From positions 1 through 60,771 of the forward strand of contig CAZADR010000004.1 of the NCBI GenBank assembly GCA_964484005.1: a stretch of 60,771 bases of DNA, in the 5' to 3' direction. Source of the stretch: an uncultured Candidatus Saccharibacteria bacterium. Its GTDB lineage: Bacteria > Patescibacteriota > Minisyncoccia > Phycocordibacterales > UBA9973. Position numbers and translations under genes: made by a program. Below, piece by piece: positions 1 to 60,771 of this stretch; position 1 is the stretch's first letter; the number at the start of each line of letters is the position of its first letter. Under the pieces are notes generated by a model that saw only the letters and a program-made list of their open reading frames with translations, made no database searches and had not been told where the DNA came from.

Positions 1-331
1 TTGGAAATTTTAGCTCGGCAATTTTTCCCGTATCGAGCAAATATATTATTTTTCCGCCATCAACACTATTTCTCGCCAATCTGTCGGGATGCCACGCTAA
101 AATTCCACTCGCTTCATTTGCTTCGATACGGAGAAGCATTTCATTAAATACTGGCCGACCCGGAGCTTTAGCGGTTTGTTTTTCCACGAAAATATCTACA
201 ACCTCAATTTGTTCTTTTAACGCTAACTCTTTTAGTTCGGCCAGTTGGTCTGAAATGCTTCTAACTTGCCGATCTTCTGTATCGGTAGATTTTCTGGTAT
301 ATATAAAAAATTTTCTAATTTGATTATTCAT
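1..331 (-). CDS. Serine recombinase (resolvase/invertase catalytic domain), N-terminal part; gene runs off the left window edge
   Basis: Not in the ORF track because it is open at the edge. Reverse translation from ATG (329..331): MNNQIRKFFIYTRKSTDTEDRQVRSISDQLAELKELALKEQIEVVDIFVEKQTAKAPGRPVFNEMLLRIEANEASGILAWHPDRLARNSVDGGK... It has the Y-x-R-x-S, S-x-x-Q and DRL-R motifs typical of serine recombinases. Confidence 0.75.
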   Translation of the reverse strand, partial: MNNQIRKFFIYTRKSTDTEDRQVRSISDQLAELKELALKEQIEVVDIFVEKQTAKAPGRPVFNEMLLRIEANEASGILAWHPDRLARNSVDGGKIIYLLDTGKIAELKFP

Positions 332-459
332 ATTGTTGTATTGGCTAACGAGGAGCCACGCTCTGCGTGGCGAACCCTTTTGGATTCAGGATTTTTTGGG
401 GGGAATGCAGAACAGACGGCACTTCGTGCCGACCATATTTTTTGCGGAAATTTGAATTC

Positions 460-705
460 CGATTTGTTGCGGTATGCTCTGGACAAAATTCGAACTTTTT
501 TCGAAGAAAATCCAGAAGAAGAAATCTGAAACAATGTGGACGAAGTTTTGCGGAAACAATTTTCTGGGGAAAGGATTCCGCAAAACTTCGGCTGATTCCT
601 TTTTTCTGAATTCGGATGTCGCAAGCGGAGGAGGAGGGGTCTGGGGAGGAATCCTCCGCTTGCTCCTCTTTTTGTTTTGGCGAAATTCGGGCGGGTTTCC
701 ATAAA
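460..705. repeat. Left arm of long inverted repeat (perfect core 521..698; degenerate extension to ~460)
   Basis: 521..698 is the exact reverse complement of 3237..3414 (178 nt, checked base by base). It is GC-rich and contains the hairpins GAAGTTTTGCGGAA/TTCCGCAAAACTTC and GCAAGCGGAGGA/TCCTCCGCTTGC. Confidence 0.9.
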
Positions 706-769
706 TACATACTATCATATTATTCTAAGTTTGAATATCCTTGTTGTGAATATAAACTTGTAGTATACT

Positions 770-991
770 ATGGGTAAATCAATTAGAACAAAAGAATACG
801 GAGTATTCGTCAAAAGTCTTCGCCAAGCTCGTGAAGAAATGGGTTTAACGCAAGTTGAGGTCGCTAAGAAACTTAAAAGACCACAATCATACATTTCTAA
901 ATGTGAAGCTGGCGAACAAAGGATTGATGTTGTTGAGTTAAATAAGTTTGCGAAACTTTATAAAAAAGAACTTAACTATTTTATTAAATAA
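770..991 (+). CDS. XRE-family helix-turn-helix transcriptional regulator
   Basis: 73 aa. The segment LRQAREEMGLTQVEVAKKLKRPQSYISKCEAGEQRIDVVEL matches the HTH_3/Cro-C1 pattern. Confidence 0.8.
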   Translation: MGKSIRTKEYGVFVKSLRQAREEMGLTQVEVAKKLKRPQSYISKCEAGEQRIDVVELNKFAKLYKKELNYFIK

Positions 992-1005
992 CTAGAATAA
1001 ATTTT

Positions 1006-1251
1006 ATGTTTATAAAAAATTGGAAAGCTTCTCTTGTAGAAAATACTAAAACAATAAAGAAACATTGTGATATTTGTGATAATGAAAGTGAGCACTCAAT
1101 ATGTGTTGAGTATTATGGACCAAGTGTCGGTTTGATTTTTATGAGCAAACCATTACTTTCAATGAAAAGATATTGGCTAGTTTGCTCTATTTGTAAACAA
1201 GGCAATCAAGAAATTTCCAAAGAACAAGTCGAAGCCTATAAAATTAAATAA
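1006..1251 (+). CDS. Zinc-ribbon hypothetical protein
   Basis: 81 aa with two CxxC pairs (CDIC ... YWLVCSIC) about 45 aa apart. Confidence 0.5.
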   Translation: MFIKNWKASLVENTKTIKKHCDICDNESEHSICVEYYGPSVGLIFMSKPLLSMKRYWLVCSICKQGNQEISKEQVEAYKIK

Positions 1252-1257
1252 TAAAAT

Positions 1258-1713
1258 ATGATTATTTTTAATTGGGGAGAAAAAAGTAAAAAAGTTTGCG
1301 ACGCAAGTATTTATAATTGTTCAAATTGTAATCACCTTGCACCTTTTGAAATTAGAACCGATGAAAAAACAGCGGGGGTGTTTTTTATATCTATGGCAAA
1401 ATGGGGTAAAAAATATTATCTTGTTTGCCAAAATTGTTCCGCAGGATTCCCCATTTTGGAAGATAAGATTGATGAAACATTAAAACTATTTACAGAAGCC
1501 CCTAGCCATACTTTAAGTGCAGAAATATATAAAGAACTTAAAGATTTGTTTATTTCGGGAAATTATTTAGGGAGTGAAGAAAAACTTTCAAAATATCCCG
1601 ACGAAGCAAAAAGTGTCTTGAAAGAAAAAGGGTATAGAGAAAATGATGTAAATTATATAATACCCATTGCCTTGAAAGAATTTTTTAGATTGCTAGATAC
1701 GGCAAAAAGTTGA
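1258..1713 (+). CDS. Zinc-ribbon hypothetical protein (paralog-like of the previous ORF) with helical C-terminal extension
   Basis: 151 aa. CSNC ... YYLVCQNC has the same architecture and the same Y-[WY]-LVCxxC core as ORF 1006..1251. Confidence 0.5.
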   Translation: MIIFNWGEKSKKVCDASIYNCSNCNHLAPFEIRTDEKTAGVFFISMAKWGKKYYLVCQNCSAGFPILEDKIDETLKLFTEAPSHTLSAEIYKELKDLFISGNYLGSEEKLSKYPDEAKSVLKEKGYRENDVNYIIPIALKEFFRLLDTAKS

Positions 1714-1777
1714 TGTTGTCGAACCTCAAACTTTTATGAAGATTTATAAATTTAAATATTAAATATTAAATATCATT

Positions 1778-2365
1778 ATGTTTTTTAGTAAAAAACCAAA
1801 AACACCTGAAGCTATTCTCGGTATAACATTAAACCTTCCCGAGGGTTATAAGGTTGAAGAAAAAAAAGAAAACAATTTGGTCGGGAAATTATATACGTAT
1901 AATTATTTTGATAATTCTGGAAAGAAATTATATTCTCATAGTCAACATAAGGACGGGGGGAGCGTAAAATGGGAGTTCGTGAGCGTTTTTGACGAGAAGG
2001 AAAATGAAATTCTTTTTAAAAATAGTGACGGGCTTCTTGTAAATATTGAATACAATGAAAATAATGAAATAATCAATTATAAAGACAATAAAGGTTTTGT
2101 TTGGAATCTTGAAGATCATAATAATCTCAATAATGGTGAAGTAATTGATATATTTGGCGAGAAAATAGCAAAGGGAAAATTTGATATAGACGGAGACGCA
2201 ACTGATGGTTATCAAACTTTCTTTATAAAAAACACAAAACGCAAACCAGTTATAGGGAAAAAAGTATACTCCGCCATAATACATCCAATCACTCATGAAT
2301 ATATGAGTATTAGTAAATATGATCGTAACGGAAATATAATTTGGACGAAAAATAAAAATAATTAA
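1778..2365 (+). CDS. Hypothetical protein (Asn/Lys-rich, weak repeat character)
   Basis: 195-aa ORF on the same strand as its neighbours. No motif recognised. Confidence 0.45.
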   Translation: MFFSKKPKTPEAILGITLNLPEGYKVEEKKENNLVGKLYTYNYFDNSGKKLYSHSQHKDGGSVKWEFVSVFDEKENEILFKNSDGLLVNIEYNENNEIINYKDNKGFVWNLEDHNNLNNGEVIDIFGEKIAKGKFDIDGDATDGYQTFFIKNTKRKPVIGKKVYSAIIHPITHEYMSISKYDRNGNIIWTKNKNN

Positions 2366-2397
2366 AGTGCGGTAAAAAATAAGCGAATAAGTTTTTT

Positions 2398-2541
2398 ATG
2401 GAAACATTTTTTACAATAATATTTATTATAATTTTCTTTTTCTTTTTTCTAAACCGAGCTAATCAAAATATGAAGCCGTGGGTTCGTTGGCTAGGTTGGG
2501 CTATTTTTATATCATATATTATTTTTAGAGCAATAAGATAA
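2398..2541 (+). CDS. Possible small membrane protein (47 aa)
   Basis: Below the ORF-track cutoff. METFFTIIFIIIFFFFFLNRANQNMKPWVRWLGWAIFISYIIFRAIR has two hydrophobic segments and fills the gap between neighbouring plus-strand ORFs. Confidence 0.3.
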   Translation: METFFTIIFIIIFFFFFLNRANQNMKPWVRWLGWAIFISYIIFRAIR

Positions 2542-2548
2542 TGCTAAA

Positions 2549-3235
2549 ATGTTATTGAAAATTTATACAAATGAAGATTTTTATAAATCACGATGTATTG
2601 CGTGTAATTGGATTTTAGATGCTCTGCCTAAAACTTTAAAGAAGGGTGTTGATGTTTGTCCAAATTGTGGAAAGTATGGGTTCACTTACTTCCCAAGTGA
2701 CCAAAGTGCTCATATCTTAGGCGGTATGATACATTTTATTGATAGCTATAATAAAAAAATAACTAGCCCTCGTCATATTTTTCCCCCACAAGTATATCTG
2801 CCGATAATTTTTTTGTGTTCAAATTACGAAACTCTTTTAAGTGATTTAGTAAGAGGTATTATGAATCAATATGGTTCTTATCTTGGTAGGCTTGCAAGAC
2901 TTATGATTTTTGAAGATGAGTATGATAGACGTGGAAATGAAGAATTATTTAAGAGATTAACAGGAAAAAGCATACAAGAAGCTGTACAAAATGAATTTCC
3001 TGATTTTATACAAAAACTAAAAGAAATGTACACAGTGAGAAATCATGTTGTTCATGGTAAAGATATAGATAATACCGAGCAAGCATTAAGTAAACCTAAT
3101 GAAGCAATAGATTTACTGCTTGCTTCTGTTTCTGTTTTTTCCTACCTTACCAATACCTATGTTTGTAAATTTACTGATAATGTAGATTTTAAAAAAATTT
3201 TAAGATTAGGAAAAACAGAAACTTTTAATCCTTAG
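2549..3235 (+). CDS. Zn-ribbon protein with C-terminal HEPN-like domain (R-x4-H motif)
   Basis: 228 aa. The N-terminus has CIAC...CPNC. The C-terminal helical region carries MYTVRNHVVHGKD (R-N-x-x-x-H), the HEPN ribonuclease signature. Confidence 0.5.
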   Translation: MLLKIYTNEDFYKSRCIACNWILDALPKTLKKGVDVCPNCGKYGFTYFPSDQSAHILGGMIHFIDSYNKKITSPRHIFPPQVYLPIIFLCSNYETLLSDLVRGIMNQYGSYLGRLARLMIFEDEYDRRGNEELFKRLTGKSIQEAVQNEFPDFIQKLKEMYTVRNHVVHGKDIDNTEQALSKPNEAIDLLLASVSVFSYLTNTYVCKFTDNVDFKKILRLGKTETFNP

Positions 3236-3236
3236 A

Positions 3237-3480
3237 AAACCCGCCCGAATTTCGCCAAAACAAAAAGAGGAGCAAGCGGAGGATTCCTCCCCAGACCCCT
3301 CCTCCTCCGCTTGCGACATCCGAATTCAGAAAAAAGGAATCAGCCGAAGTTTTGCGGAATCCTTTCCCCAGAAAATTGTTTCCGCAAAACTTCGTCCACA
3401 TTGTTTCAGATTTCCTCGTCGGGATTGCTTTCAAAAAAGGTTCGAATTTTGTACAATGAATACCGCAGATTGAAATGCAG
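3237..3480. repeat. Right arm of long inverted repeat (perfect core 3237..3414; degenerate extension to ~3480)
   Basis: Exact reverse complement of 521..698. A further ~60 nt of roughly 75% similarity lies outward. The GC-rich hairpin-dense tract continues to ~3640. Confidence 0.9.
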
Positions 3481-3654
3481 TGAAAATCTGCAAGGGGCGA
3501 AAAGGCAAATTTATTTGCTTTTGGGTGAGGTTCGAAAGGCTTTTCCGTGCGAACAAAGTGAGATGGAAAAGCACCCGCCGCAGTATCGGCGAATCTCACC
3601 GCCTCCGCAGATAAATAAAAGGATTTCGAAAGAATCTTGTGTTATAATAAACAC

Positions 3655-4149
3655 ATGAACACGACCTTAAATCCAGACAAAAAAATAACTTGGTCTGCGC
3701 TGGAATACGAAGAAAAAGAAAGAACCGATGATTGGTTTTGGGCTCTTGGAATTATTATCGTGACCAGCTCTATCGCTTCAATTATTTTTGAAAATTATTT
3801 CTTTGCAGTTCTTCTCGTTTTAGCTGGTGTGCTGTTGGGATTTTTTGCAACTAAAAATCCAGAGATGCTGACTTACGAGTTAAATGTAGACGGATTGGTT
3901 GTGCGCAACCGCCTCTACCCTTACGAAAATATAAAATCTTTCTGGGTTCAGGTAGATGATTCCCCTCTCAATAATATAAAGCCACTGTTGTTTATACACT
4001 CCGAGAGAATATTTATGCCAGTAATAACTATTCCCATACAAAAAATAATGGCGGAAGACATTCATTCTATTTTTCTTTCTCAAGAAATACCTGAAATACC
4101 AATGAAAGAACACCCTTCCGAAAAAATCATGGAGATTTTAGGATTTTAG
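3655..4149 (+). CDS. Membrane protein, unknown function
   Basis: The ORF is 3637..4149; the start is placed at the second ATG (MNTTLNPDKK). Two TM helices (WFWALGIIIVTSSIASIIF, FFAVLLVLAGVLLGFF). TGtTATAAT sits immediately upstream. Confidence 0.6.
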   Translation: MNTTLNPDKKITWSALEYEEKERTDDWFWALGIIIVTSSIASIIFENYFFAVLLVLAGVLLGFFATKNPEMLTYELNVDGLVVRNRLYPYENIKSFWVQVDDSPLNNIKPLLFIHSERIFMPVITIPIQKIMAEDIHSIFLSQEIPEIPMKEHPSEKIMEILGF

Positions 4150-4212
4150 TCTTTGTCACGCTTTACGCGGAGATAAAAAACTGCTAATGTAAAAAAGTAA
4201 AAATAAATAAAC

Positions 4213-4284
4213 GCCCTCATAGTTTAATGGATAGAATGCGAGCTTGCGGAGTTTGCGATCCAGGTTCGATTCCTGGTGAGGGCA
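4213..4284 (+). tRNA. tRNA, probably Arg (anticodon GCG)
   Basis: Acceptor GCCCTCA/TGAGGGC, T-arm CCAGG-TTCGATT-CCTGG, anticodon arm CGAGC-TTGCGGA-GTTTG (two G-U pairs). The anticodon assignment depends on a 4-nt variable loop. Confidence 0.7.
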
Positions 4285-4289
4285 CAAAT

Positions 4290-4317
4290 TTGACTTTTTT
4301 CTATAAAATGATATAAT
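4290..4317 (+). promoter_or_regulatory. Sigma70-like promoter (TTGACT-N16-TGaTATAAT)
   Basis: TTGACT at 4290..4295 and TATAAT at 4312..4317 with an upstream TG. Lies upstream of the GC-rich CDS at 4385. Confidence 0.6.
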
Positions 4318-4384
4318 TTACAGTGAATAGGTTGAGGATTTCCTCAAATGAGTACACTAACAACTAAACCTTAAGGAGAGGACA

Positions 4385-5011
4385 ATGAAAAAGCTTTTCA
4401 TGCTGTTTTGCTTCATCGTCTTGTCGTTCGCTACCGTGGTGAACGCCCAACCGAACATTTTCCCGTCGAGAGAGCAGTGCGAAGCTGCTTTTCTGTCGGG
4501 CACCTACAGTGTGTATGAGCCGAAATTCTTCGGCCTCAAGGAAACCAATCCAGTCGACGGTAAAACAAAAATTACCAATCCTCTGGAATCAAGTGCGTGT
4601 GTGGGAATGCTCACCACCGCCGGAAAGAAGTGGGTGGTTCAAACCGAAGGCACTATCTTACGTTGGAATGTCAACGCAGATGGATCTCTCGGAACCCCCT
4701 ACTCCCGCGACGACTGTGGAAATCCGATTTTTGGAATTTCCTACCCAACAGCACCTCAAGTAGTCGAACATCGTACTCCTGCACCACAACCTCAACCGGT
4801 GGTTGAAATCAATGTAGTGCAGCAAAACGAAAATAGTAGCCCAATCAAAGGGTTGGACTACTACGAGAAACAGTTCAGCGGCCCCACCCCTACTCCTGCC
4901 ACTGAGCAACCCCGCCGCTCTTTCGTGCGAAGGCATTGGAAGGGTATCGCAGGATTGGCAGCTCTGGGAGGAGTTGTCGCATACGGTATCGAGAACTGTT
5001 GGTTTTATTAA
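4385..5011 (+). CDS. Secreted/anchored hypothetical protein (signal peptide, C-terminal hydrophobic anchor), GC-rich
   Basis: 208 aa. N-terminus MKKLFMLFCFIVLSFATVVNAQ, strong SD (AAGGAGAGG), C-terminus GIAGLAALGGVVAYGI. GC content is far above that of the flanks. Confidence 0.7.
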   Translation: MKKLFMLFCFIVLSFATVVNAQPNIFPSREQCEAAFLSGTYSVYEPKFFGLKETNPVDGKTKITNPLESSACVGMLTTAGKKWVVQTEGTILRWNVNADGSLGTPYSRDDCGNPIFGISYPTAPQVVEHRTPAPQPQPVVEINVVQQNENSSPIKGLDYYEKQFSGPTPTPATEQPRRSFVRRHWKGIAGLAALGGVVAYGIENCWFY

Positions 5012-5047
5012 ACCAACACGAGAACATCGAGAATCAAAGGCCTGCTC

Positions 5048-5085
5048 GGCACATCCGAGCAGGCCTTTTCTATTTATATTTAAAA
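5048..5085 (+). terminator. Rho-independent terminator
   Basis: AGGCCTGCTCGG-cacat-CCGAGCAGGCCT followed by a T-rich run. Confidence 0.7.
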
Positions 5086-5146
5086 TTAAAAAATTTACAA
5101 AAAAAGTTTTTGTTTTTTGTATTAAAATAATATTAATACTCGGGTA

Positions 5147-5175
5147 TTGACTTTTTATACAGAAGGTGATATAAT
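5147..5175 (+). promoter_or_regulatory. Sigma70-like promoter (TTGACT-N17-TGaTATAAT)
   Basis: TTGACT at 5147..5152 and TATAAT at 5170..5175. Confidence 0.6.
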
Positions 5176-5276
5176 AGCAAAAGAGCAAAAAGTTAAGGTA
5201 CGTGCGTCTTAGTATAAGATCTCGTATCTTCGTAAACAAAATTAGGATTTTCAAAAAAGGAAAAAGGAGCAACACC

Positions 5277-5957
5277 ATGAGAAACCCAATGTTGTATGTC
5301 CTGTTCACCCTGTTGTTTGTTCTTGTCGGTTGCGGCGGCGGAGATGACTGCAAAACCTGCAACTCTCCGACGGAGCCGATTCCACCCCAGGCGTGCACCG
5401 TCAGGTTCGCGCCGTCAACGTTGGTTGTTCCGGCCGACGGAGGGACGTTCCCTCTCGGACTCACGAAGTGCAACTGCACTTCAGCTCAGTCCAACGTGGG
5501 CTGGGTTACTGTGAACTGGGCAAACCAGACTTTCACGGTGTCTAAAAACACCGTCGACCAGTCTAGGGTAGCTTACATCAGCGCATGCGGCGCTGAGTTA
5601 CGAGTTACCCAGCTCCAGAACAGCACCGCGCCGAACTGCACCTATTCTTTCCCGCCGAGCACGATGACGTGGCCGGCACAAGGAGAGAGTAGTGTGGGTA
5701 TCGGATTCACATCGTCGCCTTACGGTTGTGCGTGGTCGGCTTCGATCTCGAGCAACCCCGGTGACATGGCGTTCAACCTGTCACCGACACCGACGTCGGG
5801 ATACACTCAGCCCGACGGCCAGGGTGGAGGAAAAGGTTTAGTTAATCTAAACCTTCACTCGAACACTGGTGGTGCTCGAGTGGCCATCGTAACGTGGACT
5901 ACCCCGTCGGGTACGTTCACGACTCAGATTCCTCAGGATGCAGCTCCTGGGTTCTGA
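5277..5957 (+). CDS. Lipoprotein with two Ig/BACON-like repeats, very GC-rich
   Basis: The start is taken at ATG 5277 (SD AAAGGAG 8 nt upstream), not at the ORF-track start 5202. MRNPMLYVLFTLLFVLVGCGGG contains a lipobox (LVGC). Two similar ~90-aa modules begin CTVRFAPSTL and CTYSFPPSTM. Confidence 0.7.
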   Translation: MRNPMLYVLFTLLFVLVGCGGGDDCKTCNSPTEPIPPQACTVRFAPSTLVVPADGGTFPLGLTKCNCTSAQSNVGWVTVNWANQTFTVSKNTVDQSRVAYISACGAELRVTQLQNSTAPNCTYSFPPSTMTWPAQGESSVGIGFTSSPYGCAWSASISSNPGDMAFNLSPTPTSGYTQPDGQGGGKGLVNLNLHSNTGGARVAIVTWTTPSGTFTTQIPQDAAPGF

Positions 5958-5979
5958 AACAACATCAAAGCTGCACAAA

Positions 5980-6008
5980 GGGGAGCGCCACGCGCTCCCC
6001 TTTTTTTT
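5980..6008 (+). terminator. Rho-independent terminator
   Basis: GGGGAGCGC-cac-GCGCTCCCC followed by T8. Confidence 0.8.
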
Positions 6009-6153
6009 ATTTTTTATATAATATTATCAAACTCAATGTAATAATTTAAAAACCTACACGTCATGGTGTAAGAGTTTGTATACTTGACATGTAAAACCAT
6101 GTATGATACAATATAAGATATTACTTATTAACAGAATTTTAATACAAAACCAT

Positions 6154-8352
6154 ATGAAGAAAATCAATCAATATCTACAGGGCACAGTCGCATTAACCAT
6201 ACTAGCTATCGGAGCTATATTTTTTGGACTTTCTTTCAAAAATGTAGAGGCCGCTGATTTAGTTTCGGGTAGCATAGGCATTACCCCAAACACGATCAAT
6301 GCAGGGGAATCCGCTACTATACAGTGGAGTTCTTATAACGCTACCGTAATTTCAATTACGCCTGGCGTAGGGAGTGTTGCTTCATCTGGAAGTATTACAG
6401 TTCGTCCGACCCAAACCACTACCTACACCTTAAATATTAGCAACAGCACCAGTGCTACTACTGCGACTGCCACTGTTAATGTAATCCAAACACAGCAAGA
6501 TTTCTGTCCCAATATTGCTGGTACTCAGACTTCTGTTCCATCAGGAATGCACATAGATAATAATGGAAATTGTGTGACTAATTATACTCCGCCACCTGCT
6601 ACTGATGTCTGCCCCAATATCGCTGGTACCCAAACTTATGTTCCATCAGGAATGCACATAGACAATAATGGAAATTGTGTGACTGACTATGTTCCTACTG
6701 ATTTCTGTCCCAATATCGCTGGTACTCAAACTTCTGTTCCATCAGGAATGCACATAGATAATAATGGAAATTGTGTGACTAATTATACTCCGCCACCTGC
6801 TACTGATGTCTGCCCCAATATCGCTGGTACCCAAACTTATGTTCCATCAGGAATGCATATCGATAATAATGGAAACTGTGTTGTTGATACAATCAATAAC
6901 AATATAAGCGTAAATCTAAATGCAGATGATACAAGCATTGATGACGGTGATGAAACTGAGCTCTATTGGACCTCAAACAATGCTGTCTATTGTAATAGAA
7001 CTGGCGGTAGAAATGGCTGGTCTCTAAACAATGTAGGCATTTCCGGAGATTTTGATACAGGAAATTTGTCCTCAGATACAACTTATAGTATTACTTGCTA
7101 CAACAATGTCGGAAATTCTGCTATTGATTCTGTAACAGTTAGAGTAGAGGACGACAACAATAACGACAATGAACCAGATGTAACAACCAGAAACGCAACC
7201 AATGTCACCACATCTAGTGCTACCTTGAATGGAGAAGTAGATGGTAATGGTACCTCTGTTCGTGCTTGGTTTGAATACGGAACAAGTACAAGTCTTGGAT
7301 ATAGAACTTCAGAAAATTCTTACGGTTCTGGTTCAACTGACTACAGTAGAAGTATCTCAGGATTATCTCCAAACACCACATACTACTTCCGCGCAATGGC
7401 AGAAAATTCTGATGGCACAGCTCGTGGAAGTATCCTTACTTTCAGAACAGGACAAGGCTACAACCCACCAGTAAACAATCAACCCACAGTAGTAATCTTT
7501 GCGGATAGTACAAATATATCCTACAACGGAGCTACTACTCTAAGATGGAGTAGCTACAACGCAAGCTCTTGCTTTGCTTCCGGTGGATCTGTCGGCTGGG
7601 CTGGAGTAAAAAGTATTGGACCTGCAAGTTTCTACACTGGTTCATTAACTTCAAACAGAACTTACACCATTACTTGTACAAATAGTTTTGGTTCAGCTAC
7701 TGATTATGTGACTGTAAATGTTCGTGGACGAGTAGTAAATACTCCTGTCACTCCGACTTCTTATGTGATAATTAATTCTTCTGTGGACCGCAATCAACCT
7801 ATCGTTCCAACAATAGACAACACCAGACCTCACCCAGGAGATGAAATCAACTACACTGTAACTTACCAAAACATAGGTAATGCTTCTATCACCAATCTTA
7901 CTTTGAGATTAGACCTTCCTTATGAAGTAGATTATATGTTCTCTACTCCTAATAATCCTATTAGAAATGGAAATACTTTAATCTTCAACCTAGGAACACT
8001 CAGAGCTAATGCACAAGGTACTGTAAATGTAAGAGTACGAGTTCGAGAAAACATAGCCCCCGGAGCGGTCTTAAACTTCCCAGCAATCTTGACCTACACA
8101 GATCCTTTTGGAAATACTCAATCTGTATCTGCCAACGTTTCTGCACAAGTCTGGAGTGGTGACGGTGAAATAAAAAATGAAAGTATCTTCCTTGGAGCAA
8201 ATGTCTTTGGAGCAGATTTTCTTCCAGATAATTTATTCGGATGGTTACTATTACTCATCCTTATATTAATACTTATCTTATTGGCTAGATATCTCTACTC
8301 TGGAGTACAGCCTTTCAAGAAGAGAACAACTACAACCACAGTTCAACACTAA
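6154..8352 (+). CDS. Large cell-surface protein (signal anchor, Cys-repeat modules, FN3-like and DUF11-like regions, C-terminal TM anchor)
   Basis: Start placed at MKKINQYLQGTVALTILAIGAIFF. Contains four CPNIAGTQT[SY]VPSGMHIDNNGNCV repeats, the segments ...LNGEVDGNGTSVRAWFEYGTS...YYFRA... and PHPGDEINYTVTYQNIGNASITNL, and ends in LLLLILILILILLARYLY. Confidence 0.8.
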   Translation: MKKINQYLQGTVALTILAIGAIFFGLSFKNVEAADLVSGSIGITPNTINAGESATIQWSSYNATVISITPGVGSVASSGSITVRPTQTTTYTLNISNSTSATTATATVNVIQTQQDFCPNIAGTQTSVPSGMHIDNNGNCVTNYTPPPATDVCPNIAGTQTYVPSGMHIDNNGNCVTDYVPTDFCPNIAGTQTSVPSGMHIDNNGNCVTNYTPPPATDVCPNIAGTQTYVPSGMHIDNNGNCVVDTINNNISVNLNADDTSIDDGDETELYWTSNNAVYCNRTGGRNGWSLNNVGISGDFDTGNLSSDTTYSITCYNNVGNSAIDSVTVRVEDDNNNDNEPDVTTRNATNVTTSSATLNGEVDGNGTSVRAWFEYGTSTSLGYRTSENSYGSGSTDYSRSISGLSPNTTYYFRAMAENSDGTARGSILTFRTGQGYNPPVNNQPTVVIFADSTNISYNGATTLRWSSYNASSCFASGGSVGWAGVKSIGPASFYTGSLTSNRTYTITCTNSFGSATDYVTVNVRGRVVNTPVTPTSYVIINSSVDRNQPIVPTIDNTRPHPGDEINYTVTYQNIGNASITNLTLRLDLPYEVDYMFSTPNNPIRNGNTLIFNLGTLRANAQGTVNVRVRVRENIAPGAVLNFPAILTYTDPFGNTQSVSANVSAQVWSGDGEIKNESIFLGANVFGADFLPDNLFGWLLLLILILILILLARYLYSGVQPFKKRTTTTTVQH
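6499..6900 (+). repeat. In-frame tandem repeat: two near-identical 201-bp units, each made of two ~100-bp subunits
   Basis: GATTTCTGTCCCAATAT... recurs at 6499 and 6700; GATGTCTGCCCCAATATCGC... recurs at 6604 and 6805. Confidence 0.9.
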
Positions 8353-8380
8353 AAATAACAAAGTGCACAAACCTGTGCTA

Positions 8381-8424
8381 TACCCCCACACCTATTTGTT
8401 TGATTTAAAATAGGTGTGGGGGTA
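8381..8424 (+). repeat. 44-nt conserved hairpin element, copy 1 (16-bp perfect stem, 12-nt loop)
   Basis: TACCCCCACACCTATT-tgtttgatttaa-AATAGGTGTGGGGGTA. A near-identical copy lies at 31163..31204. Confidence 0.85.
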
Positions 8425-8434
8425 TATTTGTTTT

Positions 8435-9130
8435 ATGGCCATGGATAAAGATACAGAAAAAGAAACAGAATCATACCCAATGCGAATTAATAAATACCTC
8501 GCATTAAAACAAATCTCCACTAGGAGGGGGGCTGACGAACTGGTAGAAAATAAAAAAGTATTTATCAATGGTAAGCTTGCCGTACTAGGCAGCAAAGTAA
8601 ATGAAACAGATAAAGTAGAAATAAGAGGTTCTAAGCAAAAAGAATATGTTTACTATGCCTACAACAAGCCTATTGGCACCGAGACCAGCTCTCCAAGAGA
8701 AGACCTATTCCCTCTCGGCAGGCTAGATAAGAATTCTCACGGCCTACTCATCCTCACCAATGACGGACGCATTACCGACCGACTTTTAAATCCAAAATAT
8801 TTTCACGAAAAAGAATATGTTGTTCGTACTAAAGAAAAACTTCGCTCTAGTTTTAAACAAAAAATGGAAGCTGGAGTAAATATTGAAGGTTATCAAACTC
8901 AAAAATGCAAAGTAAAAATATTGGGTCCCAACACTTTCAAGGTAATTTTAACTGAAGGAAAGAAACACCAAATTCGCCGAATGTGTTCCACACTATTTCA
9001 AGAAGTAGCAGATTTGAAACGCGAAAGAATCATGAACATAAAACTCGGCACCCTAAAAGAAAAAGGACTCAGGGAAATAAAAGGAGAAGAACTTTCTACT
9101 TTTCTAGATCAAGTACTTCATCAATCCTAA
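8435..9130 (+). CDS. Pseudouridine synthase, RsuA/RluF family (S4 domain + catalytic domain)
   Basis: MRINKYLALKQISTRRGADELVENKKVFINGK is an S4 domain; GRLDKNSHGLLILTNDG contains the catalytic Asp motif. The start is uncertain (8435 or 8480; the ORF opens at 8414). Confidence 0.85.
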   Translation: MAMDKDTEKETESYPMRINKYLALKQISTRRGADELVENKKVFINGKLAVLGSKVNETDKVEIRGSKQKEYVYYAYNKPIGTETSSPREDLFPLGRLDKNSHGLLILTNDGRITDRLLNPKYFHEKEYVVRTKEKLRSSFKQKMEAGVNIEGYQTQKCKVKILGPNTFKVILTEGKKHQIRRMCSTLFQEVADLKRERIMNIKLGTLKEKGLREIKGEELSTFLDQVLHQS

Positions 9131-9136
9131 TTTGTT
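9096..9136. repeat. 41-bp direct repeat, copy A (flanks the DGR cassette)
   Basis: CTACTTTTCTAGATCAAGTACTTCATCAATCCTAATTTGTT compared with copy B at 11773..11813 (CTATTTTTCTAAATCCAATACTTCATCAATCCTAATTTGTT). There are 4 mismatches and the last 25 nt are identical. Confidence 0.9.
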
Positions 9137-10097
9137 GTCTTAATTTATATTCATCTCCATGCGAGAGCATCCCCAAATAAGATTGAACGGATTCCTCTTT
9201 TGGATTCTGTGCAAGATTCCTCAACATTCTGTTTTTAGTAGTGGTTCTCAACACTCTATGGTGGGGAAAATTAACCCAACCTAGGAAGTCTACACCTGAG
9301 GCAAGAGTTTTGATATAAACTTTATCTGGGTGCATTTCTAATTTTAATTTCTCTTTTAAATAACCTCTCATATATGATAGGCTAAACAGGGGTTCATCTT
9401 TGTTTTTAGAAAATAAAACAAAATCATCCGCGTAGCGTATGTAATATTTAACTTTCAATTCCCTTTTCACATATTGATCAAATTCATTCATGTAGATATT
9501 AACTAGCAATTGAGAAGTCAGGTTGCCTAAAGGTAATCCAGCTAGGCCTTGCCTAGCTGAGAAACTATCTATCAACTGCCCCAGAAGCCAGAGAACATCT
9601 TTGTCTTGAATGTGTTTCGCCAGAATTTTTTTTAATATTTTATGGTCAATATTGGCAAAAAACTTTCTGATATCGCACTTTAGAACATAGCAGGTTTTAG
9701 TACTGTTTTTTGAAACGATTCTTGAGAAATCTCGGAATCTATTAACGGCTTTGTGGGTGCCTTTGTTTACCCTGCAAGAATATGAATCATGGATGAATTT
9801 GGTGTCGAAAAATAAATATAGTTCTTGATAAATTAAGTGGTGAAGCAGCCTGTCTCTTACTGTAGCTTTATGTATTTCCCTGGGCTTTGGGTCAGAAATA
9901 TTAAACGCGTGATAACCACCATGTTTGTAAGTCTTATTTTTTAAATCACTATAAAGTTCTGATATATTGTCCATCAATCTAGCCTGAAATAAAATTACAT
10001 CTTTTTTGTTTTTCTTATCACGCAAAAATTCCTGCCAAGCTTTGAGCAGTTTTTCTATGGTTATGATATTATCGTATGTATGAATAAATTGTTTCAT
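9096..10097 (-). CDS. DGR-type reverse transcriptase
   Basis: 333 aa. Contains ...NISDPKPREIHKATVRDRLLHHLIY..., GLPLGNLTSQLLVNIYMNEFD (DGR RT signature) and YIRYADDFVLF (YxDD). The last 13 codons lie in direct repeat A and equal the C-terminus of the ABC-F gene. Confidence 0.9.
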   Translation of the reverse strand: MKQFIHTYDNIITIEKLLKAWQEFLRDKKNKKDVILFQARLMDNISELYSDLKNKTYKHGGYHAFNISDPKPREIHKATVRDRLLHHLIYQELYLFFDTKFIHDSYSCRVNKGTHKAVNRFRDFSRIVSKNSTKTCYVLKCDIRKFFANIDHKILKKILAKHIQDKDVLWLLGQLIDSFSARQGLAGLPLGNLTSQLLVNIYMNEFDQYVKRELKVKYYIRYADDFVLFSKNKDEPLFSLSYMRGYLKEKLKLEMHPDKVYIKTLASGVDFLGWVNFPHHRVLRTTTKNRMLRNLAQNPKEESVQSYLGMLSHGDEYKLRQQIRIDEVLDLEK

Positions 10098-10497
10098 GTT
10101 TCTATACCCCCCCCCCGCAGCGCTCTCAGTTCCTTCGGCGCTTCTAAAAACAAAAATTGCCTATTCTTTCTGGTTTAAAATATATAACGACTTCCCCAAA
10201 ACTCATCGCTATACCCTAGGCGGCAAAATTGAAGATTATTTTCTTGGTCTTTTGGAAAATATTTTCATATCCCTCTATCTTCCGCCGGAAACTAAAGCAT
10301 CTCGTCTTGTTGTCGCAATTTCCAAACTGGACGGCATAAAATTTTTCTTGCAAATAGCTTGGGAAAATAAATGTATCAAAGATGAGAAATATTCTTTACT
10401 TTCAGAACACTTACAAGAAATTGGCAGAATGCTCGGTGGCTGGAAGAGAGGCTTGGAAAAGAAAACTCCTCCAACTAAGGAGGAGAAACGGGTTTAG
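10096..10497 (+). CDS. avd: Avd-like four-helix-bundle accessory protein (DGR accessory variability determinant)
   Basis: 133 aa. KIAYSFWFKIYNDFPKTHRYTLGGKIEDYFLGLLENIF... resembles the four-helix-bundle / 23S rRNA IVS protein family. Its start overlaps the RT start within CATG, on the opposite strand. Confidence 0.7.
   Translation: MFLYPPPAALSVPSALLKTKIAYSFWFKIYNDFPKTHRYTLGGKIEDYFLGLLENIFISLYLPPETKASRLVVAISKLDGIKFFLQIAWENKCIKDEKYSLLSEHLQEIGRMLGGWKRGLEKKTPPTKEEKRV
10107..10116. repeat. C10/G10 homopolymer tract
   Basis: Ten consecutive C on the plus strand. They fall in codons 4-7 of avd (Y-P-P-P) and, as G10, lie 10-19 nt upstream of the RT ATG on the minus strand. Confidence 0.95.
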
Positions 10498-10500
10498 TTT

Positions 10501-10613
10501 CGGAGAGAAGATACGATGCCTGTTGTCACTGTTCCAGATGTTGTCGTTCGAAACATGGTTCAGGTTGGCGTTGAGCTTACCGTCATCGTTCACATTCACA
10601 TTGGCAACGAAGA
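10501..10613 (-). repeat. DGR template repeat (TR)
   Basis: Gap-free alignment with 11000..11112. All 21 differences are at minus-strand adenines of this copy. It translates to the Asn-rich sequence NVNVNDDGKLNANLNHVSNDNIWNSDN. Confidence 0.9.
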
Positions 10614-10901
10614 ATTGTAAGATGAGCCATCTATTTCACTGCCGACTTGAGCATATTTTAATATAAAAAGTCGTGCTGTATATTATTTTGGGGTATAGAA
10701 CCCCACCAGCTCACCCCACCAACTTTTATGTTTTTTGTTTTAAAAAAGAATTTACTCTTCTCTAAGTTTTAGCCGAGAGAACTCTCAAATTAGTTTTTAA
10801 GTAATCACGGCTTGAAGTGTTGACCGCAAGCATTTCCCGATTACAAGTTCAGTATATTAAAAAAATTCAAAAGGGTCAAAGTAAAAAAGTTTCAAAGTGG
10901 C

Positions 10902-10938
10902 AAAAAAAATCCCGAGTTACGATGATTTGTAACTCGGG
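10902..10938 (-). terminator. Rho-independent terminator of the DGR target gene
   Basis: On the minus strand: CCCGAGTTAC-aaatcatc-GTAACTCGGG followed by T8. Confidence 0.75.
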
Positions 10939-10966
10939 AGAGCGATTCGTCGCTCGACGTTTGGCG

Positions 10967-11656
10967 TTATGCCGATTCGGAGGAAACAAGTGCCTGTTGC
11001 GGAGAGAAGATACGATGCCTGAGGCCACTGCTCCAGATGTAGCCGCCCGAAACATGGCACAGGCCGGCGCGGAGCCCACCGTCATCGTCCACACCCACAC
11101 GGGCAACGAAGACATTTGAGAGGTCTTCGGTGACTACTTCATCGCCCCTGGTGAGGACGAAGAAGTTAGCGTAGCCGTTTCTCTGAAGCTTGTCTGAATC
11201 ATCCAGACAGAGACTCAGGAATTGACTACCGAGCAGACGAAACTTCTCGAGTTCCTCTGCGGTGTTGCCGAGGAACTCGGTGAACTGCCCGTTACGCACG
11301 AGCTCGTCAGCAGCAACTTCGGTCTCGGGAGCAACTCCCGAGAATACGATGCCAAAGCTTTCGAACTCTGGAGCGAAGTAGCCTCGGAATACTTTGCGCG
11401 CCGTTGAGTAGGTGTCCTTACCACTCGTCGCACCGAGCTTGAGGGTGAAGAGATGGCGGAGGTAGGTTTTGACCTCCTTCGTCGTTTCCACCACTTTCTT
11501 CCTCCACTCCCTCACAAACTTCGCGAGGTCGTTGAAGAATTCGATGTCATCCTCCGGACGACCTAGACGGTTGGCGATGTCGAGCAGAAGCCCGAGCATC
11601 TTTACAGGAACTCCGACGAGTGCACGAGTGAGCGGGCCGAGCATATCCTTAGACAT
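10967..11656 (-). CDS. DGR variable (target) protein, unknown fold, no signal peptide, GC-rich
   Basis: 229 aa. The VR occupies the C-terminal ~38 codons (...FVARVGVDDDGGLRAGLCHVSGGYIWSSGLRHRIF...). Confidence 0.85.
   Translation of the reverse strand: MSKDMLGPLTRALVGVPVKMLGLLLDIANRLGRPEDDIEFFNDLAKFVREWRKKVVETTKEVKTYLRHLFTLKLGATSGKDTYSTARKVFRGYFAPEFESFGIVFSGVAPETEVAADELVRNGQFTEFLGNTAEELEKFRLLGSQFLSLCLDDSDKLQRNGYANFFVLTRGDEVVTEDLSNVFVARVGVDDDGGLRAGLCHVSGGYIWSSGLRHRIFSPQQALVSSESA
11000..11112 (-). repeat. DGR variable repeat (VR)
   Basis: Counterpart of the TR at an offset of 499 nt. 11000..11021 is identical to TR 10501..10522 (IMH-like end). Confidence 0.9.
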
Positions 11657-11772
11657 GATCTCTTTCTCCTTTCAGGAGCTGTTCTATATGGCAACGAAAT
11701 TGTCACCATAGCTTTAATTCAAAGGACTTAATACTCTTATATTATACACCCAATGGATGAAAAAGTCAAGGG

Positions 11773-11813
11773 CTATTTTTCTAAATCCAATACTTCATCA
11801 ATCCTAATTTGTT
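11773..11813. repeat. 41-bp direct repeat, copy B
   Basis: Lies at the 3' end of the ABC-F gene. See copy A at 9096..9136. Confidence 0.9.
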
Positions 11814-13269
11814 TTACGAATTCAGGAACATGGGAAACCAAAATCATGGCACCCTTATATTCGTCTAACGCTTTAGCTATTATAGGTAAATGACGGAAAT
11901 TTATATGATTTGTTGGCTCATCTAATATTAAGAGTCCAGGTTTTTGAAGAACTAATCGAGCAAAAGCAACCAGGCCCTTTTGCCCCTCAGATAGGTCTCC
12001 TATTTTAGTACGAATAAATTCCTCAGTAATTAAAAATCCAGCAGCAATGGAACGCATCCTTTCTTCATCTAGTCTTTCCCCGCCTTCCTGCATGGCAGTC
12101 GCCAATGATTGATAAACAGTATCTTCAAAGTTTAAAGTAGAAAAATCTTGCCTATAATATCCAATACGAATTCCCTCTTTTACTTTTTCTCCTTCTGCGT
12201 GCCCACTAGCGAGTCTTTCTAGTAGAGTAGTTTTACCTATACCATTTGGTCCCTGCAGGAGTAAGTGTTGATTTTTATTTAAAGAAATGTGCGCTTTTCG
12301 TTTTATTATTTTCCCATCTTTCATGGTGGTAAAAGAAGAAATTTTTAAAATCTCCCCTATTAAGTCTGGTTGAGAAAGAATGATAAATGGCCTAATGGCC
12401 TTGTCTTCTTTTCTGACATCCACGATTTCCTCTTCGAGTTCTTCTGCTTTTTCACGCATTCTTTTGGCCACCAAGCGTAGTCGCCCCCCTTTATAAGCAA
12501 AAACATTGGCTTGCTCTTTTTTAGCCTGAATTTCTTTTTGAAGCTGAGCATTTTTCATATTTTCTTTTTCTACCCGAGCGACAATGTCTTTTACCACATT
12601 AAAATAGTTACCTACATATTGCTCTATCTTTTTTGTATACACATCTAAATAAAGCACACCTTCAGTAAAGGCATTTAAAAATTCTGCATCGTGGGATATG
12701 ACCAAAACTGTTTTTTTATAACTAACCAAGAATTTTGTCAGGTGGGCAATCCCAGCTTTATCTAGATTATTTGTCGGTTCATCAAGTAAAAGCAAATCTG
12801 GATCTTGGATGAGGGCTCCCGCCAAAAGAAGTCGCGCTTGTTGCCCTCCAGAAAAATCTTTAATAAGCTTGTCGTGAATTTTAGTGTGTCCTCTTAAATT
12901 TACTACTTCTAACACATCATCAATTTTAGGATCAATATCGTAAACCTTAACCTTAAAACATTTTTCAAAAAATTCTCGAACAGTCAAATCTAGCTCCTCA
13001 CGAGGGATTACTTGTCTCGCCGAAGCGATACTTACACCTTTAACTACATTTATGATTCCTGATTCAGGGGTATTTAAACCAGAAATCAAACCAAAGATAG
13101 TACTCTTTCCTGCCCCATTCTGACCCATTAAGGTGAGCTTTACTCCACGCCTTATGGTAAAGCTAACTTCTTCTAAAATAGGCTTGTTTACACCCCATTC
13201 AAAAGAAACATTGTCGAATCTGACTATGGTTTCCTGTGTTTTTGGATTATCTTTAGTTTCCTTAGACAT
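11773..13269 (-). CDS. ABC-F family ATPase (two ABC cassettes, no TM domain)
   Basis: Two Walker A sites (GQNGAGKST, GPNGIGKTT), two LSGGQ-like signatures (FSGGQQ, LSEGQK) and two Walker B sites (LLLLDEPTN, LLILDEPTN), joined by a charged linker. The ATG at 13269 is preferred over the TTG at 13272. Confidence 0.9.
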   Translation of the reverse strand: MSKETKDNPKTQETIVRFDNVSFEWGVNKPILEEVSFTIRRGVKLTLMGQNGAGKSTIFGLISGLNTPESGIINVVKGVSIASARQVIPREELDLTVREFFEKCFKVKVYDIDPKIDDVLEVVNLRGHTKIHDKLIKDFSGGQQARLLLAGALIQDPDLLLLDEPTNNLDKAGIAHLTKFLVSYKKTVLVISHDAEFLNAFTEGVLYLDVYTKKIEQYVGNYFNVVKDIVARVEKENMKNAQLQKEIQAKKEQANVFAYKGGRLRLVAKRMREKAEELEEEIVDVRKEDKAIRPFIILSQPDLIGEILKISSFTTMKDGKIIKRKAHISLNKNQHLLLQGPNGIGKTTLLERLASGHAEGEKVKEGIRIGYYRQDFSTLNFEDTVYQSLATAMQEGGERLDEERMRSIAAGFLITEEFIRTKIGDLSEGQKGLVAFARLVLQKPGLLILDEPTNHINFRHLPIIAKALDEYKGAMILVSHVPEFVKQIRIDEVLDLEK

Positions 13270-13312
13270 CAATGTAGATTAGCTTATTTAGGCTTAAATA
13301 GAAAGGGCTTGA

Positions 13313-13363
13313 CCCCGCTTAGAGGCAGAGGGTCGCTGTGAGCCCTCGAGGCCTCTAACGGGG
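13313..13363. repeat. GC-rich long hairpin in the divergent intergenic region
   Basis: CCCCGCTTAGAGGC ... GCCTCTAACGGGG enclosing an inner GAGGG/CCCTC hairpin. It lies immediately upstream of the csp promoter. Confidence 0.6.
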
Positions 13364-13393
13364 TTGACAAAATGGGTTCATTTGTGATATACT
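13364..13393 (+). promoter_or_regulatory. Sigma70-like promoter of csp (TTGACA-N18-TATACT), ~110-nt leader
   Basis: TTGACA at 13364..13369 and TATACT at 13388..13393. Confidence 0.55.
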
Positions 13394-13504
13394 TGTAAGA
13401 CAAAGTAGTACGTAGGTTTCTTTAAGTTTTTTAATTTAAAGAGGCAAAAAAATAGTCGATCTCGTAGAACACTTTTGTATTTAACAATTTAACTAAAAAC
13501 ATCA

Positions 13505-13702
13505 ATGACTGGTACAATAAAAAAGCTCACTGATAAAGGTTTCGGCTTTATAACCGGAGAAGGCCTTGCGAAAGATTTATTCTTTCACAGCAACTCTCTA
13601 GTTGGCACAACTTTTGACGAGCTAAAAGAAGGTGATGCTGTTTCTTTTGAAACAGAAGAGTCACCAAAAGGATTGAATGCTGTGAACGTACAACGCGCAT
13701 AA
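13505..13702 (+). CDS. cspA: Cold-shock protein (CSD)
   Basis: 65 aa. GTIKKLTDKGFGFITGEG...DLFFH contains the RNP1/RNP2 motifs. Confidence 0.9.
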   Translation: MTGTIKKLTDKGFGFITGEGLAKDLFFHSNSLVGTTFDELKEGDAVSFETEESPKGLNAVNVQRA

Positions 13703-13716
13703 TATTCTCTCTAAAC

Positions 13717-13745
13717 AAAAAACCACCCTCTCGGGTGGTTTTTTG
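13717..13745. terminator. Bidirectional rho-independent terminator
   Basis: A-run, then AACCACCC-tctc-GGGTGGTT, then T-run. Confidence 0.8.
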
Positions 13746-13767
13746 TTTTATATAATCTATTTTTTAT

Positions 13768-14031
13768 TTATTCTCCTTTAGCCCACTTTTTTAGTTCTTC
13801 ATAACTCTCCTCCCCGCAAATCCATTTATCGGTCTTTGTATTATAAAAAAATGGCACTCCCCCACAGAAATCTTTATCAAGGGCAATTAATTTCTTTTCA
13901 TTTTCTTTGTTGTGCCAGACTTCCAAGCTTTCAATTTTTATTCCTTCTTCTTTTTCTAAACGCTCCACTAGCTCGTGCATGCTCACGCAGTGTGGGCATT
14001 CTGTTCCATAAAATTCAAGTAAATGATTCAT
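13768..14031 (-). CDS. Thioredoxin-fold protein (glutaredoxin/thioredoxin-like, CPHC)
   Basis: 87 aa. FYGTECPHCVSM contains the active-site motif. Confidence 0.75.
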   Translation of the reverse strand: MNHLLEFYGTECPHCVSMHELVERLEKEEGIKIESLEVWHNKENEKKLIALDKDFCGGVPFFYNTKTDKWICGEESYEELKKWAKGE

Positions 14032-14041
14032 AGAAGTTAAA

Positions 14042-14144
14042 GTTAAGATTTGTTATTTAAAAAGCCTTGCGCAGGCTGTCGAGCCGAGCAGTTCGCTAGC
14101 GCAGTAGCGCTAGATAGATTGCTTTATAAATAACAAATCTTAAC
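14042..14144. repeat. ~100-nt structured palindromic element, copy 1
   Basis: The outer ~24-nt arms are complementary, with inner hairpins GGCT-gtcg-AGCC and CTAGCGC-agta-GCGCTAG. The homologous copy is at 15958..16053. Confidence 0.8.
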
Positions 14145-14148
14145 GACC

Positions 14149-14400
14149 TTACTTAACTAACCTTGATAAACGAGACTTCTTGCGAGCAGCGTTGTTTTTC
14201 TTGATTACTCCTTTTTGAGCAGATTTGTCTATCGCTTGAAAAGCTCCTGAAAGCATCTTTTCTGCTTCAGCTTTATCTGTTTTGGCTACTTTCTCGATTT
14301 TCTTTATTATTTCCTTCATGACCTTCTTGCGCTTGTCATTAATAGCTTTTTTACGAAGAGATCCTCGGATTGCTTTTTTAGCTGATTGTGTTATTGGCAT
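14149..14400 (-). CDS. rpsT: 30S ribosomal protein S20
   Basis: 83 aa. MPITQSAKKAIRGSLRKK...AARKKSRLSRLV. Confidence 0.9.
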   Translation of the reverse strand: MPITQSAKKAIRGSLRKKAINDKRKKVMKEIIKKIEKVAKTDKAEAEKMLSGAFQAIDKSAQKGVIKKNNAARKKSRLSRLVK

Positions 14401-14472
14401 AAATGTAATTTAACAGAAAAAACCATAAAATGCAACCCCGCCATGACAAAACAAATATGCTATGATTAAGTA

Positions 14473-15039
14473 ATGATAGGAAGCATAAAGGGAAAAATAA
14501 CACTTAAAACTGACAAGTTTTTAATAGTTGAAACAGGTGGTGTCGGTTACAAGATAAGCACCTCCCCTGACTTATTGTCTAAAACTGAAAAAACAGGCGG
14601 TGAAATAATGTTATGGATTCATACGCATGTACGCGAAGACGCATTAGACTTGTATGGATTTTCAGAACGAGCAGAATTAGAGTTTTTTGAAATGCTTTTA
14701 AATGTTTCTGGCATCGGTCCAAGATCAGCTCTGGCAATATTGGGGATAGCCTCAATCGAAACACTCCGCAAGGCTATCGGCACAGGAGACACGAGCTATC
14801 TAACGAAAATATCCGGCATTGGTAGAAAAACTGCAGAAAAAATTGTCATAGAATTACGAGACAAGGTGGGAGAAGAAAAGGGTGGAAGTTCATTACAGGG
14901 AGAGCTTGATGCACTGGAAGCACTCAAGTCTCTCGGCTATTCACAAAATGAAGCTCGTGATGCATTGAAAAAAGTGACTCCCGACACAAACACAAACACA
15001 AAAATCCGTGAGGCTTTAAAAATTTTAGGTGGAAAATAG
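14473..15039 (+). CDS. ruvA: Holliday junction DNA helicase subunit RuvA
   Basis: MIGSIKGKI...VETGGVGYKI..., followed by HhH motifs (VSGIGPRSAL, ISGIGRKTAEKI). Confidence 0.9.
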   Translation: MIGSIKGKITLKTDKFLIVETGGVGYKISTSPDLLSKTEKTGGEIMLWIHTHVREDALDLYGFSERAELEFFEMLLNVSGIGPRSALAILGIASIETLRKAIGTGDTSYLTKISGIGRKTAEKIVIELRDKVGEEKGGSSLQGELDALEALKSLGYSQNEARDALKKVTPDTNTNTKIREALKILGGK

Positions 15040-15951
15040 ATGCCCGAATTACCAGAAGTAGAAAATTTGCGCCTTGGACTTGAGAGGGTCATTCTCGGTC
15101 AAAAAATCCGCCATGTAAAAGTCTACAAACCAAAGCTTGTCTCTGGTAAAGGAACCTTGCGTCTTGCTTCTTCAAAAAAGAAAAATGAATTTGAGAGTGG
15201 TGTCAAAGGAGAAAGTTTTATTAGAGTAGAACGCCGAGCTAAAAATTTAATTTTCAAACTAAGCCACAACAAAATTATTCTGGCGCACTTAAAGATGTCG
15301 GGGCAGTTTGTTTATTCGCCCTTCGAAGCCTCGGCGAAGAAGGGTAAATCTGTTATAGGTGGACACCCGATAGAACTATCAGAAAAAGAACTTCCAAATA
15401 AACATACACACATAATTTTTACGCTAAATAAAGGAACTCTTTATTACAATGACACCAGAATGTTCGGTTATCTTTTATATTATCCAAGTATTAAAGCTTT
15501 TGAATCTAAAAATCATTTTGTAAATTACGGGGTTGAACCACTATCAAAAAACTTTTCTCTCCAGTATTTCATAAAAGAATTAAAAACTAAAAAAGGCAAA
15601 ATAAAAGCGGTGCTTATGGACCAAAAAATTGTCACTGGCCTCGGAAATATTTATGCCGATGAAAGTTTATTTGAAGCACGCATCCGTCCGGACCAAAATG
15701 CTTCTTCTATTTCTCGCACCGAAACAGAAAAATTATATAAGGCAATAATTAGAATCCTAAAACGAGCAATAAAAGTTGGTGGGTCTTCTGTGGCTACATA
15801 CAGACTCCTTGATGATACTCGAGGAAACTACGCAAGGGAGCACAAAGTATATGGCAAAGCTGGGAAACAGTGCCCAAATTGCGGCAAAATCCTTTCAAAG
15901 ACAACAATCCAAAGCCGAACTACTATTTTCTGTCAGAATTGTCAGAAATAG
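15040..15951 (+). CDS. mutM: Formamidopyrimidine-DNA glycosylase
   Basis: MPELPEVE at the N-terminus and a C-terminal zinc finger (CPNCG...CQNCQ). Confidence 0.9.
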   Translation: MPELPEVENLRLGLERVILGQKIRHVKVYKPKLVSGKGTLRLASSKKKNEFESGVKGESFIRVERRAKNLIFKLSHNKIILAHLKMSGQFVYSPFEASAKKGKSVIGGHPIELSEKELPNKHTHIIFTLNKGTLYYNDTRMFGYLLYYPSIKAFESKNHFVNYGVEPLSKNFSLQYFIKELKTKKGKIKAVLMDQKIVTGLGNIYADESLFEARIRPDQNASSISRTETEKLYKAIIRILKRAIKVGGSSVATYRLLDDTRGNYAREHKVYGKAGKQCPNCGKILSKTTIQSRTTIFCQNCQK

Positions 15952-15957
15952 CTCAAA

Positions 15958-16053
15958 AGAATTTGTGATTTAGAAAGCCTTGCGCAGGCCGACGGGCCGA
16001 GGTTTCGCTGGCATAGTAATGCCAGATAGATTGCTTTATAAATTACAAATTCT
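15958..16053. repeat. ~100-nt structured palindromic element, copy 2
   Basis: Same architecture as 14042..14144, with compensatory stem changes (GGCC-gacg-GGCC; CTGGCAT-agta-ATGCCAG). Its 3' arm overlaps the last codons of the minus-strand methyltransferase gene. Confidence 0.8.
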
Positions 16054-16512
16054 AAATAATGCTATTCCAAAAGCCACAGAAACATTTAGTGATTCCTTTT
16101 TACCTCTCATTGGTATCTCTGCGATAACATCACATTTATTTAACACATTTTTTGGTATACCAGTCACTTCTGCACCTACTATAAATACATTCTTTTTTTG
16201 TAATTTTACTTTTTTGTAATCAACAGACTTTTTATCTTGCTCGATGGCTATAATTTTATAGCCTTCTTTCTTCAGCTTTGTAAGCAAGGGAAAAACACTT
16301 TTCTTCTGCTCCCAAGAAACAAACTCTTCTGCCCCCAGGGCAGACTTTGCCAAATCTCCCCTTTTTCTACCAAAGCGATCTAATGGACAAGGTGTATGGC
16401 CTGTAAGATAAATCTTATCTATACCAACAGCATCAGCAGTGCGAAACATCGCCCCTACATTTTCCACACTCCGTATATTATGTAAAATTACTATATTGTT
16501 TTGGTTTTTCAT
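16036..16512 (-). CDS. SpoU/TrmH-family RNA 2'-O-methyltransferase
   Basis: LHNIRSVENVGAMFRTADAVGIDKIYLTG and a C-terminal ...IPMRGKKESLNVSVAFGIALF knot motif. Confidence 0.8.
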   Translation of the reverse strand: MKNQNNIVILHNIRSVENVGAMFRTADAVGIDKIYLTGHTPCPLDRFGRKRGDLAKSALGAEEFVSWEQKKSVFPLLTKLKKEGYKIIAIEQDKKSVDYKKVKLQKKNVFIVGAEVTGIPKNVLNKCDVIAEIPMRGKKESLNVSVAFGIALFRICNL

Positions 16513-17816
16513 TATTTTAAGAAGTTTCTATTACGCATGTTTTTATGATAATTAATAGCAAATCTGTGTGCTTCGCTGTTTGCTAATAAGATTTCCCTTT
16601 CATATTTTAAGCAAAGTTTTTTATCCCCTAAAATATCTTTCGGTTTGTGCCTTTCGTCTTTCAAAACAGAAACCACGGAAATATCTAAATTCATTTTAGC
16701 TAATACTTTTTTTGCAGTATTAATCTGTGCCTTTCCCCCGTCTACCACTATCAAATTAGGATAAGTCCATTCTGCGTGAGCCAAGCGCCTTTCTAGTACT
16801 TCTTTTAGTGCACCTGTATCGTTTGCATTATTTTGAGTTCTAATTTTAAACTTTTTATATTCACTTTTTACCACTTCCCCGTTTTCTACGACAGTCATGA
16901 CTCCAACCATGTTTTTTCCTCCCATGTGAGCAATATCATAAGCTTCTAAACGAAATAAAGCAGGGTTCTCCTTTTGTTCAGGTCCTCGGATCTCGGGGTC
17001 CCCTACCCCCGCCAGACCATTCACAAAAGCAGAACCCTGCTTTATTAAAGCTACATCATTTATATGTTTAAGAGCAAAAATTTGTCTTTTAATTTCTCCC
17101 GCTTTTTCAAATTCATGAGATTTTGAATAAGCATTCATTTCTTTCTCAAGATTTTTTAAAATCTGCTTCTTTTTACCTTCAAAAAATAATTTAATATTTC
17201 TTATATTCTGTAAATAAAGTTTTCTGTCATTTAAATCCGGCACTAGGTTTATCTGTTTATAAAACTCAATATAATTTTTACTCTTATCATCTAGGAACGG
17301 AAAAATCCTACGAACTATTTTTAATGCTTCGCGTAATTGAGTACTACTCGGAAACGGACCGAAAATTGATTGGGGTTGAAAATTTTGAATGGTGTGGGTC
17401 CCAACCCGTACTCGGGGAAGGGTTAAGCCAGAAAAATTTTTAATCCCAGTCAATTCCCTCCCACGTAAAATAATAACTTTTGGTAGCTCCTCTTTAGTTA
17501 TACAAACATAATTAAAACTTTTATCTGATTTTTCTTTAGTGTTATATTTGGGCTGATGTTTTTTAATTAAATTCGCCTCTAGAATTAATGCCTCCAACAC
17601 ACTGTCGGTAACTTCAAATTTTATTTTGTCTGCTTTAAAAACCATATCCACAAGTATTGGACCCCTGGTCTCAATCAAATCTTTTCCAAAATAACTTTTT
17701 ACCCTGTCCTTCAGTGAAGTAGCTTTACCAATATAAATTATCTCTCTACCCTTTAAAAAGAAATACACACCAGGGCTATCAGGTATTTTAATTTTTTTTA
17801 GATTTTGGCTGTTCAT
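16512..17816 (-). CDS. uvrC: Excinuclease ABC subunit C (short form, no C-terminal HhH)
   Basis: GIY-YIG domain (PGVYFFLKGREIIYIGKATSLKDRVKSYF), a UVR-like segment and a C-terminal nuclease domain. Carries a GC-rich insert at 16981..17018. Confidence 0.85.
   Translation of the reverse strand: MNSQNLKKIKIPDSPGVYFFLKGREIIYIGKATSLKDRVKSYFGKDLIETRGPILVDMVFKADKIKFEVTDSVLEALILEANLIKKHQPKYNTKEKSDKSFNYVCITKEELPKVIILRGRELTGIKNFSGLTLPRVRVGTHTIQNFQPQSIFGPFPSSTQLREALKIVRRIFPFLDDKSKNYIEFYKQINLVPDLNDRKLYLQNIRNIKLFFEGKKKQILKNLEKEMNAYSKSHEFEKAGEIKRQIFALKHINDVALIKQGSAFVNGLAGVGDPEIRGPEQKENPALFRLEAYDIAHMGGKNMVGVMTVVENGEVVKSEYKKFKIRTQNNANDTGALKEVLERRLAHAEWTYPNLIVVDGGKAQINTAKKVLAKMNLDISVVSVLKDERHKPKDILGDKKLCLKYEREILLANSEAHRFAINYHKNMRNRNFLK
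16981..17018. repeat. ~37-nt GC-rich hairpin element inside uvrC
   Basis: GGTCCTCGGATCTCGGGGTCCCCTACCCCCGCCAGACC, translated on the minus strand as GLAGVGDPEIRGP. Confidence 0.85.
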
Positions 17817-17820
17817 TTTT

Positions 17821-20481
17821 TTATTTACGCAAAACTTTCTTTAAGTATTTTCCAGTGTGACTTTTATTATTATTGGAGACATCTTCCGGAGTACCCTTGG
17901 CTACTATATTACCACCATTTACTCCCCCTTCGGGACCGATGTCTATAACATAATCAGAACTTTTTACTATATCAAGATTGTGTTCTATGAGAACCACAGT
18001 ATTTCCTTTTGACACAAGCTTATTTAAAACTTCCAAAAGTTTCTGCACATCATCATAGTGCAGACCAACGGTTGGCTCATCTAAAAGATAAATAGTTTTT
18101 TCCAAATGAGGGCGATAAAGCTCACTAGATATTTTTACACGTTGTGCTTCTCCGCCAGAAAGAGTTGTAGCAGATTGGCCAAGCTCCAAATATCCGAGCC
18201 CCACATCCATCAAAGTTTGCAGTCTATCAGAAACTGCGGGAATGTCTTTAAAGAACAAAAGCCCTTCCTCCACCGTCATATGTAAAACTTCATGTATATT
18301 TTTCTTTTTATATTTTACGGTCAGGGTTTCTTTATCAAAACGCTTACCATCACAGACATCACAGGTGACATAGACGGTCGGCAAAAAGTGCATCTCCACT
18401 GCGATTTCACCATTTCCTTCACAAGCCTCACAACGACCACCTTTTACATTAAAAGAAAAACGATTGGCCTTCCAACCACGAAGGCGTGCTTCTTCAGTCG
18501 TAGCAAAAATATCTCGAATATGAGTAAAGGAGCCTGTATAAGTCGCGATATTTGATCTGGGTGTGCGTCCAATTGGAGATTGATCTATAAGAATTGCACG
18601 AGAAAGGTATTCTGTACCAGAAAAAGAAGAACAATTAAAAACTTTTGCTGTACGATATTTTCTTTCATAGCGCGCCTGCAGATTTTTATAAAGAATCTCA
18701 TACATGAAAGAGCTTTTTCCAGAGCCAGAAACACCAGTGATAGAAGTCATCACACCTAGAGGAACCTCTATATTCATGTTATTTATATTAAAAATCTTTC
18801 CTCCAGCAATTCGTAATACTCCTTTTGCTTGGCGTCTTTTTTCTGGAATCTCTATTCTTGTTTCACCGCGAAGATAGCTCAAGGTTCTAGAATTATTTGT
18901 ATTTTTCTTGGCAGTAAGTAAATCTTCTAAGTAATCAGCTACGATTACTTTTCCTCCATGCACTCCTGCTTTTGGCCCAATATCAACAATATAATCCGAA
19001 GCATAAATAGTGTCTTCGTCATGTTCTACTATTAGAATAGTGTTTCCTAAATCTCTCAAGTTCTGTAATGTTTTAATGAGTCTATCGTTGTCTCTCTGGT
19101 GCAGGCCAATAGTAGGCTCATCGAGCACATACAATGCACCGACTAGCCTAGAGCCGAGCTGTGAAGCCAGGCGAATACGCTGTGCCTCTCCCCCAGAGAG
19201 AGTATTTGCCTTACGAGAAAGCTGTAAATAATCTAGGCCAACATCCAGCATAAATTGAAGGCGGGCCTCTATCTCTTTGACTACGGGGACAGATATTTCT
19301 TTTTCTTGTTCAGATAATTTTAAATTCTTAAAAAAATCATGCGCATCTTTTATTGAAAGCTCCGCGAGGTCTAGTATATTTACTTTCTTCTTTCCTGCTT
19401 CCAAAAAAACGTTCAGGGCCTCGGGTCGCAAGCGTGCGCCATTGCACACATCACATTTTTCTTCTCCCATAAAATATTTAGAACCGAGCCCATTACAAGC
19501 CGGACACGCACCATATGGTGAGTTGAAAGAAAAGAGCCTAGGCTCAACCTCTGGAAAAGAAAAGCCGTCATTTTTACAAGCAAATTTAGCAGACATAATA
19601 AATTCCTCTTCACCCATCTTAAAAGAAACCAATCCATCTGACTCTATCAGTGCTCTCTCTATGGCTTCTGCTAGGCGCATCCTGCTACCTTCTTTGTTAT
19701 CTTTAAATTCATGTAATGCAAAATGATCTACCAATATATCTATATTGTGTGTTTTGGTTTTAGAAAGAGTAATCTGCTCACGAAGCTTTTTCATCACGCC
19801 GTCCAAACGAATTTCTGAAAAACCTTTTCCCAGTAAATCATAAAGCAATTGATAATATTCCCCTTTTCGCCCCCTAACAACAGGAGAAAAAATACTGATT
19901 TCTGTTTCATCCCATTCCACTCCCATCACCTTCCTCTTGCTCTTAGGTTTTGGAGAAGAAAAATTCTGATCCGTGTCGGAGCCCGTCGGATTTTGACGGG
20001 TAAAGCGGGCAGAATTTTTTTTCTCCAAAATATTCACTTTCTCTAAAACAAAATTTAAAATTTCTTCATTAGATAATTTTTTAATTTCTTCTCCGCACTG
20101 TGGGCAGTGTGGGTGCCCAATACGCGCATACATCACACGCAAGTAATCATAAATCTCAGTAATCGTAGCTACAGTAGAACGCGGATTATTGGAACGAGAT
20201 TTTTGATCAATAGAAATTGCTGGAGAAAGACCCGTTATCTCATCCACATCTGGCTTTGGCATTTGGTTTAAAAACTGGCGAGCATAAGAAGACAAGGACT
20301 CCACATATCGTCTCTGCCCCTCAGCAAAGACAGTATCAAAAGCCAAGGAAGACTTTCCAGAGCCAGAGACACCAGTAATGACCACCATCTTATTGCGTGG
20401 CATTTCTACACTTATATTCTTCAAATTATGGGTCCGTGCCCCTTTTATTGTTATTTTGTCTATGTTTTTGTCTGTTTTCAT
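17821..20481 (-). CDS. uvrA: Excinuclease ABC subunit A
   Basis: [14 protein letters not shown], two ABC modules (GVSGSGKSS twice; LSGGE twice) and zinc fingers. The start is placed at the internal ATG (MKTDKNIDK); the ORF opens at 20541. Confidence 0.95.
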
Positions 20482-20618
20482 TTGATTTTTTCTATACTTG
20501 TCCTGTAGTAGCCTTGCTCTACTGGGATAACGCAACCGCACCCCGCTATGCTCTTAGGGGGTGTCTATCTATATTTGACTACCTATACTATACCACAAAA
20601 ACTTCAAAAAGTCCCATG

Positions 20619-22838
20619 TTATTTTTTCTTTTCTAAATTAGTTCTCAATACCCCAATCTCATCCCGCAATATCGCTGCAGTTTCAAAATCCAATTCTTTC
20701 ACAGCTTTACTCATTTCTTTTTCTTTAATTTTTATTATTTTTTCGTAAATCAAATCTCCAATTTCTTCATCAGATAAATAAGACTGCCCAACGCTCGTAT
20801 TAGGAATTTTTGTTTTTTTAGACTTTTGTTCTTTTTTAAATTCTTTAGCATAAGCTCTTTTAAATACTTCTAGGTCCAGCCCCAGCTCTATGTTTACCGT
20901 TTTTCCATGTTCACTTTGAAGTTCCTCGGTAATATCTTTTATCTTTTTACTAATAGTTATCGGAGTAATATTGTGTTTCTTGTTATAAGCAAGCTGAATA
21001 TCTCGACGGCGCTTTGTCTCTCCGAGGGCACTCTCCATAGCATCAGTCATAATGTCTGCATAAAGAATCACTTTTCCCTCGCTGTTTCGGGCAGCACGGC
21101 CAATGGTCTGAATGAGAGAGGTCTCGGAACGCAAGAATCCAGCCTTGTCTGCATCCAATATTCCAATCAAGGCCACTTCTGGTAAGTCTAGCCCTTCACG
21201 CAAAAGGTTTACTCCGACCAAAACATCAAAAGTCCCCTTTCGAAATTCAGTGAGAATCTTAATTCTTTCCATTGTTTTAATATCACTGTGTAAATATTCT
21301 GCTTTTATTTTTTTATCTTTTAAGTAAAGTGATAAATCTTCTGCCATTTTTTTTGTCAAAGTGGTAGCTAAAACTCTAAACCCCCTAAAAATTGTTTTTT
21401 CTGCTTCCTGTATAAAATCCTGAATTTGGCCAGAATAATTACTCTTCGCCGAGACCGGACGAATAATAGTCTCTGGATCTACTAGACCTGTAGGACGAAT
21501 AATTTGTTCCACTATTTGCTCACTCTCTGTTCTCTCTTGTTCACTTGGAGTGGCACTGGTATACACCACAGGTCCAATTCGTTTTTTAAACTCTTCATAT
21601 TTTAGCGGCCTATTATCTTTAGCTGAAGGTAAACGAAAACCATACTCTACAAGTGTTTTCTTTCGTGAAGCATCTCCAGCATACATCCCCTGTAATTGAG
21701 GCAAGGTAACATGAGACTCGTCTATGATAGTAAGAAAATCCGGAATATACTCAGAGGAGTCTTCGCCACTGCCAGAAAAATCTTGCCCTTCCAAGACAGA
21801 CTGCGAACGACGGCGAGTATATTCCGGATTTTCTTTATGCGGAAAATAAGACAACAAAGTTTCCGGTGGTTCTCCTTCTTTTTTACCAGATAAGTGTCTA
21901 GAATAATTTTCTATACCATTACAATAGCCAATTTCTTTTATCATCGCCAAGTCATAATTTGTACGACGCTTTATTCTCTCTGCCTCTAAAAGCTTTTTTT
22001 CTTTTTCAAACTTTTTCAGCTGTAAACCAAGTTCTTTTTTTATTTCTACTAACGCCTTTTTCTTTTTTACATCTTCAGTAATAAAGTGCTTGGCGGGAAA
22101 GATAAAAATATTTTCTTCTTCTTTGATTATCTGAGAAGAAATAGGGTCTATTTTTGTTATTTGGGAAATTTGAGGTCCAGAGAATTCTATTTGATACATA
22201 ATAGTTTCAGAAACTGGCATAAACTCAACCCTAGAACCAATAGAACGAAAAGTTCCTGGATTCAAATCCGCATTGGTTCTCTCAAAATGAATCGCAATTA
22301 ATTTCTTCATCAAAGTGAGCCTGTCCATCTTCATTCCTATTTCTAGTTTCAAGTTTACTTTTTCATATTCTTCCGGACTTCCCAAACCATAAATACAAGA
22401 AACAGATGCGACAATGATTACATCTCTCCTAGTAAGTAAAGCCTGGGTTGTGGCATGACGAAGTCTGTCTATCTCCTTGTTTATAGAAGCATCTTTTTCA
22501 ATATAAGTATCTGACGCTGACATATAAGCTTCCGGTTGATAATAATCATAATAAGAAACAAAATAATGCACAGCTGCATCGGGAAAAAACTCTCTAAACT
22601 CTTGAGCCAGCTGTGCGGCAAGGGTTTTATTGTGGGCTATTACAAGTGTAGGTTTATTATACTTTGCTATCACATTTGCCATGGTAAAAGTCTTGCCTGT
22701 ACCCGTGGCCCCGAGCAATGTTTGCTTTTTTATGCCCTTTTCAAGACCCTGCAACAAAGAAGAAATAGCAGCGGGCTGGTCCCCCTCTGGTTTGAAATGG
22801 CTTTGTAGTTTAAATATATTTCCTTGATTTTTCGACAT
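20619..22838 (-). CDS. uvrB: Excinuclease ABC subunit B
   Basis: GATGTGKTFTMA, IIDESHVTLPQ, GFRLPSAKDNRPL and a C-terminal UVR domain (FETAAILRDEI). Confidence 0.95.
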   Translation of the reverse strand: MSKNQGNIFKLQSHFKPEGDQPAAISSLLQGLEKGIKKQTLLGATGTGKTFTMANVIAKYNKPTLVIAHNKTLAAQLAQEFREFFPDAAVHYFVSYYDYYQPEAYMSASDTYIEKDASINKEIDRLRHATTQALLTRRDVIIVASVSCIYGLGSPEEYEKVNLKLEIGMKMDRLTLMKKLIAIHFERTNADLNPGTFRSIGSRVEFMPVSETIMYQIEFSGPQISQITKIDPISSQIIKEEENIFIFPAKHFITEDVKKKKALVEIKKELGLQLKKFEKEKKLLEAERIKRRTNYDLAMIKEIGYCNGIENYSRHLSGKKEGEPPETLLSYFPHKENPEYTRRRSQSVLEGQDFSGSGEDSSEYIPDFLTIIDESHVTLPQLQGMYAGDASRKKTLVEYGFRLPSAKDNRPLKYEEFKKRIGPVVYTSATPSEQERTESEQIVEQIIRPTGLVDPETIIRPVSAKSNYSGQIQDFIQEAEKTIFRGFRVLATTLTKKMAEDLSLYLKDKKIKAEYLHSDIKTMERIKILTEFRKGTFDVLVGVNLLREGLDLPEVALIGILDADKAGFLRSETSLIQTIGRAARNSEGKVILYADIMTDAMESALGETKRRRDIQLAYNKKHNITPITISKKIKDITEELQSEHGKTVNIELGLDLEVFKRAYAKEFKKEQKSKKTKIPNTSVGQSYLSDEEIGDLIYEKIIKIKEKEMSKAVKELDFETAAILRDEIGVLRTNLEKKK
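21740..21827. repeat. 88-nt palindrome-ended insert inside uvrB
   Basis: 13-bp terminal inverted repeats CCGGAATATACTC / GAGTATATTCCGG. GC-rich relative to the gene, and translated as PEYTRRRSQSVLEGQDFSGSGEDSSEYIP. Confidence 0.7.
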
Positions 22839-22860
22839 ATTTCTTATACTATCATAACAT

Positions 22861-22933
22861 GCGCCCGTAGCTCAGCTGGTAGAGCAGATCCCTTTTAAGG
22901 ATAAGGTCCTCGGTTCGATCCCGAGCGGGCGCA
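22861..22933 (+). tRNA. tRNA-Lys (anticodon UUU)
   Basis: GCGCCCG acceptor, GCTC-AGCTGGTA-GAGC D-arm, anticodon loop CTTTTAA, T-arm CTCGG-TTCGATC-CCGAG. Confidence 0.9.
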
Positions 22934-22946
22934 CAGCGTTAATAAA

Positions 22947-22970
22947 AACCTGCACTGTTGCAGGTTTTTT
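22947..22970 (+). terminator. Rho-independent terminator after tRNA-Lys
   Basis: AACCTGCA-ctgt-TGCAGGTT followed by a T-run. Confidence 0.75.
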
Positions 22971-23118
22971 AGCTGTGCGGACCGCAGCGTTGTTTTGCGA
23001 GTACGCAAAACCGCGAGGGGCGGGCTGCGAAAATTTCGAGTGACGACGAGAAATTATTTGTAGCCACAAAGTGCGAGCCAAAATTATTCCTGACCACAGC
23101 GTAAATTTTTGTGTGTAT

Positions 23119-23147
23119 TTGACTCCCTAAGTATCTCGTGGTAATTT
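23119..23147 (+). promoter_or_regulatory. Sigma70-like promoter (TTGACT-N17-TAATTT, TG-extended)
   Basis: TTGACT at 23119..23124 and TGgTAATTT ending at 23147. Confidence 0.5.
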
Positions 23148-23168
23148 CTAAAAAGAAAGGAGAAAACA

Positions 23169-23372
23169 ATGTTCCCGATACAGTTGGTCAAGAAGGACAA
23201 TGGCGACTGGCAGTGTGGAATTTGCAAAGAAGACGCAGTTGGAACACAGGTCTTTCATGCAAAGAAAGGCTTCGATGATGGAGGAACTCGAACCGTTTAC
23301 ACAAAAGAATTCTTCTGCCCCAATTGCAACAAACCCCCAAAGCCGGTCGGAGATCCGATCTACGAGGACTGA
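23169..23372 (+). CDS. Small zinc-ribbon protein (67 aa), GC-enriched
   Basis: CGIC...CPNC, strong SD (AAAGGAGAA), followed by a GC-rich terminator. Confidence 0.55.
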   Translation: MFPIQLVKKDNGDWQCGICKEDAVGTQVFHAKKGFDDGGTRTVYTKEFFCPNCNKPPKPVGDPIYED

Positions 23373-23390
23373 AACTCCAGTAATATGTTT

Positions 23391-23427
23391 TACCCACCGC
23401 GCTTCGGCTCGGTGGGTATTCTTTTTT
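23391..23427. terminator. Rho-independent terminator
   Basis: TACCCACCG-cgcttcggct-CGGTGGGTA followed by a T-run. Confidence 0.75.
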
Positions 23428-24073
23428 AAAAAGCTTCTAAGAGAAACTCCTCAAAGGCAGACTCGGCATCTTTTCCATTCTTTCTAGCTTCAGGCAAAAG
23501 ATAAGAGATTTTTGAAATAAAACCTTTTAATTGTTCTTCTGAAAATTTATTAAAATTCTTTTTAAGAAGCATATCTTTAATTTTCCAAAACAAAACACCG
23601 ACAATTTCTTCCATTCCTACTCCTAGGTCCATCGCCTGTCTAAAACAAACCCAAGTATTCAATTTATCTTTATTTGCAAAAGCATTAGCCACCAAGAAGT
23701 TATCATATTTTTCTTTCTTTTCTTTGGGTAGCTCAAAAACATTTATTTCTGCACGGGCCTTCTTAAAAGCATCTAAAATTACTTTATTTAATTTACTTTC
23801 TAAAAAAACAAAAGAGTTGTCTGACTCTCCCATTTCCTTTAACTTACTTAGAATAAAAGAGCTATTCTCTTCTCTTTCTAAAATATCTTGAAAAATAAGG
23901 GTGGATAGAGTTGAAAAAAGGCTAGACCCTGAATAAAAATTCTCAACCTGAAAAGGATCAAAATTATTTCGAGTGATAAAAAGCTTCTCTGTATCAACAG
24001 GAATATTCTTTATGAATTTTTCATAATTTAAAATCTTATTTTTAGAATCATCACCGGAAAAAAGATATATCAT
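23426..24073 (-). CDS. DNA polymerase III delta subunit-like (short HolA)
   Basis: 215 aa. The MIYLFSGDD start and the helical C-terminal region (FLVANAFANKD...EEIVGVLFWKIKDML) resemble HolA. The assignment is tentative. Confidence 0.45.
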   Translation of the reverse strand: MIYLFSGDDSKNKILNYEKFIKNIPVDTEKLFITRNNFDPFQVENFYSGSSLFSTLSTLIFQDILEREENSSFILSKLKEMGESDNSFVFLESKLNKVILDAFKKARAEINVFELPKEKKEKYDNFLVANAFANKDKLNTWVCFRQAMDLGVGMEEIVGVLFWKIKDMLLKKNFNKFSEEQLKGFISKISYLLPEARKNGKDAESAFEEFLLEAF

Positions 24074-24085
24074 AAATGCTCGTAA

Positions 24086-24556
24086 TTATAACCTAACAGA
24101 CTTTTTATATTCAGAATAAGGGGCACCATACCTCTCTTCTAATATTTTTTCTTGTTTATTTAAAAAAGTAAACTTGGTTAAAATAAAAGAAATAATTGAA
24201 AACAAAATCACAAAAAATGCATTAATAACCATCCCAAAACCAAGCATTAATAAAAACAAACCCCAGTGGGTAGGGCTGCGAGTATAGCGATATGGACCTC
24301 GGGAAAAAGTCTCCTTAGTTATATTTTCCTTATTCATGGTATGAGAAGTATGTTGCGCCCAAAAGATCAAAAGAGTAGCTAATATCAAAAAGATAAAACC
24401 AAAATAAGAAATCCAAGGATTACTAAAAATCTTAATTCTTAAAAAGAAATCCAAACAAACACCAATTAAAAAAAATAGAAAATTTACATAATAAGAGTGG
24501 GCTAAAACCCGATGTACGGTATTTTTAAGAGGGTGATTTGTGTCATTACTTTCCAT
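24086..24556 (-). CDS. Isoprenylcysteine carboxyl methyltransferase (ICMT/PEMT) family membrane protein
   Basis: Multi-TM protein with the GPYRYTRSPTHWGLFLLMLG motif. Confidence 0.7.
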   Translation of the reverse strand: MESNDTNHPLKNTVHRVLAHSYYVNFLFFLIGVCLDFFLRIKIFSNPWISYFGFIFLILATLLIFWAQHTSHTMNKENITKETFSRGPYRYTRSPTHWGLFLLMLGFGMVINAFFVILFSIISFILTKFTFLNKQEKILEERYGAPYSEYKKSVRL

Positions 24557-24578
24557 ACTACCATTGTAGCATAAAATG

Positions 24579-27026
24579 CTATTTTACCTCCCCAAAATTG
24601 TCACCAAATCCTGAATGAACCAAGAGCGGTATGTCTGTCTTATAGTGTAAATATGACCTTAACAAAACACCCTCCATGGCATTCTTAATTATTTCATCAG
24701 CCTGTTTTAACACACTTTCCTCTATCTCATAGACTAACTCATCGTGTATCTGGAGCACCAAGTGAGCTTTTAATAGCAACCCTTCTTTCTCTAAATCTTC
24801 TTCTGTATATCTTATCGCGAGTTTTATTATATCTGCAGCGGTCCCCTGAATAGATGCATTAGTGGCTGTGCGCTCCGCCATATTTTTCAAAAAAGGAATT
24901 CTAGAATTAATATTAGGAAAATATCTCCTACGACCAAATAATGTTTCGGTAAAATAGTTTTTTGTAGCAAGGATTTTTACCTCATTTAAATAATCTCGTA
25001 CTCCAAAAAATTGATTAAAATAATTATCATAAAATTTTTGAGCTTCCTCACGAGTACCTCCAATGTTTTTACGCAAAGCTGAAACCCCCATCCCATAAAT
25101 AATTCCAAAATTTATGACCTTTGCTTTGCGTCGCATCTCGCTGTCTACTTTTTCTACTGGAACATCAAAAACAAAAGAGGCTACACCTGTATGAATATCT
25201 TTTTTGTCTCGAAAAACTTGAGTCATTTTTTTATCACCGGAAAGCATGGCAGCTACACGAAGCTCAATCTGACTATAATCAAAAGCAGAGAGTTTGTATC
25301 CACTTTGGGCAACAAAACCATTTCTTATTTTTTTTCCAAGCTCTGTTTTTATTGGTAGATTTTGCAAATTTGGATCTTGCGAAGAAAACCTTCCCGTAGT
25401 TGTATTGTTTTGCAAAAACCTTGCGTGTAATCTCCCGTCATCGCCTGCCATCTTGGGGATAACATCTATATAAGTAGATAATAGCTTTTGAAGCTCCCGA
25501 TAAGCCATTATTTCTCTGATTATTTCATTGTCTTCTTCTAGCTCTTCCAAGACTGACACCTTAGTAGAAAAAGAACCACTAGCATTTTTTTTCTTGCTGG
25601 ACTTGAGTCCAAGCTTATTAAAAAGTATCTCCCCCAATTGTTTAGGTGAATTTATATTAAATTCTTCCCCCGCCATTTTGTATATTTTTTTTGTAAGAAT
25701 ATCTAGCTCGGTGTGATATTCTTCAGATAATTTTTGAAAATATTTTTTATCTATTAAAATTCCGTGATCTTCCATTTTTTTAACTATAGAAATGATGGGC
25801 TTTTCTATTTCTTCATATACTTTGTCTAATTTTTTCTCTTTTAATTCTTTTAAGATATATTCGTATGCAACATCAAAAGAATCTGTCTTGGCAAACATTA
25901 AAATATCTTCCAATTGAGGATTTGATATATCGGAGTTAATAAGCCAAAGTGCGATACTCGCCTCTTGGAGTTTTTCCTGAGAAATTTGGGAAAGCAAAAT
26001 TTTGTCGGGTCCTCGGATCTCCGGGTCCCCTACCCCGGCCAGACCAGCTCCAAAACTTTCTTTCCCAACTTTCTCCCCAACATTATTTCCATGTTCAGGA
26101 GGATTTTGACCATTTCCAAAAAAACTTTTTAATCTTGCAAACAAACTCCTAAATTCAAAATTTATAAAAGTTTGCTCAATCTTTTTAAAATCAGCATTTT
26201 CCCAAAAAGTCTTTTCTGGTAAGGTAAAATCTATTGGTGCATCAGTCCGGATAGTGGCCAATGTCTTGGAAAACATTGCTTCTTCTTCATTGTTTTTTAA
26301 AAGCTCAATCATCCTAGGACTTATACCAGCTTTTTTAAAAGCCTCTTCGTCTTTCTTTATTTTTTTATATATCTCCTCTATGGTCCCAAAATTAGTAATC
26401 AGGTTTTCAGCTGTCTTTTCACCAATGCCTTTTATGCCAATAATATTGTCTGATGGGTCTCCTCTCAAGCCCTTATAGTCTGGTAAAAGCTTCGGCTTAA
26501 AATGAAACCTCTCCAGCACTGCATCTTCATCGTATAAAATCGTGTCATTGATTCCTTTCTTTAAAGTATAAACTTGAACTCTTTTATCATCTATCAATTG
26601 CATAGTGTCCATGTCTCCTGAAGCAATTATAATATTTAGGTCTTTGTCTTTTTTATATTTTTCAACGATTGTTCCTAGAATATCATCAGCCTCAAAACCT
26701 GGAGCATCATAAATAGGAATATCAAAACATTCAAAAATCTGTCGAGAACTTTTTAATTGAGAGATTAGTGCTTCATCAGCTTTTGCCCGACCAGCTTTGT
26801 ATGCACCATAAGCTTCGTGGCGAAAAGTTTTTTGAGGTAAATCGTAACAAGCGACGATATAATCTGGGTGAAGCTCGGCTATTATTTTCATCAACATACT
26901 CGAAAGACCGTAGAGAGCCCCAGTAGGCTCTCCTTTTGAAGACAAAAACTCAGGCAGTGCATGATAAGCACGATGTATAATCGCATGAGCATCTAGTAAA
27001 ACCAATGTTTTCTTTCCTTTAGGCAT
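24579..27026 (-). CDS. polA: DNA polymerase I (5'-3' exonuclease + polymerase domains)
   Basis: LLDAHAIIHRAYHA..., ...GIKGIGEKTA..., ...DYSQIELRV..., ...KVINFGIIYGM..., ...LQIHDELV.... Carries a GC-rich insert at 26008..26045. Confidence 0.95.
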   Translation of the reverse strand: MPKGKKTLVLLDAHAIIHRAYHALPEFLSSKGEPTGALYGLSSMLMKIIAELHPDYIVACYDLPQKTFRHEAYGAYKAGRAKADEALISQLKSSRQIFECFDIPIYDAPGFEADDILGTIVEKYKKDKDLNIIIASGDMDTMQLIDDKRVQVYTLKKGINDTILYDEDAVLERFHFKPKLLPDYKGLRGDPSDNIIGIKGIGEKTAENLITNFGTIEEIYKKIKKDEEAFKKAGISPRMIELLKNNEEEAMFSKTLATIRTDAPIDFTLPEKTFWENADFKKIEQTFINFEFRSLFARLKSFFGNGQNPPEHGNNVGEKVGKESFGAGLAGVGDPEIRGPDKILLSQISQEKLQEASIALWLINSDISNPQLEDILMFAKTDSFDVAYEYILKELKEKKLDKVYEEIEKPIISIVKKMEDHGILIDKKYFQKLSEEYHTELDILTKKIYKMAGEEFNINSPKQLGEILFNKLGLKSSKKKNASGSFSTKVSVLEELEEDNEIIREIMAYRELQKLLSTYIDVIPKMAGDDGRLHARFLQNNTTTGRFSSQDPNLQNLPIKTELGKKIRNGFVAQSGYKLSAFDYSQIELRVAAMLSGDKKMTQVFRDKKDIHTGVASFVFDVPVEKVDSEMRRKAKVINFGIIYGMGVSALRKNIGGTREEAQKFYDNYFNQFFGVRDYLNEVKILATKNYFTETLFGRRRYFPNINSRIPFLKNMAERTATNASIQGTAADIIKLAIRYTEEDLEKEGLLLKAHLVLQIHDELVYEIEESVLKQADEIIKNAMEGVLLRSYLHYKTDIPLLVHSGFGDNFGEVK
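26008..26045. repeat. ~37-nt GC-rich hairpin element inside polA
   Basis: GGTCCTCGGATCTCCGGGTCCCCTACCCCGGCCAGACC, translated as GLAGVGDPEIRGP. Relative to the uvrC copy, one stem base pair is swapped in a compensatory way (G-C to C-G). Confidence 0.85.
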
Positions 27027-27062
27027 TAATCTAATTATATCATTTTAAGGATTTTGATACTT

Positions 27063-27521
27063 TTATTTAAATTTGAGTTTTCGATACTCATTTTTAGTAT
27101 GAGAAATATAGATATATCTAGAGCCTTTTGGAATAACTTTTGAAACATTTTCAGGCCACTCAATAAAAACTAGGTGTTCTTTGTTTCCAATAATGTCTTC
27201 CCATCCTAAAAAAAGTAATTCTTTTTCATTCTTCAGACGATATGCATCTAGGTGAAACAAAAACTTATATCCCTTAAGATTTTTAATCTTATACTTTTTC
27301 ATGATTACAAAAGTTGGGCTGGTTATTTTGTTTTTTATATTAAGGTGCCTAGCGACAGATTGAACAAAGGTGGTCTTGCCAGTACCAAGGTCTCCAGACA
27401 TGCCGACCACCAAGGCTTTTCTTTTTGGAAGGTGTTTTTTTATTATTTCAGCCAAAAACAGCTCGGCTGTTTCGGCCATTTCTTTTTTATTTTTTATAAT
27501 TTTTACCGTCTTCTTTACCAT
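27063..27521 (-). CDS. tsaE: tRNA t6A37 biosynthesis ATPase TsaE
   Basis: MSGDLGTGKTTFVQSVARHL...FHLDAYRL. Confidence 0.85.
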   Translation of the reverse strand: MVKKTVKIIKNKKEMAETAELFLAEIIKKHLPKRKALVVGMSGDLGTGKTTFVQSVARHLNIKNKITSPTFVIMKKYKIKNLKGYKFLFHLDAYRLKNEKELLFLGWEDIIGNKEHLVFIEWPENVSKVIPKGSRYIYISHTKNEYRKLKFK

Positions 27522-27539
27522 ATGGTATACTTTATCATA

Positions 27540-29237
27540 ATGGCCTTATTTGACGAAGAAAAACAAAACAAGAAACTAGAAGACCTAAGAAAGCAAGAAG
27601 AGGAAGAGCTGGTTGCCACTTTGGCAGAAGAAAAATATGGTCTTCCTTATATTGACTTATATCGTCTAGGTATAGACAACGAAGCCCTTCGAGCAATTTC
27701 TGAAAAGGATTCAAGAGAGATGAATGTGGCACCATTTAAGCTTTTTGGTAAAAATATATTTATCGCAGTACATTCCCCCTCAGACAGTCTTTTCTTAAGA
27801 CTAAAAGAAGAAATGCAAAGGAGGAATTTGACTCCCACTTTTTATATGGCTTCTACTGCCAGCATAAATAAAGTCTGGGAAAGATATAAAGAAATATCAA
27901 TGGCAGAAAGTTCTCAAATTGGAGGAATAGATATTTCAGGAGATGTTTTAAAAGAAACCGCAAAAAAAATAGAAAAAATCCAAGACATACAGAAAATGGT
28001 AGAGGAGGCCTTGGAGGGAAACAAAATACATAAGATTTCTCGTTTACTCGAAATAATTCTCGCTGGAGCGATAGCAATTAAAGCTTCGGACATACACATC
28101 GAACCTGAAAAGGAACGCGGAAGATTGAGACTTCGCTTGGACGGCGTATTGCAAGATGTAAACTTTTTTGGAATTGATGTTTATAAATTATTAAATTCCC
28201 GCATCAAACTTTTATCTGGAATGAAACTGACTTCAACCATAGCTCAAGATGGACGCTTTAGTATTATGGAAGACGAAGAAGAGTTAAGTATACGTACTTC
28301 TTTAATTCCAGGAGCATATGGGGAGTCGATAGTGATGCGTATTCTCGACCCTAAATCTATTCAAGTCAAACTCGAAGAAATAGGAATAGAATCTTATTTA
28401 TTTTCAATAATAGAAGAAGAAATAAAAAAACCAAACGGTATGATTTTGGAAACTGGTCCAACTGGCTCAGGAAAGACTACATCTTTGTATGCTTTTTTGC
28501 GAAAAATATATTCTCCAGAAATTAAAATAATAACTATTGAAGATCCAATCGAATATCACTTACCTGGAATTACTCAAACTCAAACAAATGAACAGCGTGG
28601 ATACACTTTTGCGGAAGGACTCAAGTCCGCCCTGCGCCAAGACCCCGATGTAGTAATGGTCGGAGAAATTCGAGACAAAGAAACTGCGGAAACAGCAGTA
28701 CAAGCAGCCCTCACGGGACACATTGTATTTTCAACTTTACACACAAATAATGCAGCTGGAGTCATCCCCCGTTTGATAGATCTTGGAGTAAACTCAAAGA
28801 TATTGGCTTCAGCTCTTTCTCTTTCAATCGCCCAGCGTCTTGTGCGTAAACTTTGTGTGGCGTGTAAAAAAGAAATTGATGCAACCCCTGAACAAACCCG
28901 TGTCTTTGAAATAATTCTCGACGGAATGAAAGCGGAAGGAAAAAATATTGAAAATTATAAAATACAATCAAACCCACCGTTTAAACTTTTTAATGCTGTA
29001 GGTTGTGAAAAATGCAATCTTACTGGCTACAAGGGCCGAATAGGTATCTTTGAAGCAATTAAAACAGATGAAGCAATAGAAAAAATAATGCCAGAAAACC
29101 CAAGTGAACGTGAAATCAAAAAAGTAGCTAGTACTCAAGGAATACTCTCTATGCGTCAAGATGGCTTGGTAAAAATGTTAAATGGAATTACTTCTTTTGA
29201 AGAAGTGCAAAGTGTGGTGGATCTAAGTGAGGAATAA
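27540..29237 (+). CDS. GspE/PilB-family secretion/type IV pilus assembly ATPase
   Basis: The start is taken at MALFDEEKQ; the ORF-track start at 27252 is antisense to tsaE. GPTGSGKTTSL, VMVGEIRD, GHIVFSTLHTNNA, and a tetracysteine segment (CVACKKE...CEKCNLTGYKGR). Confidence 0.9.
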   Translation: MALFDEEKQNKKLEDLRKQEEEELVATLAEEKYGLPYIDLYRLGIDNEALRAISEKDSREMNVAPFKLFGKNIFIAVHSPSDSLFLRLKEEMQRRNLTPTFYMASTASINKVWERYKEISMAESSQIGGIDISGDVLKETAKKIEKIQDIQKMVEEALEGNKIHKISRLLEIILAGAIAIKASDIHIEPEKERGRLRLRLDGVLQDVNFFGIDVYKLLNSRIKLLSGMKLTSTIAQDGRFSIMEDEEELSIRTSLIPGAYGESIVMRILDPKSIQVKLEEIGIESYLFSIIEEEIKKPNGMILETGPTGSGKTTSLYAFLRKIYSPEIKIITIEDPIEYHLPGITQTQTNEQRGYTFAEGLKSALRQDPDVVMVGEIRDKETAETAVQAALTGHIVFSTLHTNNAAGVIPRLIDLGVNSKILASALSLSIAQRLVRKLCVACKKEIDATPEQTRVFEIILDGMKAEGKNIENYKIQSNPPFKLFNAVGCEKCNLTGYKGRIGIFEAIKTDEAIEKIMPENPSEREIKKVASTQGILSMRQDGLVKMLNGITSFEEVQSVVDLSEE

Positions 29238-29254
29238 TTTCCCCAAATAAAAAA

Positions 29255-29397
29255 GCATTAATCTCTAAACAATCCTTTTGGAGCTGGGCCCCAAGAGTAA
29301 CAAGATATTATAGGATAGTTCCAGTGGTCTATAAATAGAACCAAAACGTCCTATGCAAAATCGTATAACCTATGGCTGATTGCTTAGAGATTAATGC
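29255..29397. other. 143-nt element closed by a 20-bp stem (candidate structured RNA or MITE-like element)
   Basis: GCATTAATCTCTAAACAATC (29255..29274) pairs with GATTGCTTAGAGATTAATGC (29378..29397) with one mismatch. Inner pairings TTTTGG/CCAAAA and ATAGGAT/GTCCTAT. Confidence 0.3.
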
Positions 29398-29538
29398 CTT
29401 CTTGACACAAATCTCCTAAAATAACTTCTAGACAATTATACTATATGGGAAGAGCAACAAGTGCTATAATGTGCATAGCTATGTTGATACCGTGTTGATA
29501 AATGTACTACTTATACAGTATAGCATAATATAAAACCA

Positions 29539-30615
29539 ATGTCAAGTAAAAAGGAAAAAGAAATAGCTTCTACTGGGGTTGAAAAAGTCTCAAGTGTTGA
29601 TGATTCTTTTTTAGATCAAACTCTCCGCCCTACTCGCTGGGACGAGTATATAGGCCAAAAACACATAAAAGACAACGTTAAAATCCTTTTACGAGCAGCA
29701 GAAGAGCGTGGACACATACCTGAGCATATTCTTTTCTATGGTCCTCCGGGACTGGGGAAAACTACCCTTGCCCACCTGATAGCCAAGGAGACAGGTAGAC
29801 AAATGAAGATAACCTCGGGACCAGCTATTGAAAAAGTTGGAGACCTAGCCTCTATCCTCACAAATTTAGCATCCGGAGATATTCTTTTTATAGACGAAAT
29901 TCACAGACTTAATAAAATGGTGGAGGAAATACTCTATCCAGCTATGGAATCTGGTGTTTTGGATATTATTATCGGCAAGGGCCCCTCGGCTCGTACCATC
30001 CAGCTCGACCTACCTCCTTTTACTCTGATAGCGGCCACCACTCGTGTATCTCTAGTCTCTTCCCCTCTCCGCTCTAGATTTTCAGGAGGAGTTTTTCGTT
30101 TGGAGTTTTATTCCAATGAAGAAATTGCAAAAATAATAGAACGCTCCAGTAAACTTTTAAAAACAGAATTGGAAAGTGAAGCTTTAAAAGAAATCGCCAA
30201 GAGAAGCAGATTTACTCCCCGCACTGCTAATTACTTTTTGAAACGCTGTAGAGATTTTGCTCAAGTTCACCCCGAAGGAAAGCAAGCTTCCTACGGGGCA
30301 GGCAAAAAAATCATTGATAAGAAAATGGCAATGGGGGCATTAAATCTGCTCGCCATTGATGACATCGGCCTAAACTCTTCTGATAGAAAGTTTTTGGAAA
30401 TATTGATAGATAAATTTAATGGTGGACCAGTAGGCCTAAAAACTATTGCAGCCGCCATGTCTGAAGAAGAAGCTACTGTGGAAGAGGTAGTGGAGCCGTA
30501 TCTTATCCAGCTCGGCCTCCTAGAACGCTCCCCTCGCGGACGAATTGCTACTCCGAAGGCATATGAACACCTAGACTTTGAACTACCAAAAGATAAACAG
30601 AAAAATTTAATTTAA
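29539..30615 (+). CDS. ruvB: Holliday junction DNA helicase RuvB
   Basis: LRPTRWDEYIGQ..., GPPGLGKTTLA, LFIDEIHRL, ...VEPYLIQLGLLERSPRGR. Confidence 0.95.
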   Translation: MSSKKEKEIASTGVEKVSSVDDSFLDQTLRPTRWDEYIGQKHIKDNVKILLRAAEERGHIPEHILFYGPPGLGKTTLAHLIAKETGRQMKITSGPAIEKVGDLASILTNLASGDILFIDEIHRLNKMVEEILYPAMESGVLDIIIGKGPSARTIQLDLPPFTLIAATTRVSLVSSPLRSRFSGGVFRLEFYSNEEIAKIIERSSKLLKTELESEALKEIAKRSRFTPRTANYFLKRCRDFAQVHPEGKQASYGAGKKIIDKKMAMGALNLLAIDDIGLNSSDRKFLEILIDKFNGGPVGLKTIAAAMSEEEATVEEVVEPYLIQLGLLERSPRGRIATPKAYEHLDFELPKDKQKNLI

Positions 30616-30619
30616 ACTT

Positions 30620-31156
30620 ATGTCAGGACACAATAAGTGGGCGCAGATAAAACACAAGAAAGCGATTACGGATTCTAAAAAGAGTAAGATTTTTTCAAAA
30701 CTTGTACGTTTTATTTCCGTAGAAGCAAAACTCTCTGGTGGAAAAGAATCTCCTGGCCTTCGTGCAGCTATTGAAAAAGCCAAAAAAGTAAATATGCCAG
30801 CAGACAATATTGAAAGAGCTATCAAGAAAGCGAGTGAGCCTGGGGCACACATGGATGCCATCCATTACGAAGCCCACGGCCCAGGTGGAGCAGGAATAAT
30901 TATTGAGACCTTAACTGAAAATAAAAATAGAGTGGTACAAGACATAAAACATATTTTAGTAAAAAATGGTTTTTCCCTAGGGGCCATCGGCTCTGTGACT
31001 TGGGCTTTTCAAAAAGAAATAACTCCTGAAGGATTAATCTGGAAGCCAACGACGACTGTCCCCCTTTCAGATGCTGACTTGGAGCTTTTAGATAAACTAA
31101 TAGAAGAAATAGAAGAAAATGATGATGTGCAGGATGTATATACTAATGCGGAATAG
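30620..31156 (+). CDS. YebC/PmpR-family protein (short, 178 aa)
   Basis: MSGHNKWAQIKHKKAITDSKKSKIFSKL... is the canonical YebC N-terminus. Confidence 0.85.
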   Translation: MSGHNKWAQIKHKKAITDSKKSKIFSKLVRFISVEAKLSGGKESPGLRAAIEKAKKVNMPADNIERAIKKASEPGAHMDAIHYEAHGPGGAGIIIETLTENKNRVVQDIKHILVKNGFSLGAIGSVTWAFQKEITPEGLIWKPTTTVPLSDADLELLDKLIEEIEENDDVQDVYTNAE

Positions 31157-31162
31157 TGTTAA

Positions 31163-31204
31163 ACCCCCACACCTATTCTTTTGCTTTAAAATAGGTGTGG
31201 GGGT
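31163..31204 (+). repeat. Conserved hairpin element, copy 2
   Basis: ACCCCCACACCTATT-cttttgctttaa-AATAGGTGTGGGGGT. The stem sequence matches copy 1 and the loop is similar. Confidence 0.85.
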
Positions 31205-31215
31205 AAACTCTTATT

Positions 31216-31695
31216 ATGATAATTTTAGGAATTGATCCAGGATTTGAAAGACTTGGAATAGCAATATTGGAAAAGAACAAAGGTGATAAAAAGGAAAAGG
31301 TGATTTTTTCTGAGTGTTTTAAAACTTCTGCAAAATTAGAATTCTCTGAAAGACTAAATTTAATCGGAGAAAGAGTCCGAGAAATAATAAAGAAATATAA
31401 ACCAGAAGTTTTATCTATTGAAACTTTATTTTTAACCACAAACCACAAAACAGTGATGCATGTCGCCGAAGCACGAGGAGTAGTAATCTACGAAGCATCA
31501 CGCGCGCATCTTAAAATCTTTGAAGCTTCCCCTCCACAAATTAAAATAGCCACCACTGGCTATGGAAAAGCCAGTAAAGAACAAATAATAAAAATGGTAA
31601 AAATCCTAGTTGATATAGATAAATCCAAAAAGTCAGATGACGAATTGGATGCTATTGCTATAGCTATTACAGCTTTTGCTCATATAAGACTTTAG
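31216..31695 (+). CDS. ruvC: Crossover junction endodeoxyribonuclease RuvC
   Basis: MIILGIDPGFERLGIAIL...ELDAIAIAI. Confidence 0.9.
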   Translation: MIILGIDPGFERLGIAILEKNKGDKKEKVIFSECFKTSAKLEFSERLNLIGERVREIIKKYKPEVLSIETLFLTTNHKTVMHVAEARGVVIYEASRAHLKIFEASPPQIKIATTGYGKASKEQIIKMVKILVDIDKSKKSDDELDAIAIAITAFAHIRL

Positions 31696-31785
31696 ACTTA
31701 TCCACACATTCTATTGCCAAGACTTTTAGATTTTGTTACAAAGTAAGAAATTATTAATGTGCACTTAATATATAAATAAATATAT

Positions 31786-31905
31786 ATGGACGAAGAAGAA
31801 GATTTAGATGCAGCTGGTTTTAAAATTGATGGAGAAGAAGATGCAGATTTGGATATCCCAGAAGGTTTTGAATTAGACGAAGAAGACCCAGATAAAGATC
31901 ATTAA
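31786..31905 (+). CDS. Possible small acidic protein (39 aa)
   Basis: MDEEEDLDAAGFKIDGEEDADLDIPEGFELDEEDPDKDH. Followed by the terminator at 31911..31945 and below the ORF-track cutoff. Confidence 0.3.
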   Translation: MDEEEDLDAAGFKIDGEEDADLDIPEGFELDEEDPDKDH

Positions 31906-31910
31906 TAACA

Positions 31911-31945
31911 AAAACACCCTGATATTGAATCAGGGTGTTTTTGTT
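31911..31945. terminator. Bidirectional rho-independent terminator
   Basis: CACCCTGA-tattgaa-TCAGGGTG flanked by an A-run and a T-run. Confidence 0.75.
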
Positions 31946-33166
31946 TTATTTCTTTATTATTTTTACAAATCTTTTTTTACCAATTTTGAGAATTAAGTTT
32001 TCAGAAACTTTTAGATTTATTTCTGTAATATTTTTATTGTTTACCAAGTCATGCACAGCATTCTCTAAAACCAATCTTCGCCACTCCCCTTTGGAAGCCA
32101 GTATTTTGTTTTTTACTAAGGCTTCACTTAATATTTCTCCATCTTCACACTTTATTTCTTCCATCTCCTCTGGAATTTCTTTTTTTTGAAAAGTATTTAT
32201 AAAATTCTCCTCTGCCTCTTTGGCTTTTTTTTCGTTAAAAATTATTTTTATAATTTCTGTAGCGGTTTTCTTTTTTGCTTCAAGTGGACCCAATTTAATT
32301 ATTTCCATTATTTCTTCTTTTGAAACTCTAGTACAATTTACAAGAAGAACTTCAGTCATCTCGTCTGGTTGAGCCATTATAGCGCCAAACATTTCTGACG
32401 GAGTGGTATTTAAAAATACTCCAGTACCTCTGCTTTTTGACATTAATTCTCTTGTTTTTGGGTTCTCCATTAAATTAACCGCAACAACAAATTTTTCTTT
32501 GTTTTTAAGTTTACGTAAAAGAGTGCGCCCCATGAGAGCATTAAATATCTGGTCTGTTCCGCACAACTCTGCATCAACTTCCATGGCGACAGAATCGTAT
32601 CCTTGCATAAGTGGGTATAAAAATTCATGCAAAAATATATGTTTTCCTTCCTTCATTCTTTTCTGAAACATATCTCTCTCAATCATCTGTCCCACTGTAA
32701 TGTGCGAAGAGAGCTCTAACACTTCTTCCATTGTCATCTTAGCCAACCACTTACTGTTAAAAAGTACTTTTGGTGGATTTTCTTTATTATTAAAATCCAT
32801 TAAATTTTTTATTTGTGTTTTCCAGCTTTTTACATTTTGTAAAATATCTTTTGCTGAAAGAATCTTACGGGTTCCTATTTGATCAGATGGATCCCCTATC
32901 CGAGCTGTAAAATCCCCAAAAAGCAAAATTGCTTCATGTCCTAATTTTCTAAATTCTTCTAAAAGAATTATGTTTTTTGCATGGCTTAAATGAAGAGTGT
33001 CGGCAGTTGCATCAAATCCTATGTAAATTTTTATTCTTCTGCCAGACATTAGAAGTTTTTTAAAATCTTCTCTTGTGGGCAAAATATTTACTATAACTCC
33101 TCGGCTCAAAACTGCATCTATTTTAGATTCATCTATTATCACTTTCATGCTCGAATAATACCACAT
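31946..33166 (-). CDS. tyrS: Tyrosyl-tRNA synthetase (class I, with S4-like C-terminal domain)
   Basis: HIGH-like LHLSHA, KMSKS-like LMSKSRG, and a C-terminal SKGEWRRLVLENAV segment (S4-like). An alternative start lies at 33148. Confidence 0.8.
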   Translation of the reverse strand: MWYYSSMKVIIDESKIDAVLSRGVIVNILPTREDFKKLLMSGRRIKIYIGFDATADTLHLSHAKNIILLEEFRKLGHEAILLFGDFTARIGDPSDQIGTRKILSAKDILQNVKSWKTQIKNLMDFNNKENPPKVLFNSKWLAKMTMEEVLELSSHITVGQMIERDMFQKRMKEGKHIFLHEFLYPLMQGYDSVAMEVDAELCGTDQIFNALMGRTLLRKLKNKEKFVVAVNLMENPKTRELMSKSRGTGVFLNTTPSEMFGAIMAQPDEMTEVLLVNCTRVSKEEIMEIIKLGPLEAKKKTATEIIKIIFNEKKAKEAEENFINTFQKKEIPEEMEEIKCEDGEILSEALVKNKILASKGEWRRLVLENAVHDLVNNKNITEINLKVSENLILKIGKKRFVKIIKK

Positions 33167-33186
33167 TTTCTGCTATAATTCGAACA

Positions 33187-35745
33187 ATGAAACATATATT
33201 AAAGACTATAAAAAACACCGTAAAGCGTCTATATAAAAACAAAAGATTAATGAAAAACCTCATTTTATTCCTAGCAGGTCTTTTTGTCTTAGGAACGAGT
33301 GGAATATTAATAATGCTAGCTTCTTTAAATATTCCTGATTTTACTTCTTTTAACGACAGAAAAATATCTAATTCAACCCAAATCTATGATCGTACTGGAG
33401 AAATTTTACTTTACAACATCCACCAAGACACAAAAAAGACTGATGTCACTTTTGACCAAATGAGTCTTAATATTAAAAATGCTACTGTGGCAATCGAAGA
33501 TTCTGAATTTTACAACCACCATGGAATACGAATAACTTCCATCATAAGAGCAATTCTTTCAAATACATTTAATGTAGGGATAGGTGGAGGTGGTTCGACT
33601 ATTACCCAACAGCTTGTAAAAAATACCTTATTGACTCAAAGCTCTGGCCTGGGTAAATATGTTAGAAAAATAAAAGAATGGTTTTTGGCCGTAAAAATAG
33701 ACAACTCAATGTCAAAAGAAAAAATCTTAGAAGCCTACCTAAACGAAGTCCCATATGGAGGAACTATTTACGGCATAGAGGCTGCTAGTAAGACTTACTT
33801 TAATAAAAGTGCCTTAGAGTTAACTTTAGCTGAGTCTGCATATTTAGCTTCCATACCTCAATCTCCAACAGTCCTTTCTCCTTATGGAAAAAACAAGGAA
33901 AAACTAGAGACGAGAAAAAATTTAGTATTATTTAGAATGCTAGAACTTGGTTTTATCACGCAAGAAGATTATGACAAAGCCAAGAGTGAAGTAGTCACCT
34001 TTGTCCCCCAAGCAACAAAGGGAATAACTGCACCTCATTTTGTTTTTTTTATAAAAGATTATTTGGAACAAAAGTATGGTAATGAATTGGTAAAAAACGG
34101 AGGACTAAAAGTCACCACAACTCTCGATGTAGACTTAGAGACAAAAGCAGAAGAGTTTGTAAAAGAAGGAGCACTCAAAAATGAAAGGGATTGGAATGGA
34201 AAAAATGCTGGCTTGGTAGCCATCGACCCTAAAACGGGACAAATTTTAGCCATGGTTGGTTCTAGAGATTACTTTGATAAAGAAATTGATGGAAACTTTA
34301 ATATAACCACCGCATCAAGGCAACCAGGTTCAGCTTTTAAGCCTTTTATTTACGCCACGGCCTTTAATAAGGGGTTTACACAAGACACAGTACTGTTTGA
34401 TCTTCCAACTGAATTTCAAACGACCTGTGACCCCACAGGCCGAGCGTTACCAGGAAAAAACCAGAGCAATTGTTATATGCCAGAAAACTACGATGGAAAA
34501 CACCGGGGACCTTTGACACTACGACAAGCCCTAGCTCAATCAATAAACATTCCAGCTGTAAAACTTTTTTACTTATCTGGGCTTTCGGATTCTTTAAAAA
34601 CAGCTGAAGCTATGGGAATATCTACTTTGACAAACGTAGGTCAATATGGACTTACTTTGGTTATCGGAGGTGGAGAAGTTTCTCTTCTAGATATGACATC
34701 AGCCTATGGTGTGTTTGCCAACGAGGGTATTAAAAATACATATACTGGAATATTAAAAATTGAAAATTTAGATGGAACAGTTTTGGAAGAATTTAAAACA
34801 AATCCACAAGAAATATTACCAAAAAATACAGCTCTTACTATTTCAGATATACTTTCAGACAACGAAGCCAGAACACCAACCTTTGGAGTAAACTCATCTC
34901 TCAATATTCCCGGCAAAGATGTAGCTGTAAAAACTGGAACCACCAACAACAACAAAGATGCTTGGATAGTGGGATACACCCCTTCTCTTGTAGTTGGCGT
35001 GTGGGCAGGAAACAATGACAATGTTCCAATGAAAAAAGGAGGTGCTGCTGTAGCTGGTCCGATTTGGAATAAGTTTATAAATGAAGCTTTAAAGATTTTA
35101 CCTAGTGAAAATTTTGAACAACCATATCAAGAAGTTGATATTACCACAGTAAAACCAATACTTCGTGGTTTTTGGCAAGGAAATGAAAATTTCTTTATAG
35201 ATAAAATATCAGGGAAATTGGCTACTCCCCTTACCCCAAAGGAAACCCTCGAGGAAAAAGTAATCACAAATGTTCATAGTATTTTATATTGGGTTTCAAG
35301 GGAAGATATTTTGGGTCCTGCTCCAAAAAACCCAGAAGACAGTATCCAGTTTAAACATTGGGATTTTCCAATACAAAGATGGTGGGAACAAAATAAATAT
35401 AAATATGAAATAACTACTTGGGACGATAAACCCACAGAAGAAGATGATGTACACACCGAAACAAATATGCCTAAGGTTTCAATTACAGAGCCAAATAATT
35501 CTACTGTTTATAACCCAAACCAAACAATAAACCTAAAAATATCCACCTCTGGGCGTTACCCAGTACAAAGGATAGATGTCTTTATAAATGGTGTATATAT
35601 AAACACACTGGAACAGCCGTTTAATTTCTCTTTTGCTCCTCAAAATTTAGAAAATCTACAAAATGAAAACGAATTAAAATTAATATCCTACGATACTATA
35701 AACAATAAGAGTGAAACAAATTTAATTTTTAAAGTACAACAATAA
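33187..35745 (+). CDS. Class A penicillin-binding protein (glycosyltransferase + transpeptidase)
   Basis: EDSEFYNHHGI, GGSTITQQLVKN (GT51 domain), SAFKPF (SxxK), KTGTT. Confidence 0.9.
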   Translation: MKHILKTIKNTVKRLYKNKRLMKNLILFLAGLFVLGTSGILIMLASLNIPDFTSFNDRKISNSTQIYDRTGEILLYNIHQDTKKTDVTFDQMSLNIKNATVAIEDSEFYNHHGIRITSIIRAILSNTFNVGIGGGGSTITQQLVKNTLLTQSSGLGKYVRKIKEWFLAVKIDNSMSKEKILEAYLNEVPYGGTIYGIEAASKTYFNKSALELTLAESAYLASIPQSPTVLSPYGKNKEKLETRKNLVLFRMLELGFITQEDYDKAKSEVVTFVPQATKGITAPHFVFFIKDYLEQKYGNELVKNGGLKVTTTLDVDLETKAEEFVKEGALKNERDWNGKNAGLVAIDPKTGQILAMVGSRDYFDKEIDGNFNITTASRQPGSAFKPFIYATAFNKGFTQDTVLFDLPTEFQTTCDPTGRALPGKNQSNCYMPENYDGKHRGPLTLRQALAQSINIPAVKLFYLSGLSDSLKTAEAMGISTLTNVGQYGLTLVIGGGEVSLLDMTSAYGVFANEGIKNTYTGILKIENLDGTVLEEFKTNPQEILPKNTALTISDILSDNEARTPTFGVNSSLNIPGKDVAVKTGTTNNNKDAWIVGYTPSLVVGVWAGNNDNVPMKKGGAAVAGPIWNKFINEALKILPSENFEQPYQEVDITTVKPILRGFWQGNENFFIDKISGKLATPLTPKETLEEKVITNVHSILYWVSREDILGPAPKNPEDSIQFKHWDFPIQRWWEQNKYKYEITTWDDKPTEEDDVHTETNMPKVSITEPNNSTVYNPNQTINLKISTSGRYPVQRIDVFINGVYINTLEQPFNFSFAPQNLENLQNENELKLISYDTINNKSETNLIFKVQQ

Positions 35746-35748
35746 AAA

Positions 35749-36006
35749 CTATCTAATGTCTTTAGGTGTGTTCTCTCCAAAAAAATCTTTTAGTTTCAAA
35801 AATATTTGCTCTTGTTTTATAAAAATCTCATTCTTATAAATAGGTTTTATGTTTAGGTAAATTGTATTATTTTTTATTTTTAAATCACCAGAATCTATTT
35901 CTTCACCCAAAACAGAGGAAATTGCTTTTCTTACCGACTCCTTCTTTCCTTCTTCTGATAAAAGAATTTTATTAAACCTACTAAGTAAATCTTTTATTTC
36001 TATCAT
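35749..36006 (-). CDS. Small hypothetical protein downstream of dnaN (DUF721/DciA-like position)
   Basis: 85-aa ORF. The assignment rests only on its location next to dnaN. Confidence 0.35.
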   Translation of the reverse strand: MIEIKDLLSRFNKILLSEEGKKESVRKAISSVLGEEIDSGDLKIKNNTIYLNIKPIYKNEIFIKQEQIFLKLKDFFGENTPKDIR

Positions 36007-36009
36007 GAA

Positions 36010-37107
36010 CTATTTATTCATTGGCATTATAAGATAAGTAAAAGATGTGTCAGAAACAGGAGAAACAACTATTGGCCTAGAGGAACCAGATAGTTTTATG
36101 GATACACTGTCTGTGTTTATAGATTGAAAACAGTCTAAAAAATATTTATAATTAAAACTCAACTCGACAACCTCTCCATTCACAACTGCATCTAAATATG
36201 TTTTGTTTTCTCCTATGTCATTGTTGGCAGAAGATAATTCAAATATTTTTTCTTTAGGTGAAATTTTCAAATTTACTTGATTAAATTTATCTGAAAAAAC
36301 ATTTGATAGCTTTAGAGCATTCAAAAGGTCTTGTTTTAACAACACGACATCTGTGGTAAATTGTTTTGGAATAATTTGACGGTAGTCTGGAAATATTCCA
36401 TCTATTATTCGTGAAGTTAAATAAATATTTTCTGCTGAAAATGATATTTGGTTTTTATTAAAACAAACCTTAACAACGCCTTGATAATCTCCAAAAACTT
36501 TTAATATTTCAGTAATATTTTTAAATGGTATTAAAATACCTAATATTTCCTCTAATCCTTTCATTTTTATTTTTTTCTCTGCTAACCGAAAAGAGTCTGT
36601 GGATACAAAAACCAAATTATCGTCATTGGTATACATAAAAACACTCGATATTTCTGGTTTTATATCGGAAACTGAAGAACTATAAAATACTGATTTTATC
36701 CCATCGGTTAGTTTTTTTGAATCTATCTCAAAACTTACCCCTTCAACTGTTGGTATTGTTGGAAAATCTTCATGGGGTTGGCTTTTGAGCTTTATTTGGC
36801 TTTTTTTTGTTTTAACTAAAAGATTACCGTCTTTTTCTTCCAAAAGAACATTTTCATTTTGAGAAACATTAGAAAACACAGCATTTAACACCGCTCCTGA
36901 TACCGCCAAGGTTCCTTCTTTTTCTGTTTTAGCCGGAATATCTATTTCAATACCAAGACTTAGGTTTGTAGATCTAAGTTTTAAAGATTTTAAAGAAGCA
37001 ATAAGTAAAACAGAGTTCAATACAGGTAGGGTTAAATTTTTCCCAGTTATTCTTTCCACTTGGGATATTGCATTTTTGATTTTTTCAATTGAACATTCTG
37101 TTTTCAT
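36010..37107 (-). CDS. dnaN: DNA polymerase III beta sliding clamp
   Basis: 365 aa, immediately downstream of dnaA, with a C-terminal ...YLIMPMN-like motif. Confidence 0.9.
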   Translation of the reverse strand: MKTECSIEKIKNAISQVERITGKNLTLPVLNSVLLIASLKSLKLRSTNLSLGIEIDIPAKTEKEGTLAVSGAVLNAVFSNVSQNENVLLEEKDGNLLVKTKKSQIKLKSQPHEDFPTIPTVEGVSFEIDSKKLTDGIKSVFYSSSVSDIKPEISSVFMYTNDDNLVFVSTDSFRLAEKKIKMKGLEEILGILIPFKNITEILKVFGDYQGVVKVCFNKNQISFSAENIYLTSRIIDGIFPDYRQIIPKQFTTDVVLLKQDLLNALKLSNVFSDKFNQVNLKISPKEKIFELSSANNDIGENKTYLDAVVNGEVVELSFNYKYFLDCFQSINTDSVSIKLSGSSRPIVVSPVSDTSFTYLIMPMNK

Positions 37108-37345
37108 ATATGTGTTTATATTTTATATATATAATTTATTAATAATACTAGTTGTGTGGATAAGTGGATAACTTTTTTAGTCTTTTATAATATAAATATT
37201 TTCTTGTTTTTGTTCCTTTTTAAAGTCTAATAACTTTGTGTTGTTTTTCTTATCTTTTTATTTTTTTAAGAAACATCTTTTTTATTATTTTTTATTAACA
37301 ACTTTTCTTTTATTTATGATTACTTTTTCGGCAGGTTATCAACAG
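37108..37345. other. Candidate oriC segment (dnaA-dnaN intergenic, DnaA boxes + AT-rich tract)
   Basis: TGTGGATAA at 37155..37163 is followed directly by aGTGGATAA at 37163..37171, and TTATCaACA lies at 37336..37344. The remainder is very AT-rich. Confidence 0.55.
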
Positions 37346-38686
37346 CTATTTAAACATAATTCTTATCTGTTCTAATTCTTGGAGTAGTTGAGGGTCGTTT
37401 TTTAAGTCAGTTTTTATTTTTAAACATGAGTGTATGACTGTCGTGTGATCCTTACCACCAAGCTTTTGTCCAATTAAAGGAAAAGAAACATTAAAATCTT
37501 CTCGAAGCAAATACATCACCACCTGTCTAGCTTTAACAATCTCTTTTTTTCTTGTTTTTTCATAAACTGAAGTTTCTTCAAGTTTATAATATTCACTTAC
37601 TATTTTTACAACATCCTTTATGGCCATATTTTTCTTTGGCTTCATGTTGTTTTTCAATAAACCTTTTACTTCAATGAGCGTTAAAGGCTTGTTTTTTAAG
37701 CGATATTGGCAAATTATGAGGTTTAGACTTCCCTCCAACTCCCTTATGTTTCCTTGGACCGCACTAGCCACATAATCTACTATCTCTTCCTCTAAATCTA
37801 TGTCTAATTCGCGTAATTTTACCTTTAGAATAGCGAGACGAGACTCGTATTCAGGTTCAGATATATCTACTATCATACCCGCCGCAAAACGCGATTTTAA
37901 CCTATCTGCTAACTCAGGAATGTAGTTTGGGTGTTTATCGGATGAAAATATTATTTGCTTATTGTTTTCATAAAAAGTATTAAAAGTATGGAAAAGCTCT
38001 TCTTGTATCTTTTCCATTTTTCCAATAAATTGTATGTCGTCTATGATTAACAAATCATATTTTCTATATTTTTCTTTAAATGAATTAGCTTTGTTGTTCT
38101 GGAGAGAGTTTATAAAGTCAGTCGCAAATTTCTCTAAGGTCATATAATGAACCTTTTTATTTGGATATTTGTCTTTTATTGTATTCCCTACTGCTTGTAT
38201 TAAGTGAGTTTTTCCAAGACCAGTACCTCCATAAATGAAAAAAGGATTATATTTTGTACCAGGAGAATCTATTATTGCTTGAGCTGCTGCATAGGCTAGC
38301 TCATTAAAGGCCCCAACAATAAAAGAATTGAAATGATAGCGGGGGTTTAGGTTGTCTTCTGGGTTTATATAAAGATCTTTTAATGGAAGTTCTTTCTCCA
38401 TGGATTCTATTTTTAATGGAACTTCCTGTTTTATAATTTCTGTTTTAGTGATTATATATTCCACAGCTCTCATGTTTTCAAAAGCGTCAGCTATGGTTTT
38501 GGTTATAAGTTTATGATATTTTTTTATAAGCCAATCTCGGACAAACTCGTTTGGAACCCCAATATAAACAATACCCGTATCCTCTTTCACAATAGATGTA
38601 TTTTTAAACCAAGTGCTGAAATTTGCTTTAGATATGTCTGATTCTATCGCCATTAAACAATTTTTCCACAGCTGTTTAGTATTCAT
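37346..38686 (-). CDS. dnaA: Chromosomal replication initiator protein DnaA
   Basis: GGTGLGKTHL, LLIIDDIQF, and a C-terminal DNA-binding domain (...GGKDHTTVIHSC...). Confidence 0.95.
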   Translation of the reverse strand: MNTKQLWKNCLMAIESDISKANFSTWFKNTSIVKEDTGIVYIGVPNEFVRDWLIKKYHKLITKTIADAFENMRAVEYIITKTEIIKQEVPLKIESMEKELPLKDLYINPEDNLNPRYHFNSFIVGAFNELAYAAAQAIIDSPGTKYNPFFIYGGTGLGKTHLIQAVGNTIKDKYPNKKVHYMTLEKFATDFINSLQNNKANSFKEKYRKYDLLIIDDIQFIGKMEKIQEELFHTFNTFYENNKQIIFSSDKHPNYIPELADRLKSRFAAGMIVDISEPEYESRLAILKVKLRELDIDLEEEIVDYVASAVQGNIRELEGSLNLIICQYRLKNKPLTLIEVKGLLKNNMKPKKNMAIKDVVKIVSEYYKLEETSVYEKTRKKEIVKARQVVMYLLREDFNVSFPLIGQKLGGKDHTTVIHSCLKIKTDLKNDPQLLQELEQIRIMFK

Positions 38687-38822
38687 AGGTTCATATTATA
38701 CTATTTGTTAAAAACATAGCATCTTTGAAAACTTATTAACTCTGTTGATAAACTGTGCAAAACTTTTTTAACATTTTTTATTTTGTTTGATTTATTGTCA
38801 ATAATATTATAGACTCTAATAT

Positions 38823-38960
38823 ATGTCACAAACATACCAACCTAAAAAGAGAAAAAGAGCCAGAGCCCATGGTTTTTTAAGTAGATCTAGGATAAAGACT
38901 GGGCAAAAGGTTCTTTTGCGAAGAAGAAGAAAAGGACGCGCAAGTCTCTCTGTTTCTTAA
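38823..38960 (+). CDS. rpmH: 50S ribosomal protein L34
   Basis: Below the ORF-track cutoff. [45 protein letters not shown]. Confidence 0.9.
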
Positions 38961-38987
38961 TCTCTTCTCCACAATTGGTGGCCATAT

Positions 38988-39314
38988 ATGCTTTCTAAAA
39001 AAAATAGGGCCGATAGAAAAATGGTAGAAAAAGTCTTTAAGGAGGGCAAATCTTTGTCCTTAGCAACCTTTTCGTTTAGGTTTATTGTGTCCCCTGACAC
39101 AAAGACCCCTCAAATTTCTGTTATTGTACCTAAAACACTATCTAAAAAAGCAGTAGACAGGAACTCACTTAGAAGAAAGGGATATTTGGCTCTAAAAAAA
39201 TTTATAAATAATTTCCCCAAGGAAATCATTGGGGTTGTTGTTTTTAAGCAATATCAAAACGATATATCTATTATTGAGGATGATATTAAAAAAATTATTA
39301 ATAAAATTAATTAA
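38988..39314 (+). CDS. rnpA: Ribonuclease P protein component
   Basis: 108 aa, basic, located directly after rpmH. ...[13 protein letters not shown]... resembles the RNR motif. Confidence 0.8.
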
Positions 39315-39495
39315 CTTTTATCAAAAACACATCTCTTTTTTTAAAAAACCAAGTTGTGTTTTTTACCCTACCTGCTCTGAATATACCAAGCAAGCCATAG
39401 AAAAATATGGTTCCTTAAAAGGAACTCAGTTAGGATTTTTACGTATTCTTCGTTGTCATCCGTGGCAAAAAGAACACATGGATCCACTCCTTTGA
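39280..39495 (+). CDS. yidD: Membrane protein insertion efficiency factor YidD
   Basis: [10 protein letters not shown]...[19 protein letters not shown]...LRILRCHPW. The start is placed at the internal ATG (the ORF opens at 39229). Confidence 0.8.
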
Positions 39496-39525
39496 TTTTT
39501 TACCTTTTTCATATAGAATGAAATA

Positions 39526-40260
39526 ATGCTTTCAAATATATGGAATTTTGTTCTATATGAGCCATTATTAAACGCCTTGGCTTTTTTAGTGTCTGTCGTA
39601 CCCGGCGGAGATGTGGGTGTGGCTGTTATTCTCCTTACTGTTGTTGTCAAAATAGCATTATTCCCTCTTTCCCAAAAATCTATTGAAAGTCAGGCGGAAA
39701 TGAACATTCTCGCTCCAGAAATCAATAAAATTAAGGCCAGCGGGGCAAGCAAAGAAGAGCAAGCCAGACTTACTTTTGAGCTTTATAAAAAACACAATAC
39801 TAACCCATTTTCTGGGTGTCTTTTGATTTTAATTCAAATACCTATTATTTTTGCCTTATATTATGTTTTTTTGAAAGGAATAAATTTTGATAGTGGTTTT
39901 CTGTATTCTTTTATAAAAACCCCAGACCACGCCAATATGATATTCTTAGGGCTTCTTGATATTACTCAAAAGAGCTTTATTTTGGCAATCTTGGCGGGTA
40001 TATCTCAATACCTACAAGCTCATTTTATGCCAAAGCCTATCACCTCTTCCCCCTCCAATGGTGGTGCCCCGTCTTTTGCAGATAGTTTCTCCAAGAGTAT
40101 GCACACGCAGATGAAATATGTTTTTCCTTTTGTGGTTGCCTTTATTGCTTACAGTATTTCAGGCGCAGTCGCTTTATACTGGATTACCAGCAATCTTTTT
40201 ATGGTGGGTCAGCAGATTTATGTAAAAAGAGAGAAGAACTTCAAAATTGTAATTAAATAG
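39526..40260 (+). CDS. yidC: Membrane protein insertase YidC (short form)
   Basis: 244 aa, multi-TM. ...KHNTNPFSGCLLILIQIPIIFALY... matches the YidC/Oxa1 core. Confidence 0.85.
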   Translation: MLSNIWNFVLYEPLLNALAFLVSVVPGGDVGVAVILLTVVVKIALFPLSQKSIESQAEMNILAPEINKIKASGASKEEQARLTFELYKKHNTNPFSGCLLILIQIPIIFALYYVFLKGINFDSGFLYSFIKTPDHANMIFLGLLDITQKSFILAILAGISQYLQAHFMPKPITSSPSNGGAPSFADSFSKSMHTQMKYVFPFVVAFIAYSISGAVALYWITSNLFMVGQQIYVKREKNFKIVIK

Positions 40261-40262
40261 TT

Positions 40263-40757
40263 ATGAAAAAAGACGAAATACAAAATTTAATAAAAGAATT
40301 AGTAGAAAAAACAACTGTAAAAATAAATGAAATTTCAGTTGTTGAAGAAAATCCTAAAAATATTTGGGTTTCAGTTGAAGTAAACGAACCACATTTCTTT
40401 ATTTCCCATGAAGGAGAAGGGTTGCATGCTTTAAATCACATTGTTCACAGGATTTTAGAATCTAAAAACCCTACCCCGGGGGTAGGGGCAGAGAGGGTGC
40501 CACCAGCTGGTCTCGGTATTATTATTGATGTAAATGGATTTCAAAAGAAACATGTAGATAGTGTCCGAGCTGTAGCGCACATGATGTCTGAACGAGCTCG
40601 ATATTTTAAATCAAACATAGAAGTAGACCCCATGTCTGCTTTTGAGCGCCGAATAGTGCATGAATTTTTATCTGACGCCACAGACTTAAAAACCGAATCT
40701 ATGGGCTATGGCCGAGACCGCCGTGTGGTCATCAAGTATGTAGGTAATAGCTTATAG
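40263..40757 (+). CDS. Jag/KhpB-like RNA-binding protein (KH + R3H)
   Basis: R3H motif: PMSAFERRIVHEFL...GRDRRVVIK. Located after yidC. Confidence 0.8.
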   Translation: MKKDEIQNLIKELVEKTTVKINEISVVEENPKNIWVSVEVNEPHFFISHEGEGLHALNHIVHRILESKNPTPGVGAERVPPAGLGIIIDVNGFQKKHVDSVRAVAHMMSERARYFKSNIEVDPMSAFERRIVHEFLSDATDLKTESMGYGRDRRVVIKYVGNSL

Positions 40758-40788
40758 CTAATTAGCTAGTTACTAAGAAGCTAGAAAG

Positions 40789-42354
40789 CTAGCGCAGACT
40801 CAATCCCCACAAGAAAGAGTCTTTTTTGTTTACAAAAAATAGGTAATCTTCTCCTTCATCTATAGCTAGTTTGATACCATCTACATCCTCTCCCCCTTCA
40901 ATAGTGATAGGGTCTAAAACCATAGAGGTATTACCAGTGGCAACATCTATTTTCCAAATTTGATCTTCAAAAGAAACTTCTCCTTGATACCAAGTGTCGG
41001 GGTAACTTCCGGCATCTACTGTCTTTGGAACAGCACAATATAAAACATCACTCATCTTACCCCAGACGCATTTTTCTGGGAGAGTTCGGACTCCAATCGA
41101 GCCAATTGTTTTTGTTTCAGTGTTAAAAACAGAAAGAGATAATGTATTGTTTCCATAAAGAATTAATTTTCCATCTGGGCTGGTTTGCGTGGTGAGGCCA
41201 TTTATTTCACCCAATATTCTATTTAAGTTTTTACTGCTTGAGTTTAAATTTAAACCATAGATGTGCCCTACTACCACGGCGGAAGGTTTGGTGGTTAGTG
41301 TAATTATGCTACTGTTTGGCCATTCGGGTAGCCATTCACTGAAAGAAGAATCAAAAACTTGATTTTTACTTCCAGTTGAAAAATTTAAAGTTGTACCAAT
41401 AGTTGTGTTGTCTCCACTTTTAAATAAATAAAGTAAGTTTTGAGTGTTTGGAGACAAACTGACACCCTTTATATCGTCAGGAAGTAAAGAGCCTTTTACT
41501 TCATTCATCTCCGAAGAATCTGCTCCTAGGTGTTCTTTTGGAAGACTTCCAACAAAGGTTTCTATCGTTTTTCCATCAGTTTTTAAATATCTCATGACAA
41601 CAGACTCTCCGTTGTTACCAAATAATGCTTCGTAGACTTTTGGTATTACGGTACCTGAAAATTTCCTTTCATCTATTTTATCTACAAAGGTTTGATAGAT
41701 GTTTCCTGTCATTCTATCTACATAACGCAACGCTGGTACAAACTCTGTAGGAGGTGGGGTTGGTTCTGAGGGGTCTGTGTTTTGATTTACAGAAGCATAC
41801 ATAGCAGATTTTGTCTTTGGGCCGACAATTCCATCGGAAGTTATTGCATTATTTGTTTGCCAATCTTTTATAGTAGTCAGTGTCTCCGCATCTACTTTTC
41901 CTGTAAGTTCTAAATTAATCTTAAGCACAGTGTTCAGAAATCTTTGGAGTTCCATAACCGCATCACCAGTACTTCCAGTTTTAATAGTGGTCGTTCCAAA
42001 ATCATAAGGCACTCCTAAGCTTTCTTCTATTGTTGGAGTCTCTACCATCGGTACATCTTTTAATCTTTCTTTTTGATAGACAATAAAACCAGCGATAGGC
42101 ATACTAGAAATTTTTCTTAATTGAAGTCTTTCTATTTCTGTTGGTGGTTCATAGCCTGAAATATCAACAGGAGGAGTTTCTGTTGATGGAGGTTTTGTTG
42201 TTCCACTTCCGAAAGGATTAAATTGTGAAAAGAAATTTGTGCCCGTGCTTTCCCCTTCTGTGCCTGTATCCTGTCTGAAATATAAAAATCCAAACACAAT
42301 TAATGTTGAGATTATTAAGAATATTATTAAAAGTATAAAGTTTCTTTTTGACAT
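40789..42354 (-). CDS. Membrane-anchored protein with peptidoglycan-binding domain and beta-propeller-like C-terminal region
   Basis: The start is placed at [16 protein letters not shown]_binding_1-like segment: GSTGDAVMELQRFLN...DGIVGPKTKSAM. Confidence 0.6.
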   Translation of the reverse strand: MSKRNFILLIIFLIISTLIVFGFLYFRQDTGTEGESTGTNFFSQFNPFGSGTTKPPSTETPPVDISGYEPPTEIERLQLRKISSMPIAGFIVYQKERLKDVPMVETPTIEESLGVPYDFGTTTIKTGSTGDAVMELQRFLNTVLKINLELTGKVDAETLTTIKDWQTNNAITSDGIVGPKTKSAMYASVNQNTDPSEPTPPPTEFVPALRYVDRMTGNIYQTFVDKIDERKFSGTVIPKVYEALFGNNGESVVMRYLKTDGKTIETFVGSLPKEHLGADSSEMNEVKGSLLPDDIKGVSLSPNTQNLLYLFKSGDNTTIGTTLNFSTGSKNQVFDSSFSEWLPEWPNSSIITLTTKPSAVVVGHIYGLNLNSSSKNLNRILGEINGLTTQTSPDGKLILYGNNTLSLSVFNTETKTIGSIGVRTLPEKCVWGKMSDVLYCAVPKTVDAGSYPDTWYQGEVSFEDQIWKIDVATGNTSMVLDPITIEGGEDVDGIKLAIDEGEDYLFFVNKKDSFLWGLSLR

Positions 42355-42358
42355 AAAA

Positions 42359-43309
42359 TTAAAAACCACAAGATCTATTAGCTCCCCATTGGCCCCACCC
42401 CCTTGCAGTTTGGAGTGCAGCAGAATATTTTATATTATTTGCTGGATTTGTAATATAACTTATGCAAGATTGATATTTTGCTTGGTTTTTAACAGTACAA
42501 TCATATTTTATACAAATACCATTTTTTGACTCCAAACAAGATCCTTGGGTTCCTGTTCCGTTTTTTTGAAAAATATCACTACACACACCTCCTGGTATCT
42601 CGTTTGCATGAGCAAGGATATTTACTTGAAATAATCCATAAGAAAAAGAATTTCCATCACTGCATTTATCTACTCCACTGGCAAGACTAGGATTACCCCT
42701 ACTTTCTCCGTTACATATAGATGAAGCTTGTGTGCTGTTTGTGAAACCAGCATTTGCTAGGCTTTCAGGGCTACACATTCCACTGGCGAGCGGTTCACAT
42801 TTTCCTTGTCCTGTATAGCTTTTTATTTGTTCTTCTAGTGTTATGTTTACTGTAACATCTTCTAAGCTAGATAAGCTGGTGTCTAATAAATCTGGATTTA
42901 TTGTATAGAGGATGGTATATGCTCCCAGAGCTAACACAAGGCCAAATATAGCCCCTAATATCTTCTCTTTACCGTGTTCTTTGTGAGAAATGAGCTCGTT
43001 GGTCATATATTCTAGGCCACCAATCACTATCATTATTACCGCCAAAACAGCACAAATACCTATAAACAGCTTTATCATTAAATTTAAATATTTTCCTAAG
43101 TCTCCCCCACCATCTTTTGTGGGGTCAAAAGTCACTCCTCCTGGTAGTGGTGCTAGAAAATGGTAACCTGTATCTGCTAAACAGGTGACACCATCAGGGG
43201 CTATTTCTCCTGGGCAAACAGTGTCAGCTTGAACAAAATAAAAAGAGAAAGCAAAAATACCCCCAATTATTACTACTAGTATTAAAATATAAGGTAAAAG
43301 TTTTTTCAT
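42359..43309 (-). CDS. T4SS pilin-like N-terminal domain fused to a lysozyme/lytic-transglycosylase-like, Cys-rich C-terminal domain
   Basis: Signal anchor, then PLPGG...GDLGKYLNLMIKLFIGICAVLAVIMIVIGGLEYM...ILGAIFGLVLALGAYTILY (VirB2/TrbC-like two-TM pilin pattern). The C-terminus has NGESRGN...SYGLFQVN (E-S ... GLxQ). Confidence 0.55.
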   Translation of the reverse strand: MKKLLPYILILVVIIGGIFAFSFYFVQADTVCPGEIAPDGVTCLADTGYHFLAPLPGGVTFDPTKDGGGDLGKYLNLMIKLFIGICAVLAVIMIVIGGLEYMTNELISHKEHGKEKILGAIFGLVLALGAYTILYTINPDLLDTSLSSLEDVTVNITLEEQIKSYTGQGKCEPLASGMCSPESLANAGFTNSTQASSICNGESRGNPSLASGVDKCSDGNSFSYGLFQVNILAHANEIPGGVCSDIFQKNGTGTQGSCLESKNGICIKYDCTVKNQAKYQSCISYITNPANNIKYSAALQTARGWGQWGANRSCGF

Positions 43310-43310
43310 T

Positions 43311-44303
43311 TTAAAAAATTACATCGATTTCTTTAGTTGTGTTTTCATATAATTTGTAAACATTATTAATTTCCAATCTTATTTTTGATGCTCCTGTGGT
43401 GCCCTCTGGTACTTTTACTGGCATCAAGTTTTTACTGAGGCCTATGGTGCTCACCAAGCTATCATTTATAAACCAGCTCCACAATAAAGTAGGGATTCTT
43501 ATGTCCCCTGGTGAAATAAAATAAGGAGCAGCTTCTATTATTTCTTCACCGACTATCTTGTGTCCGTTTGGAAGGGCATGTTCCCAGACAGTTCCTAGGC
43601 TGGCGTCATTTTTATAGAAAAGTATTTTAGGTTGATATACACCCACCTCGATACTCGCAGATGAAGAATAATTTTGATCAATAGTAGAAGTCGTGACTCC
43701 GATGGTATTTGAATCTTCTAAATAATCATTTACATAGATAAAATAATTCTTACCATAACCAGAAGCTCCTTGTTCGTTCATATAATCTTTCTTCCAAGAA
43801 TAAGTCATGTTTTTAGGGTTTACTATACCAGAGCTTGTCCTTATTTCTGGCATGGCCACAATCTTTATCTCACTATCCATAGTGGGCATAGCTTTTCCTT
43901 TATAAAAAGGTGGCACATAAGAATCTGTCGCCTCCCAGAGCATTATCATGACCGAAGGCCTGATTGTAACTCTTTTTTCTATGTTGCCGTCTGGTAAGGC
44001 TATGATGGCGGTGACAGATATTTCTCCGCCAACTCCCGGAGCATTTATGGAGAAAGATTTTTTTCCTATACCAGAAAGAGTACTCTTGTTGTTTACAGAC
44101 CAGGTGATGTCTACGCTATCTAGGTTGCTAGCATAGCTCGACAAAGTAATGGTCACATTTTCGTTTGGTGCAGGGTTTTCCGGGTTTATATCTACCGAGA
44201 TACTAGAAGGAGAAGCCGCATTGGTATTTAGAGAAAAAGCTAAAAAACCACTGAATAGTATAAATAAAAATATAAATAAAAATTTGGAAAACCTTTTTAA
44301 CAT
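43311..44303 (-). CDS. Secreted hypothetical protein of the T4SS-like cluster
   Basis: 330 aa with N-terminal signal anchor FLFIFLFILFSGFLAFSLNTNA. Confidence 0.5.
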   Translation of the reverse strand: MLKRFSKFLFIFLFILFSGFLAFSLNTNAASPSSISVDINPENPAPNENVTITLSSYASNLDSVDITWSVNNKSTLSGIGKKSFSINAPGVGGEISVTAIIALPDGNIEKRVTIRPSVMIMLWEATDSYVPPFYKGKAMPTMDSEIKIVAMPEIRTSSGIVNPKNMTYSWKKDYMNEQGASGYGKNYFIYVNDYLEDSNTIGVTTSTIDQNYSSSASIEVGVYQPKILFYKNDASLGTVWEHALPNGHKIVGEEIIEAAPYFISPGDIRIPTLLWSWFINDSLVSTIGLSKNLMPVKVPEGTTGASKIRLEINNVYKLYENTTKEIDVIF

Positions 44304-44380
44304 AATTTAATTATAACACACCTTATTCAAGGACAGTCCTTGGGGAAACTCTCTTAAGGACTGTCCTTAACTCTTCCAAT

Positions 44381-46225
44381 TTACTTATTCAAACTGGCTG
44401 TTTCTTCTTCTTGTTTTGCTTTTCTACTCAACAATATTTGTGAAGGGTCAGAGGTAATAATTTGGTCTTCGGTATAAGAAGCAATGATTTTAATAGCCAC
44501 ATGCTTTAACCCAGCAAAGAATATCCCCTCTCCGACATTTGATTCTAAGAGTAGGTATTTTTCTTCATCTGTCAGGTTGAAGGTTTTTTGCAAGAGGTCA
44601 ATCGTAGTTGGAGATTGTTTTAACAGAAGCTGGATAGAAGAGTTTGTGATAATAGGTACTCCATAAGGAGACTTTAGGAAGTCTGCCGCGTCTTGGGTGA
44701 TAGTAGAAAGACCTAGGTAATATTTTCGCCCTCTTTTTGCTATGGAATACAAGAAAGATGCAGTGTCTTCGGATTTCATCATCCACCAAGCCTCGTCCAC
44801 CACCAAGAGTCTTCTTTTTAAATTCTTTCGAACTTCATTCCAGATAAAGTGCATGATGATGTACATGGCGATTGGTTTTAATTCATCTTCCATGTCTCGG
44901 ACAGAGAAAACAACAAATTTTTTATTTATATCTACATTTGAAGGTCTGTTTAAGAATGTGGCCCAGGAGCCTCGGGTATATTTTACTAATCTTTGTACAA
45001 CAGAATCACTTCCATCCATTCCAGAAAGAACCATTTCAAAGTCTGAAAGAAGTGGGGGCTCTATACTAGAGAAATCAGAGGCTGGAGTGATGTCTTTCAT
45101 TGCATAGGTTTCTGAGATAGCCCTGTCTACCATAGAATCTTCTTCTGGGGTGAGCCCACCGAGCATGAGACGGAAGAGCCCGACAAGGTTTATTATATTT
45201 GAACGGAGTACATCTTCTGCAGTCTCATCTTCGCGAGGTATCGGTAAGTCAAAAGGATTGATGTGGTGATCTGAAGAAAGAGAAATATTAAAATATCGTC
45301 CACCGACAGCTTCAGACAAGAATTCATATTCTCTTTCTGGGTCTATCACAATGACATCTGTCTCAAACATGAGAGATCTCAAAATTTCTAGCTTGGTAGC
45401 ATAAGATTTTCCTGAACCTGATTTTGCAAAAGTGACTGAGTTGTAGTTTTCTAGTGAAAATCTATCAAAAATAACCAAGCTAGAGTTGTGTCTATTTACA
45501 CCGTAAAGTATCCCCTTATCAGAAGTAAGGTCGAAAGATATAAATGGAAATACACTAGAGAGAGGTTCAGAGTTTAATTTTTGGTGGATGCCTAGGAGGT
45601 CTGTATTTATTGGTATGACACTCTTAAAACCTTCTTCTTGTTGGAAAAGTGCTGGTTTTATGTAAATAAGCTTGGATTCAAGCATTGATTTTATTTCATT
45701 TTCAATTTTGAAAAGCTCAAATTCGTTGTCTGCGTAGATTGTGATATAGATGCCGACATCAAACATTTTTTCTTGGGCTTGTATTAGATTGTCTCGGAGG
45801 CCTTCAAGGTCTTGATAGGCTGTGTCGAGCATTGGGTCTCGGACCATTCCTTTCTTTTCGCGCACATTTATCTGACTCTGGACTTCAGCAACTTTTTTCT
45901 GAAATTGCCTCAATACTAGGGAGGTATCTATCGGATGAACAAAAATTGAAATATCAAAAATTTTATCCAAATTTATAATTGGAGAAAACCAATTGTCTGT
46001 CAGATATCTAGGATAAGAAATAATAAAGAAAGTACGAGCAATCTTTTCTCCTAGGTTTATTGCTTTGGGCTCAATCTTTAGTGCTGAAGGAGCGATGATA
46101 TCTTGCAATTCCATGTTGGCGGATTCATATATCTCTTCAGGCAATATCGCCAAAGTAGAAGCATGGGCTTCCATACCCCCAGTCTCTTTCTTTTCTTGTC
46201 CTAATAATTTTTTAAAAAAGTCCAT
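44381..46225 (-). CDS. virB4: VirB4/TrbE/TraC-family type IV secretion ATPase (lacks the usual N-terminal domain)
   Basis: Walker A FAKSGSGKSYATK, Walker B RRLLVVDEAWWMM, ...LGLSTITQD.... Confidence 0.85.
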   Translation of the reverse strand: MDFFKKLLGQEKKETGGMEAHASTLAILPEEIYESANMELQDIIAPSALKIEPKAINLGEKIARTFFIISYPRYLTDNWFSPIINLDKIFDISIFVHPIDTSLVLRQFQKKVAEVQSQINVREKKGMVRDPMLDTAYQDLEGLRDNLIQAQEKMFDVGIYITIYADNEFELFKIENEIKSMLESKLIYIKPALFQQEEGFKSVIPINTDLLGIHQKLNSEPLSSVFPFISFDLTSDKGILYGVNRHNSSLVIFDRFSLENYNSVTFAKSGSGKSYATKLEILRSLMFETDVIVIDPEREYEFLSEAVGGRYFNISLSSDHHINPFDLPIPREDETAEDVLRSNIINLVGLFRLMLGGLTPEEDSMVDRAISETYAMKDITPASDFSSIEPPLLSDFEMVLSGMDGSDSVVQRLVKYTRGSWATFLNRPSNVDINKKFVVFSVRDMEDELKPIAMYIIMHFIWNEVRKNLKRRLLVVDEAWWMMKSEDTASFLYSIAKRGRKYYLGLSTITQDAADFLKSPYGVPIITNSSIQLLLKQSPTTIDLLQKTFNLTDEEKYLLLESNVGEGIFFAGLKHVAIKIIASYTEDQIITSDPSQILLSRKAKQEEETASLNK

Positions 46226-46231
46226 AAATTT

Positions 46232-46870
46232 TTATTTAACTTTAATCTTTCCTTCTATTTCTCCTGGATTGAAAACTTTATAAAACACCTCTACTACTTC
46301 TTCTGTACCTAGCTGGGTTGAGTTTATTCCACAACGGCCTAGCCCTTGCTCGATGACGGCCACCCTCTCTTCTAGTTGGGATCTCTTTTCCTCAAAATCT
46401 ATTTGTTTGAGGGCTTGCACCTCTTCTTTACTTCTTTTTGAAAAGAATCTATCAAATATTCCTGTATCAGATTTTAAGACTGTGTGAGTATAAGGAACTA
46501 CGATGAAAAAAGTTTTTGTCATTATTGCTACCGATTCAGTAAAATTTCTAATGAAGTCTATATATTCTTTTGTTTGAAGTTTTAAAAGAGGCTCATTTTG
46601 AACCAAGATTCTATTTTCTAAAAGCAAAAGATAGGGACGAATATCCAATCTTCTGGATTGAATAGATATTTGTATTGGAAAGTCTAAAGTATTTAGAAAA
46701 TTTTGGAATTGTAATATTGTGGCTCTTTGTTCATCAGCGGATTTTAGAGAAAGGTTTACGGAATTTGCTAACACAATAGCCCGAAGCTCGTCGTTTTTTA
46801 GAACGATGATTCCATCGCGTACTTCTTTTATAGGTATAAATTCTTGTGTAGCTTTTGCTTTTAAGGCCAT
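46232..46870 (-). CDS. Probable separately encoded VirB4 N-terminal domain
   Basis: 212 aa immediately upstream of virB4. QEFIPIKEVRDGIIVLKNDELRAIVLANSVNLSLKSADEQRATILQFQNFLNTLDFPIQI resembles the N-terminus of Gram-positive-type VirB4 proteins. Confidence 0.5.
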   Translation of the reverse strand: MALKAKATQEFIPIKEVRDGIIVLKNDELRAIVLANSVNLSLKSADEQRATILQFQNFLNTLDFPIQISIQSRRLDIRPYLLLLENRILVQNEPLLKLQTKEYIDFIRNFTESVAIMTKTFFIVVPYTHTVLKSDTGIFDRFFSKRSKEEVQALKQIDFEEKRSQLEERVAVIEQGLGRCGINSTQLGTEEVVEVFYKVFNPGEIEGKIKVK

Positions 46871-46877
46871 ATTTTAA

Positions 46878-47321
46878 TTATTTATTACTATTTTTTTGTT
46901 TGCTTAAATCTAGCACATCCAAACTCCATGCCAAATCTCGAAGCCTGCTTCCGCTCAACTTTACTCCTCCTTCTGCCAGCATTCTACTTTTTTCTTGTTC
47001 TATGCTTGCTGTACGGCCCATCTCCCCCACTTTTCTTTTTTCCAAATGTTTTTTCCAGATGTACAGCTTGCTTTGGGTAAAATATTTAAAGCCTGCTTCA
47101 ATCATATTTACAAAAGGTTTATTGTTTGGCTTGTAGAAAGTGAGCATGAGAGAAAAACCAGCTATTATAAACATCGGTATCACCGCAAAGACCAAACCGA
47201 GCAACCGATAAAGTACAAAGCAGAGCCCTGCTCCCCCAGCCAAATAGACAAATTCCCTAAAAGTGAAAGGGCCAAAAATTTTGTCTTCTATCTCTAAAAA
47301 TTGTGGTACTTTAAATTGCAT
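46878..47321 (-). CDS. PrgI/VirB3-like small membrane protein
   Basis: MQFKVPQFLEIEDKIFGPFTFREFVYLAGGAGLCFVLY... followed by two TM helices. Positioned before virB4. Confidence 0.55.
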   Translation of the reverse strand: MQFKVPQFLEIEDKIFGPFTFREFVYLAGGAGLCFVLYRLLGLVFAVIPMFIIAGFSLMLTFYKPNNKPFVNMIEAGFKYFTQSKLYIWKKHLEKRKVGEMGRTASIEQEKSRMLAEGGVKLSGSRLRDLAWSLDVLDLSKQKNSNK

Positions 47322-47350
47322 AAATATAACTTCTTAACCGCCACTTGTCT

Positions 47351-48304
47351 TTATTCTGGAATCTCTCTATATGGGTCTATTTTTGGCTTCTCGTTGTTTA
47401 CTGTTGGTGTTTCTGGAATACTTGTTTTGGAAATATTATCCAAAGTGTGTTCGGTTCTCGTTGTTTGACTCTGCACTGGCATTGTTAATTTTTCCGCAAA
47501 GATAGGTTGGGGCTTTACTTCACCCACTATTTCCAATTTCTCTGGCTGTGGCAATGTTTCTTTTTCTGGAAGTATTTCAATACCTGCATTTCCTAAAATT
47601 TGGTTTATTCTTTCAGAAGATATTTTTGTTTCTGATTCATTGGGATATATTTTTTCTATTTTCTCTCTTATATTTTTTAGTATTTTTTCTGTAATTTCGT
47701 ATACGAGCCCTTTGGTTTTTTCTTCAGATAGTCTGAGTTTGTTTTTTACAGTTTCTTCAAATTTTTCACCTTTTATTATTCCCATCATTACATTGGTCGT
47801 GATTGCCTCAAGCTCAACAATTTCTGATATTAATAGGCCATATTTACCACCAATTTCATAAAGTTTTTCATAATAATTTGATTCTTTTATTGAATTTTGT
47901 ATCTCTATTGGAAGTTTTTCAAAGCGTTCATCTAATATTTTTTTTCTTTCTATTTCTTCCTTTTTTTCTATGTTTATATTTTTTTCAAAAGTTTTGATAA
48001 GATCTGGTCTTACTGTGTTTATTACAGATGTGTCGATTTCTTCCATTATTTTTTTAAATAAATCTTTAGACAGACTTAATTCTCTCTCTAATATTCTTTC
48101 ATATTCCGTTAGATCATTCATTCCAAGAAGAACAATAGTTGTTTCTGTTCCTATAATTCTAATTTGATCTTCTGTTAGGTTATATTTTGAGCTAATTTGT
48201 TTTAGTGTTTCTAGCCACCTCATGCTAGAGAAAATTTCTTGCAAATTTGGTGGAAGTTTTGAGTAATAAAGCCCTATATTTTTTTGTATTTCTTCTTTGT
48301 TCAT
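47351..48304 (-). CDS. Hypothetical charged/coiled-coil protein in the T4SS-like cluster
   Basis: 317-aa ORF. No motif recognised. Confidence 0.45.
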   Translation of the reverse strand: MNKEEIQKNIGLYYSKLPPNLQEIFSSMRWLETLKQISSKYNLTEDQIRIIGTETTIVLLGMNDLTEYERILERELSLSKDLFKKIMEEIDTSVINTVRPDLIKTFEKNINIEKKEEIERKKILDERFEKLPIEIQNSIKESNYYEKLYEIGGKYGLLISEIVELEAITTNVMMGIIKGEKFEETVKNKLRLSEEKTKGLVYEITEKILKNIREKIEKIYPNESETKISSERINQILGNAGIEILPEKETLPQPEKLEIVGEVKPQPIFAEKLTMPVQSQTTRTEHTLDNISKTSIPETPTVNNEKPKIDPYREIPE

Positions 48305-48322
48305 TTTTATTAAGTATAACTT

Positions 48323-50662
48323 TTAATGATGTCCTCCTCCACCACCCCCATGGTTATCTTCTTTTTTAACTTCACCTACATGAGAAAGATCTACGCTTAT
48401 TTTTATATTTTTTAGAGATTCACTTATTGTACTTCCAAGGGCTTGCAAGAATTTCCCCTCGGCTTTACCGGTATTTATTCCCATTTGTTTAAATCCTCCC
48501 CTTATGCCACCCGCCATTAGTCCAGTTAGTCCAGATAGTGCTTTAGATATTCCAGTACTTTGTTCTTTTGCTATAACATTTGCAAGATTTCTGACATCAT
48601 AAGTTCCGGTAACAGAAGATTGAATAACATTACTAATTATTCCTTGTTTTCTTCGTGCTTCTCTAATTAAATCATCAGCAACTGTTCTGTTTTGTGCTAA
48701 GGCGCCTCCTGCTACTGCCTGACCATGGTGGTCTCCCACTGCGTTTGATGCATCGATTAGATCTCTTTCTGCTGTGGTTAATGATTCCCATTTTCTACTA
48801 CCAAGAGCAGCTAGTCCTTGAACAAATGAAGCGTTTCCTGGTTGTGCAGCTATTGCTCCTGAGTTATCTCTGACAACTCTGTCTCTAGCTATTTGTCTTC
48901 TTGCTTGATATCGTTGTTCTCCGTTTAGTTCTTCCCATTTTTTACCATGGGCAACAGCACCAGCTGCAGTATCTAGTTCATGTCTTGAGTGTGCAGCGTG
49001 TTCAACATCATGTTGGTCTCTATTTATTCTTGCCCCAACAGCGTTTTGAGCTGCATTATATCCACTTATTACTTGTACTCCCCCCGCAACCAATCCACCA
49101 CCAGCTCTTATTCTGTCCATTAATCTTGCGTTACGATTTCCAAGTATATTTCTGTTTTCTACCATTCTTTCTGCGGCGGTGTCTCCAGTTGATGCTCCCT
49201 TCATAAAAGTGCCAACACTAGCTCTTCCAGCAGCAGCCATACCCAACGCAGTTCCTCCAACAGCTAGGCTGGTTGCAAGTTTAGCGCTACTTATAACAAT
49301 TTCCCCAAATTTACCCGAACCCTTTTTGGCAAACTCGGTTGCTTTTAGTAAAAGAATTAGAATTAGTAATGCAGGAAGAACAATAGACAATATTGATTCT
49401 ATTATTTTTGTTTTTGTTGCTGTTACGAGGCCATCGAATATTTTTGAGTGAATTAACATGAATATAAAATACAAGAAGAACATAAAAATTGGGGCCATGA
49501 AAGAAACTGTAATTAGCCGATCAAACCAATTTTTCCAGCCTAAATATTCCATACCTTCTAGTTTTGGTACTGTGGAAGACATAAAAGCAAAAGGAGAAAA
49601 TATAATTAAAACAAAAAGCTCTATTAATCTTCCAAGGAAACTTAATCCTGCGACGACAAGACAATAAGAAGCAAACAACATAAGCAATCCAGAAAGAATT
49701 ATCATTCCAATTAATATTCCAGGAGCTACCCTACCTTGAGATGGGTTTTCTACTTCATTGCCATTTATATCAACAGTAAGTATTCTGGCAGAGTCTAAAA
49801 ATTCCTGGCTTACTAATTTTGTGGGATTAAAAGCATCCACTAAGGCACCAGCTGCATCCTTTTCGCTGTATCCAGTTTTAGGGTAAGGTCTTACGTTTCC
49901 TTGTGAGTCTACTTTGTTCACCTCTAGTTTATTATAAAAAACTAATGCCAAAACATTTGATGAATCTATTACTATCTTAGTAAAGAACATGGAAAAGTTT
50001 ATAAGAAGTGCCACCACAACAACTTTTGCTATCATTTTTTTTACATCATGTCCTCCTAGTCCTAAAATTATTTTTATAGCAATATAGAGAAGGATAAGTA
50101 TAAAGAAAATATTTGATAAGTCACGAACTACCCCCCATGCTTCAGAGACAAAGTCTTTAGATAGAAGGGTGCCATTCAGTGTTATAAATATAAGAACATT
50201 AAAAAAATAAGCAGATACAAAAAGAAAGAAAGATGGTATTACATAGAAAAGATAATAAGAAGTTTCTACTACGCATCCCCATAAATTACCTTTATTTAAT
50301 GGATTCAATAGTATACATTTATTTTTTGATATTTCTGCCTCAAATTCTGATTTAGTAGACGTTGCGGCCGACGTATATGTACTTACCTCTGTTGTATTAG
50401 TGGAACTAAAAGTACCCAGTCCTTTGCACTCTGATTCGTACATTGTTTCTGTTCTCGTTGCTTCATTGCTAGACATAGTACATGTTCCCCAATAATCAAC
50501 CACTTCCGTAATTGCTTGTCCATATTGTCCGCACTCTGCTCTTGTCATTTCTGGTCCACACTTTACTTTGTCTTGCGGAGACTCTGCCCACGCAGTATTT
50601 ACTGAACTAAAAAGTCCGATTAGTGCGATAAGTATTAAGATATAAGGAAAAAATTTTCTCAT
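48323..50662 (-). CDS. VirB6/TrbL-like polytopic membrane protein with Cys-rich exodomain and Gly/Ala-rich tail
   Basis: Signal peptide (MRKFFPYILILIALIGLF), at least 6 TM helices in the central region, and a C-terminus ending HGGGGGGHH. The ORF opens at a TTG at 50683. Confidence 0.55.
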   Translation of the reverse strand: MRKFFPYILILIALIGLFSSVNTAWAESPQDKVKCGPEMTRAECGQYGQAITEVVDYWGTCTMSSNEATRTETMYESECKGLGTFSSTNTTEVSTYTSAATSTKSEFEAEISKNKCILLNPLNKGNLWGCVVETSYYLFYVIPSFFLFVSAYFFNVLIFITLNGTLLSKDFVSEAWGVVRDLSNIFFILILLYIAIKIILGLGGHDVKKMIAKVVVVALLINFSMFFTKIVIDSSNVLALVFYNKLEVNKVDSQGNVRPYPKTGYSEKDAAGALVDAFNPTKLVSQEFLDSARILTVDINGNEVENPSQGRVAPGILIGMIILSGLLMLFASYCLVVAGLSFLGRLIELFVLIIFSPFAFMSSTVPKLEGMEYLGWKNWFDRLITVSFMAPIFMFFLYFIFMLIHSKIFDGLVTATKTKIIESILSIVLPALLILILLLKATEFAKKGSGKFGEIVISSAKLATSLAVGGTALGMAAAGRASVGTFMKGASTGDTAAERMVENRNILGNRNARLMDRIRAGGGLVAGGVQVISGYNAAQNAVGARINRDQHDVEHAAHSRHELDTAAGAVAHGKKWEELNGEQRYQARRQIARDRVVRDNSGAIAAQPGNASFVQGLAALGSRKWESLTTAERDLIDASNAVGDHHGQAVAGGALAQNRTVADDLIREARRKQGIISNVIQSSVTGTYDVRNLANVIAKEQSTGISKALSGLTGLMAGGIRGGFKQMGINTGKAEGKFLQALGSTISESLKNIKISVDLSHVGEVKKEDNHGGGGGGHH

Positions 50663-50702
50663 ATTCAATTTAAACTCAAACAAAAAATTAAAAACAATTT
50701 AA

Positions 50703-53066
50703 CTAAAATCCTCCTTCATCTTGAATCATTTCATTTGGTGTAAATGTCCCTCCATTTTCTTCGCAGTAATCTTGGGGTACTTCTTCTTCTACTACCACCT
50801 CGTCTACACCTTCAAATTCACATATACCTACACCCGGGCCACTACCACCTAAGTCAGGTCCTTGCGGTATATATGTTTCTGTTATTTTTGTTGGTCCTGG
50901 AAGATTACCTTTATAGTCTAAAATAGTTGCATTGTAGATGCTGTTACAGCTTAATTTTATACTTACCCAAACTGTTTTCTTTGAAAAAGAAAGCATGCTT
51001 CCAAGGGTTGTTACTTTATATTTTAATATTTTTGCAGCATTTACCATTGGAAGTTCTGGGTGTGTGAGAGAAGTACCCCTAAACATTTCGTGTGTATATC
51101 CTCCAATTATTGGTAGGTCACAAAAAACTGCTTGTTCTGCTTTAAATTCCGTTGCATTAATTTCAGGCCATCCATTTTCTGTTCTTTCTTCTTCACACTT
51201 AGCTGTTAGGGTTGTTAGATTTAACAGTTGTTCCTCAGTGACAAGTAATTCATTTTGTCTATTGTCTACGGTGATAGAATTAGAAATTGAAACACGGTTC
51301 GCATCGTATTGTTTTTTAAGTTGAATTAAAATTTGTTCTTCAAAAGATCCTGTTTCTGGTTGTATAAAGTTACCCTCATCGTCTAATTCTATTATTTCAT
51401 TTAATGTACTTTCGATTGTTTTTAATCTTGCTAGACCTTGAGTTTTTATTCTTTTTGCATCGAGCAATTCGTTTGATTGTTGAGATAATTCTTTTATTTC
51501 TTTAACTGCATCAATAAAAAGTATAGAACTTGGAAGTTCTTCCATCATTTTATTAATTATCCAGTCTTTAAAGAAACTTACGGCAAATTTTAATTCTTTT
51601 CTTGTTTTATCAACTTCATCTATTTTTTCATCACTAGCTCCACTGGCTGCTTTTTGTATTCTATTATCTCCTCTAGTTTTTTCTTCTTCCAGTCTTTCTT
51701 CCCAACCAACACTGGGGCCTGGTAAGCACATATCAAGTGTGCGTGCTTGTGGCCAGATATTACTTAAATTGTCTGAAATTTGTGATATTAATTGAAGTTC
51801 AGCTTCAGTAAAAGTTATCCCATTTTCTATGTCTTTTTTAAATTTATCTATATAAATTGGTTCTTCTGGTCCTGTATCCCAGGTTGAATTAATTCCACCA
51901 TCTGTTGGACTACCAAGAGTTTGACCATCATAACTCCAAGTATCCTCTTCGTTTTCAGGATTTGATTTACTTGCCAAACTATTTAAGCCGTCAGTTAAAA
52001 ATTTACTTAATAAAGCATCAAAAATAGCAGATAAACTATTTCCCATAGCAGCACTGAGCTCCCCTTGTCGTTGACCAGAACCTAAGGCATTCATAATTTG
52101 ACTTGAGACAACAGATCCAGGAGTGGTTGTAACTAAATTCTCACAGGTATTATTTTTAGCCCACTCTGCTCTTGCTTTAGCCAGGTCTCTTGTCCAAGCG
52201 TCTCTATTGGTTTCGTTATATGGGTGATCTTTTCTCCATTGAGCTTCAGGAAAACTTGGCTTATTCCAAGGATTTCCAGCAGTTTTGTTGTATTCATTGT
52301 CTCCTCCTTCATCTGCACAGGTTTCCGGAGACAAAAAGCCTTGTCCTTGTTCCAATAATCCTTGCACTTTTTGTGCTGCATTTTGGCCCGTGCCTTGAAC
52401 TTTGCGGGCGAGTTCTTCTGTTGCTACCATTTGAAAACCTAAATAATTGTTTTGAGGATATTGGGTATTAATTAAAAAACCATTCCAACCTCCGACATTA
52501 AAATCATTTTGATAATTACGGAGTAATACAGGGTCTTGTATAACCTTACTAAGAGAGTAAGCGGTATTGTCTTCAAGTTGTCTCTTGTAGGAATTTATAG
52601 CATTTAAAGCAAAATCTTTTCCAAAAGGATATTTTAAAGAATCATAACCAAACATATCTACCATATTTTTTACTTCAGACTTTGCTATATCTTCAAAAAA
52701 AGAATCTGGGTTTTCCAAGAACAAAGGTTGTCCATGAAAGCCACTATTTATCCAATTTATTGTAGCCTTTGTCATCTCCTGTAGTGCCCTTTTTGCAACA
52801 GCTTTAAGAATTTGTTTTCCAACTTCTATTGCTACATTTTTAATTTTTAGACCAAGATTAGAAATATTTGTTCCCGTATTCACAATAGTACTTGCTGCTC
52901 CTGTTCCCGTTGCTCCTGCTGTGATTCCAGTACTAACATCTGTTGAAACAGTAGACCACCAAAAAGCTCTCACCTTTTTGGGATTAGAAAATAAAATTGT
53001 TGGAGTAAGAATAGAGATGATTAAAAGAAAAGAAATAAATTTTATTGTTTTTTTATTTTCGTTCAT
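50703..53066 (-). CDS. Large secreted hypothetical protein (787 aa) of the T4SS-like cluster
   Basis: N-terminal anchor FISFLLIISILTPTILFS. No recognised catalytic motif. Confidence 0.5.
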   Translation of the reverse strand: MNENKKTIKFISFLLIISILTPTILFSNPKKVRAFWWSTVSTDVSTGITAGATGTGAASTIVNTGTNISNLGLKIKNVAIEVGKQILKAVAKRALQEMTKATINWINSGFHGQPLFLENPDSFFEDIAKSEVKNMVDMFGYDSLKYPFGKDFALNAINSYKRQLEDNTAYSLSKVIQDPVLLRNYQNDFNVGGWNGFLINTQYPQNNYLGFQMVATEELARKVQGTGQNAAQKVQGLLEQGQGFLSPETCADEGGDNEYNKTAGNPWNKPSFPEAQWRKDHPYNETNRDAWTRDLAKARAEWAKNNTCENLVTTTPGSVVSSQIMNALGSGQRQGELSAAMGNSLSAIFDALLSKFLTDGLNSLASKSNPENEEDTWSYDGQTLGSPTDGGINSTWDTGPEEPIYIDKFKKDIENGITFTEAELQLISQISDNLSNIWPQARTLDMCLPGPSVGWEERLEEEKTRGDNRIQKAASGASDEKIDEVDKTRKELKFAVSFFKDWIINKMMEELPSSILFIDAVKEIKELSQQSNELLDAKRIKTQGLARLKTIESTLNEIIELDDEGNFIQPETGSFEEQILIQLKKQYDANRVSISNSITVDNRQNELLVTEEQLLNLTTLTAKCEEERTENGWPEINATEFKAEQAVFCDLPIIGGYTHEMFRGTSLTHPELPMVNAAKILKYKVTTLGSMLSFSKKTVWVSIKLSCNSIYNATILDYKGNLPGPTKITETYIPQGPDLGGSGPGVGICEFEGVDEVVVEEEVPQDYCEENGGTFTPNEMIQDEGGF

Positions 53067-53113
53067 TTTTGTGTTTTTTATCAGAATTGTCTTTATATTA
53101 TATAATCTTTTTC

Positions 53114-53977
53114 TTAATTGTTCAATTTTTTTTCTATCGCTTCTTTAAGTTCACTGACCACTGTTCCTATTACGGTGATGTTTTCTTCAAATTGACTTAT
53201 TCCTCCGAGCGCGATAATTGGATCTGTATCAAAAAGTCTAATATCACTTAATCCTTCAGAATATTTTTGAAGAGCATTTATAAAATCTAAATGTAAAAGG
53301 GACAAAGATTGAGGTACCTCAGTTTGCACTATTGCTTCGGTGATTTTATTTCTCTGTTCTATTATTGGGTCAAGTTCTGCCAACACACCGACATCTACGT
53401 TGTTTTCATCTATTATAAACCTTTGTAATATCTCTACGACGTTACCTTTAATTGGATATTTTTTATCGATAATATTATCTAGAGTATCATTGTATTTTTT
53501 TATAGCCATTACACCATCATCCTGTATGATTTTTATGCCAGACAATGTATAGATTTTTTTCTGAGCAGGGTTTTGTATTTTTTCTGCCAGAGATGAGGTT
53601 ATTTTTTCTGCAGCTTCTTCATCTAATGTTCCTGTTTGGCTTAAGCTAGCGATGGTGGAAAAAAGCTCTCGGGAGAATTTATCTGTTTCGGTTAAATTTT
53701 CATCACTTACTAAAGTGGTTTCTTCATCAAGATTCAACTCCTGTGATATTTTTAATTTATTTATAGCTGTGCCGTCGGGTATTCCTGGAGTTGTTTCTTT
53801 TTTGGTTGGGTCAGTTCCCCATAGATTTTCTTCCCAATCAGGGATGCCGTCTCCATCTGTGTCCCGGTAGACCAGTTCACCTACTGTAGTATTGTCGTAA
53901 GTCAAACCTTCCTCATTGTTCCAGATAGTAGTGAGAGGATTTTTAGAAAAGAAACCAGTTTTTATTAAAAATAACAC
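53114..53977 (-). CDS. Hypothetical protein with thrombospondin type-3-like Ca-binding repeat
   Basis: DTDGDGIPDWEENLWGTDP. The ORF-track start is a GTG. The reading frame stays open upstream through a TM-like KHKRIILIVLAVLFLFVLFL segment with no ATG, GTG or TTG. Confidence 0.5.
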   Translation of the reverse strand: MLFLIKTGFFSKNPLTTIWNNEEGLTYDNTTVGELVYRDTDGDGIPDWEENLWGTDPTKKETTPGIPDGTAINKLKISQELNLDEETTLVSDENLTETDKFSRELFSTIASLSQTGTLDEEAAEKITSSLAEKIQNPAQKKIYTLSGIKIIQDDGVMAIKKYNDTLDNIIDKKYPIKGNVVEILQRFIIDENNVDVGVLAELDPIIEQRNKITEAIVQTEVPQSLSLLHLDFINALQKYSEGLSDIRLFDTDPIIALGGISQFEENITVIGTVVSELKEAIEKKLNN

Positions 53978-54067
53978 AAACAGAAAAAGAACCGCAAGAA
54001 CGATTAAAATTATCCTTTTGTGTTTTAACCAAAATAATTTAATTATGCTTTAATTATACCTTATTTA

Positions 54068-54919
54068 TTATTGTCCAGCTAGGGAAATCCAGTCTTTGAG
54101 TGTTAATTCCTCGGCTCTTTTGTTTCCTAAATTTTCAATCAAGGTAGAATTCTCATTTTTTTTGTAGTTTGACAAACTTTTTAAGTTTGAAGAGAGTTTT
54201 TTTCTTTTATGAGAGAAGCCAGTTTTAACTATTTCCCAAAAATTATCTTCGTTTATGTTGTTTTCCTTAAAAACTTTTCTAGATATGTTTTTTATCAAAA
54301 TTATTGCCGAATCTACCTTTGGTGCAGGTGAAAAGTACCTAGCACCTACTTTCATTATGGTTTTTGGCTCTCCGTAAGCCTTGACTGAGATGGAGAGGAT
54401 GCTCTCCTTCCCATCTCTGGCTACTATCCTCTGTGCTACTTCGTGCTGTACCAATAGCACCATCAGCTCTGGCTGATTTGTTTCTGTTAAAAACTTTTTC
54501 AAGATTGCCCCGGTGATGTTGTAAGGGATGTTTGCGATCAACTTATAATTCAGAGGTTTTAAGTTTTTAGAATGGTCTGGCTGGGAGAGGGACCCAGAGA
54601 TCCGAGGACCTGATAAAAACTTCAAAACCTCTGAATTTAAATCAAATTCTAAGATATCTTCTCGAAGTAAAATTAGTTTTTTTTCTGTAATTTCTTTTTC
54701 AAATTTTGTTTTCAAAAATTCAAAAAGCTCTCGATCTTTTTCTACTGCCACTACCAAGCCAGCTTTTTCTAAAAGTTTTTCTGTGAGTGCACCTTTACCA
54801 GGGCCAATTTCTAAAACCACATCATCAGATTTTATTTCTCCTGTTTCAATAATTTTTTTTAAGGCTATTTCTGATTTTAAGAAATTTTGTCCCAGAGATT
54901 TTTTGGCTTTGTGTATCAT
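54068..54919 (-). CDS. rsmA: 16S rRNA (adenine1518/1519-N6)-dimethyltransferase
   Basis: KSLGQNFL..., VLEIGPGKGALT, ...ANIPYNIT.... Carries a GC-rich insert at 54574..54610. Confidence 0.9.
   Translation of the reverse strand: MIHKAKKSLGQNFLKSEIALKKIIETGEIKSDDVVLEIGPGKGALTEKLLEKAGLVVAVEKDRELFEFLKTKFEKEITEKKLILLREDILEFDLNSEVLKFLSGPRISGSLSQPDHSKNLKPLNYKLIANIPYNITGAILKKFLTETNQPELMVLLVQHEVAQRIVARDGKESILSISVKAYGEPKTIMKVGARYFSPAPKVDSAIILIKNISRKVFKENNINEDNFWEIVKTGFSHKRKKLSSNLKSLSNYKKNENSTLIENLGNKRAEELTLKDWISLAGQ
54574..54610. repeat. ~37-nt GC-rich hairpin element inside rsmA (opposite orientation relative to the gene compared with the uvrC and polA copies)
   Basis: Plus strand: GGTCTGGCTGGGAGAGGGACCCAGAGATCCGAGGACC. 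Translated in the gene as GPRISGSLSQPD. Confidence 0.85.
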
Positions 54920-56994
54920 AAATATATTGTCTTTATATTATTACTTTCCCCTTCTTTTTCCAACAAGTCTCCAGGAATGTCCGAGATAAATTCTGAGGGG
55001 GTGTTTATGTTTCTAGAGCCGAAAATAGTACGAAAATTTGCAAATGATAAAAATAATTTTTCTTTAGCTCGAGTGACAGCCACATAAAAAAGTCTGCGTT
55101 CTTCTTCTCTGTCTTCATTGGTTTTTCTTTCGTTTTGTCTTTCGTGTGGAAAGAGTCCATCTTCGAGTCCTGTGACAAAAACATATTTGAATTCAAGGCC
55201 CTTTGAGGCATGCACAGTCATGAGTTTTACTGCGTTTATTGTCTCCTTCTTCTCTCCTCTTTCTATCAGTGAATCTTGGTCGCTCGCGAGTGATGCATCT
55301 TCTAAAAGCTTTTCTACACCAGCTCCGTTTTCCAAATTGTCGTATTTCAAGGCCAGGGTGGCGAGCTCTTTTATGTTCTCCAATCTTTCCATTTCTTCTT
55401 CTCCCCCACTCAATAATTCATTCTCTATGCCAGATTTTTTGACCACAAATTTTATTACGGCGCTTGCTTTTTCTGTCTTTATTTTTTCTTTTATTTCCTC
55501 CAATGTTTCATAGAAATTATTAATTTTTATTCTGGTTTTAGCTGGCAAGCTTTCTACTTCTCCTGAAAAAATTTTCACCAAAGTGGCTTTGCCTATCCCC
55601 CGTGCGGGGAAATTGATTATTCTTTTTATATCAGAGAGGCTGTCTCTATTTAATGCAGCACGAAGGTACGCGAGAGTATCTTTGATTTCTTTTCTTTCAA
55701 AAAATTTCACCCCTAAAACTTGGTACGGGATATTGTATCGGAGCATCGCCTCTTCGAGCGCTCTCGATTGGAAATTTGCACGATACAAGACTGCTACTTC
55801 GGACAGGATATTGGCGGAGTCGGAATTACTTTTTCGGATGGTCTGGCCGGGAAAGGGACCCGGAGATCCGAGGACCTCAGAAAAAGTATTTCCGATGGAG
55901 CCCCTATCTAGAAATTCTAAGATTTTTGTGGCGATAAATTCTCCTTCATCAGTTTCATCTATCGCTTCATAGAGCCCAATCTTTTCCCCTATTTCATTGT
56001 CGGTGAAAAGATTTTTGTCTGGCCTATATTTATTTTTCTTAATTATTTCATTGGCTGCTTCTAATATATTTTTTGTGGAACGATAATTTTGTTCCAATAG
56101 AATTATCTTTGCATTGGGGTAATCTTTTTCAAAACTCAAAATATTTTTTAAGTTTGCTCCACGCCAAGAATAAATATTTTGATCTGCATCCCCCACTACA
56201 CAGATATTTTTATTGTTTTCAGAAAGTAATTTAGACATCAAGTATTGCACTTCGTTGGTGTCTTGATACTCGTCTACATGTATATAATCCCATTTTTCTT
56301 GATAAATTTTTCTGATTTCTTCGTTTTCTTTCAATAGCTTGGTTGCTTTTAAAAGTAAATCATCAAAATCGAGCGCATTTTCTTTCATCTTACTTTTTTC
56401 ATACAAATTCCAAACTTGGGCCACAATCTTACCCAGATGGTCACTTGCACCCTCCGCATAGTCCGACAAATGCACAAATTTGCCCTTTTCACGGGAGATA
56501 ATACCCTTTATTTTTTTAGGATCATACATTTTAGGGTCTATGCCGAGGTCTTTTAGGATGTTTTTTATGAGAGTAGTGGCATCTCCTTCGTCTAAAATGG
56601 TGAAATATCTAGTCAATCCAAGCAATCTGGCGTTTTCCTTGATTATATATACTCCCAAAGAGTGAAAAGTGGATACAAAGGGGACTTTGTCTTGTCCTTT
56701 AGCGTTTTTCTCTATTTCTAGGCCAATTCGCTCCTTCATCTCCTTGGCTGCCTTGTTTGTAAAGGTGACAGCCAATATCTTTTCTGGAGATACCCCCTCT
56801 TTTATAAGATTTACTATCCTATGGGTAATAGTCTTGGTTTTACCCGCCCCTGCCCCCGCCACAATAAGAAGAGGACCCTTCATATGAAGAGCCGCCTCTT
56901 TTTGTTCTTTATTTAGACCTGCGAGGTGTTGCACTTCTTTAATATAGCACAGATTTTTATTTATTTTTTCTTTATTTAAGCTATTTTTGGGCAT
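54916..56994 (-). CDS. pcrA: ATP-dependent DNA helicase PcrA/UvrD family
   Basis: GAGAGKTKTITHR, ...VTFTNKAAKEM..., HVDEYQDTN, ...VHASKGLEF.... ATG at 56994 (the ORF opens at a TTG at 57003). ATGA overlap with rsmA. Confidence 0.9.
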   Translation of the reverse strand: MPKNSLNKEKINKNLCYIKEVQHLAGLNKEQKEAALHMKGPLLIVAGAGAGKTKTITHRIVNLIKEGVSPEKILAVTFTNKAAKEMKERIGLEIEKNAKGQDKVPFVSTFHSLGVYIIKENARLLGLTRYFTILDEGDATTLIKNILKDLGIDPKMYDPKKIKGIISREKGKFVHLSDYAEGASDHLGKIVAQVWNLYEKSKMKENALDFDDLLLKATKLLKENEEIRKIYQEKWDYIHVDEYQDTNEVQYLMSKLLSENNKNICVVGDADQNIYSWRGANLKNILSFEKDYPNAKIILLEQNYRSTKNILEAANEIIKKNKYRPDKNLFTDNEIGEKIGLYEAIDETDEGEFIATKILEFLDRGSIGNTFSEVLGSPGPFPGQTIRKSNSDSANILSEVAVLYRANFQSRALEEAMLRYNIPYQVLGVKFFERKEIKDTLAYLRAALNRDSLSDIKRIINFPARGIGKATLVKIFSGEVESLPAKTRIKINNFYETLEEIKEKIKTEKASAVIKFVVKKSGIENELLSGGEEEMERLENIKELATLALKYDNLENGAGVEKLLEDASLASDQDSLIERGEKKETINAVKLMTVHASKGLEFKYVFVTGLEDGLFPHERQNERKTNEDREEERRLFYVAVTRAKEKLFLSFANFRTIFGSRNINTPSEFISDIPGDLLEKEGESNNIKTIYL
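55840..55876. repeat. ~37-nt GC-rich hairpin element inside pcrA
   Basis: Plus strand: GGTCTGGCCGGGAAAGGGACCCGGAGATCCGAGGACC. Translated as VLGSPGPFPGQT, a different frame from the rsmA copy. Confidence 0.85.
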
Positions 56995-57046
56995 TTTTGT
57001 CAAACCTTAGGTCCAAAATAGTTTTCCACAGGAGGCCCCTTCCAAA

Positions 57047-57075
57047 TTGACTTTTGACCCTTTTTGAGCTATTAT
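57047..57075 (+). promoter_or_regulatory. Sigma70-like promoter (TTGACT-N17-TATTAT)
   Basis: TTGACT at 57047..57052 and TATTAT at 57070..57075. Confidence 0.6.
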
Positions 57076-57081
57076 GGTTTC

Positions 57082-57230
57082 GTAGTTCTGAACAGAAGTC
57101 GGGTACGAGCTGGCCGAAAGAAAGAGTCGATTGTAACCATCGCGAGAACCTTTTCCGCTATATGGCGGGTGCACACAACTTAGGTCGTTCTGCAATTCTA
57201 TCCTTATTTTAAAGGGCTAGAAAGGAAATC
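57082..57230 (+). promoter_or_regulatory. ~150-nt GC-enriched 5' leader of the LysM/M23 peptidase gene (candidate cis-regulatory RNA)
   Basis: Lies between the predicted promoter and the TTG start. Possible closing pairing GGTTTCG/CGAGAACC and hairpin CCGC-tatatg-GCGG. Class not identified. Confidence 0.3.
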
Positions 57231-58358
57231 TTGCGACATTTAGTTTGTTTTATAAAACCTAAATCAAAAATATTAAAATCCTACTTGGCGTCTTTCCTTT
57301 TATTTGGAACGCTTTTTATTCCTTCCAAAGTAGAGGCCGGTATCTTGTCTTCTCTTTTTGGAGGTGAGGCTTATGCTGATACTGAAATCAGCGTAAATAG
57401 TGTAAAGCTCCCAGAGCCTGGTAATAATTCTCAAAACATTGCCCTTCTAGAGGCCAGAGCACCCCTTGCTTTATATCTTGAAGATAAAAAAGAAAAAGAA
57501 GCATCTAAAAAGGAAGAAAATAGCATAGATGCAAGTGAAAGTATAAATATAGTTTCTGAGAATGCCCTTCTTCCACAAGTAGGCCAGCTTACCGCCACTG
57601 GAGGAGGTATGGAGCTAGATCCAGAGGTGTCCTTTGATGATATAAGTGTCTATGTTGTGAGGAGCGGAGATACTGTTTCTGCTGTGGCTGGGATGTTTGG
57701 GGTGACAGCAGACACCATCCTTTCAGCAAATGATATGAAAAAAGGAGACAAGCTTAAAGAGGGTGATGTCTTACTTATCTTGCCGTTTTCTGGGATAGAA
57801 CACACTGTTGCCAAAGGTCAGACACTCAGAGGCATTGCCAATCTTTATAAGGTGGATGTAGATGAAATACTTTTCGTAAATGACATAGGCTCTGATGCAA
57901 AATTAGTCATTGGAGAAAAGTTAATTATTCCTGGTGCTGGTATGCTTAATGAAACCAAGCCTGGCTCTACTATAAAGTCATCAGGTGGCTCATATGCCTC
58001 AATGCCAAGTATTATTGGTTACTTCAAAAACCCAGTTCCAAATGGAAAAAAAACTAGGGGTATTAAAGCTTCACACAAAGGAGTAGACATTGCAGCTAAA
58101 ACAGGTACTCCTATTTATGCATCTGCCGCAGGAAGAGTTTTGGCAGCCAAGATGGGTTGGAATGGTGCTTATGGAAACATGGTCATCTTACAACATCCAA
58201 ATGGCACAAAGACCCTATATGCTCACATGTCTAAACTTGGCACAACTACTGGTTCACAGGTTTCTCAAGGACAATTGATTGGTTATGTCGGAAATACTGG
58301 CCGTTCGACGGGGCCACATTTACACTTTGAAGTATTGGGAGCAAAAAATCCTTTCTAA
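57231..58358 (+). CDS. Secreted peptidoglycan hydrolase: two LysM domains + M23 metallopeptidase
   Basis: TTG start with AAAGGAAA upstream, and a signal peptide. Two LysM domains (YVVRSGDTVSAVAGMFGV..., HTVAKGQTLRGIANLYKV...). M23 motifs HKGVDIA...GNTGRSTGPHLHFEV. Confidence 0.85.
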   Translation: MRHLVCFIKPKSKILKSYLASFLLFGTLFIPSKVEAGILSSLFGGEAYADTEISVNSVKLPEPGNNSQNIALLEARAPLALYLEDKKEKEASKKEENSIDASESINIVSENALLPQVGQLTATGGGMELDPEVSFDDISVYVVRSGDTVSAVAGMFGVTADTILSANDMKKGDKLKEGDVLLILPFSGIEHTVAKGQTLRGIANLYKVDVDEILFVNDIGSDAKLVIGEKLIIPGAGMLNETKPGSTIKSSGGSYASMPSIIGYFKNPVPNGKKTRGIKASHKGVDIAAKTGTPIYASAAGRVLAAKMGWNGAYGNMVILQHPNGTKTLYAHMSKLGTTTGSQVSQGQLIGYVGNTGRSTGPHLHFEVLGAKNPF

Positions 58359-58380
58359 TTTAAATAAAAAATAAAAAATA

Positions 58381-58412
58381 AAAAAAACTCAGCCTTATGG
58401 CTGATTTTTTTT
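58381..58412. terminator. Bidirectional rho-independent terminator
   Basis: A7, then TCAGCC-ttat-GGCTGA, then T8. Confidence 0.75.
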
Positions 58413-59160
58413 ATTCCAATAAAGTAAGTGCTGCCATAGCCAAGACTCCCCCCATGACTGCGAGTATTTGCATTATTGAATAGCGAACTTCTTTTGTTTT
58501 ATGTAATTCAGGAATTAAATCTGCCACTGCCACATAGATAAAACCCCCAGCAGCAATTGGAAGAATTAATTCTACAAAAGCTTCCCCTTTTGACTGAAAA
58601 ATAAAAGCTGAAAAAACACCTAAAATAGCAAAAAGTGCAGAGAGAAAGTTTAGCCAAAGCGCGCGTGTTTTGGTATAACCAGAATGAAGCAATACTGCGA
58701 AATCCCCTATTTCTTGGGGTATTTCGTGTAAAATCACTGCTATCGTGGTGGCTATACCGACTGGAATACTGACAACAAAACTCACCCCGATAATGAGGCC
58801 GTCTATAAAATTGTGAACTCCATCAGAGAAAAGAATTAATTGTCCTACTGGATGAATACTAGCTTCGTCTTTATCTTCACCGTGATGGTGCCAGTGTAAG
58901 AATTTTTCTAATATAAAAAATATTATTACTCCAGTGATTATGAGTGTGCTAGTCAGTAATTGATTTACAGAGTTTTTAAAAGCTTCTGGAATAAGGTGAA
59001 TCAAGGCGTCCCCCAAGAGAGCTCCGACAGCAAGAGAAATAAAAATAAAAATATATTTTTTTAGAATTTCTTCTCGTAGAGACAAAGCAAAAACTCCAAC
59101 CAAAGAAACCAAACTCACTATTATTACACTAGCAAAAGCATATGTATATGTGATCAGCAT
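58411..59160 (-). CDS. ZIP-family divalent metal transporter (ZupT-like)
   Basis: Multi-TM protein with HEIPQEIGDFAVLLHSGY. Confidence 0.85.
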   Translation of the reverse strand: MLITYTYAFASVIIVSLVSLVGVFALSLREEILKKYIFIFISLAVGALLGDALIHLIPEAFKNSVNQLLTSTLIITGVIIFFILEKFLHWHHHGEDKDEASIHPVGQLILFSDGVHNFIDGLIIGVSFVVSIPVGIATTIAVILHEIPQEIGDFAVLLHSGYTKTRALWLNFLSALFAILGVFSAFIFQSKGEAFVELILPIAAGGFIYVAVADLIPELHKTKEVRYSIMQILAVMGGVLAMAALTLLE

Positions 59161-59194
59161 GTAGTTTATCGTATACTAAATAAAAATCATTTGC

Positions 59195-59238
59195 AAAATT
59201 AAATAGGCAGGCCGTCGGTGTTCCGACAACCTGCCTAT
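59195..59238 (-). terminator. Rho-independent terminator of the small GC-rich ORF
   Basis: ATAGGCAGG..CGTCGG / CCGACAACCTGCCTAT. The two imperfect positions are G-U pairs only in the minus-sense RNA. A T-rich run follows on the minus strand. Confidence 0.6.
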
Positions 59239-59255
59239 GTGTTTGAATTCTTTTT

Positions 59256-59405
59256 TCAGAATCCGTTTGCCAGCGCGAAAGACACGATGGCGCCGATGGT
59301 TGCGATGAAGCCAATCAGCATCACCCAGATGCCGATGAAGGGCTTCTTTTCGACAATGGGCTCTGTCCCTGCAGACAGACCCAAAGTCATGGGTTTTGAT
59401 GTCAT
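59256..59405 (-). CDS. Small GC-rich membrane protein (49 aa)
   Basis: Below the ORF-track cutoff. GGAAAGGAGA lies 7 nt before the ATG. MTSKPMTLGLSAGTEPIVEKKPFIGIWVMLIGFIATIGAIVSFALANGF has one TM helix. A terminator follows. Confidence 0.45.
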   Translation of the reverse strand: MTSKPMTLGLSAGTEPIVEKKPFIGIWVMLIGFIATIGAIVSFALANGF

Positions 59406-59516
59406 GAGCTAGTCTCCTTTCCATTTTTTATATTACACAGAAAAAAGATTTTGTCAACAAGAGTAGAATATTTAATTTTTTTGTGTTAAGATAATTCAGT
59501 TAAAGATTTGACATAA

Positions 59517-59587
59517 CGGGCCGTAGTATACCGGTAGTACAAGTGCTTTGGGAGCATTTAGACTGGGTTCAATTCCCAGCGGCCCGA
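59517..59587 (+). tRNA. tRNA-Pro (anticodon UGG)
   Basis: Acceptor CGGGCCG/CGGCCCG, anticodon arm AGTGC-TTTGGGA-GCATT, T-arm CTGGG-TTCAATT-CCCAG. Confidence 0.8.
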
Positions 59588-59591
59588 CATT

Positions 59592-59662
59592 GCGGGATTA
59601 GTTTAATGGTAAAATAACAGTTTTCCAAACTGTGGTTGGGAGTTCGATTCTCCCATCCCGCA
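59592..59662 (+). tRNA. tRNA-Gly (anticodon UCC)
   Basis: Acceptor GCGGGAT/ATCCCGC, anticodon arm ACAGT-TTTCCAA-ACTGT, T-arm GGGAG-TTCGATT-CTCCC. Confidence 0.8.
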
Positions 59663-59679
59663 CAGAAAAAAGAGTCTAT

Positions 59680-60090
59680 TTATAGGATTATATTGCTGAC
59701 CACTTTTATGCGGGCTTTTTTATTTTTTATATCAAGGAAAACAACCAATAAATCTACCTGCCATTCTCTATCGTCATCCACCTTATTAGACAAAAGATAG
59801 GTTTGGATTGTCCGAGAGATTCTTTTTAGCTTCCACGGATGCATGTTATCTTCTGGGTGGTATTGATCTAAGGTTTCATGTGTAACAATATCTAGGTTTG
59901 GTTTCGAAACAGATTTTACCTCTATAAAGTATATTTTATTAGCTTTTTCAGCAATTATATCTATTTCTCCCCATTTTTTAGTGTAATTCCTTTCTATTAT
60001 TGAAAAACCATGTTTCATGAGAAACTTTGCAGCTATATTTTCTCCAATTTCTCCAGTTTTTTGAGTCGCAGATGTAAATACTTTAGGCAT
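59680..60090 (-). CDS. yraN: YraN-family (UPF0102) endonuclease-like protein
   Basis: GEIGENIAAKFLMKHGFSIIERNYTKKWGEIDIIAEKANKIYFIEVKS. Confidence 0.8.
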   Translation of the reverse strand: MPKVFTSATQKTGEIGENIAAKFLMKHGFSIIERNYTKKWGEIDIIAEKANKIYFIEVKSVSKPNLDIVTHETLDQYHPEDNMHPWKLKRISRTIQTYLLSNKVDDDREWQVDLLVVFLDIKNKKARIKVVSNIIL

Positions 60091-60420
60091 CCCAGTAGTA
60101 AAATTTTAAGTTTCTATTAATAGTGGTTATATATTTTGTCCAAAAATTTACTACGGGACAGGTAATAAGCTTATTTTTTAACAAAAATGTGAGTTTCACA
60201 TGGAACACTTCTTCTTTATGTTTCACGTGAAACAATTAGCCTAATTTTAGTGTCTTTTAACAAAAAACCCTTATTCTACAAGCTGTTTTGAACAAAACAG
60301 AGCTTATTTTGACCTTTGGAAATATGTCCTTTATAAACATTACCAACATAGTTATCCACAAATTACACAAAATTACGCTTTATTTACTGGGAGTTGGCTT
60401 TTAGAGTAAAGGACACTTGG

Positions 60421-60494
60421 TGGTGCGGCTAGGGAGAATCGAACTCCCGTCTCATCCTTGGCAAGGACGTGTTCTACCACTAAACCATAACCGC
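60421..60494 (-). tRNA. tRNA-Gly (anticodon GCC), CCA encoded
   Basis: Reverse complement: GCGGTTATGGTTTAGTGGTAGAACACGTCCTTGCCAAGGATGAGACGGGAGTTCGATTCTCCCTAGCCGCACCA. Confidence 0.85.
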
Positions 60495-60706
60495 ATTATT
60501 ATCTATGTATAAAAACAACCAAATATAACCGCAAGACTACCTATGTACAAAAGACCGCCAAACATAAACACAATTTTTAAAAATACTTTTTTATTATAGT
60601 ATTTTATGTGAATTTTTGCAATTATAAAAATACCTTGTAAAATAAGGACTATTTGCCTATTTTTTAAAAATAGTGTAAAATATAAACATATTATTAATAA
60701 ATAATT

Positions 60707-60771
60707 GGCACCCGTAGTGAAATGGATATCACAACAGTCTTCGGAACTGTCGTTGGGGGTTCGAATCCCTC
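60707..60771 (+). tRNA. tRNA-Arg (anticodon UCG), 3' end cut by the window edge
   Basis: GGCACCC acceptor start, anticodon arm ACAGT-CTTCGGA-ACTGT, T-loop GGTTCGAATCC. Confidence 0.75.

Follow-up and report, generated by a model that had tools for sequence, protein, structure and literature searches.

The prototype diversity-generating retroelement (DGR), that of the Bordetella phage BPP-1, has the order mtd–avd–TR–brt, and its target is the phage tail fibre Mtd. DGR-type reverse transcriptases (RTs) carry the motif [I/L/V]GxxxSQ, which replaces the retroviral QGxxxSP; about 74% of DGRs have the accessory protein Avd and only 34% a GC-rich inverted repeat after VR, and the fold that displays VR is typically, if not obligatorily, of the C-type lectin or Ig kind. 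Of the CPR set of Wu et al. 2018 (NAR, PMC5758913, citing Paul et al. 2017), 90% has architecture B3, 'TR-(avd)-RT'. The locus described here lies in a 60.8-kb stretch of DNA, analysed as a whole and referred to as the window, and its cassette order is target–TR–(avd, inverted)–RT: the target lies upstream and a reverse-strand avd separates TR from RT, which is the arrangement that defines B3. The identical layout, with avd inverted, is found in 55/55 related loci with a TR/VR pair. Since it is common to all 55 scored relatives and to the published B3 class, the element is a DGR of an already known kind and, judged from its sequence, the locus is a complete, ordinary DGR of a type that ultra-small (CPR) bacteria commonly have. 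Positions 9096–11822 constitute, with a probability of about 0.9, an intact chromosomal CPR/Patescibacteria DGR that works by the mechanism proposed below. Completeness had been claimed in the preliminary description, and it is borne out by the adenine-only differences, the bRT-like RT, an Avd above the Pfam threshold and the recurrence of the cassette in the 55 related loci. The features are collected in Table 1.

Table 1. Coordinates of the DGR cassette and its surroundings in the window.
Feature	Position	Strand	Remarks
DGR RT gene	9096..10097	-	333 aa; Pfam RVT_1 and PDB matches; GNLTSQ and YADD
Left direct repeat copy	9096..9145		forms RT 3' end; overlaps convergent pseudouridine synthase gene 8414-9130
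avd	10096..10497	+	133 aa from ATG 10096; strand opposite to RT, TR and target
Homopolymer C10 (G10 on RT strand)	10107..10116	+	avd codons 4-7; 9 nt upstream of RT ATG
Small hairpin AGCGC-(14 nt)-GCGCT	10119..10142		adjoins C10 tract
Stem-loop CTCCTCC-ttagtt-GGAGGAG, then TTTTCTTTTC	10456..10485	-	terminator-like scan; directly 3' of TR
TR	10501..10613	-	32 adenines on - strand, none at codon position 3
Promoter-like TTGACC-17-TATACT	10851..10879	-	upstream of TR; consensus scan 10/12
Intrinsic terminator of target gene	10902..10939	-	11-bp stem, 8-nt loop, T8; fold z-score -4.6
6-bp hairpin GAGCGA-ttcg-TCGCTC	10940..10955	-	abuts target-gene terminator
Target gene	10967..11656	-	229 aa (alternative start: 225 aa); uncharacterised family
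VR	11000..11112	-	codons/residues 182-218 of the 229-aa target
Promoter-like TTGACT-17-TATAAT	11741..11769	-	upstream of target gene; consensus scan 11/12
Right direct repeat copy	11773..11822		3' end of ABC-F gene 11773-13272

The locus and the CPR B3 DGRs of PMC5758913 have in common the gene order, the inverted avd between TR and RT, a small single upstream target gene with VR at its 3' end and a host of the Paceibacterota/Nomurabacteria type; the target, which is without a recognisable domain, is like the 'UVR' classes of the same study. RT homologues are 61–81% identical, and in core anatomy no difference between these DGRs and that of the window is found. With BPP-1 the locus shares the adenine-specific transfer from TR to VR, an RT homologous to bRT, Avd and a VR at the C-terminus of the target. 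Unlike in BPP-1, avd lies on the opposite strand, between TR and RT, so that the RNA downstream of TR is antisense to avd. No conserved GC-rich cruciform was found after VR here, the BPP-1 cassette is without the homopolymer tract that the window avd carries, and in place of Mtd the target is a cellular protein of 229 aa with no fold match to it.

TR and VR align gaplessly when offset by 499 nt, and realignment returns the same 21 differences in 113 nt that had been counted before, all 21 of them at a plus-strand T, that is, at an A of the minus coding strand (A>G 15, A>T 3 and A>C 3, from TR to VR in coding sense), with no mismatch at a non-adenine position within 10501–10613. These positions are thus 100% identical across the 113 nt; with 32 adenines in 113 positions, the chance of finding 21/21 differences at adenines is P = 3e-12. 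A recount of plus-strand T in 10523–10613 likewise gives the 29 reported earlier. The adenines of TR occupy codon position 1 in 15 cases, position 2 in 17 and position 3 in none, which is the AAY design, and the translated TR, FVANVNVNDDGKLNANLNHVSNDNIWNSDNRHRIFSP, is Asn-rich as had been described. An ordinary drifted segmental duplication, unconnected with the RT, would account for the existence of a direct repeat and for nothing further; it is refuted, and its probability is vanishingly small, because the differences are confined to one base type on one strand, the template adenines are restricted to codon positions 1 and 2, and the same pattern recurs beside the same RT in 55 loci. No second VR is found within the window.

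A repeat finder extends the TR/VR match to 10497–10622 and 10996–11121, which brings in one extra difference at 10500 (A in TR, C in VR). This difference is also fixed in the relatives (TR ..CCGAAAC and VR ..CCGCAAC), so that the boundary at 10501 given in the preliminary description stands; by this comparison it reads as a fixed TR/VR difference that marks the end of homology, and not as mutagenesis. The identity of 10501–10522 and 11000–11021 was likewise correctly described, but its interpretation as an IMH-like zone of protected adenines is not supported, since the lineage-wide profile of 55 relatives shows template adenines substituted up to within 5–9 nt of the 3' end of homology. The three unchanged adenines in the 3' zone of the window's TR are compatible with chance.

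The RT ORF matches Pfam RVT_1 with an E-value of 1.9e-22 and contains both motifs attributed to it, (L)GNLTSQ and YADD. Its best PDB match is 8ub7_A, the brt product of Bordetella phage BPP-1 (E 2.8e-36, far better than the 5e-17 of a group II intron RT). Its homologues are publicly annotated as 'retron-type' or as 'group II intron reverse transcriptase', and the ORF gives weak profile matches to group II, Drt and retron models, as might be expected of an RT that came from a group II intron, from a retron or from a DRT/Abi defence system; the scores, however, all fall far under the curated cut-offs of the group II model TIGR04416 (142.6 bits against 300), the retron model NF038233 (55 against 235) and the Drt3a model (82 against 200). 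An Rfam scan of the window returns tRNAs only, and neither group II intron nor retron RNA families, and TR/VR and Avd adjoin an RT whose closest solved structure is bRT. Such an origin is thus highly improbable, and the assignment of the enzyme to the DGR type rather than to group II introns or retrons, as had been proposed, appears sound. Homologues of this RT number at least 7,962 at E <= 1e-60, and 532 loci are found in one-genome-per-species data.

The start codons of avd and RT overlap head to head in the CATG at 10095–10098; the position of avd on the strand opposite to RT, TR and target goes unmentioned in the preliminary description. That the ORF adjoining the RT is Avd-like holds on the Pfam model bAvd (PF22296), which it matches with 50.4 bits against a cut-off of 40; DivGenRetAVD (NF033474) is its best NCBIfam match (E 3.7e-17), but at 62.5 bits it stays under the cut-off of 80. 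The stem-loop 3' of TR overlaps the last avd codons on the opposite strand and occurs in 52/52 relatives, which have 45 distinct stems whose upper pairs covary. Putative Avd-binding stem-loops just downstream of TR have been described in 207/278 DGRs (Handa et al., bioRxiv 10.1101/2023.10.23.563531), and the RNA of BPP-1 has its Avd-binding stem-loop downstream of TR, the place to which that of the window corresponds. The element is probably the site at which Avd binds the DGR RNA, an attenuating terminator, or both.

The two promoter-like sites, which are consensus matches only, and the intrinsic terminator appear to be placed as the DGR model requires, and the TR RNA is predicted to start at the site upstream of TR. 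The 6-bp hairpin described downstream of VR does exist, but the role in DGR target recognition suggested for it is not supported, as it has no conserved counterpart in the relatives and abuts the terminator. A conserved recognition hairpin or cruciform downstream of VR was not found in the relatives: most of them have none, and the hairpins that do occur are terminators. At the site of the small hairpin beside the C10 tract, an alignment of RT-upstream regions shows AGCGC-YGANG-GCGCT in close relatives. [quoted passage not shown] A short conserved GGCAG/CTGCC complementarity around TR is visible by eye, without covariation.

The proposed model is that TR would be transcribed on the minus strand from the promoter near 10851–10879, and that its RNA would bind Avd and RT, probably via the 3' stem-loop at 10466–10485. 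The RT would then copy TR into cDNA, misincorporating opposite adenines, and the mutated cDNA would replace VR, so that up to 17 codons could be recoded in a 37-residue C-terminal stretch of the 229-aa target, presumably a binding protein. Avd would be expressed from the other strand, divergently from RT, its first codons crossing the C10 tract. In three strain groups of related contigs with identical RT and TR, the variable VR columns fall at TR adenines in 21/22, 21/22 and 15/15 cases, and contigs with the same RT show hardly any differences elsewhere, a pattern from which it is concluded that the relatives diversify VR in nature. In this strain, four independent assemblies, each from a different sample (the window, L086, L087 and L088), agree exactly in VR, tract and the rest of the cassette, as they would if the element were structurally intact but no longer diversifying here, the TR/VR differences being the record of past homing. 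Silent states are moreover common, since most related tract alleles leave avd without an in-frame start. Against this reading, no ORF is interrupted and ATG 10096 reads into avd in frame, the complete identity of the non-adenine positions speaks for recent homing, VR does diversify in natural populations of close relatives, and consensus assemblies hide minority variants; loss of activity is thus considered unlikely, and an intact DGR remains the preferred reading.

The two direct repeat copies that flank the cassette both encode QIRIDEVLDLEK followed by a stop codon and match over 41 nt at 90% identity (E 6e-12; duplication of 41–50 nt). The ABC-F gene, in a copy of its 3' end, supplies the last 12–13 codons of RT and the stop codon, and the C-termini of the related RTs L003 and L250 differ. 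The entire cassette would appear to have entered the ABC-F gene at its 3' end and to have left this duplication of 41–50 nt behind. Flanking duplications were rejected as a general feature, being significant in two loci only, the window and L030.

The target gene has a GC content of 55% and a GC3 of 0.65, compared with about 36% and 0.33 in its surroundings; among the small target genes, 29/47 exceed a GC3 of 0.55, with neighbouring RT genes near 0.3. Adenine-specific mutagenesis was rejected as the cause, because at third positions A (0.44x) and T (0.53x) are both depleted and C and G both raised. Inheritance with one protein family was also rejected, as GC3 ranges from 0.27 to 0.82 in the window's own family and other target families are GC-rich too. 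The GC enrichment of small target genes is explained neither by adenine mutagenesis nor by simple horizontal transfer. The target sequence has no match in Pfam, NCBIfam, PADLOC or PDB, and its AlphaFold model (pLDDT 82.7, core > 90) retrieves nothing significant with Foldseek (best E 0.28 in PDB and 0.23 in BFVD), with no resemblance to C-type lectin or Ig folds. This family, which comprises 1,656 clusters at 50% identity, may add a third type of DGR scaffold to the C-type lectin and Ig folds.

The C10 tract is the sole G/C run of at least 7 nt in the window, and a simple-sequence repeat at the 5' end of avd is present in 75/76 relatives, mostly poly-C of 7–12 nt and, in a few, CT, CA or AG repeats. 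In close relatives 4–10 nt separate it from the RT start codon downstream, in more distant ones 13–64 nt. The avd reading frame depends on tract length: in the window, C10 keeps avd in frame with ATG 10096, for which reason the element is predicted to be competent, and at this length ATG 10080, which corresponds to the start that relatives conserve, is not in frame. Tract length differs among otherwise identical contigs (4/7 strain groups are polymorphic) and sets the avd frame, which makes the tract a candidate phase switch. It is tentatively proposed, at somewhat less than even odds, that slipped-strand changes in the tract would turn Avd on and off stochastically and that mutagenic homing would follow. 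Alternatively, slippage of RNA polymerase or of the ribosome on the tract would give a fixed low dose of Avd, or the tract would be a poly-proline or ribosome-binding element with neutral length variation; the G-run could act as the ribosome-binding site of RT. A further alternative is that tract-length variation is partly homopolymer assembly error, for which the A/T homopolymers of at least 8 nt, two runs that are both invariant, are too few to serve as a control. A scan of metagenomes with a 17-nt pattern beside the tract gave real junctions in 2/120 matches.

In contingency loci, a tract within an ORF or promoter changes length reversibly and at high frequency, switching expression. As in the contingency loci of Neisseria, Haemophilus and Campylobacter, the avd tract is a homopolymer or dinucleotide repeat just after the start codon, varies in length among genomes that are otherwise identical and determines the reading frame; those loci control a surface antigen or a restriction enzyme, whereas here the candidate switch controls the accessory factor of targeted hypermutation. 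In the DGR literature searched, no mention was found of the tract at the 5' end of avd, of GC-rich targets or of a host gene end duplicated around the cassette. The DGR of the window is itself one more member of a very large, already described CPR lineage, and the value of the locus is that the comparison exposed the length-variable avd tract, the GC-rich targets and a target family without Pfam or fold match. To our knowledge, the cellular control of DGR activity is poorly understood, and the tract in avd provides a concrete hypothesis for it that is testable with existing metagenomic reads: if true, a second hypermutable site would act as the gate of the hypermutation system.

The TR and the VR, offset by 499 nt, form a gapless alignment with 21 differences, every one of them at a plus-strand T of the TR, that is, an adenine on the minus (coding) strand, and this pairwise alignment confirms as written the adenine-only pattern claimed in the preliminary description. 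The TR holds 32 adenines in its 113 nt, and the chance of 21 out of 21 differences falling at adenines is P = 3e-12. Read in the coding sense, the changes from TR to VR comprise 15 A>G, 3 A>T and 3 A>C. By codon position of the target frame, 15 of the TR adenines occupy position 1, 17 position 2 and none position 3, and the changes are distributed accordingly (10 at position 1 and 11 at position 2), the TR being translated as FVANVNVNDDGKLNANLNHVSNDNIWNSDNRHRIFSP and the VR as FVARVGVDDDGGLRAGLCHVSGGYIWSSGLRHRIFSP. The repeat finder lengthens the match by 4 bases, to 10497, which adds a mismatch at 10500; this is a fixed TR/VR difference, because the VRs of relatives always read ..CCG-C-AAC and their TRs ..CCG-A-AAC, whichever VR variant is present. 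A search for a second VR-like copy within the window found none. An IMH-like protected zone had also been proposed at 10501-10522, and this part of the description is not supported: in TR/VR pairs of the lineage, adenines lying 5-19 nt from the 3' boundary of the homology are substituted in 40-57% of cases, about the same rate as farther upstream, so the three unchanged adenines of this zone are no evidence of protection.

The best solved relative of the RT in a PDB search is chain 8ub7_A (E 2.8e-36), whose aligned part shows 100% identity to brt of Bordetella phage BPP-1, followed at a distance by a group II intron RT (5e-17) and by retron-type RTs (~1e-15). The NCBIfam models of group II RT/maturase (142.6 bits, cut-off 300) and of retron RT (55 bits, cut-off 235) both stay below their cut-offs, and the RT is therefore of the DGR type, as first thought. 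The assignment of the neighbouring ORF to Avd is likewise upheld by its Pfam profile match, and among the NCBIfam models that of DGR Avd matches this protein best (E 3.7e-17, below cut-off). Rfam models report only tRNAs over the window. With adenine-only TR/VR differences, a bRT-like RT, an Avd above the Pfam threshold and a target gene that carries the VR, the element is a genuine and complete DGR, ordinary for its class (CPR B3), and it is predicted to be competent.

Coordinates of the features of the DGR cassette
Feature	Position	Strand	Remarks
Flanking direct repeat, left copy	9096-9145
RT	9096-10097	-	Pfam RVT_1
avd	10096-10497	+	Pfam bAvd, 50.4 bits (threshold 40)
C10 homopolymer	10107-10116	+	first avd codons, 9 nt upstream of RT start
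Stem-loop after TR	10485-10456	-	7 bp, followed by U-tract
TR	10501-10613	-
Second promoter-like site, before TR	10879-10851	-	consensus match only
Intrinsic terminator	10939-10902	-	11-bp stem, T8
Hairpin after target gene	10955-10940	-	6 bp
Target	10967-11656	-	ORF with VR in codons 182-218
VR	11000-11112	-
Promoter-like site before target	11769-11741	-	consensus match only (11 of 12)
Flanking direct repeat, right copy	11773-11822

A scan of one genome per species yielded 532 loci encoding a relative of this RT. The best 80 of these 532 are 61-78% identical to the window RT and are nearly all labelled as Patescibacteria/CPR MAGs (Nomurabacteria, Paceibacterota and others), with a few other labels. 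Screening of the loci for repeat pairs with adenine-only mismatches gave 55 pairs, window included, over which the fixed changes are A>G in 57%, A>T in 26% and A>C in 16% (n = 932). All 55 loci share one layout: the target ORF carries the VR at its 3' end, the TR lies 380-820 nt (mostly 430-520) farther along that strand, and an inverted avd separates the TR from the RT. [quoted passage not shown] 2018 (PMC5758913). As this layout is found in 55 of 55 loci and the protein database contains at least 7,962 homologues of the RT at E <= 1e-60, the window DGR is a new member of a well-known kind.

Within the window strain, the cassette and its VR are identical throughout four assemblies (the window and three ENA contigs). 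Contigs of different samples that encode an identical RT were compared as a measure of activity. In the P0100 group of such contigs, six contigs carry five different VRs beside identical TRs, and of the 22 VR columns that vary, 21 have a TR adenine as template; the corresponding figures are 21 of 22 in the P0090 group and 15 of 15 in the P0109 group. Since contigs with the same RT vary almost exclusively at adenine-templated VR columns, the lineage is demonstrably diversifying in nature.

On the minus strand, the cassette runs from a promoter-like site through the target gene, a hairpin, a terminator, a second promoter-like site, the TR and a stem-loop to the RT, passing antisense through avd. 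The avd gene lies head to head with the RT gene and their 5' ends overlap, the RT ATG (10097-10095) and an avd ATG (10096-10098) sharing the palindrome CATG at 10095-10098. Each promoter must therefore be located within the other gene, and promoter-like sites for avd, as consensus matches only, occur inside the RT gene at 9940-9995. The role in target recognition proposed for the small hairpin after the target gene is possible but unsupported: a perfect hairpin within 130 nt of the VR end is missing from most relatives. The hairpins that other relatives do have there are mostly terminator stems with T-runs, and the small hairpin of the window directly adjoins the terminator. Such inverted repeats have been described in only 34% of DGRs (Wu et al. 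2018, PMC5758913).

Directly 3' of the TR and on its strand, a hairpin of 5-12 bp followed by TTTTNTTT is present in 52 of 52 aligned relatives. It occurs as 45 distinct stems, whose three pairs at the base (CTC..GAG) hardly vary and whose upper pairs covary. In the Bordetella RNP, according to Handa et al. (bioRxiv 10.1101/2023.10.23.563531), an Avd-binding stem-loop is located just downstream of the TR; their predictions place such a stem-loop in 207 of 278 DGRs. By this analogy, the hairpin at 10466-10485 probably serves the DGR RNA as its Avd-binding stem-loop and/or as an attenuator ahead of the RT, since its U-tract gives it the look of an attenuating terminator between TR and RT. As avd is inverted, the hairpin overlaps the last avd codons. 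The Bordetella DGR RNA also contains a primer:template duplex and a cPRT stop, whereas duplex prediction in the window found neither of them.

A direct repeat of 50 nt with 84% identity (core of 41 nt, 90%, E 6e-12) exactly brackets the cassette. In either copy, QIRIDEVLDLEK* closes an ORF: that of the upstream host gene, ABC-F, whose 3' end is duplicated here, and that of the RT. Within the coding stretch common to both copies, all nucleotide differences are synonymous. A convergent pseudouridine synthase gene also reaches into the left copy with its 3' end. The RTs of relatives have other ends, and the window RT has thus borrowed an old ABC-F gene end. One other locus (L030) shows a similar scar, in which the 3' end of a phosphoglycerate kinase (Pgk) gene is duplicated as a 28-nt repeat (~2142-2169 and 4955-4979), so that RT and Pgk both end in ..IKALG*. 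The closest RT (81% identical) is located between prfA and mazEF, and a target homologue inside a ribosomal protein operon. Since relatives occupy such different genomic places, the cassette is mobile; no integrase or transposase is encoded within it. In the neighbourhood, 6103-8352 encodes a repeat-rich protein (CPNIAGTQT..NGNCV repeats; Pfam CLIPPER in gene tables), whose length in assemblies of the same strain is 749 aa (window), 732 aa (contigs L086 and L088) or 665 aa (L087), presumably by variation in repeat copy number.

The target protein has no match in Pfam, NCBIfam, PADLOC or PDB. A word-indexed search retrieved 37 relatives, the few named ones being from Paceibacterota ('Pacebacteria'), and an exhaustive profile search found 1,656 representatives (clusters at 50% identity) at E <= 1e-3, 998 of them at E <= 1e-10; eight longer family members all stay below Pfam thresholds. 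Its AlphaFold model, built on an alignment of 19 sequences, has a mean pLDDT of 82.7, mostly above 90 for residues 70-220, and consists of N-terminal helices and an alpha/beta core, in which the VR provides three strands (182-189, 195-201 and 215-219) and the loop that joins the first two. Foldseek returned nothing significant for this model (best E 0.28 in PDB and 0.23 in BFVD). The first ~35 residues (MSKDMLGPLTRALVGVP.KMLGL..DI.NRL) recur in the proteins P0030 and P0035, whose remainder differs; the unrelated C-terminal parts of these proteins suggest that this stretch is a separate N-terminal module.

The target gene also stands out by its composition, with 55% GC and a GC3 of 0.65, against a GC3 of 0.28-0.38 for RT, avd, ABC-F and other neighbours. 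This sharp GC island, at 10940-11660, is bounded by the coding sequence, and the pattern extends across the lineage. Target homologues elsewhere are likewise GC-rich, including the one in L003 and the orphan copy in L001, and GC3 outside the VR exceeds 0.55 in 29 of 47 small targets (150-300 aa; L006-L085), beside RTs of about 0.3; large targets (~630 aa) are not GC-enriched. Averaged over 31 GC-rich cassettes, GC is 0.38 in the 200 nt upstream of the target, 0.57 in the target, 0.40 in the VR-TR spacer, 0.53 in the TR, 0.39 in avd and 0.36 in the RT, climbing within ~60 nt past the target start codon and dropping ~60 nt past the stop. Adenine mutagenesis is ruled out as the cause, because third-position A and T are both depleted (0.44x and 0.53x). 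Simple inheritance with the gene is no explanation either, since GC3 ranges from 0.27 to 0.82 within the window target family and high GC is also found in unrelated target families. Two target homologues, at 6001-6654 in L001 and 6001-6687 in L004, have no RT within 6 kb and are still GC-enriched; they are placed between ftsH and an HTH gene in one case and between L5 and S8 of a ribosomal protein operon in the other, and are orphan or remote targets.

The C10 homopolymer in the first avd codons is the sole G/C run of at least 7 in the 60.8-kb window. A simple-sequence repeat occupies the avd 5' end in 75 of 76 related loci with avd, in nearly all cases 32-58 nt upstream of the conserved Avd core. 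It is mostly poly-C of 7-12, and in a few loci it consists of 7-15 units of CT/TC, CA or AG. Related loci totalling 590 kb contain 79 G/C runs of at least 7, of which about 70 sit at the avd/RT junction. The BPP-1 cassette differs from the window lineage in lacking such a tract, and no published account of it was found in the literature. Adjoining the tract is a hairpin (AGCGC-loop-GCGCT, 10119-10142), conserved as AGCGC-YGANG-GCGCT in close relatives; its loop is longer by 9 nt in the window, which gives three extra Avd residues.

Tract lengths among assembled contigs encoding an identical RT (short-read assemblies can misstate homopolymer length, and only two A/T runs serve as controls)
Group	Contigs	Tract	Other differences
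P0120	4	G8, G9, G9, G9	none in 2.5 kb
P0109	10	G10 x7, G9 x3	none in nine; exception L232
P0100	6	G8, G8, G9, G9, G10, G11	only VRs and an N-gap
P0040	2	G9, G11	one SNP in 3.1 kb
P0048	6	constant
P0090	5	constant	VRs differ
Window strain	4	constant

The conserved canonical avd start is an ATG antisense to RT codon 6 (MNKL[S/P/F]H...), which is in the frame of the Avd core at a single tract length, C9 in P0100 and P0109 and C8 in P0120; at the other lengths observed in these groups, a canonical start in the Avd frame is absent. The frame is set by tract length, and accordingly gene callers annotate avd at full length in some of the contigs, but truncated or not at all in others. The P0109 contig L232, which has its own VR and a few substitutions in the 5' region of the RT, combines an out-of-frame G10 with an adjacent one-base deletion near 1685-1700 that puts avd back in frame, as though selection had favoured the in-frame state. 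Across the 76 loci, an in-frame start lies upstream of the tract in 24 and only downstream of it in 25, no canonical start is in frame in 26, and the repeat is absent from one. In the window, the conserved ATG (10080) is out of frame, and a second ATG (10096), made by the C that precedes the RT start codon, is in frame with avd. This on/off reading of avd may be less clear-cut if translation can begin at non-canonical codons (ATA at the RT-overlap position) or if transcription slips.

Judged by its sequence, the avd tract has the anatomy of a slipped-strand contingency locus and is a candidate phase switch of the DGR. The tract, the GC-rich targets and the unassigned target fold are leads worth following, and in the first of them a hypermutation system would carry a contingency-type tract on its accessory factor.

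Follow-up and report, generated by a model that had tools for sequence, protein, structure and literature searches.

Two described DGRs are among the systems closest to the locus reported here. In that of Bordetella phage BPP-1 (mtd-avd-TR-brt; structures 4dwl and 8ub7), every component points the same way and avd comes before the template repeat (TR), according to the available text of Wu et al. (PMC5758913). The same text (Nucleic Acids Res 2018) describes architecture B3, 'TR-(avd)-RT', in which the target gene with its variable repeat (VR), TR, a reverse-strand avd and the reverse transcriptase (RT) gene follow one another, and which is found in 90% of the CPR DGR set of that study. Our locus lies in a DNA stretch of 60,771 nt (60.8 kb, hereafter the window) and has the order target/VR, TR, avd, RT. 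The RT gene, TR, VR and target are on the minus strand, while avd, on the plus strand, sits between TR and RT as in B3; unlike in BPP-1, it is thus inverted. Order and strands match those of the B3 DGRs of CPR as described in the available text, with no layout difference. Furthermore, Avd and RT are divergent, on the plus and minus strands respectively, in 100/100 related loci that have both genes, and the host lineage agrees with B3, the relatives being Nomurabacteria, Paceibacterota and other Patescibacteria. The locus is almost certainly an ordinary member of the Patescibacteria (CPR) DGR class. An initial annotation of this DNA had placed the RT gene, the avd ORF, a CATG shared by their starts and the TR at coordinates that all hold, and had recognized that the ORF separating TR from RT is avd-like and runs opposite to both, which the profile and fold matches given below bear out. 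Its description of the layout as non-canonical does not stand: since this layout is already published as B3 and is standard among the relatives compared, it is neither non-canonical nor new, and the inverted avd by itself matters little, adding a further case to a layout that had been catalogued in 2017-2018.

The comparisons that follow show that the locus encodes a protein with the Avd fold and an RT of DGR type, and that its TR and VR differ only at template adenines. The RT gene (9096..10097, minus strand, 333 aa) matches Pfam RVT_1 (E 1.9e-22), and its product carries the motifs LGNLTSQ and YADD. Its best match among PDB sequences is 8ub7_A (E 2.8e-36), described as the RT of a DGR ribonucleoprotein, which puts it in the same RT clade as BPP-1; by E value this match is about 20 orders of magnitude better than those to group II intron or retron RTs (group II intron RT, only 5e-17). 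The TR (10498..10613, minus strand) shows homology with the VR from immediately past the avd stop, and the VR (10997..11112, minus strand) lies at the 3' end of the target, ending 28 nt before its stop codon. Over these 116 nt, read in the minus sense, 81/81 non-adenine positions match and every difference falls on a TR adenine: there are 21 differences in 10501-10613 (15 A>G, 3 A>T and 3 A>C), and a further A>C at 10500 was read directly from the sequence. TR and VR are identical over their final 22 or so nt (CAGGCATCGTATCTTCTCTCCG), a candidate for an unmutated IMH/IMH*-like segment. Both the adenine specificity of the TR-to-VR changes and the position of the VR at the target 3' end are shared with BPP-1. 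No second VR is present in the window. The target gene itself (10967..11656, minus strand, 229 aa) has a GC content of 55% and no Pfam match; homologous targets occur in relatives at 28-63% identity. It is preceded by a promoter-like site (11741..11769, minus strand; TTGACT-17-TATAAT, 11/12) and followed, 28 nt past its stop, by a predicted terminator (10902..10939, minus strand) made of an 11-bp hairpin and T8. Lying about 58 nt past the VR, this 11-bp hairpin was also considered as a possible inverted repeat downstream of the VR, but it resembles a terminator of the target.

The avd ORF (10096..10497, plus strand, 133 aa) runs from an ATG at 10096-10098 to a TAG at 10495-10497 and scores 50.4 bits against Pfam bAvd (PF22296; gathering cut-off 40, E 3.5e-13). 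An AlphaFold2 model of the protein (pLDDT 87) folds as a four-helix bundle over residues 14-123, with disordered tails at the N terminus (1-12) and C terminus (124-133). The model superposes on the Bordetella phage Avd structure 4dwl with a TM score of 0.88-0.90 and an rmsd of 1.4 Å, confirming the fold that had been expected from sequence, and Foldseek also matches it to the Avd chains B-E of the DGR ribonucleoprotein 8ub7 (TM 0.84-0.90 across 4dwl and 8ub7). Avd in the PDB was identified by fold comparison only, the Avd profile giving no significant match against PDB sequences. A search at E<=1e-3 gave 237 homologues of this ORF, all on Patescibacteria-type contigs, and the observation as a whole is far beyond chance.

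Directly 3' of the TR, on the minus strand, we found a hairpin resembling an intrinsic terminator (10456..10485; CTCCTCC-TTAGTT-GGAGGAG followed by UUUUCUUUUC), antisense to the last 12 or so avd codons; a terminator scan reports it at 10485..10466, and its predicted folding energy in the window is -13.9 kcal/mol. At the equivalent site, 107/108 distinct relatives form a hairpin with a folding energy under -6 kcal/mol and TTTT(N)TTT after it. Covariation is strong: 94.9% of cells pair, as against 82.4% in shuffled alignments, a value reached by 0/500 shuffles, and double-change cells number 58 against 13.9 in the shuffles, while slid controls pair at 39-67%. The stem contains 42 U-G and 3 G-U pairs, an imbalance that fits folding in the TR sense. 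This hairpin occupies the region where BPP-1 has a long spacer into RT.

A candidate sigma-70-like promoter (10851..10879, minus strand; TTGACC-17-TATACT) is located about 240 nt upstream of the TR. In 37/61 loci the best promoter-like site (at least 9/12) lies 720-780 nt from the RT start, often as TTGAAT-17-TATAAT with a TG before it. Promoters and terminator alike are predicted from sequence, and in such AT-rich DNA promoter-like matches are common (12 found versus 5.8 expected). With its own near-consensus promoter and a terminator directly 3', the TR appears to have an RNA to itself, some 380 nt long, and we consider it very likely that the TR is carried by such a terminated transcript, a predicted feature that distinguishes the window from BPP-1. 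Its 3' end and that of avd would overlap in sense and antisense by geometry. A second hairpin between TR and terminator, GAAAC...GUUUC, is predicted by RNAfold in the window and was rejected, as the changes to GCAAC or GAAAU seen in relatives are not compensated on the other side of the stem. A search of both strands of 8900-11900 against Rfam (E<=1) matched zero families.

A consensus scan for a sigma-70-like RT promoter inside avd gave no conserved site; a weak peak at 180-210 nt is confined to a minority of loci (8-12/69), and this candidate was dropped. Given this result, RT may still be transcribed by read-through of the TR terminator. For avd, we found a candidate extended -10-like element, TGATATTAT (10064..10072, plus strand), antisense to RT codons 9-12 and ending 7 nt before an ATG at 10080. 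The motif TGnTAnnnT, ending about 26-35 nt inside RT, recurs in 56/70 loci, and this conservation supports the earlier proposal of an avd promoter located within the coding part of RT. The ATG at 10080..10082 (plus strand; S1), antisense to RT His6, is an alternative upstream start; in the window its frame is +1 with respect to the Avd domain, and its equivalent is the in-frame start in relatives with one C fewer in the tract described next (L216, for example).

Between the avd start codon and the Avd fold lies a run of ten C (10107..10116, plus strand), which encodes YPPP at avd codons 4-7. It is the sole C or G run of at least 8 in the window, and CCC accounts for just 13% of Pro codons. The model shows disorder ahead of helix 1, which places the tract outside the Avd fold. 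Among relatives its length ranges from 7 to 17 C (115 related contexts). In six pairs of loci the flanks are 100% identical (over 400 nt to either side for five of them, over 172 and 400 nt for the sixth) and the tract differs by one C, a 1-nt difference that may partly reflect homopolymer consensus errors or mixed populations; some flank-identical sets show several lengths (8, 11 and 12 C in one, 9, 10, 11 and 12 C in another). Tract and Avd domain are a constant 19-22 nt apart among loci, whereas the spacing between the RT start and the tract varies from 1 to 47 nt (7 to 47 nt without one locus of uncertain RT start). Among 97 poly-C loci, which are phylogenetically related so that counts are not independent, 62 have no in-frame ATG for Avd and 35 have one, including the window, whose avd has an ordinary in-frame ATG; the available ATGs fall in the +1 frame in 52 cases, the 0 frame in 35 and the +2 frame in 24, so that the offset between initiating ORF and Avd ORF is biased to +1 and not fixed. 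In some loci (L011, L018, L019, L054 and L069) a stop codon stands just before the tract and an in-frame start is not possible. Repeat-free relatives, in contrast, have one in-frame ATG in 16/16 cases. In the other two loci the tract site is occupied by (GA)8 or (CA)n, and both are out of frame.

These features recall simple-sequence repeat (SSR) contingency loci, such as the poly-G/C loci of Neisseria, Haemophilus and Campylobacter (PMC3546556, PMC5084427). In both, a homopolymer stands just past the start codon, its length is polymorphic in otherwise identical sequences and sets the frame, and alternative ATGs occur in other frames. Three sequence signs of an SSR contingency gene are found here: a repeat in the 5' coding region, length polymorphism and a change of frame with length. 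Several differences should be noted. Contingency loci gate surface or restriction-modification genes, whereas the gated gene would here be the accessory factor of a mutagenic retroelement; moreover, the host is an uncultured ultra-small bacterium, the frames are biased to +1, and switching is deduced from sequence alone. Among the papers searched, we found no relevant report on DGRs with frameshifting, phase variation or simple-sequence repeats, nor did we find the tract described in them. Neither the terminator within the avd tail, nor the TR promoter, nor the poly-C tract was found described in the available text of Wu et al., in which the words 'antisense' and 'start codon' are absent.

The tract suggests a phase-variable or recoding switch acting on Avd. 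We propose that the cassette consists of separate transcription units, an organization to which comparison with about 100 relatives gives good support. The TR RNA, of some 380 nt, would start at the near-consensus promoter (predicted 5' end near 10844, minus strand) and end at the hairpin and U-tract directly after the TR (predicted 3' end at about 10456-10466), antisense to the disordered C-terminal tail of Avd. avd would be transcribed divergently from the extended -10 promoter within the first RT codons, with a predicted plus-strand 5' end near 10079-10080, and RT, for which no promoter is recognizable, would probably be expressed by read-through of the TR terminator, antisense through avd. 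The C10 at codons 4-7 would act as a hypermutable simple-sequence repeat, whose length decides in which frame the Avd bundle stands to the start codon(s). Avd may therefore be switched on and off, or between high and low, stochastically, and mutagenic retrohoming along with it. With ten C, as in the window, ATG 10096 is in frame (ON); nine C would bring ATG 10080 into frame, and eleven neither. Slippage by +1 at the C run could assist this switching. We regard this explanation as a whole, that is, a B3 DGR with separate transcription units and a repeat-controlled Avd, as somewhat probable, whereas for control of Avd by the repeat, taken by itself, the chances appear evenly balanced.

This explanation has to be weighed against three others. 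The initial annotation postulated an obligatory minus-strand TR-RT transcript running antisense through avd; in this model antisense pairing, together with the CATG, would regulate Avd versus RT. The geometry is as it described, RT mRNA may come from terminator read-through, and the space between the TR terminator and the RT start shows no conserved sigma-70-like RT promoter. A strongly covarying hairpin and U-tract nevertheless separate TR from RT in 107/108 loci, and Wu et al. state, in the available text, that co-transcription of TR and RT is not necessary (PMC5758913). The CATG (10095..10098) is indeed present in the window, joining the avd ATG at 10096-10098 on the plus strand to the RT ATG (complement of 10095-10097), but it is not conserved: it occurs in just 16/130 distinct related loci, with its ATG in the Avd frame in 9, and CATA replaces it in 76/130, while relatives that lack a repeat have their avd ATG 7-12 nt past the RT start. 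On this comparison the overlap is incidental and reflects no conserved design. As the TR has a near-consensus promoter and a covarying terminator hairpin, a co-transcript through avd is not required, and we consider this model unlikely.

The other two alternatives concern the C run itself. Programmed +1 ribosomal frameshifting is known from the prfB type, and CCC-C is prone to +1 shift through slippage by tRNA-Pro. The run could accordingly be a site of programmed recoding, at which an upstream 0-frame ATG and a +1 slip on CCC-C would set a low level of full-length Avd, aided by a poly-proline stall and a hairpin 1-3 nt downstream or by RNA polymerase slippage on the run. This would agree with +1 being the commonest frame of available ATGs and with a leaderless mRNA starting in that frame, as could be produced by an extended -10 element 7 nt before ATG 10080. 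In a first genome set, 14/16 distant loci were in the +1 frame, with pre-tract, tract and post-tract lengths all differing; in the larger sample this weakened to the modest bias given above (52/35/24), and frames vary between flank-identical sequences. The shift-prone run, the functional domain in a +1 ORF and the nearby structure are shared with known programmed +1 sites, but here the shift site lacks a conserved 0-frame codon of the slow or stop type, the offset varies among relatives, and (GA)8 and (CA)n at the tract site of two loci fit DNA slippage and not slippage of tRNA-Pro. We therefore dropped a strict programmed +1 frameshift, and recoding in its broader form appears improbable to us, the window and the other loci of the 35/97 being simply in frame. 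It is more doubtful still that the tract has no switching role and merely encodes an N-terminal PPP or forms a G-rich Shine-Dalgarno-like element for RT, with length differences arising as assembly errors and Avd starting at AUA/AUU or at a downstream GTG/TTG. In the window the G run does end 9 nt before the RT ATG, an ATA stands at the position of the window's ATG in 76/130 loci, usually in the Avd frame, and some distant loci have a GTG or TTG just before helix 1. Yet the tract keeps a constant distance to the Avd domain and not to the RT start, for which reason we rejected a general role of the poly-G as RT Shine-Dalgarno. Genomes that make little use of CCC for Pro retain pure CCC codons here, tract lengths in flank-identical sequences are up to 4 C apart (8, 11, 12 C), and several loci have no in-frame start of any kind. 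A role of the tract as promoter spacer for RT or avd was also discarded, because flanking -35/-10 elements are not consistent.

The hairpin invoked for recoding, AGCGC...GCGCT (10119..10142, plus strand), lies directly past the tract. The copy in the window has a 9-nt loop insertion and is weak (-7 kcal/mol, z -1.2). In 46 relatives, 74.8% of cells pair, as against at most 45% when slid; compensatory AU/GC and CG/UA pairs occur, and the loop is often cUUCGg on the plus strand, which is the mRNA strand. Codon constraints confound this covariation, since the hairpin is part of a coding region.

Returning to a repeat that would set the frame of Avd, we may combine it with the TR results in a single tentative reading, to which we give a little less than even chances: repeat-gated Avd across a large Patescibacterial DGR family, with the TR as a free-standing, terminated small RNA gene. 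The repeat would be poly-C mostly and a dinucleotide in few loci, perhaps combined with +1 slippage, and the TR terminator would be dual-coded with the C-terminal tail of Avd. Mutagenic retrohoming would then be phase-variable, a stochastic switch placed atop a targeted hypermutation system; avd would be out of frame in most cells, and only a sub-population would diversify the target protein. If the repeat does toggle Avd, no earlier case of a built-in on/off control would be known for DGR mutagenesis, and VR diversity in metagenomes should track the frame of the tract. The TR RNA of about 380 nt, delimited by the predicted promoter and terminator, offers a concrete RNA for reconstituting CPR DGRs.

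Some further observations concern the locus and its relatives. The excess of +1 over +2 among available ATGs (52 versus 24) is not expected of a neutral on/off repeat; either programmed +1 recoding or initiation at the AUA that most close relatives have, in frame, at the position of the window's ATG would agree with it. L216 had been considered as a near-identical sibling of the window differing in tract length alone and was rejected, identity being limited to a flank of about 30 nt. Even the 40 nucleotide matches that rank best against the cassette reach just 72-77% identity, and L216 is not one of them. Finally, an imperfect direct repeat of about 42 nt with a 23-nt perfect core brackets the cassette (left copy, 9096..9138; right copy, 11773..11815; offset 2677). 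The right copy is the 3' end of an ABC-F gene, and the final 12 residues of the RT are identical to the C-terminus of the ABC-F protein.

A complete diversity-generating retroelement (DGR) cassette occupies the minus strand of the window, except for one gene, avd, which is inverted. The reverse transcriptase (RT) ORF (9096-10097, minus strand) matches Pfam RVT_1 (E 1.9e-22), and its closest solved relative is 8ub7 chain A, a DGR ribonucleoprotein reverse transcriptase (E 2.8e-36; the top-scoring group II intron RT reaches 5e-17). The avd ORF (10096-10497, plus strand) scores 50.4 bits against Pfam bAvd, above the gathering threshold of 40 bits. An AlphaFold2 model of its product, built from 23 homologues (pLDDT 87), shows four helices (residues 14-31, 35-59, 64-90 and 96-123) with both ends disordered, and superposes on the Bordetella phage Avd 4dwl (TM 0.88-0.90, rmsd 1.4 A) as well as on the Avd chains of 8ub7. 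The template repeat (TR; 10498-10613, minus strand) starts immediately past the avd stop, and the variable repeat (VR; 10997-11112, minus strand) lies at the 3' end of a 229-aa target ORF (10967-11656, minus strand). TR and VR are identical at 81/81 non-adenine positions; the 21 differences within 10501-10613 all fall at TR adenines in the minus sense, and a further one, A>C at 10500, was read straight from the sequence. No second VR was found within the window. Coordinates and homology thus agree with the initial annotation in placing RT, TR and target on the minus strand, with an Avd-like gene on the plus strand between TR and RT.

That annotation had considered the layout non-canonical. However, Wu et al. 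(PMC5758913) describe the same order and strands as architecture B3, 'TR-(avd)-RT', where parentheses denote the reverse strand, and assign 90% of their CPR (Patescibacteria) set to this class. Avd on the plus strand and RT on the minus strand stand back to back in 100/100 fetched loci with both genes. The Avd ORF has 237 homologues, the named ones being four-helix-bundle proteins of Nomurabacteria, Parcubacteria or Patescibacteria. Among species-representative genomes, 498 relatives were counted. The cassette is therefore a real feature of an already known architecture. Several contigs with a Patescibacteria-type cassette (L023, L053, L066, L080, L087-L090 and others) carry other taxon labels in their records ('uncultured Gammaproteobacteria', 'Bdellovibrionales', 'Nanoarchaeia', 'Pyrinomonadaceae', 'Aestuariivirga'), which probably stem from mistakes in binning or labelling and not from transfer.

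In most relatives, the sequence between the RT start and the Avd fold contains a run of C, 1-3 nt, a hairpin and codons for LLKAK, a module kept at the nucleotide level. The window has C10 at this place (10107-10116, plus strand), between the avd start and the Avd fold; it is the sole C or G run of at least 8 in 60.8 kb, and CCC accounts for 13% of the proline codons of this genome. A pattern scan picked out 51 genome and 87 metagenome stretches, which represent 115 distinct contexts, with tracts of 7 (9 contexts), 8 (12), 9 (45), 10 (31), 11 (10), 12 (3), 13 (3), 15 (1) and 17 (1) C. In six sequence pairs, the flanks are 100% identical (over 400 nt per side for five pairs and 172 + 400 nt for the other) and the sole difference is one C; flank-identical sets with 8/11/12 C and 9/10/11/12 C were also observed. 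Two related loci have dinucleotide repeats at the poly-C position, (GA)8 in L021 (~4415-4432) and (CA)~17 in L077; avd is out of frame in both.

Tract length bears on the avd reading frame. With the window's C10, the ATG at 10096 is in frame and an upstream ATG at 10080 falls in frame +1; loci whose tract is one C shorter have the upstream ATG in frame instead. A candidate extended -10 element for avd, TGATATTAT (10064-10072, plus strand), lies 7 nt ahead of ATG 10080. The element is conserved: in 56/70 loci, an extended -10 (TGnTAnnnT) stops 26-35 nt into the RT gene. The RT start could be mapped in 97 poly-C loci, of which just 35 offer an ATG that shares the Avd frame and is open to the tract. 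Frame +1 has an ATG in 52 of these loci and frame +2 in 24; several loci have a stop codon right before the tract, leaving no conceivable in-frame start. Repeat-free relatives have a single in-frame ATG in 16/16 cases.

CATG at 10095-10098 does hold both the avd and RT start codons, as initially read, but comparison with relatives argues against the overlap as a design. Over 130 distinct related loci, the tetranucleotide at the RT start is CATA in 76, CATT in 23, CATG in 16 and CATC in 7, and in only 9 of the 130 is it a CATG whose ATG is in the Avd frame. Because of this rarity, and because the avd ATG of repeat-free relatives lies 7-12 nt past the RT start, we regard the shared CATG as a local coincidence, owed to the very short spacer between the divergent genes, rather than a conserved device.

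The simplest reading of the poly-C tract, judging from sequence comparison, would be a simple-sequence-repeat contingency switch on avd. The frame +1 excess and the hairpin downstream of the tract also allow for programmed +1 slippage, or for initiation at an in-frame AUA, which most close relatives carry. This hairpin sits in coding sequence and shows compensatory changes (AGCGC/GCGCT, GAGCAC/GUGCUC, GAGUAC/GUACUC, AGUGC/GCACU), with 74.8% of cells pairing versus at most 45% in slid controls; the window's copy is weak. In the papers searched, we found nothing relevant on DGRs in connection with avd frameshifting, phase variation, or homopolymeric or simple-sequence-repeat tracts.

A minus-strand scan of the window for promoter-like sites and for hairpins followed by T-runs suggests separate transcription units. 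The target has a strong promoter-like site upstream (11769..11741, 11/12 matches) and, downstream, a hairpin with an 11-bp stem and T8 (10939..10910). Another promoter-like site, TTGACC-17-TATACT (10879..10851), precedes TR, and a terminator-like hairpin followed by UUUUCUUUUC (10485..10466) lies a few bases 3' of it. In 108 distinct relatives, the TR-sense consensus is ...CCGAAAC-N5-8-GTTTCTCC[stem]-loop-[stem]GGAG-TTTT(N)TTT, with 107 hairpins below -6 kcal/mol (mean -13.7). In an alignment of 62 sequences, 94.9% of cells in the 8-bp stem pair versus 82.4% after shuffling, with 0/500 shuffles attaining the observed value, and double-change cells number 58 versus 13.9; slid controls pair at 39-67%. 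U-G pairs outnumber G-U pairs 42 to 3, consistent with a hairpin that folds in the TR sense, not the avd sense. The hairpin and U-tract are antisense to the Avd C-terminal ...EKKTP... and a variable tail, disordered in the AlphaFold2 model. Both this dual-coded terminator and the avd repeat are worth pursuing.

In 37/61 loci, the distance between the RT start and the best promoter-like site is 720-780 nt; a common form of this site is TTGAAT-17-TATAAT with a TG extension. Cassettes resemble each other at the nucleotide level from ~9130 to ~10905, a span covering RT, avd, TR and a ~290-nt leader, and the similarity ends at the target's terminator. Given the conserved terminator, the positionally conserved promoter and this similarity span, TR appears to form an RNA gene in its own right, ~380 nt long and convergent with avd. 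The non-coding leader between TR promoter and TR (10614-10905, minus strand), which includes GTTGGTGGGGTGAGCTGGTGGGGTTCTATACCCC, falls within blastn matches of 72-77% identity extending from RT to ~10905 in relatives, and so seems conserved to about the same degree as the genes. It has no match in Rfam and may form a structured domain at the 5' end of the TR RNA.

The initial annotation had proposed an obligate TR-RT co-transcript running antisense through avd. The conserved terminator after TR argues against the obligate transcript; co-transcription by read-through is still tenable. No conserved RT promoter was found between the TR terminator and the RT start across relatives, so RT may depend on such read-through. 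According to Wu et al. (PMC5758913), two or more transcription units are necessary in some DGRs, and co-transcription of TR and RT is not required.

An imperfect direct repeat of ~42 nt with a 23-nt perfect core (9096-9138 and 11773-11815) brackets the 2,677-bp cassette. Since this repeat is the 3' end of an ABC-F ATPase gene (11773-13272, minus strand), RT has QIRIDEVLDLEK as its C-terminal tail, which matches the ABC-F C-terminus exactly and is absent from RT homologues. The arrangement resembles a scar left by insertion or duplication at the ABC-F/pseudouridine-synthase junction; in the related loci L009 and L176, an ABC-F homologue lies at the opposite side of the cassette. The target gene is compositionally foreign, with 55% GC against 36% for the window, and a GC3 of 0.65 against 0.28-0.38 in RT, avd and neighbouring genes. 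In 41/53 relatives, the GC content of the target region exceeds that of RT by more than 8 points (mean +13.6). A and T are both depleted in target regions; adenine mutagenesis alone thus does not account for their GC content. Adjoining the DGR neighbourhood, a 749-aa ORF (6103-8352, plus strand) with an N-terminal hydrophobic segment, a C-terminal hydrophobic anchor and four near-identical CPNIAGTQT(S/Y)VPSGMHIDNNGNCV repeats probably encodes a surface protein.

Follow-up and report, generated by a model that had tools for sequence, protein, structure and literature searches.

Why does the same GC-rich sequence recur inside several housekeeping genes of an AT-rich genome? The window analysed here is the whole stretch of 60,771 nucleotides, and its G+C content is about 36%, in line with the AT-rich genome that the first-pass annotation had described. 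That annotation, made from the letters alone, had reported four copies of a 37-nt hairpin resembling the Rickettsia palindromic elements. Two of them lie on the plus strand (16981-17018 and 26008-26045) and two are reverse complements (54574-54610 and 55840-55876). It was confirmed that all four lie at these coordinates inside ORFs of conserved genes, namely uvrC, polA, rsmA and pcrA, all on the minus strand, and that the identical peptide GLAGVGDPEIRGP is added to UvrC and PolA. The 14-nt head GGTCCTCGGATCTC occurs four times in the window against 0.1 expected from shuffles, and a window search with a profile from 96 family members gave exactly four matches (E 1e-12 to 1e-19). The copies and their host genes are as follows.

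16954..17046, plus strand: copy 1, complete hairpin in uvrC (core 16981-17018, 38 nt; TCA 16978-16980, ATTC 17019-17022; arms 16954-16977 and 17023-17046)
25979..26075, plus strand: copy 2, complete hairpin in polA (core 26008-26045; arms 25979-26002 and 26052-26075)
54547..54637, minus strand: copy 3, complete hairpin in rsmA (core 54574-54610; arms 54547-54568 and 54616-54637)
55807..55908, minus strand: copy 4, complete hairpin in pcrA (core 55840-55876)
16512-17816, minus strand: uvrC, long ORF hosting copy 1
24579-27026, minus strand: polA, long ORF hosting copy 2
54068-54919, minus strand: rsmA, long ORF hosting copy 3
54916-57003, minus strand: pcrA, long ORF hosting copy 4

Is the 37-nt sequence itself the hairpin, as had been claimed? 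It is not. The core by itself (37 or 38 nt) folds no better than its shuffles (z about +0.2). The significant structure is a hairpin of about 90-100 nt with locus-specific arms, since all four cores are bracketed by locus-specific inverted repeats (22-32 nt, 75-96% complementary). These extended hairpins have folding energies of -20 to -27 kcal/mol as DNA and z-scores from -3.8 to -8.0. The arms, 16-32 nt over the four copies, pair within a locus and differ between loci.

The arms of copy 1 are 24 nt in length and 96% complementary (-27.1 kcal/mol, z -8.0). The arm at 16954-16977 is native, its reverse strand encoding ENPALF, and the arm at 17023-17046 is an inverted copy whose reverse strand encodes KQGSAF. 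Copy 2 is found in the polA linker joining the 5'-nuclease and polymerase parts. The linkers of its unit have diverged (gtcg / agctcc), the 24-nt arms are 83% complementary (z -4.2), and the site is occupied orthologously, with covarying arms, in the loci L002, L129, L161 and L171. The unit of copy 3 lies on the minus strand, in the sense of the gene, and encodes KFLSGPRISGSLSQPDHSKNLKP; its 22-nt arms are 86% complementary (z -7.5). Copy 4 lies in the pcrA loop preceding helicase motif IV (AVLYRANFQSR). Beyond its tight arms (55820-55835 and 55880-55895), weaker pairing extends outward as far as 55807 and 55908, and the core with covarying arms was found in many PcrA orthologues. In uvrC and polA, the unit runs antisense to the gene and yields the shared peptide given above; in rsmA (GPRISGSLSQPD) and, in another frame, in pcrA (VLGSPGPFPGQT), it has the sense of the gene. 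Besides that shared peptide, SGPRISGSLSQPDH would be an example of a peptide spanning an insert. The strand of the four copies changes from one side of the dnaA region to the other. The GC skew of the window was uninformative for origin placement or strand bias.

The window holds at least eight hairpin inserts in 61 kb: the four core copies and four more that are built alike around other cores. In the same genomes, this architecture recurs in at least five further core families. The four additional inserts of the window are the following.

17364..17455, minus strand: second uvrC hairpin insert (gene strand GGCTTAACCCTTCCCCGAGTACGGGTTGGGACCCACACC, then ATTC-AAAA; arms 23 nt, 87% complementary)
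19948..20030, no strand assigned: uvrA hairpin insert of another core family (core ATCCGTGTCGGAGCCCGTCGGATTTTGACGGGTAAAGCGGG, arms 21 nt)
14042..14144, no strand assigned: intergenic hairpin insert of a fourth core family (CTTGCGCAGGC...GATAGATT, arms 24 nt)
15958..16053, no strand assigned: second member of the fourth core family, between convergent fpg-like and spoU-like genes (arms 21 nt)

Host range and conserved unit of the family

Is the element found elsewhere, as the first-pass annotation proposed to check? An exact-pattern scan with a strict head gave 21 loci, and relaxing the pattern at four variable positions gave at least 118 genome stretches and at least 120 metagenome stretches. 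After duplicate removal, these scans yielded at least 124 unique copies, so that the element is abundant beyond the window. The family is present in hundreds of contigs from independent sources (NCBI, JGI, ENA and Logan). Among the matches listed, complete elements occur only in loci of 31-45% G+C, and the host MAGs are labelled Patescibacteria, Paceibacterota, Nomurabacteria, Minisyncoccia and (by automatic labelling) Saccharibacteria. Matches in GC-rich genomes (Streptomyces, Actinomycetota and others) were set aside as chance half-matches, the rest of the element being absent. The viral contigs scanned gave zero matches, and carriage by phages was rejected on this ground. No split or extended copy was found among about 300 loci. 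A longer autonomous parent was also rejected, every half-match in low-GC loci being a point variant of the complete element.

The conserved unit consists of TCA, the core and RTTC, adjoining a T-run, and about 44-56 nt are common to the copies. GGTCC opens the core and GACC closes it. In an alignment centred on the core, the flank profile reads TTT (-8..-6), T, N, TCA, the core, A/G-T-T-C, N, A and AAA (+7..+9), the TTT and the AAA being invariant. The conserved TCA and ATTC lie opposite each other, unpaired; position -4 pairs with +5, and the pairing continues outward. Farther out, the arm sequence varies from locus to locus (entropy about 1.8-1.9 bits), and every position shows all four Watson-Crick pair types. 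Per position, the pairing of an arm with its own partner is 0.5-1.0, and it falls to 0.25-0.47 once the partners have been shuffled between loci. Summed over 15 outer positions, this amounts to 10.3 pairs with the own partner versus 4.4 with arms from other loci.

The compensatory changes reported for the central stem were also borne out. The pair is G:C, C:G or T:A in the window, and Y15:R29 covaries among 96 members (T:A 52, C:G 41), G:C being found in the 38-nt variant. Core positions 1-9, 11, 14 and 16-22 and the CCAGAC tail were fixed by the search patterns, and their invariance is by construction. Core conservation stems in part from the search pattern, and purifying selection may still act on the core, that is, the core may have a function. 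With Rfam 15 at gathering thresholds, tRNAs alone reach the score in the whole window; in E-value mode, the copy 1 hairpin matched no family, sub-threshold generic miRNA-precursor matches alone being returned. The first-pass annotation had also pointed to a match with a tRNA-Lys at 22906-22914. The match is real and lies at 22905-22913; with the majority GGTT core variant, it lengthens to 13 nt of the variable loop and T-arm, and its significance is borderline (profile search, E 0.07). With this E-value and a remainder of the core unlike tRNA, a tRNA origin was left as an unproven lead.

A Pfam search of 30 window ORFs showed no transposase or other dedicated enzyme, and no RAYT gene was seen among them. 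According to Pfam, the window encodes a DGR, with a reverse transcriptase and Avd. A link between this reverse transcriptase and the hairpins was considered and rejected, no evidence tying the DGR to them.

Reading frames and reuse of insertion sites

The placement inside genes holds for all four window copies; about a quarter of the family copies are intergenic. Among the 124 collected copies, 86 (69%) fall within ORFs that measure at least 600 nt from stop to stop, 31 are non-genic, and 7 are ambiguous. The host genes include uvrC, polA, rsmA, pcrA and the genes for the CCA-adding enzyme and TsaD. All of the genic copies (86/86) are in frame and free of stop codons. Of the unit's six reading frames, five are in use, and the stop-containing frame (..MVWLG*G..RT*) is used by none, which indicates selection for read-through translation. 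Non-genic copies lie in very short spacers (tandem 15, convergent 4, divergent 4). In the ten tandem intergenic copies examined, the flanking ORFs belong to different complete genes (e.g., RecA and EF-P, or PolA and the next gene). Thus, in these ten cases no gene has been split by an out-of-frame copy. A role as an intrinsic terminator was rejected, as the majority of the copies lie within ORFs and the intergenic ones are not confined to gene 3' ends.

What do the proteins look like at these sites? The inserts add 20-33 residues, and comparisons of rsmA, pcrA and uvrC revealed orthologues without the inserted residues. With this and the abundance beyond the window, both refuting conditions named by the first-pass annotation were checked, and the outcome spoke for its reading. 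The insert of the window RsmA is absent from B. subtilis KsgA and from a minority of 120 RsmA homologues (...NIL-HNYKIIANIPY). Most of the 120 have the core in one orientation (SGPRFSGSLSRPDHS), some have it in the opposite orientation (NGLAGVGDPENRGP), and others have unrelated GC-rich inserts at the same position (TLGRSDGDGQRKFSAENFRGESEN, VLKSIAQAD... and PLLISPLAGGE...). In an AlphaFold model of the window RsmA (mean pLDDT 85.8, pTM 0.83), the sole drop is at the insert (residues 101-120, pLDDT 52-55), predicted as coil between a helix (94-98) and a strand (126-130). This agrees with the surface-loop placement that the first-pass annotation had proposed to look for. The PcrA loop before motif IV has 5-15 residues in insert-free orthologues versus 38 in the window, and some lineages carry two or three elements there in tandem. 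The UvrC linker immediately preceding the C-terminal endonuclease domain, which holds the copy 1 insert, is likewise a hotspot.

These comparisons show fast turnover and the reuse of permissive loops, which different core families occupy in either orientation and sometimes in tandem. The inserts in the loops of essential genes and in spacers are the result of repeated insertion of a GC-rich element with the reading frame kept open. Copies survive only where they are harmless, that is, in spacers or at in-frame, stop-free spots in disordered surface loops and linkers.

Empty sites and the origin of the arms

Where do the locus-specific arms come from? A JGI contig (L222) is syntenic with the window from 3.6 to 27.5 kb, and its proteins are 73-97% identical to those of the window (UvrA 96.6%, RuvA 94%, PolA 89%; UvrC 73% over the whole alignment and about 80% outside the inserts). 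A profile search found no copy of the core across 21 kb of L222. Its uvrC has neither of the two window inserts. The hairpin in its polA linker is another one, built of a 62-nt core and arms of 19 nt. The uvrA insert is probably shared with L222, because the UvrA proteins are 96.6% identical with a single gap.

At the first uvrC site, the window reads gct tta ata aag cag ggt tct gct ttt gtg aat [core, antisense] t gaa caa aag GAG AAC CCT GCT TTA TTT CGT, and the empty site of L222 reads ...aca GAG AAC CCT GCG ACA TTT CGT. A second empty reference, P0191 (locus L332), has aaa cag gaa aat aaa aaa gaa aaa aac tta ttc aga. These two empty sites identify the arm with the (K)ENPALF codons as native coding sequence rich in A. 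Neither L222 nor L332 has anything corresponding to the other arm, aag cag ggt tct gct ttt, which is the reverse complement of the native one. The insertion thus comprises 63 nt (21 amino acids), made up of the 38-nt core between two linkers and an inverted copy of 16 nt. At both outer ends of the inverted repeat, the last 6-7 nt are native, as would be expected after rejoining guided by microhomology. The second uvrC insert (17364..17455) is of a related class with a different core and does not belong to the same family. It has the same ATTC-AAAA linker and is also absent from L222, and one arm, on the gene-upstream side (IKNF), is native, as at the first site.

Is the native arm always on the TCA side? 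This rule is true at the two fresh uvrC sites and fails in the gene for the CCA-adding enzyme. There, the upstream arm always starts with the conserved native RR[LF][AS]E beside HDIGKP, and the downstream arm tracks it. Both orientations occur between the same arms (aattta, TCA-core-ATGC, taaatt versus aattta, GAAC-antisense core-TGA, taaatt). It follows that the unit flips between inverted arms or enters either way. A different situation was found in another family, where comparison of an empty locus (L330) with a filled one (L331) revealed an 84-nt insert centred in a native mini-palindrome, GCAAAATG.TTTTGC; thus, both short arms are native there. Target-site duplications were not noted at the uvrC sites, and L331 shows a possible, ambiguous one of 2 nt (TT/TA). 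The invariant TTT...AAA, a copy without any T-run (L287) and the A-rich native uvrC site suggest that the A/T run belongs to the target and not to the mobile unit. A strict pattern search for core-less scars, which would be evidence of excision, gave none above a reversed-sequence control. The locus L030, a single anecdote, may represent arms without a core.

In summary, each copy tips a long hairpin with arms of host sequence, one being a native flank and the other its reverse-complement copy (10-25 nt), and in at least one related family both short arms are a pre-existing native mini-palindrome. It is probable that these are small non-autonomous mobile elements specific to Patescibacteria (of the Paceibacteria/Nomurabacteria type), whose stem arises from an inverted copy of the flank or from a native mini-palindrome. 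The conserved unit that is transposed is about 44 nt, consisting of TCA, a GC-rich asymmetric core of 36-38 nt with a short internal stem, and RTTC, and it lands beside short T/A runs. Its own GGTC/GACC stem would fold the new 3' end back onto the flank. Fold-back (snap-back) or template-switch synthesis by a polymerase would then yield the reverse copy of the flank, after which the 6-7 nt of microhomology would let the strand return to its original template. The mover of the unit could be host replication and repair alone or another enzyme. The side of the native arm varies, and this needs later flipping or insertion independent of orientation. Inverted duplications of 5-34 bp are known to form by fold-back at DNA breaks (PMC11724301), and template switching creates hairpins (PMC10710096). 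Since only two or three pairs of filled and empty sites, from genomes not very closely related, point to the fold-back step, the arms could instead have grown after insertion. A further-reaching proposal, which I regard as tentative and rather doubtful, is that this is a new mode of DNA insertion common to at least five other core families: a unit joins an A/T run, the machinery itself adds the flank in inverted form (an "inverted target-site duplication"), and the resulting hairpin becomes a preferred landing pad.

Could the palindrome have been there before the insertion? In that case the elements would enter hairpin or cruciform targets, the arms would be native or leftovers, and no inverted copying would take place at insertion; long arms would build up by repeated insertion, core loss and re-insertion at one palindromic scar. 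The L331 insert, exactly centred in its native palindrome, fits this well. So do the reuse of hotspots by many core families with both orientations between the same arms, the invariant TTT...AAA flanks, which suit a palindrome of a T-run and an A-run, and the possible core-less arms of L030. However, the empty uvrC sites of L222 and L332 have no palindrome where the window has 24-nt arms with 96% complementarity, the scar search found none above control, and native coding sequence is not expected to hold long palindromes. I therefore consider this explanation unlikely. Distinctly improbable is a host functional motif in DNA or RNA (for protein binding on DNA or mRNA, or for RNA processing or stability) that is kept by selection at the nucleotide level. 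The core is indeed conserved as nucleotides across reading frames and orientations, Y15:R29 covaries, the arms covary between orthologous copies, and copies persist at orthologous sites in different species. Against this stand the variable presence among close relatives, the unrelated cores in the same loops of other lineages, the occurrence in both orientations and in coding as well as every kind of intergenic context, and the lack of an Rfam family match; moreover, the search pattern itself accounts for much of the apparent conservation of the core.

Is the inserted peptide made at all? An element removed from the RNA like an intron, or skipped by the ribosome (bypass), would leave no peptide. 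A very stable hairpin with a GC-rich core in an AT-rich mRNA might suit such a process, for which the mitochondrial byp elements are a precedent. It is nevertheless very improbable, given that every one of the genic copies is open and in frame, that the stop-containing frame is avoided, and that the ten tandem intergenic copies examined sit between different complete genes, none in a split gene. A constant sequence between inverted local copies also resembles the product of a hairpin adapter or a chimeric fold-back, as in an assembly or library artefact. This is hardly credible for a sequence that is always internal to the contig in hundreds of contigs from independent projects, with preserved frames, imperfect arms and diverged orthologous copies. 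Mobile elements with a stem from an inverted flank copy or a native mini-palindrome thus remain the preferred reading.

Significance and relation to known repeats

A large part of bacterial diversity belongs to the Patescibacteria (CPR), whose genomes are tiny. Essential enzymes of repair, replication and RNA modification (UvrA, UvrC, PolA, PcrA, RsmA, the CCA-adding enzyme and TsaD) are repeatedly colonised, and the elements would account for many lineage-specific protein insertions in this group. Such inserts affect homology detection, alignment-based phylogeny and structure prediction, and they place strong hairpins in mRNAs, which may influence expression. As a distinctive molecular signature, the flank-derived stem points to the involvement of fold-back or template switching when a repeat family spreads. 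If the further-reaching proposal above were right and a dedicated enzyme were behind the insertion, the elements would form a new class among prokaryotic mobile elements, and many of the lineage-specific protein insertions in CPR bacteria would come from them. A full-text literature search found no description of such elements in CPR/Patescibacteria, and in the literature searched neither a flank-derived stem nor a fold-back step in repeat-family spread was found for bacterial repeat elements.

Among known repeats, bacterial MITEs (Correia, ERIC, RUP and BOX; reviewed in PMC10969869 and PMC2229807) are likewise non-autonomous, about 100 bp in length, able to form a long hairpin, and located between and within genes. 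In contrast to the present elements, MITEs have terminal inverted repeats common to all copies, direct target-site duplications and an identifiable parent insertion sequence. Here, the arms are unique to each locus (4.4/15 vs 10.3/15 pairs), and no parent was found among about 300 loci. REP/BIME sequences with RAYT transposases are extragenic, 20-40 nt in length, and have a GTAG or CGTC head (PMC3733652). They are also short, GC-rich imperfect palindromes in many copies; however, the core described here has no GTAG or CGTC head, and 69% of its copies are genic. Fold-back and template-switch inverted duplications and quasipalindrome mutagenesis (PMC11724301, PMC10710096, PMC5941160) share the short inverted copies of adjacent sequence, the creation or perfection of hairpins, and the rejoining by microhomology. 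Those processes are known as mutation at breaks or stalled forks, not as a way for a repeat family to spread.

The Rickettsia palindromic elements (RPE-1 to RPE-8) were reportedly described by Ogata et al. in 2000. RPEs are about 100-150 bp, conserved along their entire length, and found in Alphaproteobacteria; to my knowledge, no transposase has been identified for them. They resemble the present elements as short, non-coding palindromic repeats of a small AT-rich genome that lie in frame in conserved genes, in surface loops, and in spacers. On the other hand, about 44-56 nt are shared here, the stem is made of local host sequence, and the hosts are Patescibacteria, so that by description the two are set apart. 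Since only about 44-56 nt are common to the copies, the anatomy is neither that of an RPE nor that of a classical MITE. RPEs are also mentioned in PMC1779305 and PMC10969869. The RPE-like reading of the first-pass annotation therefore holds for behaviour, as selfish palindromic DNA lying in frame in conserved genes, and not for anatomy or family membership. The best reading is that the element behaves like RPEs and is not a member of the RPE family, membership being judged by anatomy.

Fungal mitochondrial GC clusters, byp elements and double-hairpin elements are GC-rich mobile hairpins of very AT-rich genomes. Like the present elements, they can sit within coding sequence, and several families coexist. 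Unlike the present ones, they are organellar, and some are bypassed by the ribosome and not translated. I know of no description of a flank-derived stem in any of the three. Functionally, the RPEs and the mitochondrial GC clusters are the closest systems. The distinctive new feature is the flank-derived, locus-specific stem, which is common to several core families in the same hotspots.

Further inserts and reuse of insertion sites

Besides the four copies of the studied element in uvrC, polA, rsmA and pcrA, it was found that the window carries other GC-rich cores between locus-specific inverted repeats, at the following positions.

14042-14144
15958-16053
17364-17455
19948-20030

These inserts belong to three core families other than the studied one; two are intergenic, one lies in uvrC and one in uvrA. 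Including the studied copies, at least eight such inserts are present in the 61 kb window.

In L222, a syntenic JGI contig, the polA linker (1854-2017) has a different hairpin insert, whose arms (1892-1910 and 1973-1991) enclose a 62-nt core. Outside this hairpin lies a second inverted repeat of 12 nt, AAGTTTTTTTGG / CCAAAAAAACTT, whose two halves pair perfectly. Some of its sequence is native to the window as well as to L222, a sign that this linker may have gone through several generations of insertion. At the rsmA site of another locus, L030 (about 3790-3840), the sequence gataaaattttttTCAGATTCAtcacaaaaattttgt resembles the arms and linkers of the studied element without the core, possibly a scar left by excision or deletion; no further core-less scars of this kind turned up when they were searched for systematically. 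The PcrA loop of three other loci (L022, L114, and L126) contains two or three different hairpin elements in tandem, which extend the loop from about 5 to about 70 residues.

Strand of the copies and the putative replication origin

The dnaN and dnaA genes occupy 36010-38686. Together with yidC and jag, which lie on the opposite side of 38.7-39.5 kb, these genes suggest a replication origin around this interval. The studied copies change strand across the putative origin (plus at 17 and 26 kb, minus at 54.6 and 55.8 kb), although the host genes of all four are on the minus strand. The switch might reflect a replication-strand bias, but the sample is four copies and GC skew is uninformative.

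A diversity-generating retroelement and other features

A diversity-generating retroelement (DGR) was found at 9096-11656.

9096-10097, minus: reverse transcriptase (RVT_1, E 2e-22)
10096-10497, plus: bAvd-like gene
10497-10622: template repeat, 126 nt
10996-11121: variable repeat, 79% identical to the template repeat
9096-9145 and 11773-11822: 50-nt direct repeat flanking the cassette, 84% identical

The variable repeat lies at the 3′ end of the ORF at 10967-11656. The entire cassette is absent from the corresponding position of L222. The 50-nt repeat copies are the 3′ ends of the reverse transcriptase ORF and of the ABC-ATPase gene, and could be a clue to the way in which the cassette entered this site.

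Two further features were noted.

6499-6881: tandem 182-nt segment, two copies, 97% identical, 201-nt spacing
42359-53066: type IV secretion-like gene cluster

The tandem repeat is inside a large ORF (6103-8352). In L222 this ORF corresponds to a surface protein with a CLIPPER domain, which differs strongly over the N-terminal half. The cluster includes a TrbC/VirB2-like pilin, a TraG/VirB4-like ATPase and a PrgI-like gene; two adjoining ORFs of ~787 aa have no Pfam match.

Resemblance of the core to tRNA-Lys

The tRNA-Lys gene at 22861-22934 matches the element core at 22904-22916, in the variable loop, the 5′ T-stem and the beginning of the T-loop. The 13 nt AGGTCCTCGGTTC are common to the tRNA and the majority family variant, which has GGTT where the window copies have GGAT. 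In both the window and L222, tRNA-Lys is the top non-element match (E 0.07) of the family profile, which was built from 96 copies. The match may hint that the element originated from a tRNA, or may have arisen by chance.

Follow-up and report, generated by a model that had tools for sequence, protein, structure and literature searches.

A structured hairpin repeat read in several frames inside genes of Patescibacteria

Related repeats and how the element compares

Rickettsia palindromic elements (RPEs), reportedly described by Ogata et al. in 2000, are palindromic repeats of ~100-150 nt that lie in-frame within housekeeping genes of a small AT-rich genome and have no known means of mobility. 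RPEs are also mentioned in PMC1779305 and PMC10969869. The element described here comes from a window of 60,771 nt, which is the whole stretch of DNA analysed, and was compared with RPEs by description. Like them, it is palindromic, is found in frame inside conserved ORFs as well as in intergenic regions, and is apparently tolerated as surface peptide. It differs in being shorter (75-100 nt), in conserving only its tip while its stem is specific to each copy, in its use of five frames and both orientations, in core flips and tip swaps that occur in place, and in belonging to another phylum. Nor is the element conserved over its full length.

REP and REPIN sequences are GC-rich, bulged, imperfect palindromes that are recognised as single-stranded hairpins. 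They are long kept at orthologous positions, are more conserved than their surroundings and occur in either orientation, and some are terminators (PMC3733652, PMC3184786). The element shares with them a GC-rich bulged hairpin, persistence at orthologous sites and either orientation relative to genes. However, REPs are extragenic by definition, whereas the element occupies 15 coding sites, and its consensus has no invariant GTAG or CGTC, the foot tetranucleotide of REPs (PMC3733652). REPs are also accompanied by a gene for RAYT, a Y1 HUH transposase, which REPs typically flank, and none was seen among the window and flanking ORFs scanned. Conserved terminal inverted repeats and a fixed-length target-site duplication, which are features of MITEs (dependent on a DDE transposase), are both absent from the element.

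NTS/dRS3 and Ssn-related hairpins are cut by Ssn, a GIY-YIG nuclease of single-stranded DNA, and NTS are recognised in single-stranded DNA and tied to natural transformation (PMC11893778). These motifs, like the element, are strand-specific hairpin repeats with non-palindromic flanks that cluster at particular genes, but the core of the element is unrelated in sequence to the NTS/SRM consensus CGTCATTCCCGCGMAVGCGGGAATCYRG. NTS occur in hundreds of intergenic copies, while the element has few copies, some of them coding. For the small single-domain GIY-YIG (cd10448) gene that is flanked by repeats in NTS/Ssn systems, no Ssn-like counterpart was found near copies of the element among the ORFs scanned. 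DUS and USS are 9-12 nt in length, occur ~1 per kb and arise via point mutation and uptake bias, and their inverted pairs act as terminators (PMC2817400, PMC2397512, PMC2346458, bioRxiv 10.1101/2025.10.24.684340). They, too, are nucleotide motifs that lie in coding regions in several frames, in less-constrained parts of proteins and with a reported bias towards genome maintenance. In contrast, the element has 4 copies in 60.8 kb and is an insertion of extra codons relative to empty sites, and DUS/USS have no long hairpin.

The byp elements of mitochondrial genomes were reportedly described by Lang et al. in 2014. Together with mitochondrial GC clusters and hairpin elements (cf. PMC4524435, PMC7813641), they resemble the element as mobile GC-rich hairpins that invade coding genes of AT-rich genomes. 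However, byp elements are bypassed by the ribosome and have organelle hosts, whereas frame conservation suggests that the element here is read through. Hairpin-associated minute inversions in chloroplast DNA, said to have been described by Kelchner and Wendel in 1996, and intragenic invertons, reportedly described by Chanin et al. in 2024, also present a short segment between inverted repeats in both orientations, and an intragenic flip recodes the peptide. Unlike invertons, the element was seen to flip only between genomes, and no invertase was found in the ORFs scanned.

Fold, host genes and reading frames

A pattern search of the window found four copies of a 37-38-nt GC-rich core, which we call family A. 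Two are on the plus strand, in rsmA (54574-54610) and pcrA (55840-55876), and two on the minus strand, in uvrC (16981-17018, a 38-nt variant) and polA (26008-26045). No copy is expected by chance, as the 37-mer occurred in 0 of 100 shuffles and a 14-mer at a mean of 0.09, and a covariance model also finds only these four copies (65-87 bits; next match 18 bits). Every window copy is flanked by a copy-specific inverted repeat, a feature overlooked in the earlier note, and the whole element is a 75-100-base hairpin with the conserved GC-rich core at its tip. Its AT-rich stem of 16-30 bp is unlike in sequence between copies yet complementary. The fold further includes an internal loop, nGAAU opposite UGAn, and a conserved GC-rich helix in which GGUCUGG pairs with CC-GA-GGACC, GA bulge included. 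The standard tip is a 5-bp hairpin, CNGGG-loop-CCCN'G; this tip is exchangeable, and short and long alternatives exist. The alignment consensus is nGAATGGTCTGG...GAGGACCTGAn, with conservation limited to the core and ~10 nt of the inner arm, and the ends of the hairpin are least conserved.

Every strand tested folds, with z-scores of -5 to -8. Among 40 copies, 96% of cells are paired versus 81% in shuffles, the covariation score is 0.361 versus 0.096 (reached in 0 of 500 shuffles), and pairing falls to at most 65% when the partner column is slid. Double changes occur at 9 of the 10 outer pairs, and the inner pair is C-G in 19 copies, U-A in 19 and G-C in 1.

All four cores lie in long, intact minus-strand ORFs, and Pfam or PDB matches support the sequence to either side of each insert. 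In rsmA/ksgA (54068..54919), which encodes a 16S rRNA dimethyladenosine transferase, the hairpin spans 54547..54637, with arms at 54547-54568 and 54616-54637 and the core-sense strand on plus. It scores 86.6 bits with the covariance model, and its predicted RNA fold is -40 kcal/mol (z -5.1 and -7.3). Since rsmA is a minus-strand gene, translation would run through the reverse complement of the hairpin and give NSEVLKFLSGPRISGSLSQPDHSKNLKPLN, and KsgA structures match the protein (E 3e-31) and align on either side of this segment. The pcrA/uvrD-type helicase gene (54916..57003) carries a hairpin at 55820..55895 (core-sense strand plus; arms 55820-55838 and 55877-55895; 84.3 bits), with a weaker arm extension out to 55807-55908. 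Its minus-strand reading, IGNTFSEVLGSPGPFPGQTIRKSNSDS, is shifted by one base relative to that of the rsmA copy, and the insert falls between residues 348 and 353 of PDB 1pjr, in a predicted disordered loop (pLDDT ~30).

In uvrC (16512..17816), a short form of 434 aa with GIY-YIG, UVR and UvrC_RNaseH_dom domains, the hairpin is at 16954..17046 (arms 16954-16977 and 17023-17046; 81.2 bits). Its core-sense strand is minus, which is the gene strand, its translation is LIKQGSAFVNGLAGVGDPEIRGPEQKENPALF, and it separates the UVR motif from the RNase H-like endonuclease domain. The polA gene (24579..27026) has a hairpin at 25979..26075 (arms 25979-26002 and 26052-26075; core-sense strand minus; 65.3 bits) that would be translated as EKVGKESFGAGLAGVGDPEIRGPDKILLSQISQ, in the linker that joins the 5'-3' exonuclease domain to the polymerase domain. 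A second hairpin in the window uvrC, at 17364-17455, belongs to an unrelated family, D.

An earlier note on this DNA held that the element is read in three frames across its host genes, as SGPRISGSLSQPDH in rsmA, as EVLGSPGPFPGQT in pcrA and, from the opposite strand of the core, as GLAGVGDPEIRGP in uvrC and polA. Our analysis confirms these assignments: the core is in phase 0 in rsmA and phase 2 in pcrA, and these adjacent genes overlap by 4 nt and carry their copies 1,230 nt apart. That at least three of the six frames are open also holds, and other genomes add two frames beyond the window's three; the earlier note missed these, as it did the copies outside genes. Five of six are therefore used in intact long ORFs across genomes (SGPRISGSLSQPDH, QVLGSPGPYPGQT, RSSDLRVPLPARP, GLAGVGDPEIRGP and RSGRGRDPEIRGP), and these are only the five that are usually stop-free. 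None of the 15 coding sites (uvrA, uvrC twice, pcrA twice, polA, rsmA, cca, trmD, iscS twice, a glycerate-kinase-like gene, mnmA, the L22 tail and recJ) has a frameshift or stop. Between tip variants, length changes in multiples of 3 (37 nt versus 25 nt), and pcrA of L026 (L- and P-numbers are our labels) differs in frame from its orthologs via +1/-1 arm indels while the DNA itself is conserved. From this conservation of frame, we infer that the inserts are translated and read through as a loop.

The earlier note was to be abandoned if the copies proved to be intergenic or in pseudogenes; the gene models are sound, with full-length ORFs and domains on both sides of each insert, so this objection fails. 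Because the element is used in many frames, what is conserved is a nucleic-acid fold rather than a peptide, and the intergenic copies, the L026 indels, the covariation and the identity of the core likewise support the nucleic acid as the conserved unit.

Distribution and variation at orthologous sites

Among GTDB species genomes there are 20 true matches, all in Patescibacteria, and 33 metagenome contigs carry the element. The covariance model gives 77 matches at 61 loci, with 55 distinct standard copies. Copies lie in intergenic gaps (about half of them) and within ORFs. Copy number is low (~8 core equivalents by k-mer depth), and most sites are old and common to several genomes. The earlier idea of a conserved, spreading unit thus stands as regards the conserved nucleic acid, but low copy number and mostly old, shared sites point to exchange or replacement among resident hairpins rather than rampant transposition. 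The viral contigs searched hold no copy. Rfam covariance models run on the window gave only tRNAs at the gathering threshold and no match to the element, and at E<=1 only a chance long-hairpin match (MIR1435, E 0.5). Full-text literature searches returned no description of such elements in CPR/Patescibacteria. Public runs for the organism are DNA metagenomes, used as assembled contigs. Contig depth is uniform in four runs, and short-read unitigs break at the repeat. Public-run contigs show a different 129-nt insert in rsmA of a related strain; in these contigs, which break at the repeat, no empty or flipped allele indicative of recent polymorphism was seen.

The core is 92-95% identical at orthologous sites, while fourfold-degenerate sites of the hosts are saturated. 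In pcrA orthologs, 45-70% of fourfold sites differ, the cores at site 2 differ at 2-3 of 37 nt, and arm changes there are compensatory. Orientation also varies in place: within the same arms (GAAATGCTTTT / AAAAGCATTTC), core and linkers are inverted in L062 and L060 relative to L063 and L064, and in-place flips occur at cca, polA, recA-5', recJ-5' and uvrC, in each case only between genomes. The polA site is filled in L002 (same orientation) and in L032 (flipped). The uvrC site of the window's family-A copy is unoccupied in the UvrC of L001, and L053 has a flipped copy there. Site 1 of uvrC is occupied by family D in the window and by family A in L001, and is vacant in L053.

Tips vary in a similar way. 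The recA-5' site has the standard tip in L029 and L046, a short tip in L005 and a long one in L012, and pcrA site 2 in L025 carries a short tip. We had taken this L025 copy to be decayed, with a 12-nt deletion, and have withdrawn that reading, as it is a member of a recurrent short-tip subfamily. At least six insert types are found at pcrA site 2, which is empty in other orthologs, including P0003, P0004, P0019, P0041, P0086, P0102, P0103 and P0115. The insert is likewise missing from rsmA in L026, L060, L061 and L063, and the uvrA sites are empty in a sister genome. The free N-N' pair of the tip is shared in 27 of 39 pairs of copies from the same genome or sample (the labels partly denote samples) and in 36 of 63 same-site pairs, against a background of 45%, and copies of one genome or sample are alike at least as much as orthologous copies.

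The two copies of L001 are alike in the core and in 10-13 nt of inner arm, beyond which their outer arms are unrelated but perfectly paired. In the window uvrA, the left outer arm of a family-E insert is host-coded (ILEKK, versus TFEKG in L001), and the 72-nt insert contains its reverse complement. A general origin of the arms from host sequence plus an inverted copy was considered; it is true for family-E uvrA, is ambiguous for family-D uvrC and fails at most family-A sites, where the empty site has neither arm (pcrA sites 1 and 2, uvrA in L001, and rsmA). L025 at pcrA site 2 and L033 at pcrA site 1 have identical 17-nt arms. These shared arms and the extra arms at most sites show that arms can travel with the core and that inverted copying of the flank is not general.

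Flanking direct repeats have a best mean of 2.65 nt versus 2.21 nt in shuffled flanks, which gives no target-site duplication beyond chance, and the aligned copies have no conserved terminal inverted repeat. The window has no Y1/RAYT, transposase or small GIY-YIG gene: Y1_Tnp matched none of the ~57 window ORFs and 20 flanking ORFs scanned, and UvrC itself is the only GIY-YIG match among the ORFs scanned, which come from an incomplete genome. A role of the window's DGR reverse transcriptase as driver is unsupported, because variation in the core is not adenine-specific.

About 12 of ~28 distinct family-A sites are in or adjoin genome-maintenance genes (uvrA, uvrC twice, pcrA twice, polA twice, recA twice, recJ twice, and udg), a count made post hoc and without a whole-genome denominator. 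Intergenic copies at repair genes are located 5' and 3' of recA, 3' of polA, udg and fpg, and 5' of recJ and ruvA. Across all families, 8 of the window's 9 GC-tipped hairpins are in or adjoin repair genes (uvrA, uvrB, uvrC with two, polA, pcrA, ruvA and fpg). Sites unrelated to repair include rsmA, cca, trmD, iscS, mnmA, prfA, the L22 tail and tpiA.

Maintenance of the element and rival explanations

The element probably represents a structured short repeat family (REP/RPE/NTS-like) of Patescibacteria (Nomurabacteria/Paceibacteria-like), whose fold is selected and exchanged among copies and which is tolerated in proteins as a disordered loop. The entity that is conserved and copied would be the single-stranded fold rather than any peptide, and within genes only frame-keeping, stop-free copies survive. 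Such coding copies likely add to the protein a disordered loop, rich in Gly, Pro and Ser, at domain boundaries, in any frame and orientation. Frame and orientation change in place, when the core flips between its inverted-repeat arms and when +1/-1 indels arise in the arms. Two processes might maintain the element. Selection on the fold would most likely involve a structure-specific protein that acts on the core-sense single strand, for which RAYT on REP and Ssn on NTS are precedents. Copying between hairpins of one genome, by gene conversion or 'homing' into resident hairpins, would explain why tips are swapped, why one family replaces another at a given site and why the copies of a genome are alike. 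New insertions may now and then supply the core with its inner arms, and an inverted copy of the target flank perhaps forms the outer stem, a step for which there is one clean case. Against this explanation, no hairpin-binding, -cutting or -copying enzyme was found among the window ORFs, and strong conservation with low copy number (~8) would also fit a host function.

A purely selfish mobile palindrome, MITE- or RPE-like, functionless, with no ongoing exchange and tolerated in permissive loops, is an unlikely alternative. It would suit the placement of inserts at domain linkers that are predicted to be disordered, the empty sites in close relatives, the use of the same permissive sites by several unrelated families of the same architecture, and the lack of a partner protein in the ORFs scanned. 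However, junk of this kind should not keep a 92-95% conserved core while neutral sites are saturated, change its arms by compensation or remain at low copy number, and it does not have a conserved terminal inverted repeat or a target-site duplication beyond chance. We also doubt its account of the repair genes, namely that they are often struck as long, weakly expressed genes under relaxed constraint in reduced genomes, since intergenic copies cluster at repair genes too, which tolerance at the protein level does not explain. The position of ~12 of ~28 family-A sites and 8 of 9 window hairpins favours a host-level signal on genome-maintenance genes, which might be a cis-regulatory hairpin (RNase III-type or protein-bound, with an SOS-like set) or a recognition site for DNA uptake or a single-strand nuclease (DUS/USS, NTS-Ssn). 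Few copies, orthologous sites and strong conservation fit such a signal, and orientation independence would suit one at the DNA level. DUS/USS have a reported genome-maintenance bias and occur in several frames (PMC2817400, PMC2397512), NTS hairpins, which Ssn cuts in single-stranded form, modulate transformation (PMC11893778), and the window encodes a PilB-like ATPase. We nonetheless regard a host signal as quite improbable. Many sites have nothing to do with repair, close relatives have no element or another family at a given site, and the enrichment was spotted post hoc. Uptake sequences accumulate through point mutations and are much more closely spaced, whereas the element is inserted. 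Its core flips with respect to the gene, which speaks against a cis function in the mRNA, and no regulator or nuclease was found in the ORFs scanned. A bolder and likewise unlikely proposal is that GC-tipped hairpins (at uvrABC, pcrA, polA, recA, recJ, ruvA, fpg and udg) are a conserved single-strand signal that marks genome-maintenance genes of Patescibacteria, as a cis element of an SOS-like regulon or a DUS/NTS-like transformation tag. This signal would be written even into coding sequence and homogenised by structure-directed gene conversion, with a stem perhaps derived from inverted flank copying.

The remaining explanations question whether the segment is in the protein at all. Intron-like excision from mRNA or programmed bypassing (as for byp of yeast mitochondria or T4 gene 60) might be expected of a GC-rich hairpin in conserved genes of an AT-rich genome, whose long stem juxtaposes its ends. 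Yet all 15 coding sites are in frame and stop-free, indels occur in frame-restoring pairs (L026), tips differ by multiples of 3, and only the five usually stop-free frames are used. These constraints would be absent were the segment untranslated, Rfam yields neither an intron nor a ribozyme even at E<=1, and removal or skipping is very improbable. It is still harder to believe in an artefact of gene models or assembly, with hosts that are pseudogenes or elements that are really intergenic. We found no support for this, although short-read unitigs break at the repeat, and the hosts have full-length ORFs that align to domains and PDB structures on either side, independent assemblies of many studies show identical insertions, and contig depth is uniform in four runs.

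Much of bacterial diversity belongs to the Patescibacteria, whose minimal genomes contain hardly any non-coding DNA. Our results show that they carry structured repeats inside essential genes, apparently read in nearly any frame, and the element would account for part of the puzzling 'extra loops' in Patescibacteria proteins. Annotators and structure predictors should be warned that such segments are nucleic-acid features, and the element may offer a natural case of selection on a DNA or RNA fold that takes precedence over the peptide. Should the link to genome maintenance hold, it would provide a testable route to the regulation or exchange of repair genes in uncultured, naturally competent bacteria, and would point to a hairpin-specific protein yet to be found.

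Mismatches on the core-sense strand are more often G.T (32) than A.C (9), independent of gene direction, and beyond 10 nt from the core the counts are 18 and 7. We treat this wobble asymmetry as a weak hint only, because several mismatches are inherited between orthologs. A rule based on replication strand was rejected, as L064 has both orientations within 2.2 kb. In the window, the core-sense strand of all four copies is on the lagging-strand template if oriC is beside dnaA; DnaA boxes occur at 37155-37344 and 38662-38973, and the rnpA-yidC-jag genes provide an oriC context.

Hairpin repeats in four genes and in related genomes

A pattern search of the window finds the 37-nucleotide sequence at 54574-54610 again, with 3 mismatches, at 55840-55876; an invariant 14-mer of its core (GAGATCCGAGGACC) lies on the opposite strand at 16981-16994 and 26008-26021 (0.09 matches expected by chance). 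A covariance model, to which the subfamily alignment was fitted, detects just these four copies of what we call family A in the window (65-87 bits; the next match scores 18 bits). All four cores lie within long minus-strand ORFs, which Pfam and PDB searches assign to UvrC (16512-17816), PolA (24579-27026), RsmA/KsgA (54068-54919) and PcrA (54916-57003). Homology to the host protein continues on either side of every insert, so the elements reside within real host genes, and not in the intergenic regions or pseudogenes that the earlier note had considered. The inserts in UvrC and PolA fall between Pfam domains. That in PcrA aligns between residues 348 and 353 of PDB 1pjr, and in an AlphaFold model based on 64 homologs it forms a coil that separates a helix from a strand (pLDDT about 30). 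The rsmA and pcrA genes overlap by 4 nucleotides and their copies are spaced 1,230 nucleotides apart, in agreement with the ~1.2 kb previously estimated.

Among GTDB species genomes, an exact 20-nucleotide core pattern has 20 true copies, all in Patescibacteria MAGs, under the labels Nomurabacteria, Paceibacterota, Saccharibacteria or "Patescibacteria group"; three matches in GC-rich actinobacteria were rejected as chance matches. The same pattern occurs in 33 metagenome contigs and in no viral contig searched. With 8-15 kb read around each related copy, the covariance model yields 77 hits in 61 fetched loci (given L numbers below), corresponding to 55 distinct standard sequences. Roughly half of the copies are intergenic, several of which look like bidirectional terminators, and the remainder lie deep within long ORFs. 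In the source metagenome, k-mer depth is about 986 for the core and about 117 for its flanks, a ratio equivalent to about 8 cores, and family A is therefore a low-copy family, not a swarm.

Every core caps a long hairpin, a feature on which the earlier note was silent. Inverted repeats of 19-24 nucleotides (up to 32 at lower identity), wholly copy-specific in sequence, surround each copy in the window: 16954-16977/17023-17046 in uvrC, 25979-26002/26052-26075 in polA, 54547-54568/54616-54637 in rsmA, and 55820-55838/55877-55895 in pcrA. Either strand folds much better than shuffled sequence (z of -5 to -8). The core helix pairs GGUCUGG with CC-GA-GGACC, with GA bulged, and is topped by an apical stem of 5 bp (CNGGG/CCCN'G); between the core and the AT-rich stem lies an internal loop, with nGAAU opposite UGAn. 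This architecture, namely a copy-specific stem (median about 22 bp), a T-run and an A-run beside the core, and the conserved core itself, is constant in every copy. Among 40 copies, 96% of cells expected to pair do so (81% in shuffles), two-sided changes occur in 9 of 10 outer pairs, and at the free N-N' position 19 copies have C-G, 19 have U-A and one has G-C, with one left unpaired. The covariation score of 0.361, compared with 0.096, is matched by none of 500 shuffles, and shifting the partner column by one lowers pairing to 65%.

Reading frames and constraint on the fold

Translation in the host frames reproduces the peptides proposed earlier, with SGPRISGSLSQPDH for rsmA, EVLGSPGPFPGQT for pcrA and, from the opposite strand, GLAGVGDPEIRGP for uvrC and polA; the rsmA and pcrA copies are indeed read one base out of phase. 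Read-through would be expected to yield peptides such as ISGSLSQPDHSK from rsmA and ones that span SNSDSANILSEVAVLYR from pcrA. Five of the six frames are used in intact long ORFs, giving SGPRISGSLSQPDH, GLAGVGDPEIRGP, QVLGSPGPYPGQT, RSSDLRVPLPARP (in cysteine-desulfurase-like genes of L038 and L049) and RSGRGRDPEIRGP (in CCA-enzyme-like genes of L031 and L044). Of the six frames, which the earlier note proposed to check for stop codons, these five are stop-free in 47-55 of the 55 distinct cores and the sixth in only 13.

No frameshift or stop is found at any of 15 coding sites, which are in uvrA, uvrC (two), pcrA (two), polA, rsmA, cca, trmD, iscS (two), a glycerate-kinase-like gene, mnmA, the C-terminal tail of L22, and recJ. 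In the pcrA copy of L026, one arm has gained a base and the other has lost one, which places the core in another frame and leaves the gene open, and the lengths of alternative tip modules are a multiple of three nucleotides apart. These constraints argue that the insert is translated along with the rest of the message. They speak against its excision from the RNA or bypass by the ribosome, and removal at either level is effectively excluded, as is the idea that the inserts are an artefact. We propose that the element is conserved as a single-stranded fold, and that the ribosome would read it through as a disordered protein loop.

Selection on the fold can be assessed in pcrA. In a comparison of 120 PcrA homologs (75-88% identity), the insert site of the window is a hot spot between ..ILDxG and LSE(V/I)AVLYRAN. 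The site is vacant in eight proteins (647-653 amino acids) and elsewhere is occupied by the element of the window, in either orientation or frame, or by at least five further insert types, such as RGVSQADEPRGSA..DSDPAK and GTLGRSDGDGQRKFSAENFRG. DNA was fetched for eleven pcrA loci. Fourfold-degenerate sites in pcrA differ by 45-70% among seven genomes and are thus essentially saturated, and the cores at this site (site 2) in the same genomes differ at only 2-3 of 37 positions; changes in the arms come in compensating pairs. Such near-invariant cores and compensating arms, despite saturated fourfold sites, indicate that the fold is constrained at the nucleotide level, as the earlier note had held in regarding nucleotide sequence or structure as the conserved unit.

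The pcrA gene has other features. Some close PcrA homologs (P0049 and P0100, 1,032-1,073 amino acids long) contain the intein-splicing domain PF14890, and therefore the same helicase also hosts inteins in related genomes. On the minus strand at 55037-55134, conserved pcrA coding sequence matches Rfam RF03531, the Clostridioides difficile "sRNA included into helicase gene", below threshold (48 bits; gathering score 65). This match most likely reflects pcrA coding conservation, not an RNA gene.

Flips, exchange of tips and origin of the stem

Cores at one pcrA site have one orientation in L062 and L060 and the opposite in L063 and L064, with the linkers turned too, whereas the arms (GAAATGCTTTT/AAAAGCATTTC) are the same; the core has thus been inverted within its site. 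Orthologous sites in cca, polA, uvrC (site 2), recA-5' and recJ-5' likewise hold cores of both orientations. Tip modules are swapped at fixed sites: in the recA-5' hairpin, L029 and L046 have the standard tip, L012 a long one, and L005 a short one (GGTCTGG-GGATTTTTT-CCGAGGACC) that is also found at pcrA site 2 of L025. Other families can also take the place of family A at one and the same codon position. In rsmA, the window and L064 carry family A, L024 and L025 carry another family, and L026, L060, L061 and L063 have no insert; at uvrC site 1, the window carries family D, L001 family A, and L053 nothing.

Family-A hairpins lie on either side of recA in L012 (3636-5317) and L005 (5346-6992), with a third in the next gap beyond recA, between a small membrane protein gene and ftsK, and their tips differ between the two genomes. 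The four insert-free rsmA genes have a short direct repeat coding xYKL...xYKI just before the IANIPY motif (ACCTACAAGCTAA is present twice in L061), which could be either a footprint or the result of an old duplication.

With metagenome sample labels used in place of genomes, two copies taken from different sites of one genome or sample have the same free N-N' pair in 69% of comparisons; the figure is 57% for same-site copies from different genomes and 45% for all other pairs. Copies within a genome are therefore at least as alike as orthologs, a pattern characteristic of concerted evolution. In L001, the uvrA and uvrC copies share the core and 10-13 nucleotides of inner arm, and their outer arms are unrelated to each other, each perfectly paired. 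The 17-nucleotide arms at pcrA site 2 of L025 and site 1 of L033 are identical, mismatches included, so the whole hairpin can be copied too. What keeps the copies of a genome alike is most likely a combination of selection on the fold and exchange between resident hairpins.

Compared with empty sites, both arms are usually extra (pcrA sites 1 and 2, uvrA of L001, and rsmA), and no target-site duplication is detectable. At the family-E insert in uvrA of the window, compared with the empty L001 site (~90% protein identity), the left outer arm is host-coded (ILEKK; TFEKG in L001), and its reverse complement lies inside the 72-nucleotide insert. This arrangement suggests fold-back copying of the target flank, and an inverted-copy step could conceivably build the stem from such flanks.

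Host genes and other features of the window

About 12 of about 28 distinct family-A sites, counted post hoc and without a whole-genome denominator, are in or beside genome-maintenance genes: uvrA, uvrC (two), pcrA (two), polA (internal and 3' end), recA (5' and 3'), recJ (5' and internal) and udg (3' end). The window also has four further GC-tipped families, B to E. The two family-B hairpins (14042-14144 and 15958-16053) share the architecture of family A, with copy-specific AT-rich arms of 21-24 nucleotides and a GC-rich core of about 55 nucleotides (CTTGCGCAGGC...GCTAGATAGATT); one precedes ruvA, and the other lies where fpg and a SpoU-type methylase gene converge, between their 3' ends. Families C, D and E, whose cores are unrelated, are in frame within uvrB (21732-21835), uvrC (17364-17455) and uvrA (19948-20030), respectively, the last being missing in the close relative L001. 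Counting all families, 8 of 9 GC-tipped hairpins in the window are in or beside uvrA, uvrB, uvrC (two), polA, pcrA, ruvA and fpg, genes that make up about 22% of it. Because this association includes intergenic copies, it cannot be put down solely to proteins tolerating the inserts.

Most likely the element belongs with structured hairpin repeats such as REP, RPE and NTS. No transposase, RAYT or small GIY-YIG gene that could supply a partner enzyme is present in the window, no Rfam family matches the element, and we found no account of such elements in Patescibacteria in the literature. That these hairpins are plain selfish junk, retained at so few copies and with so conserved a core, is unlikely. 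A host signal for genome-maintenance genes, comparable to DUS/USS (PMC2817400, PMC2397512) or NTS-Ssn (PMC11893778), would account for their placement, and we consider it slightly more doubtful still.

A complete diversity-generating retroelement occupies 9096-11656, with a reverse transcriptase (9096-10097, minus strand), a bAvd-like gene (10096-10497, plus strand), a template repeat (10497-10622) and a variable repeat (10996-11121) at the 3' end of a minus-strand ORF (10967-11656). Of the 26 mismatches between the repeats, 23 are at plus-strand T, which is A on the template coding strand. A 231-nucleotide inverted repeat (468-698 and 3237-3467, 95% identity), each arm of which contains a small hairpin (541-590 and 3345-3394), surrounds about 2.5 kb of small ORFs, and this segment could be invertible or duplicated. 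The neighbourhood of the replication origin (36010-40757) includes dnaN, dnaA, rnpA, yidC and jag (R3H), with clusters of DnaA-box-like sites at 37155-37344 and 38662-38973. A type IV secretion-like block (42359-47321) encodes a T4SS pilin, a TraG/VirD4-type P-loop ATPase and a PrgI-family protein; it may be an integrated mobile region, and its strand opposes replication from the nearby origin.
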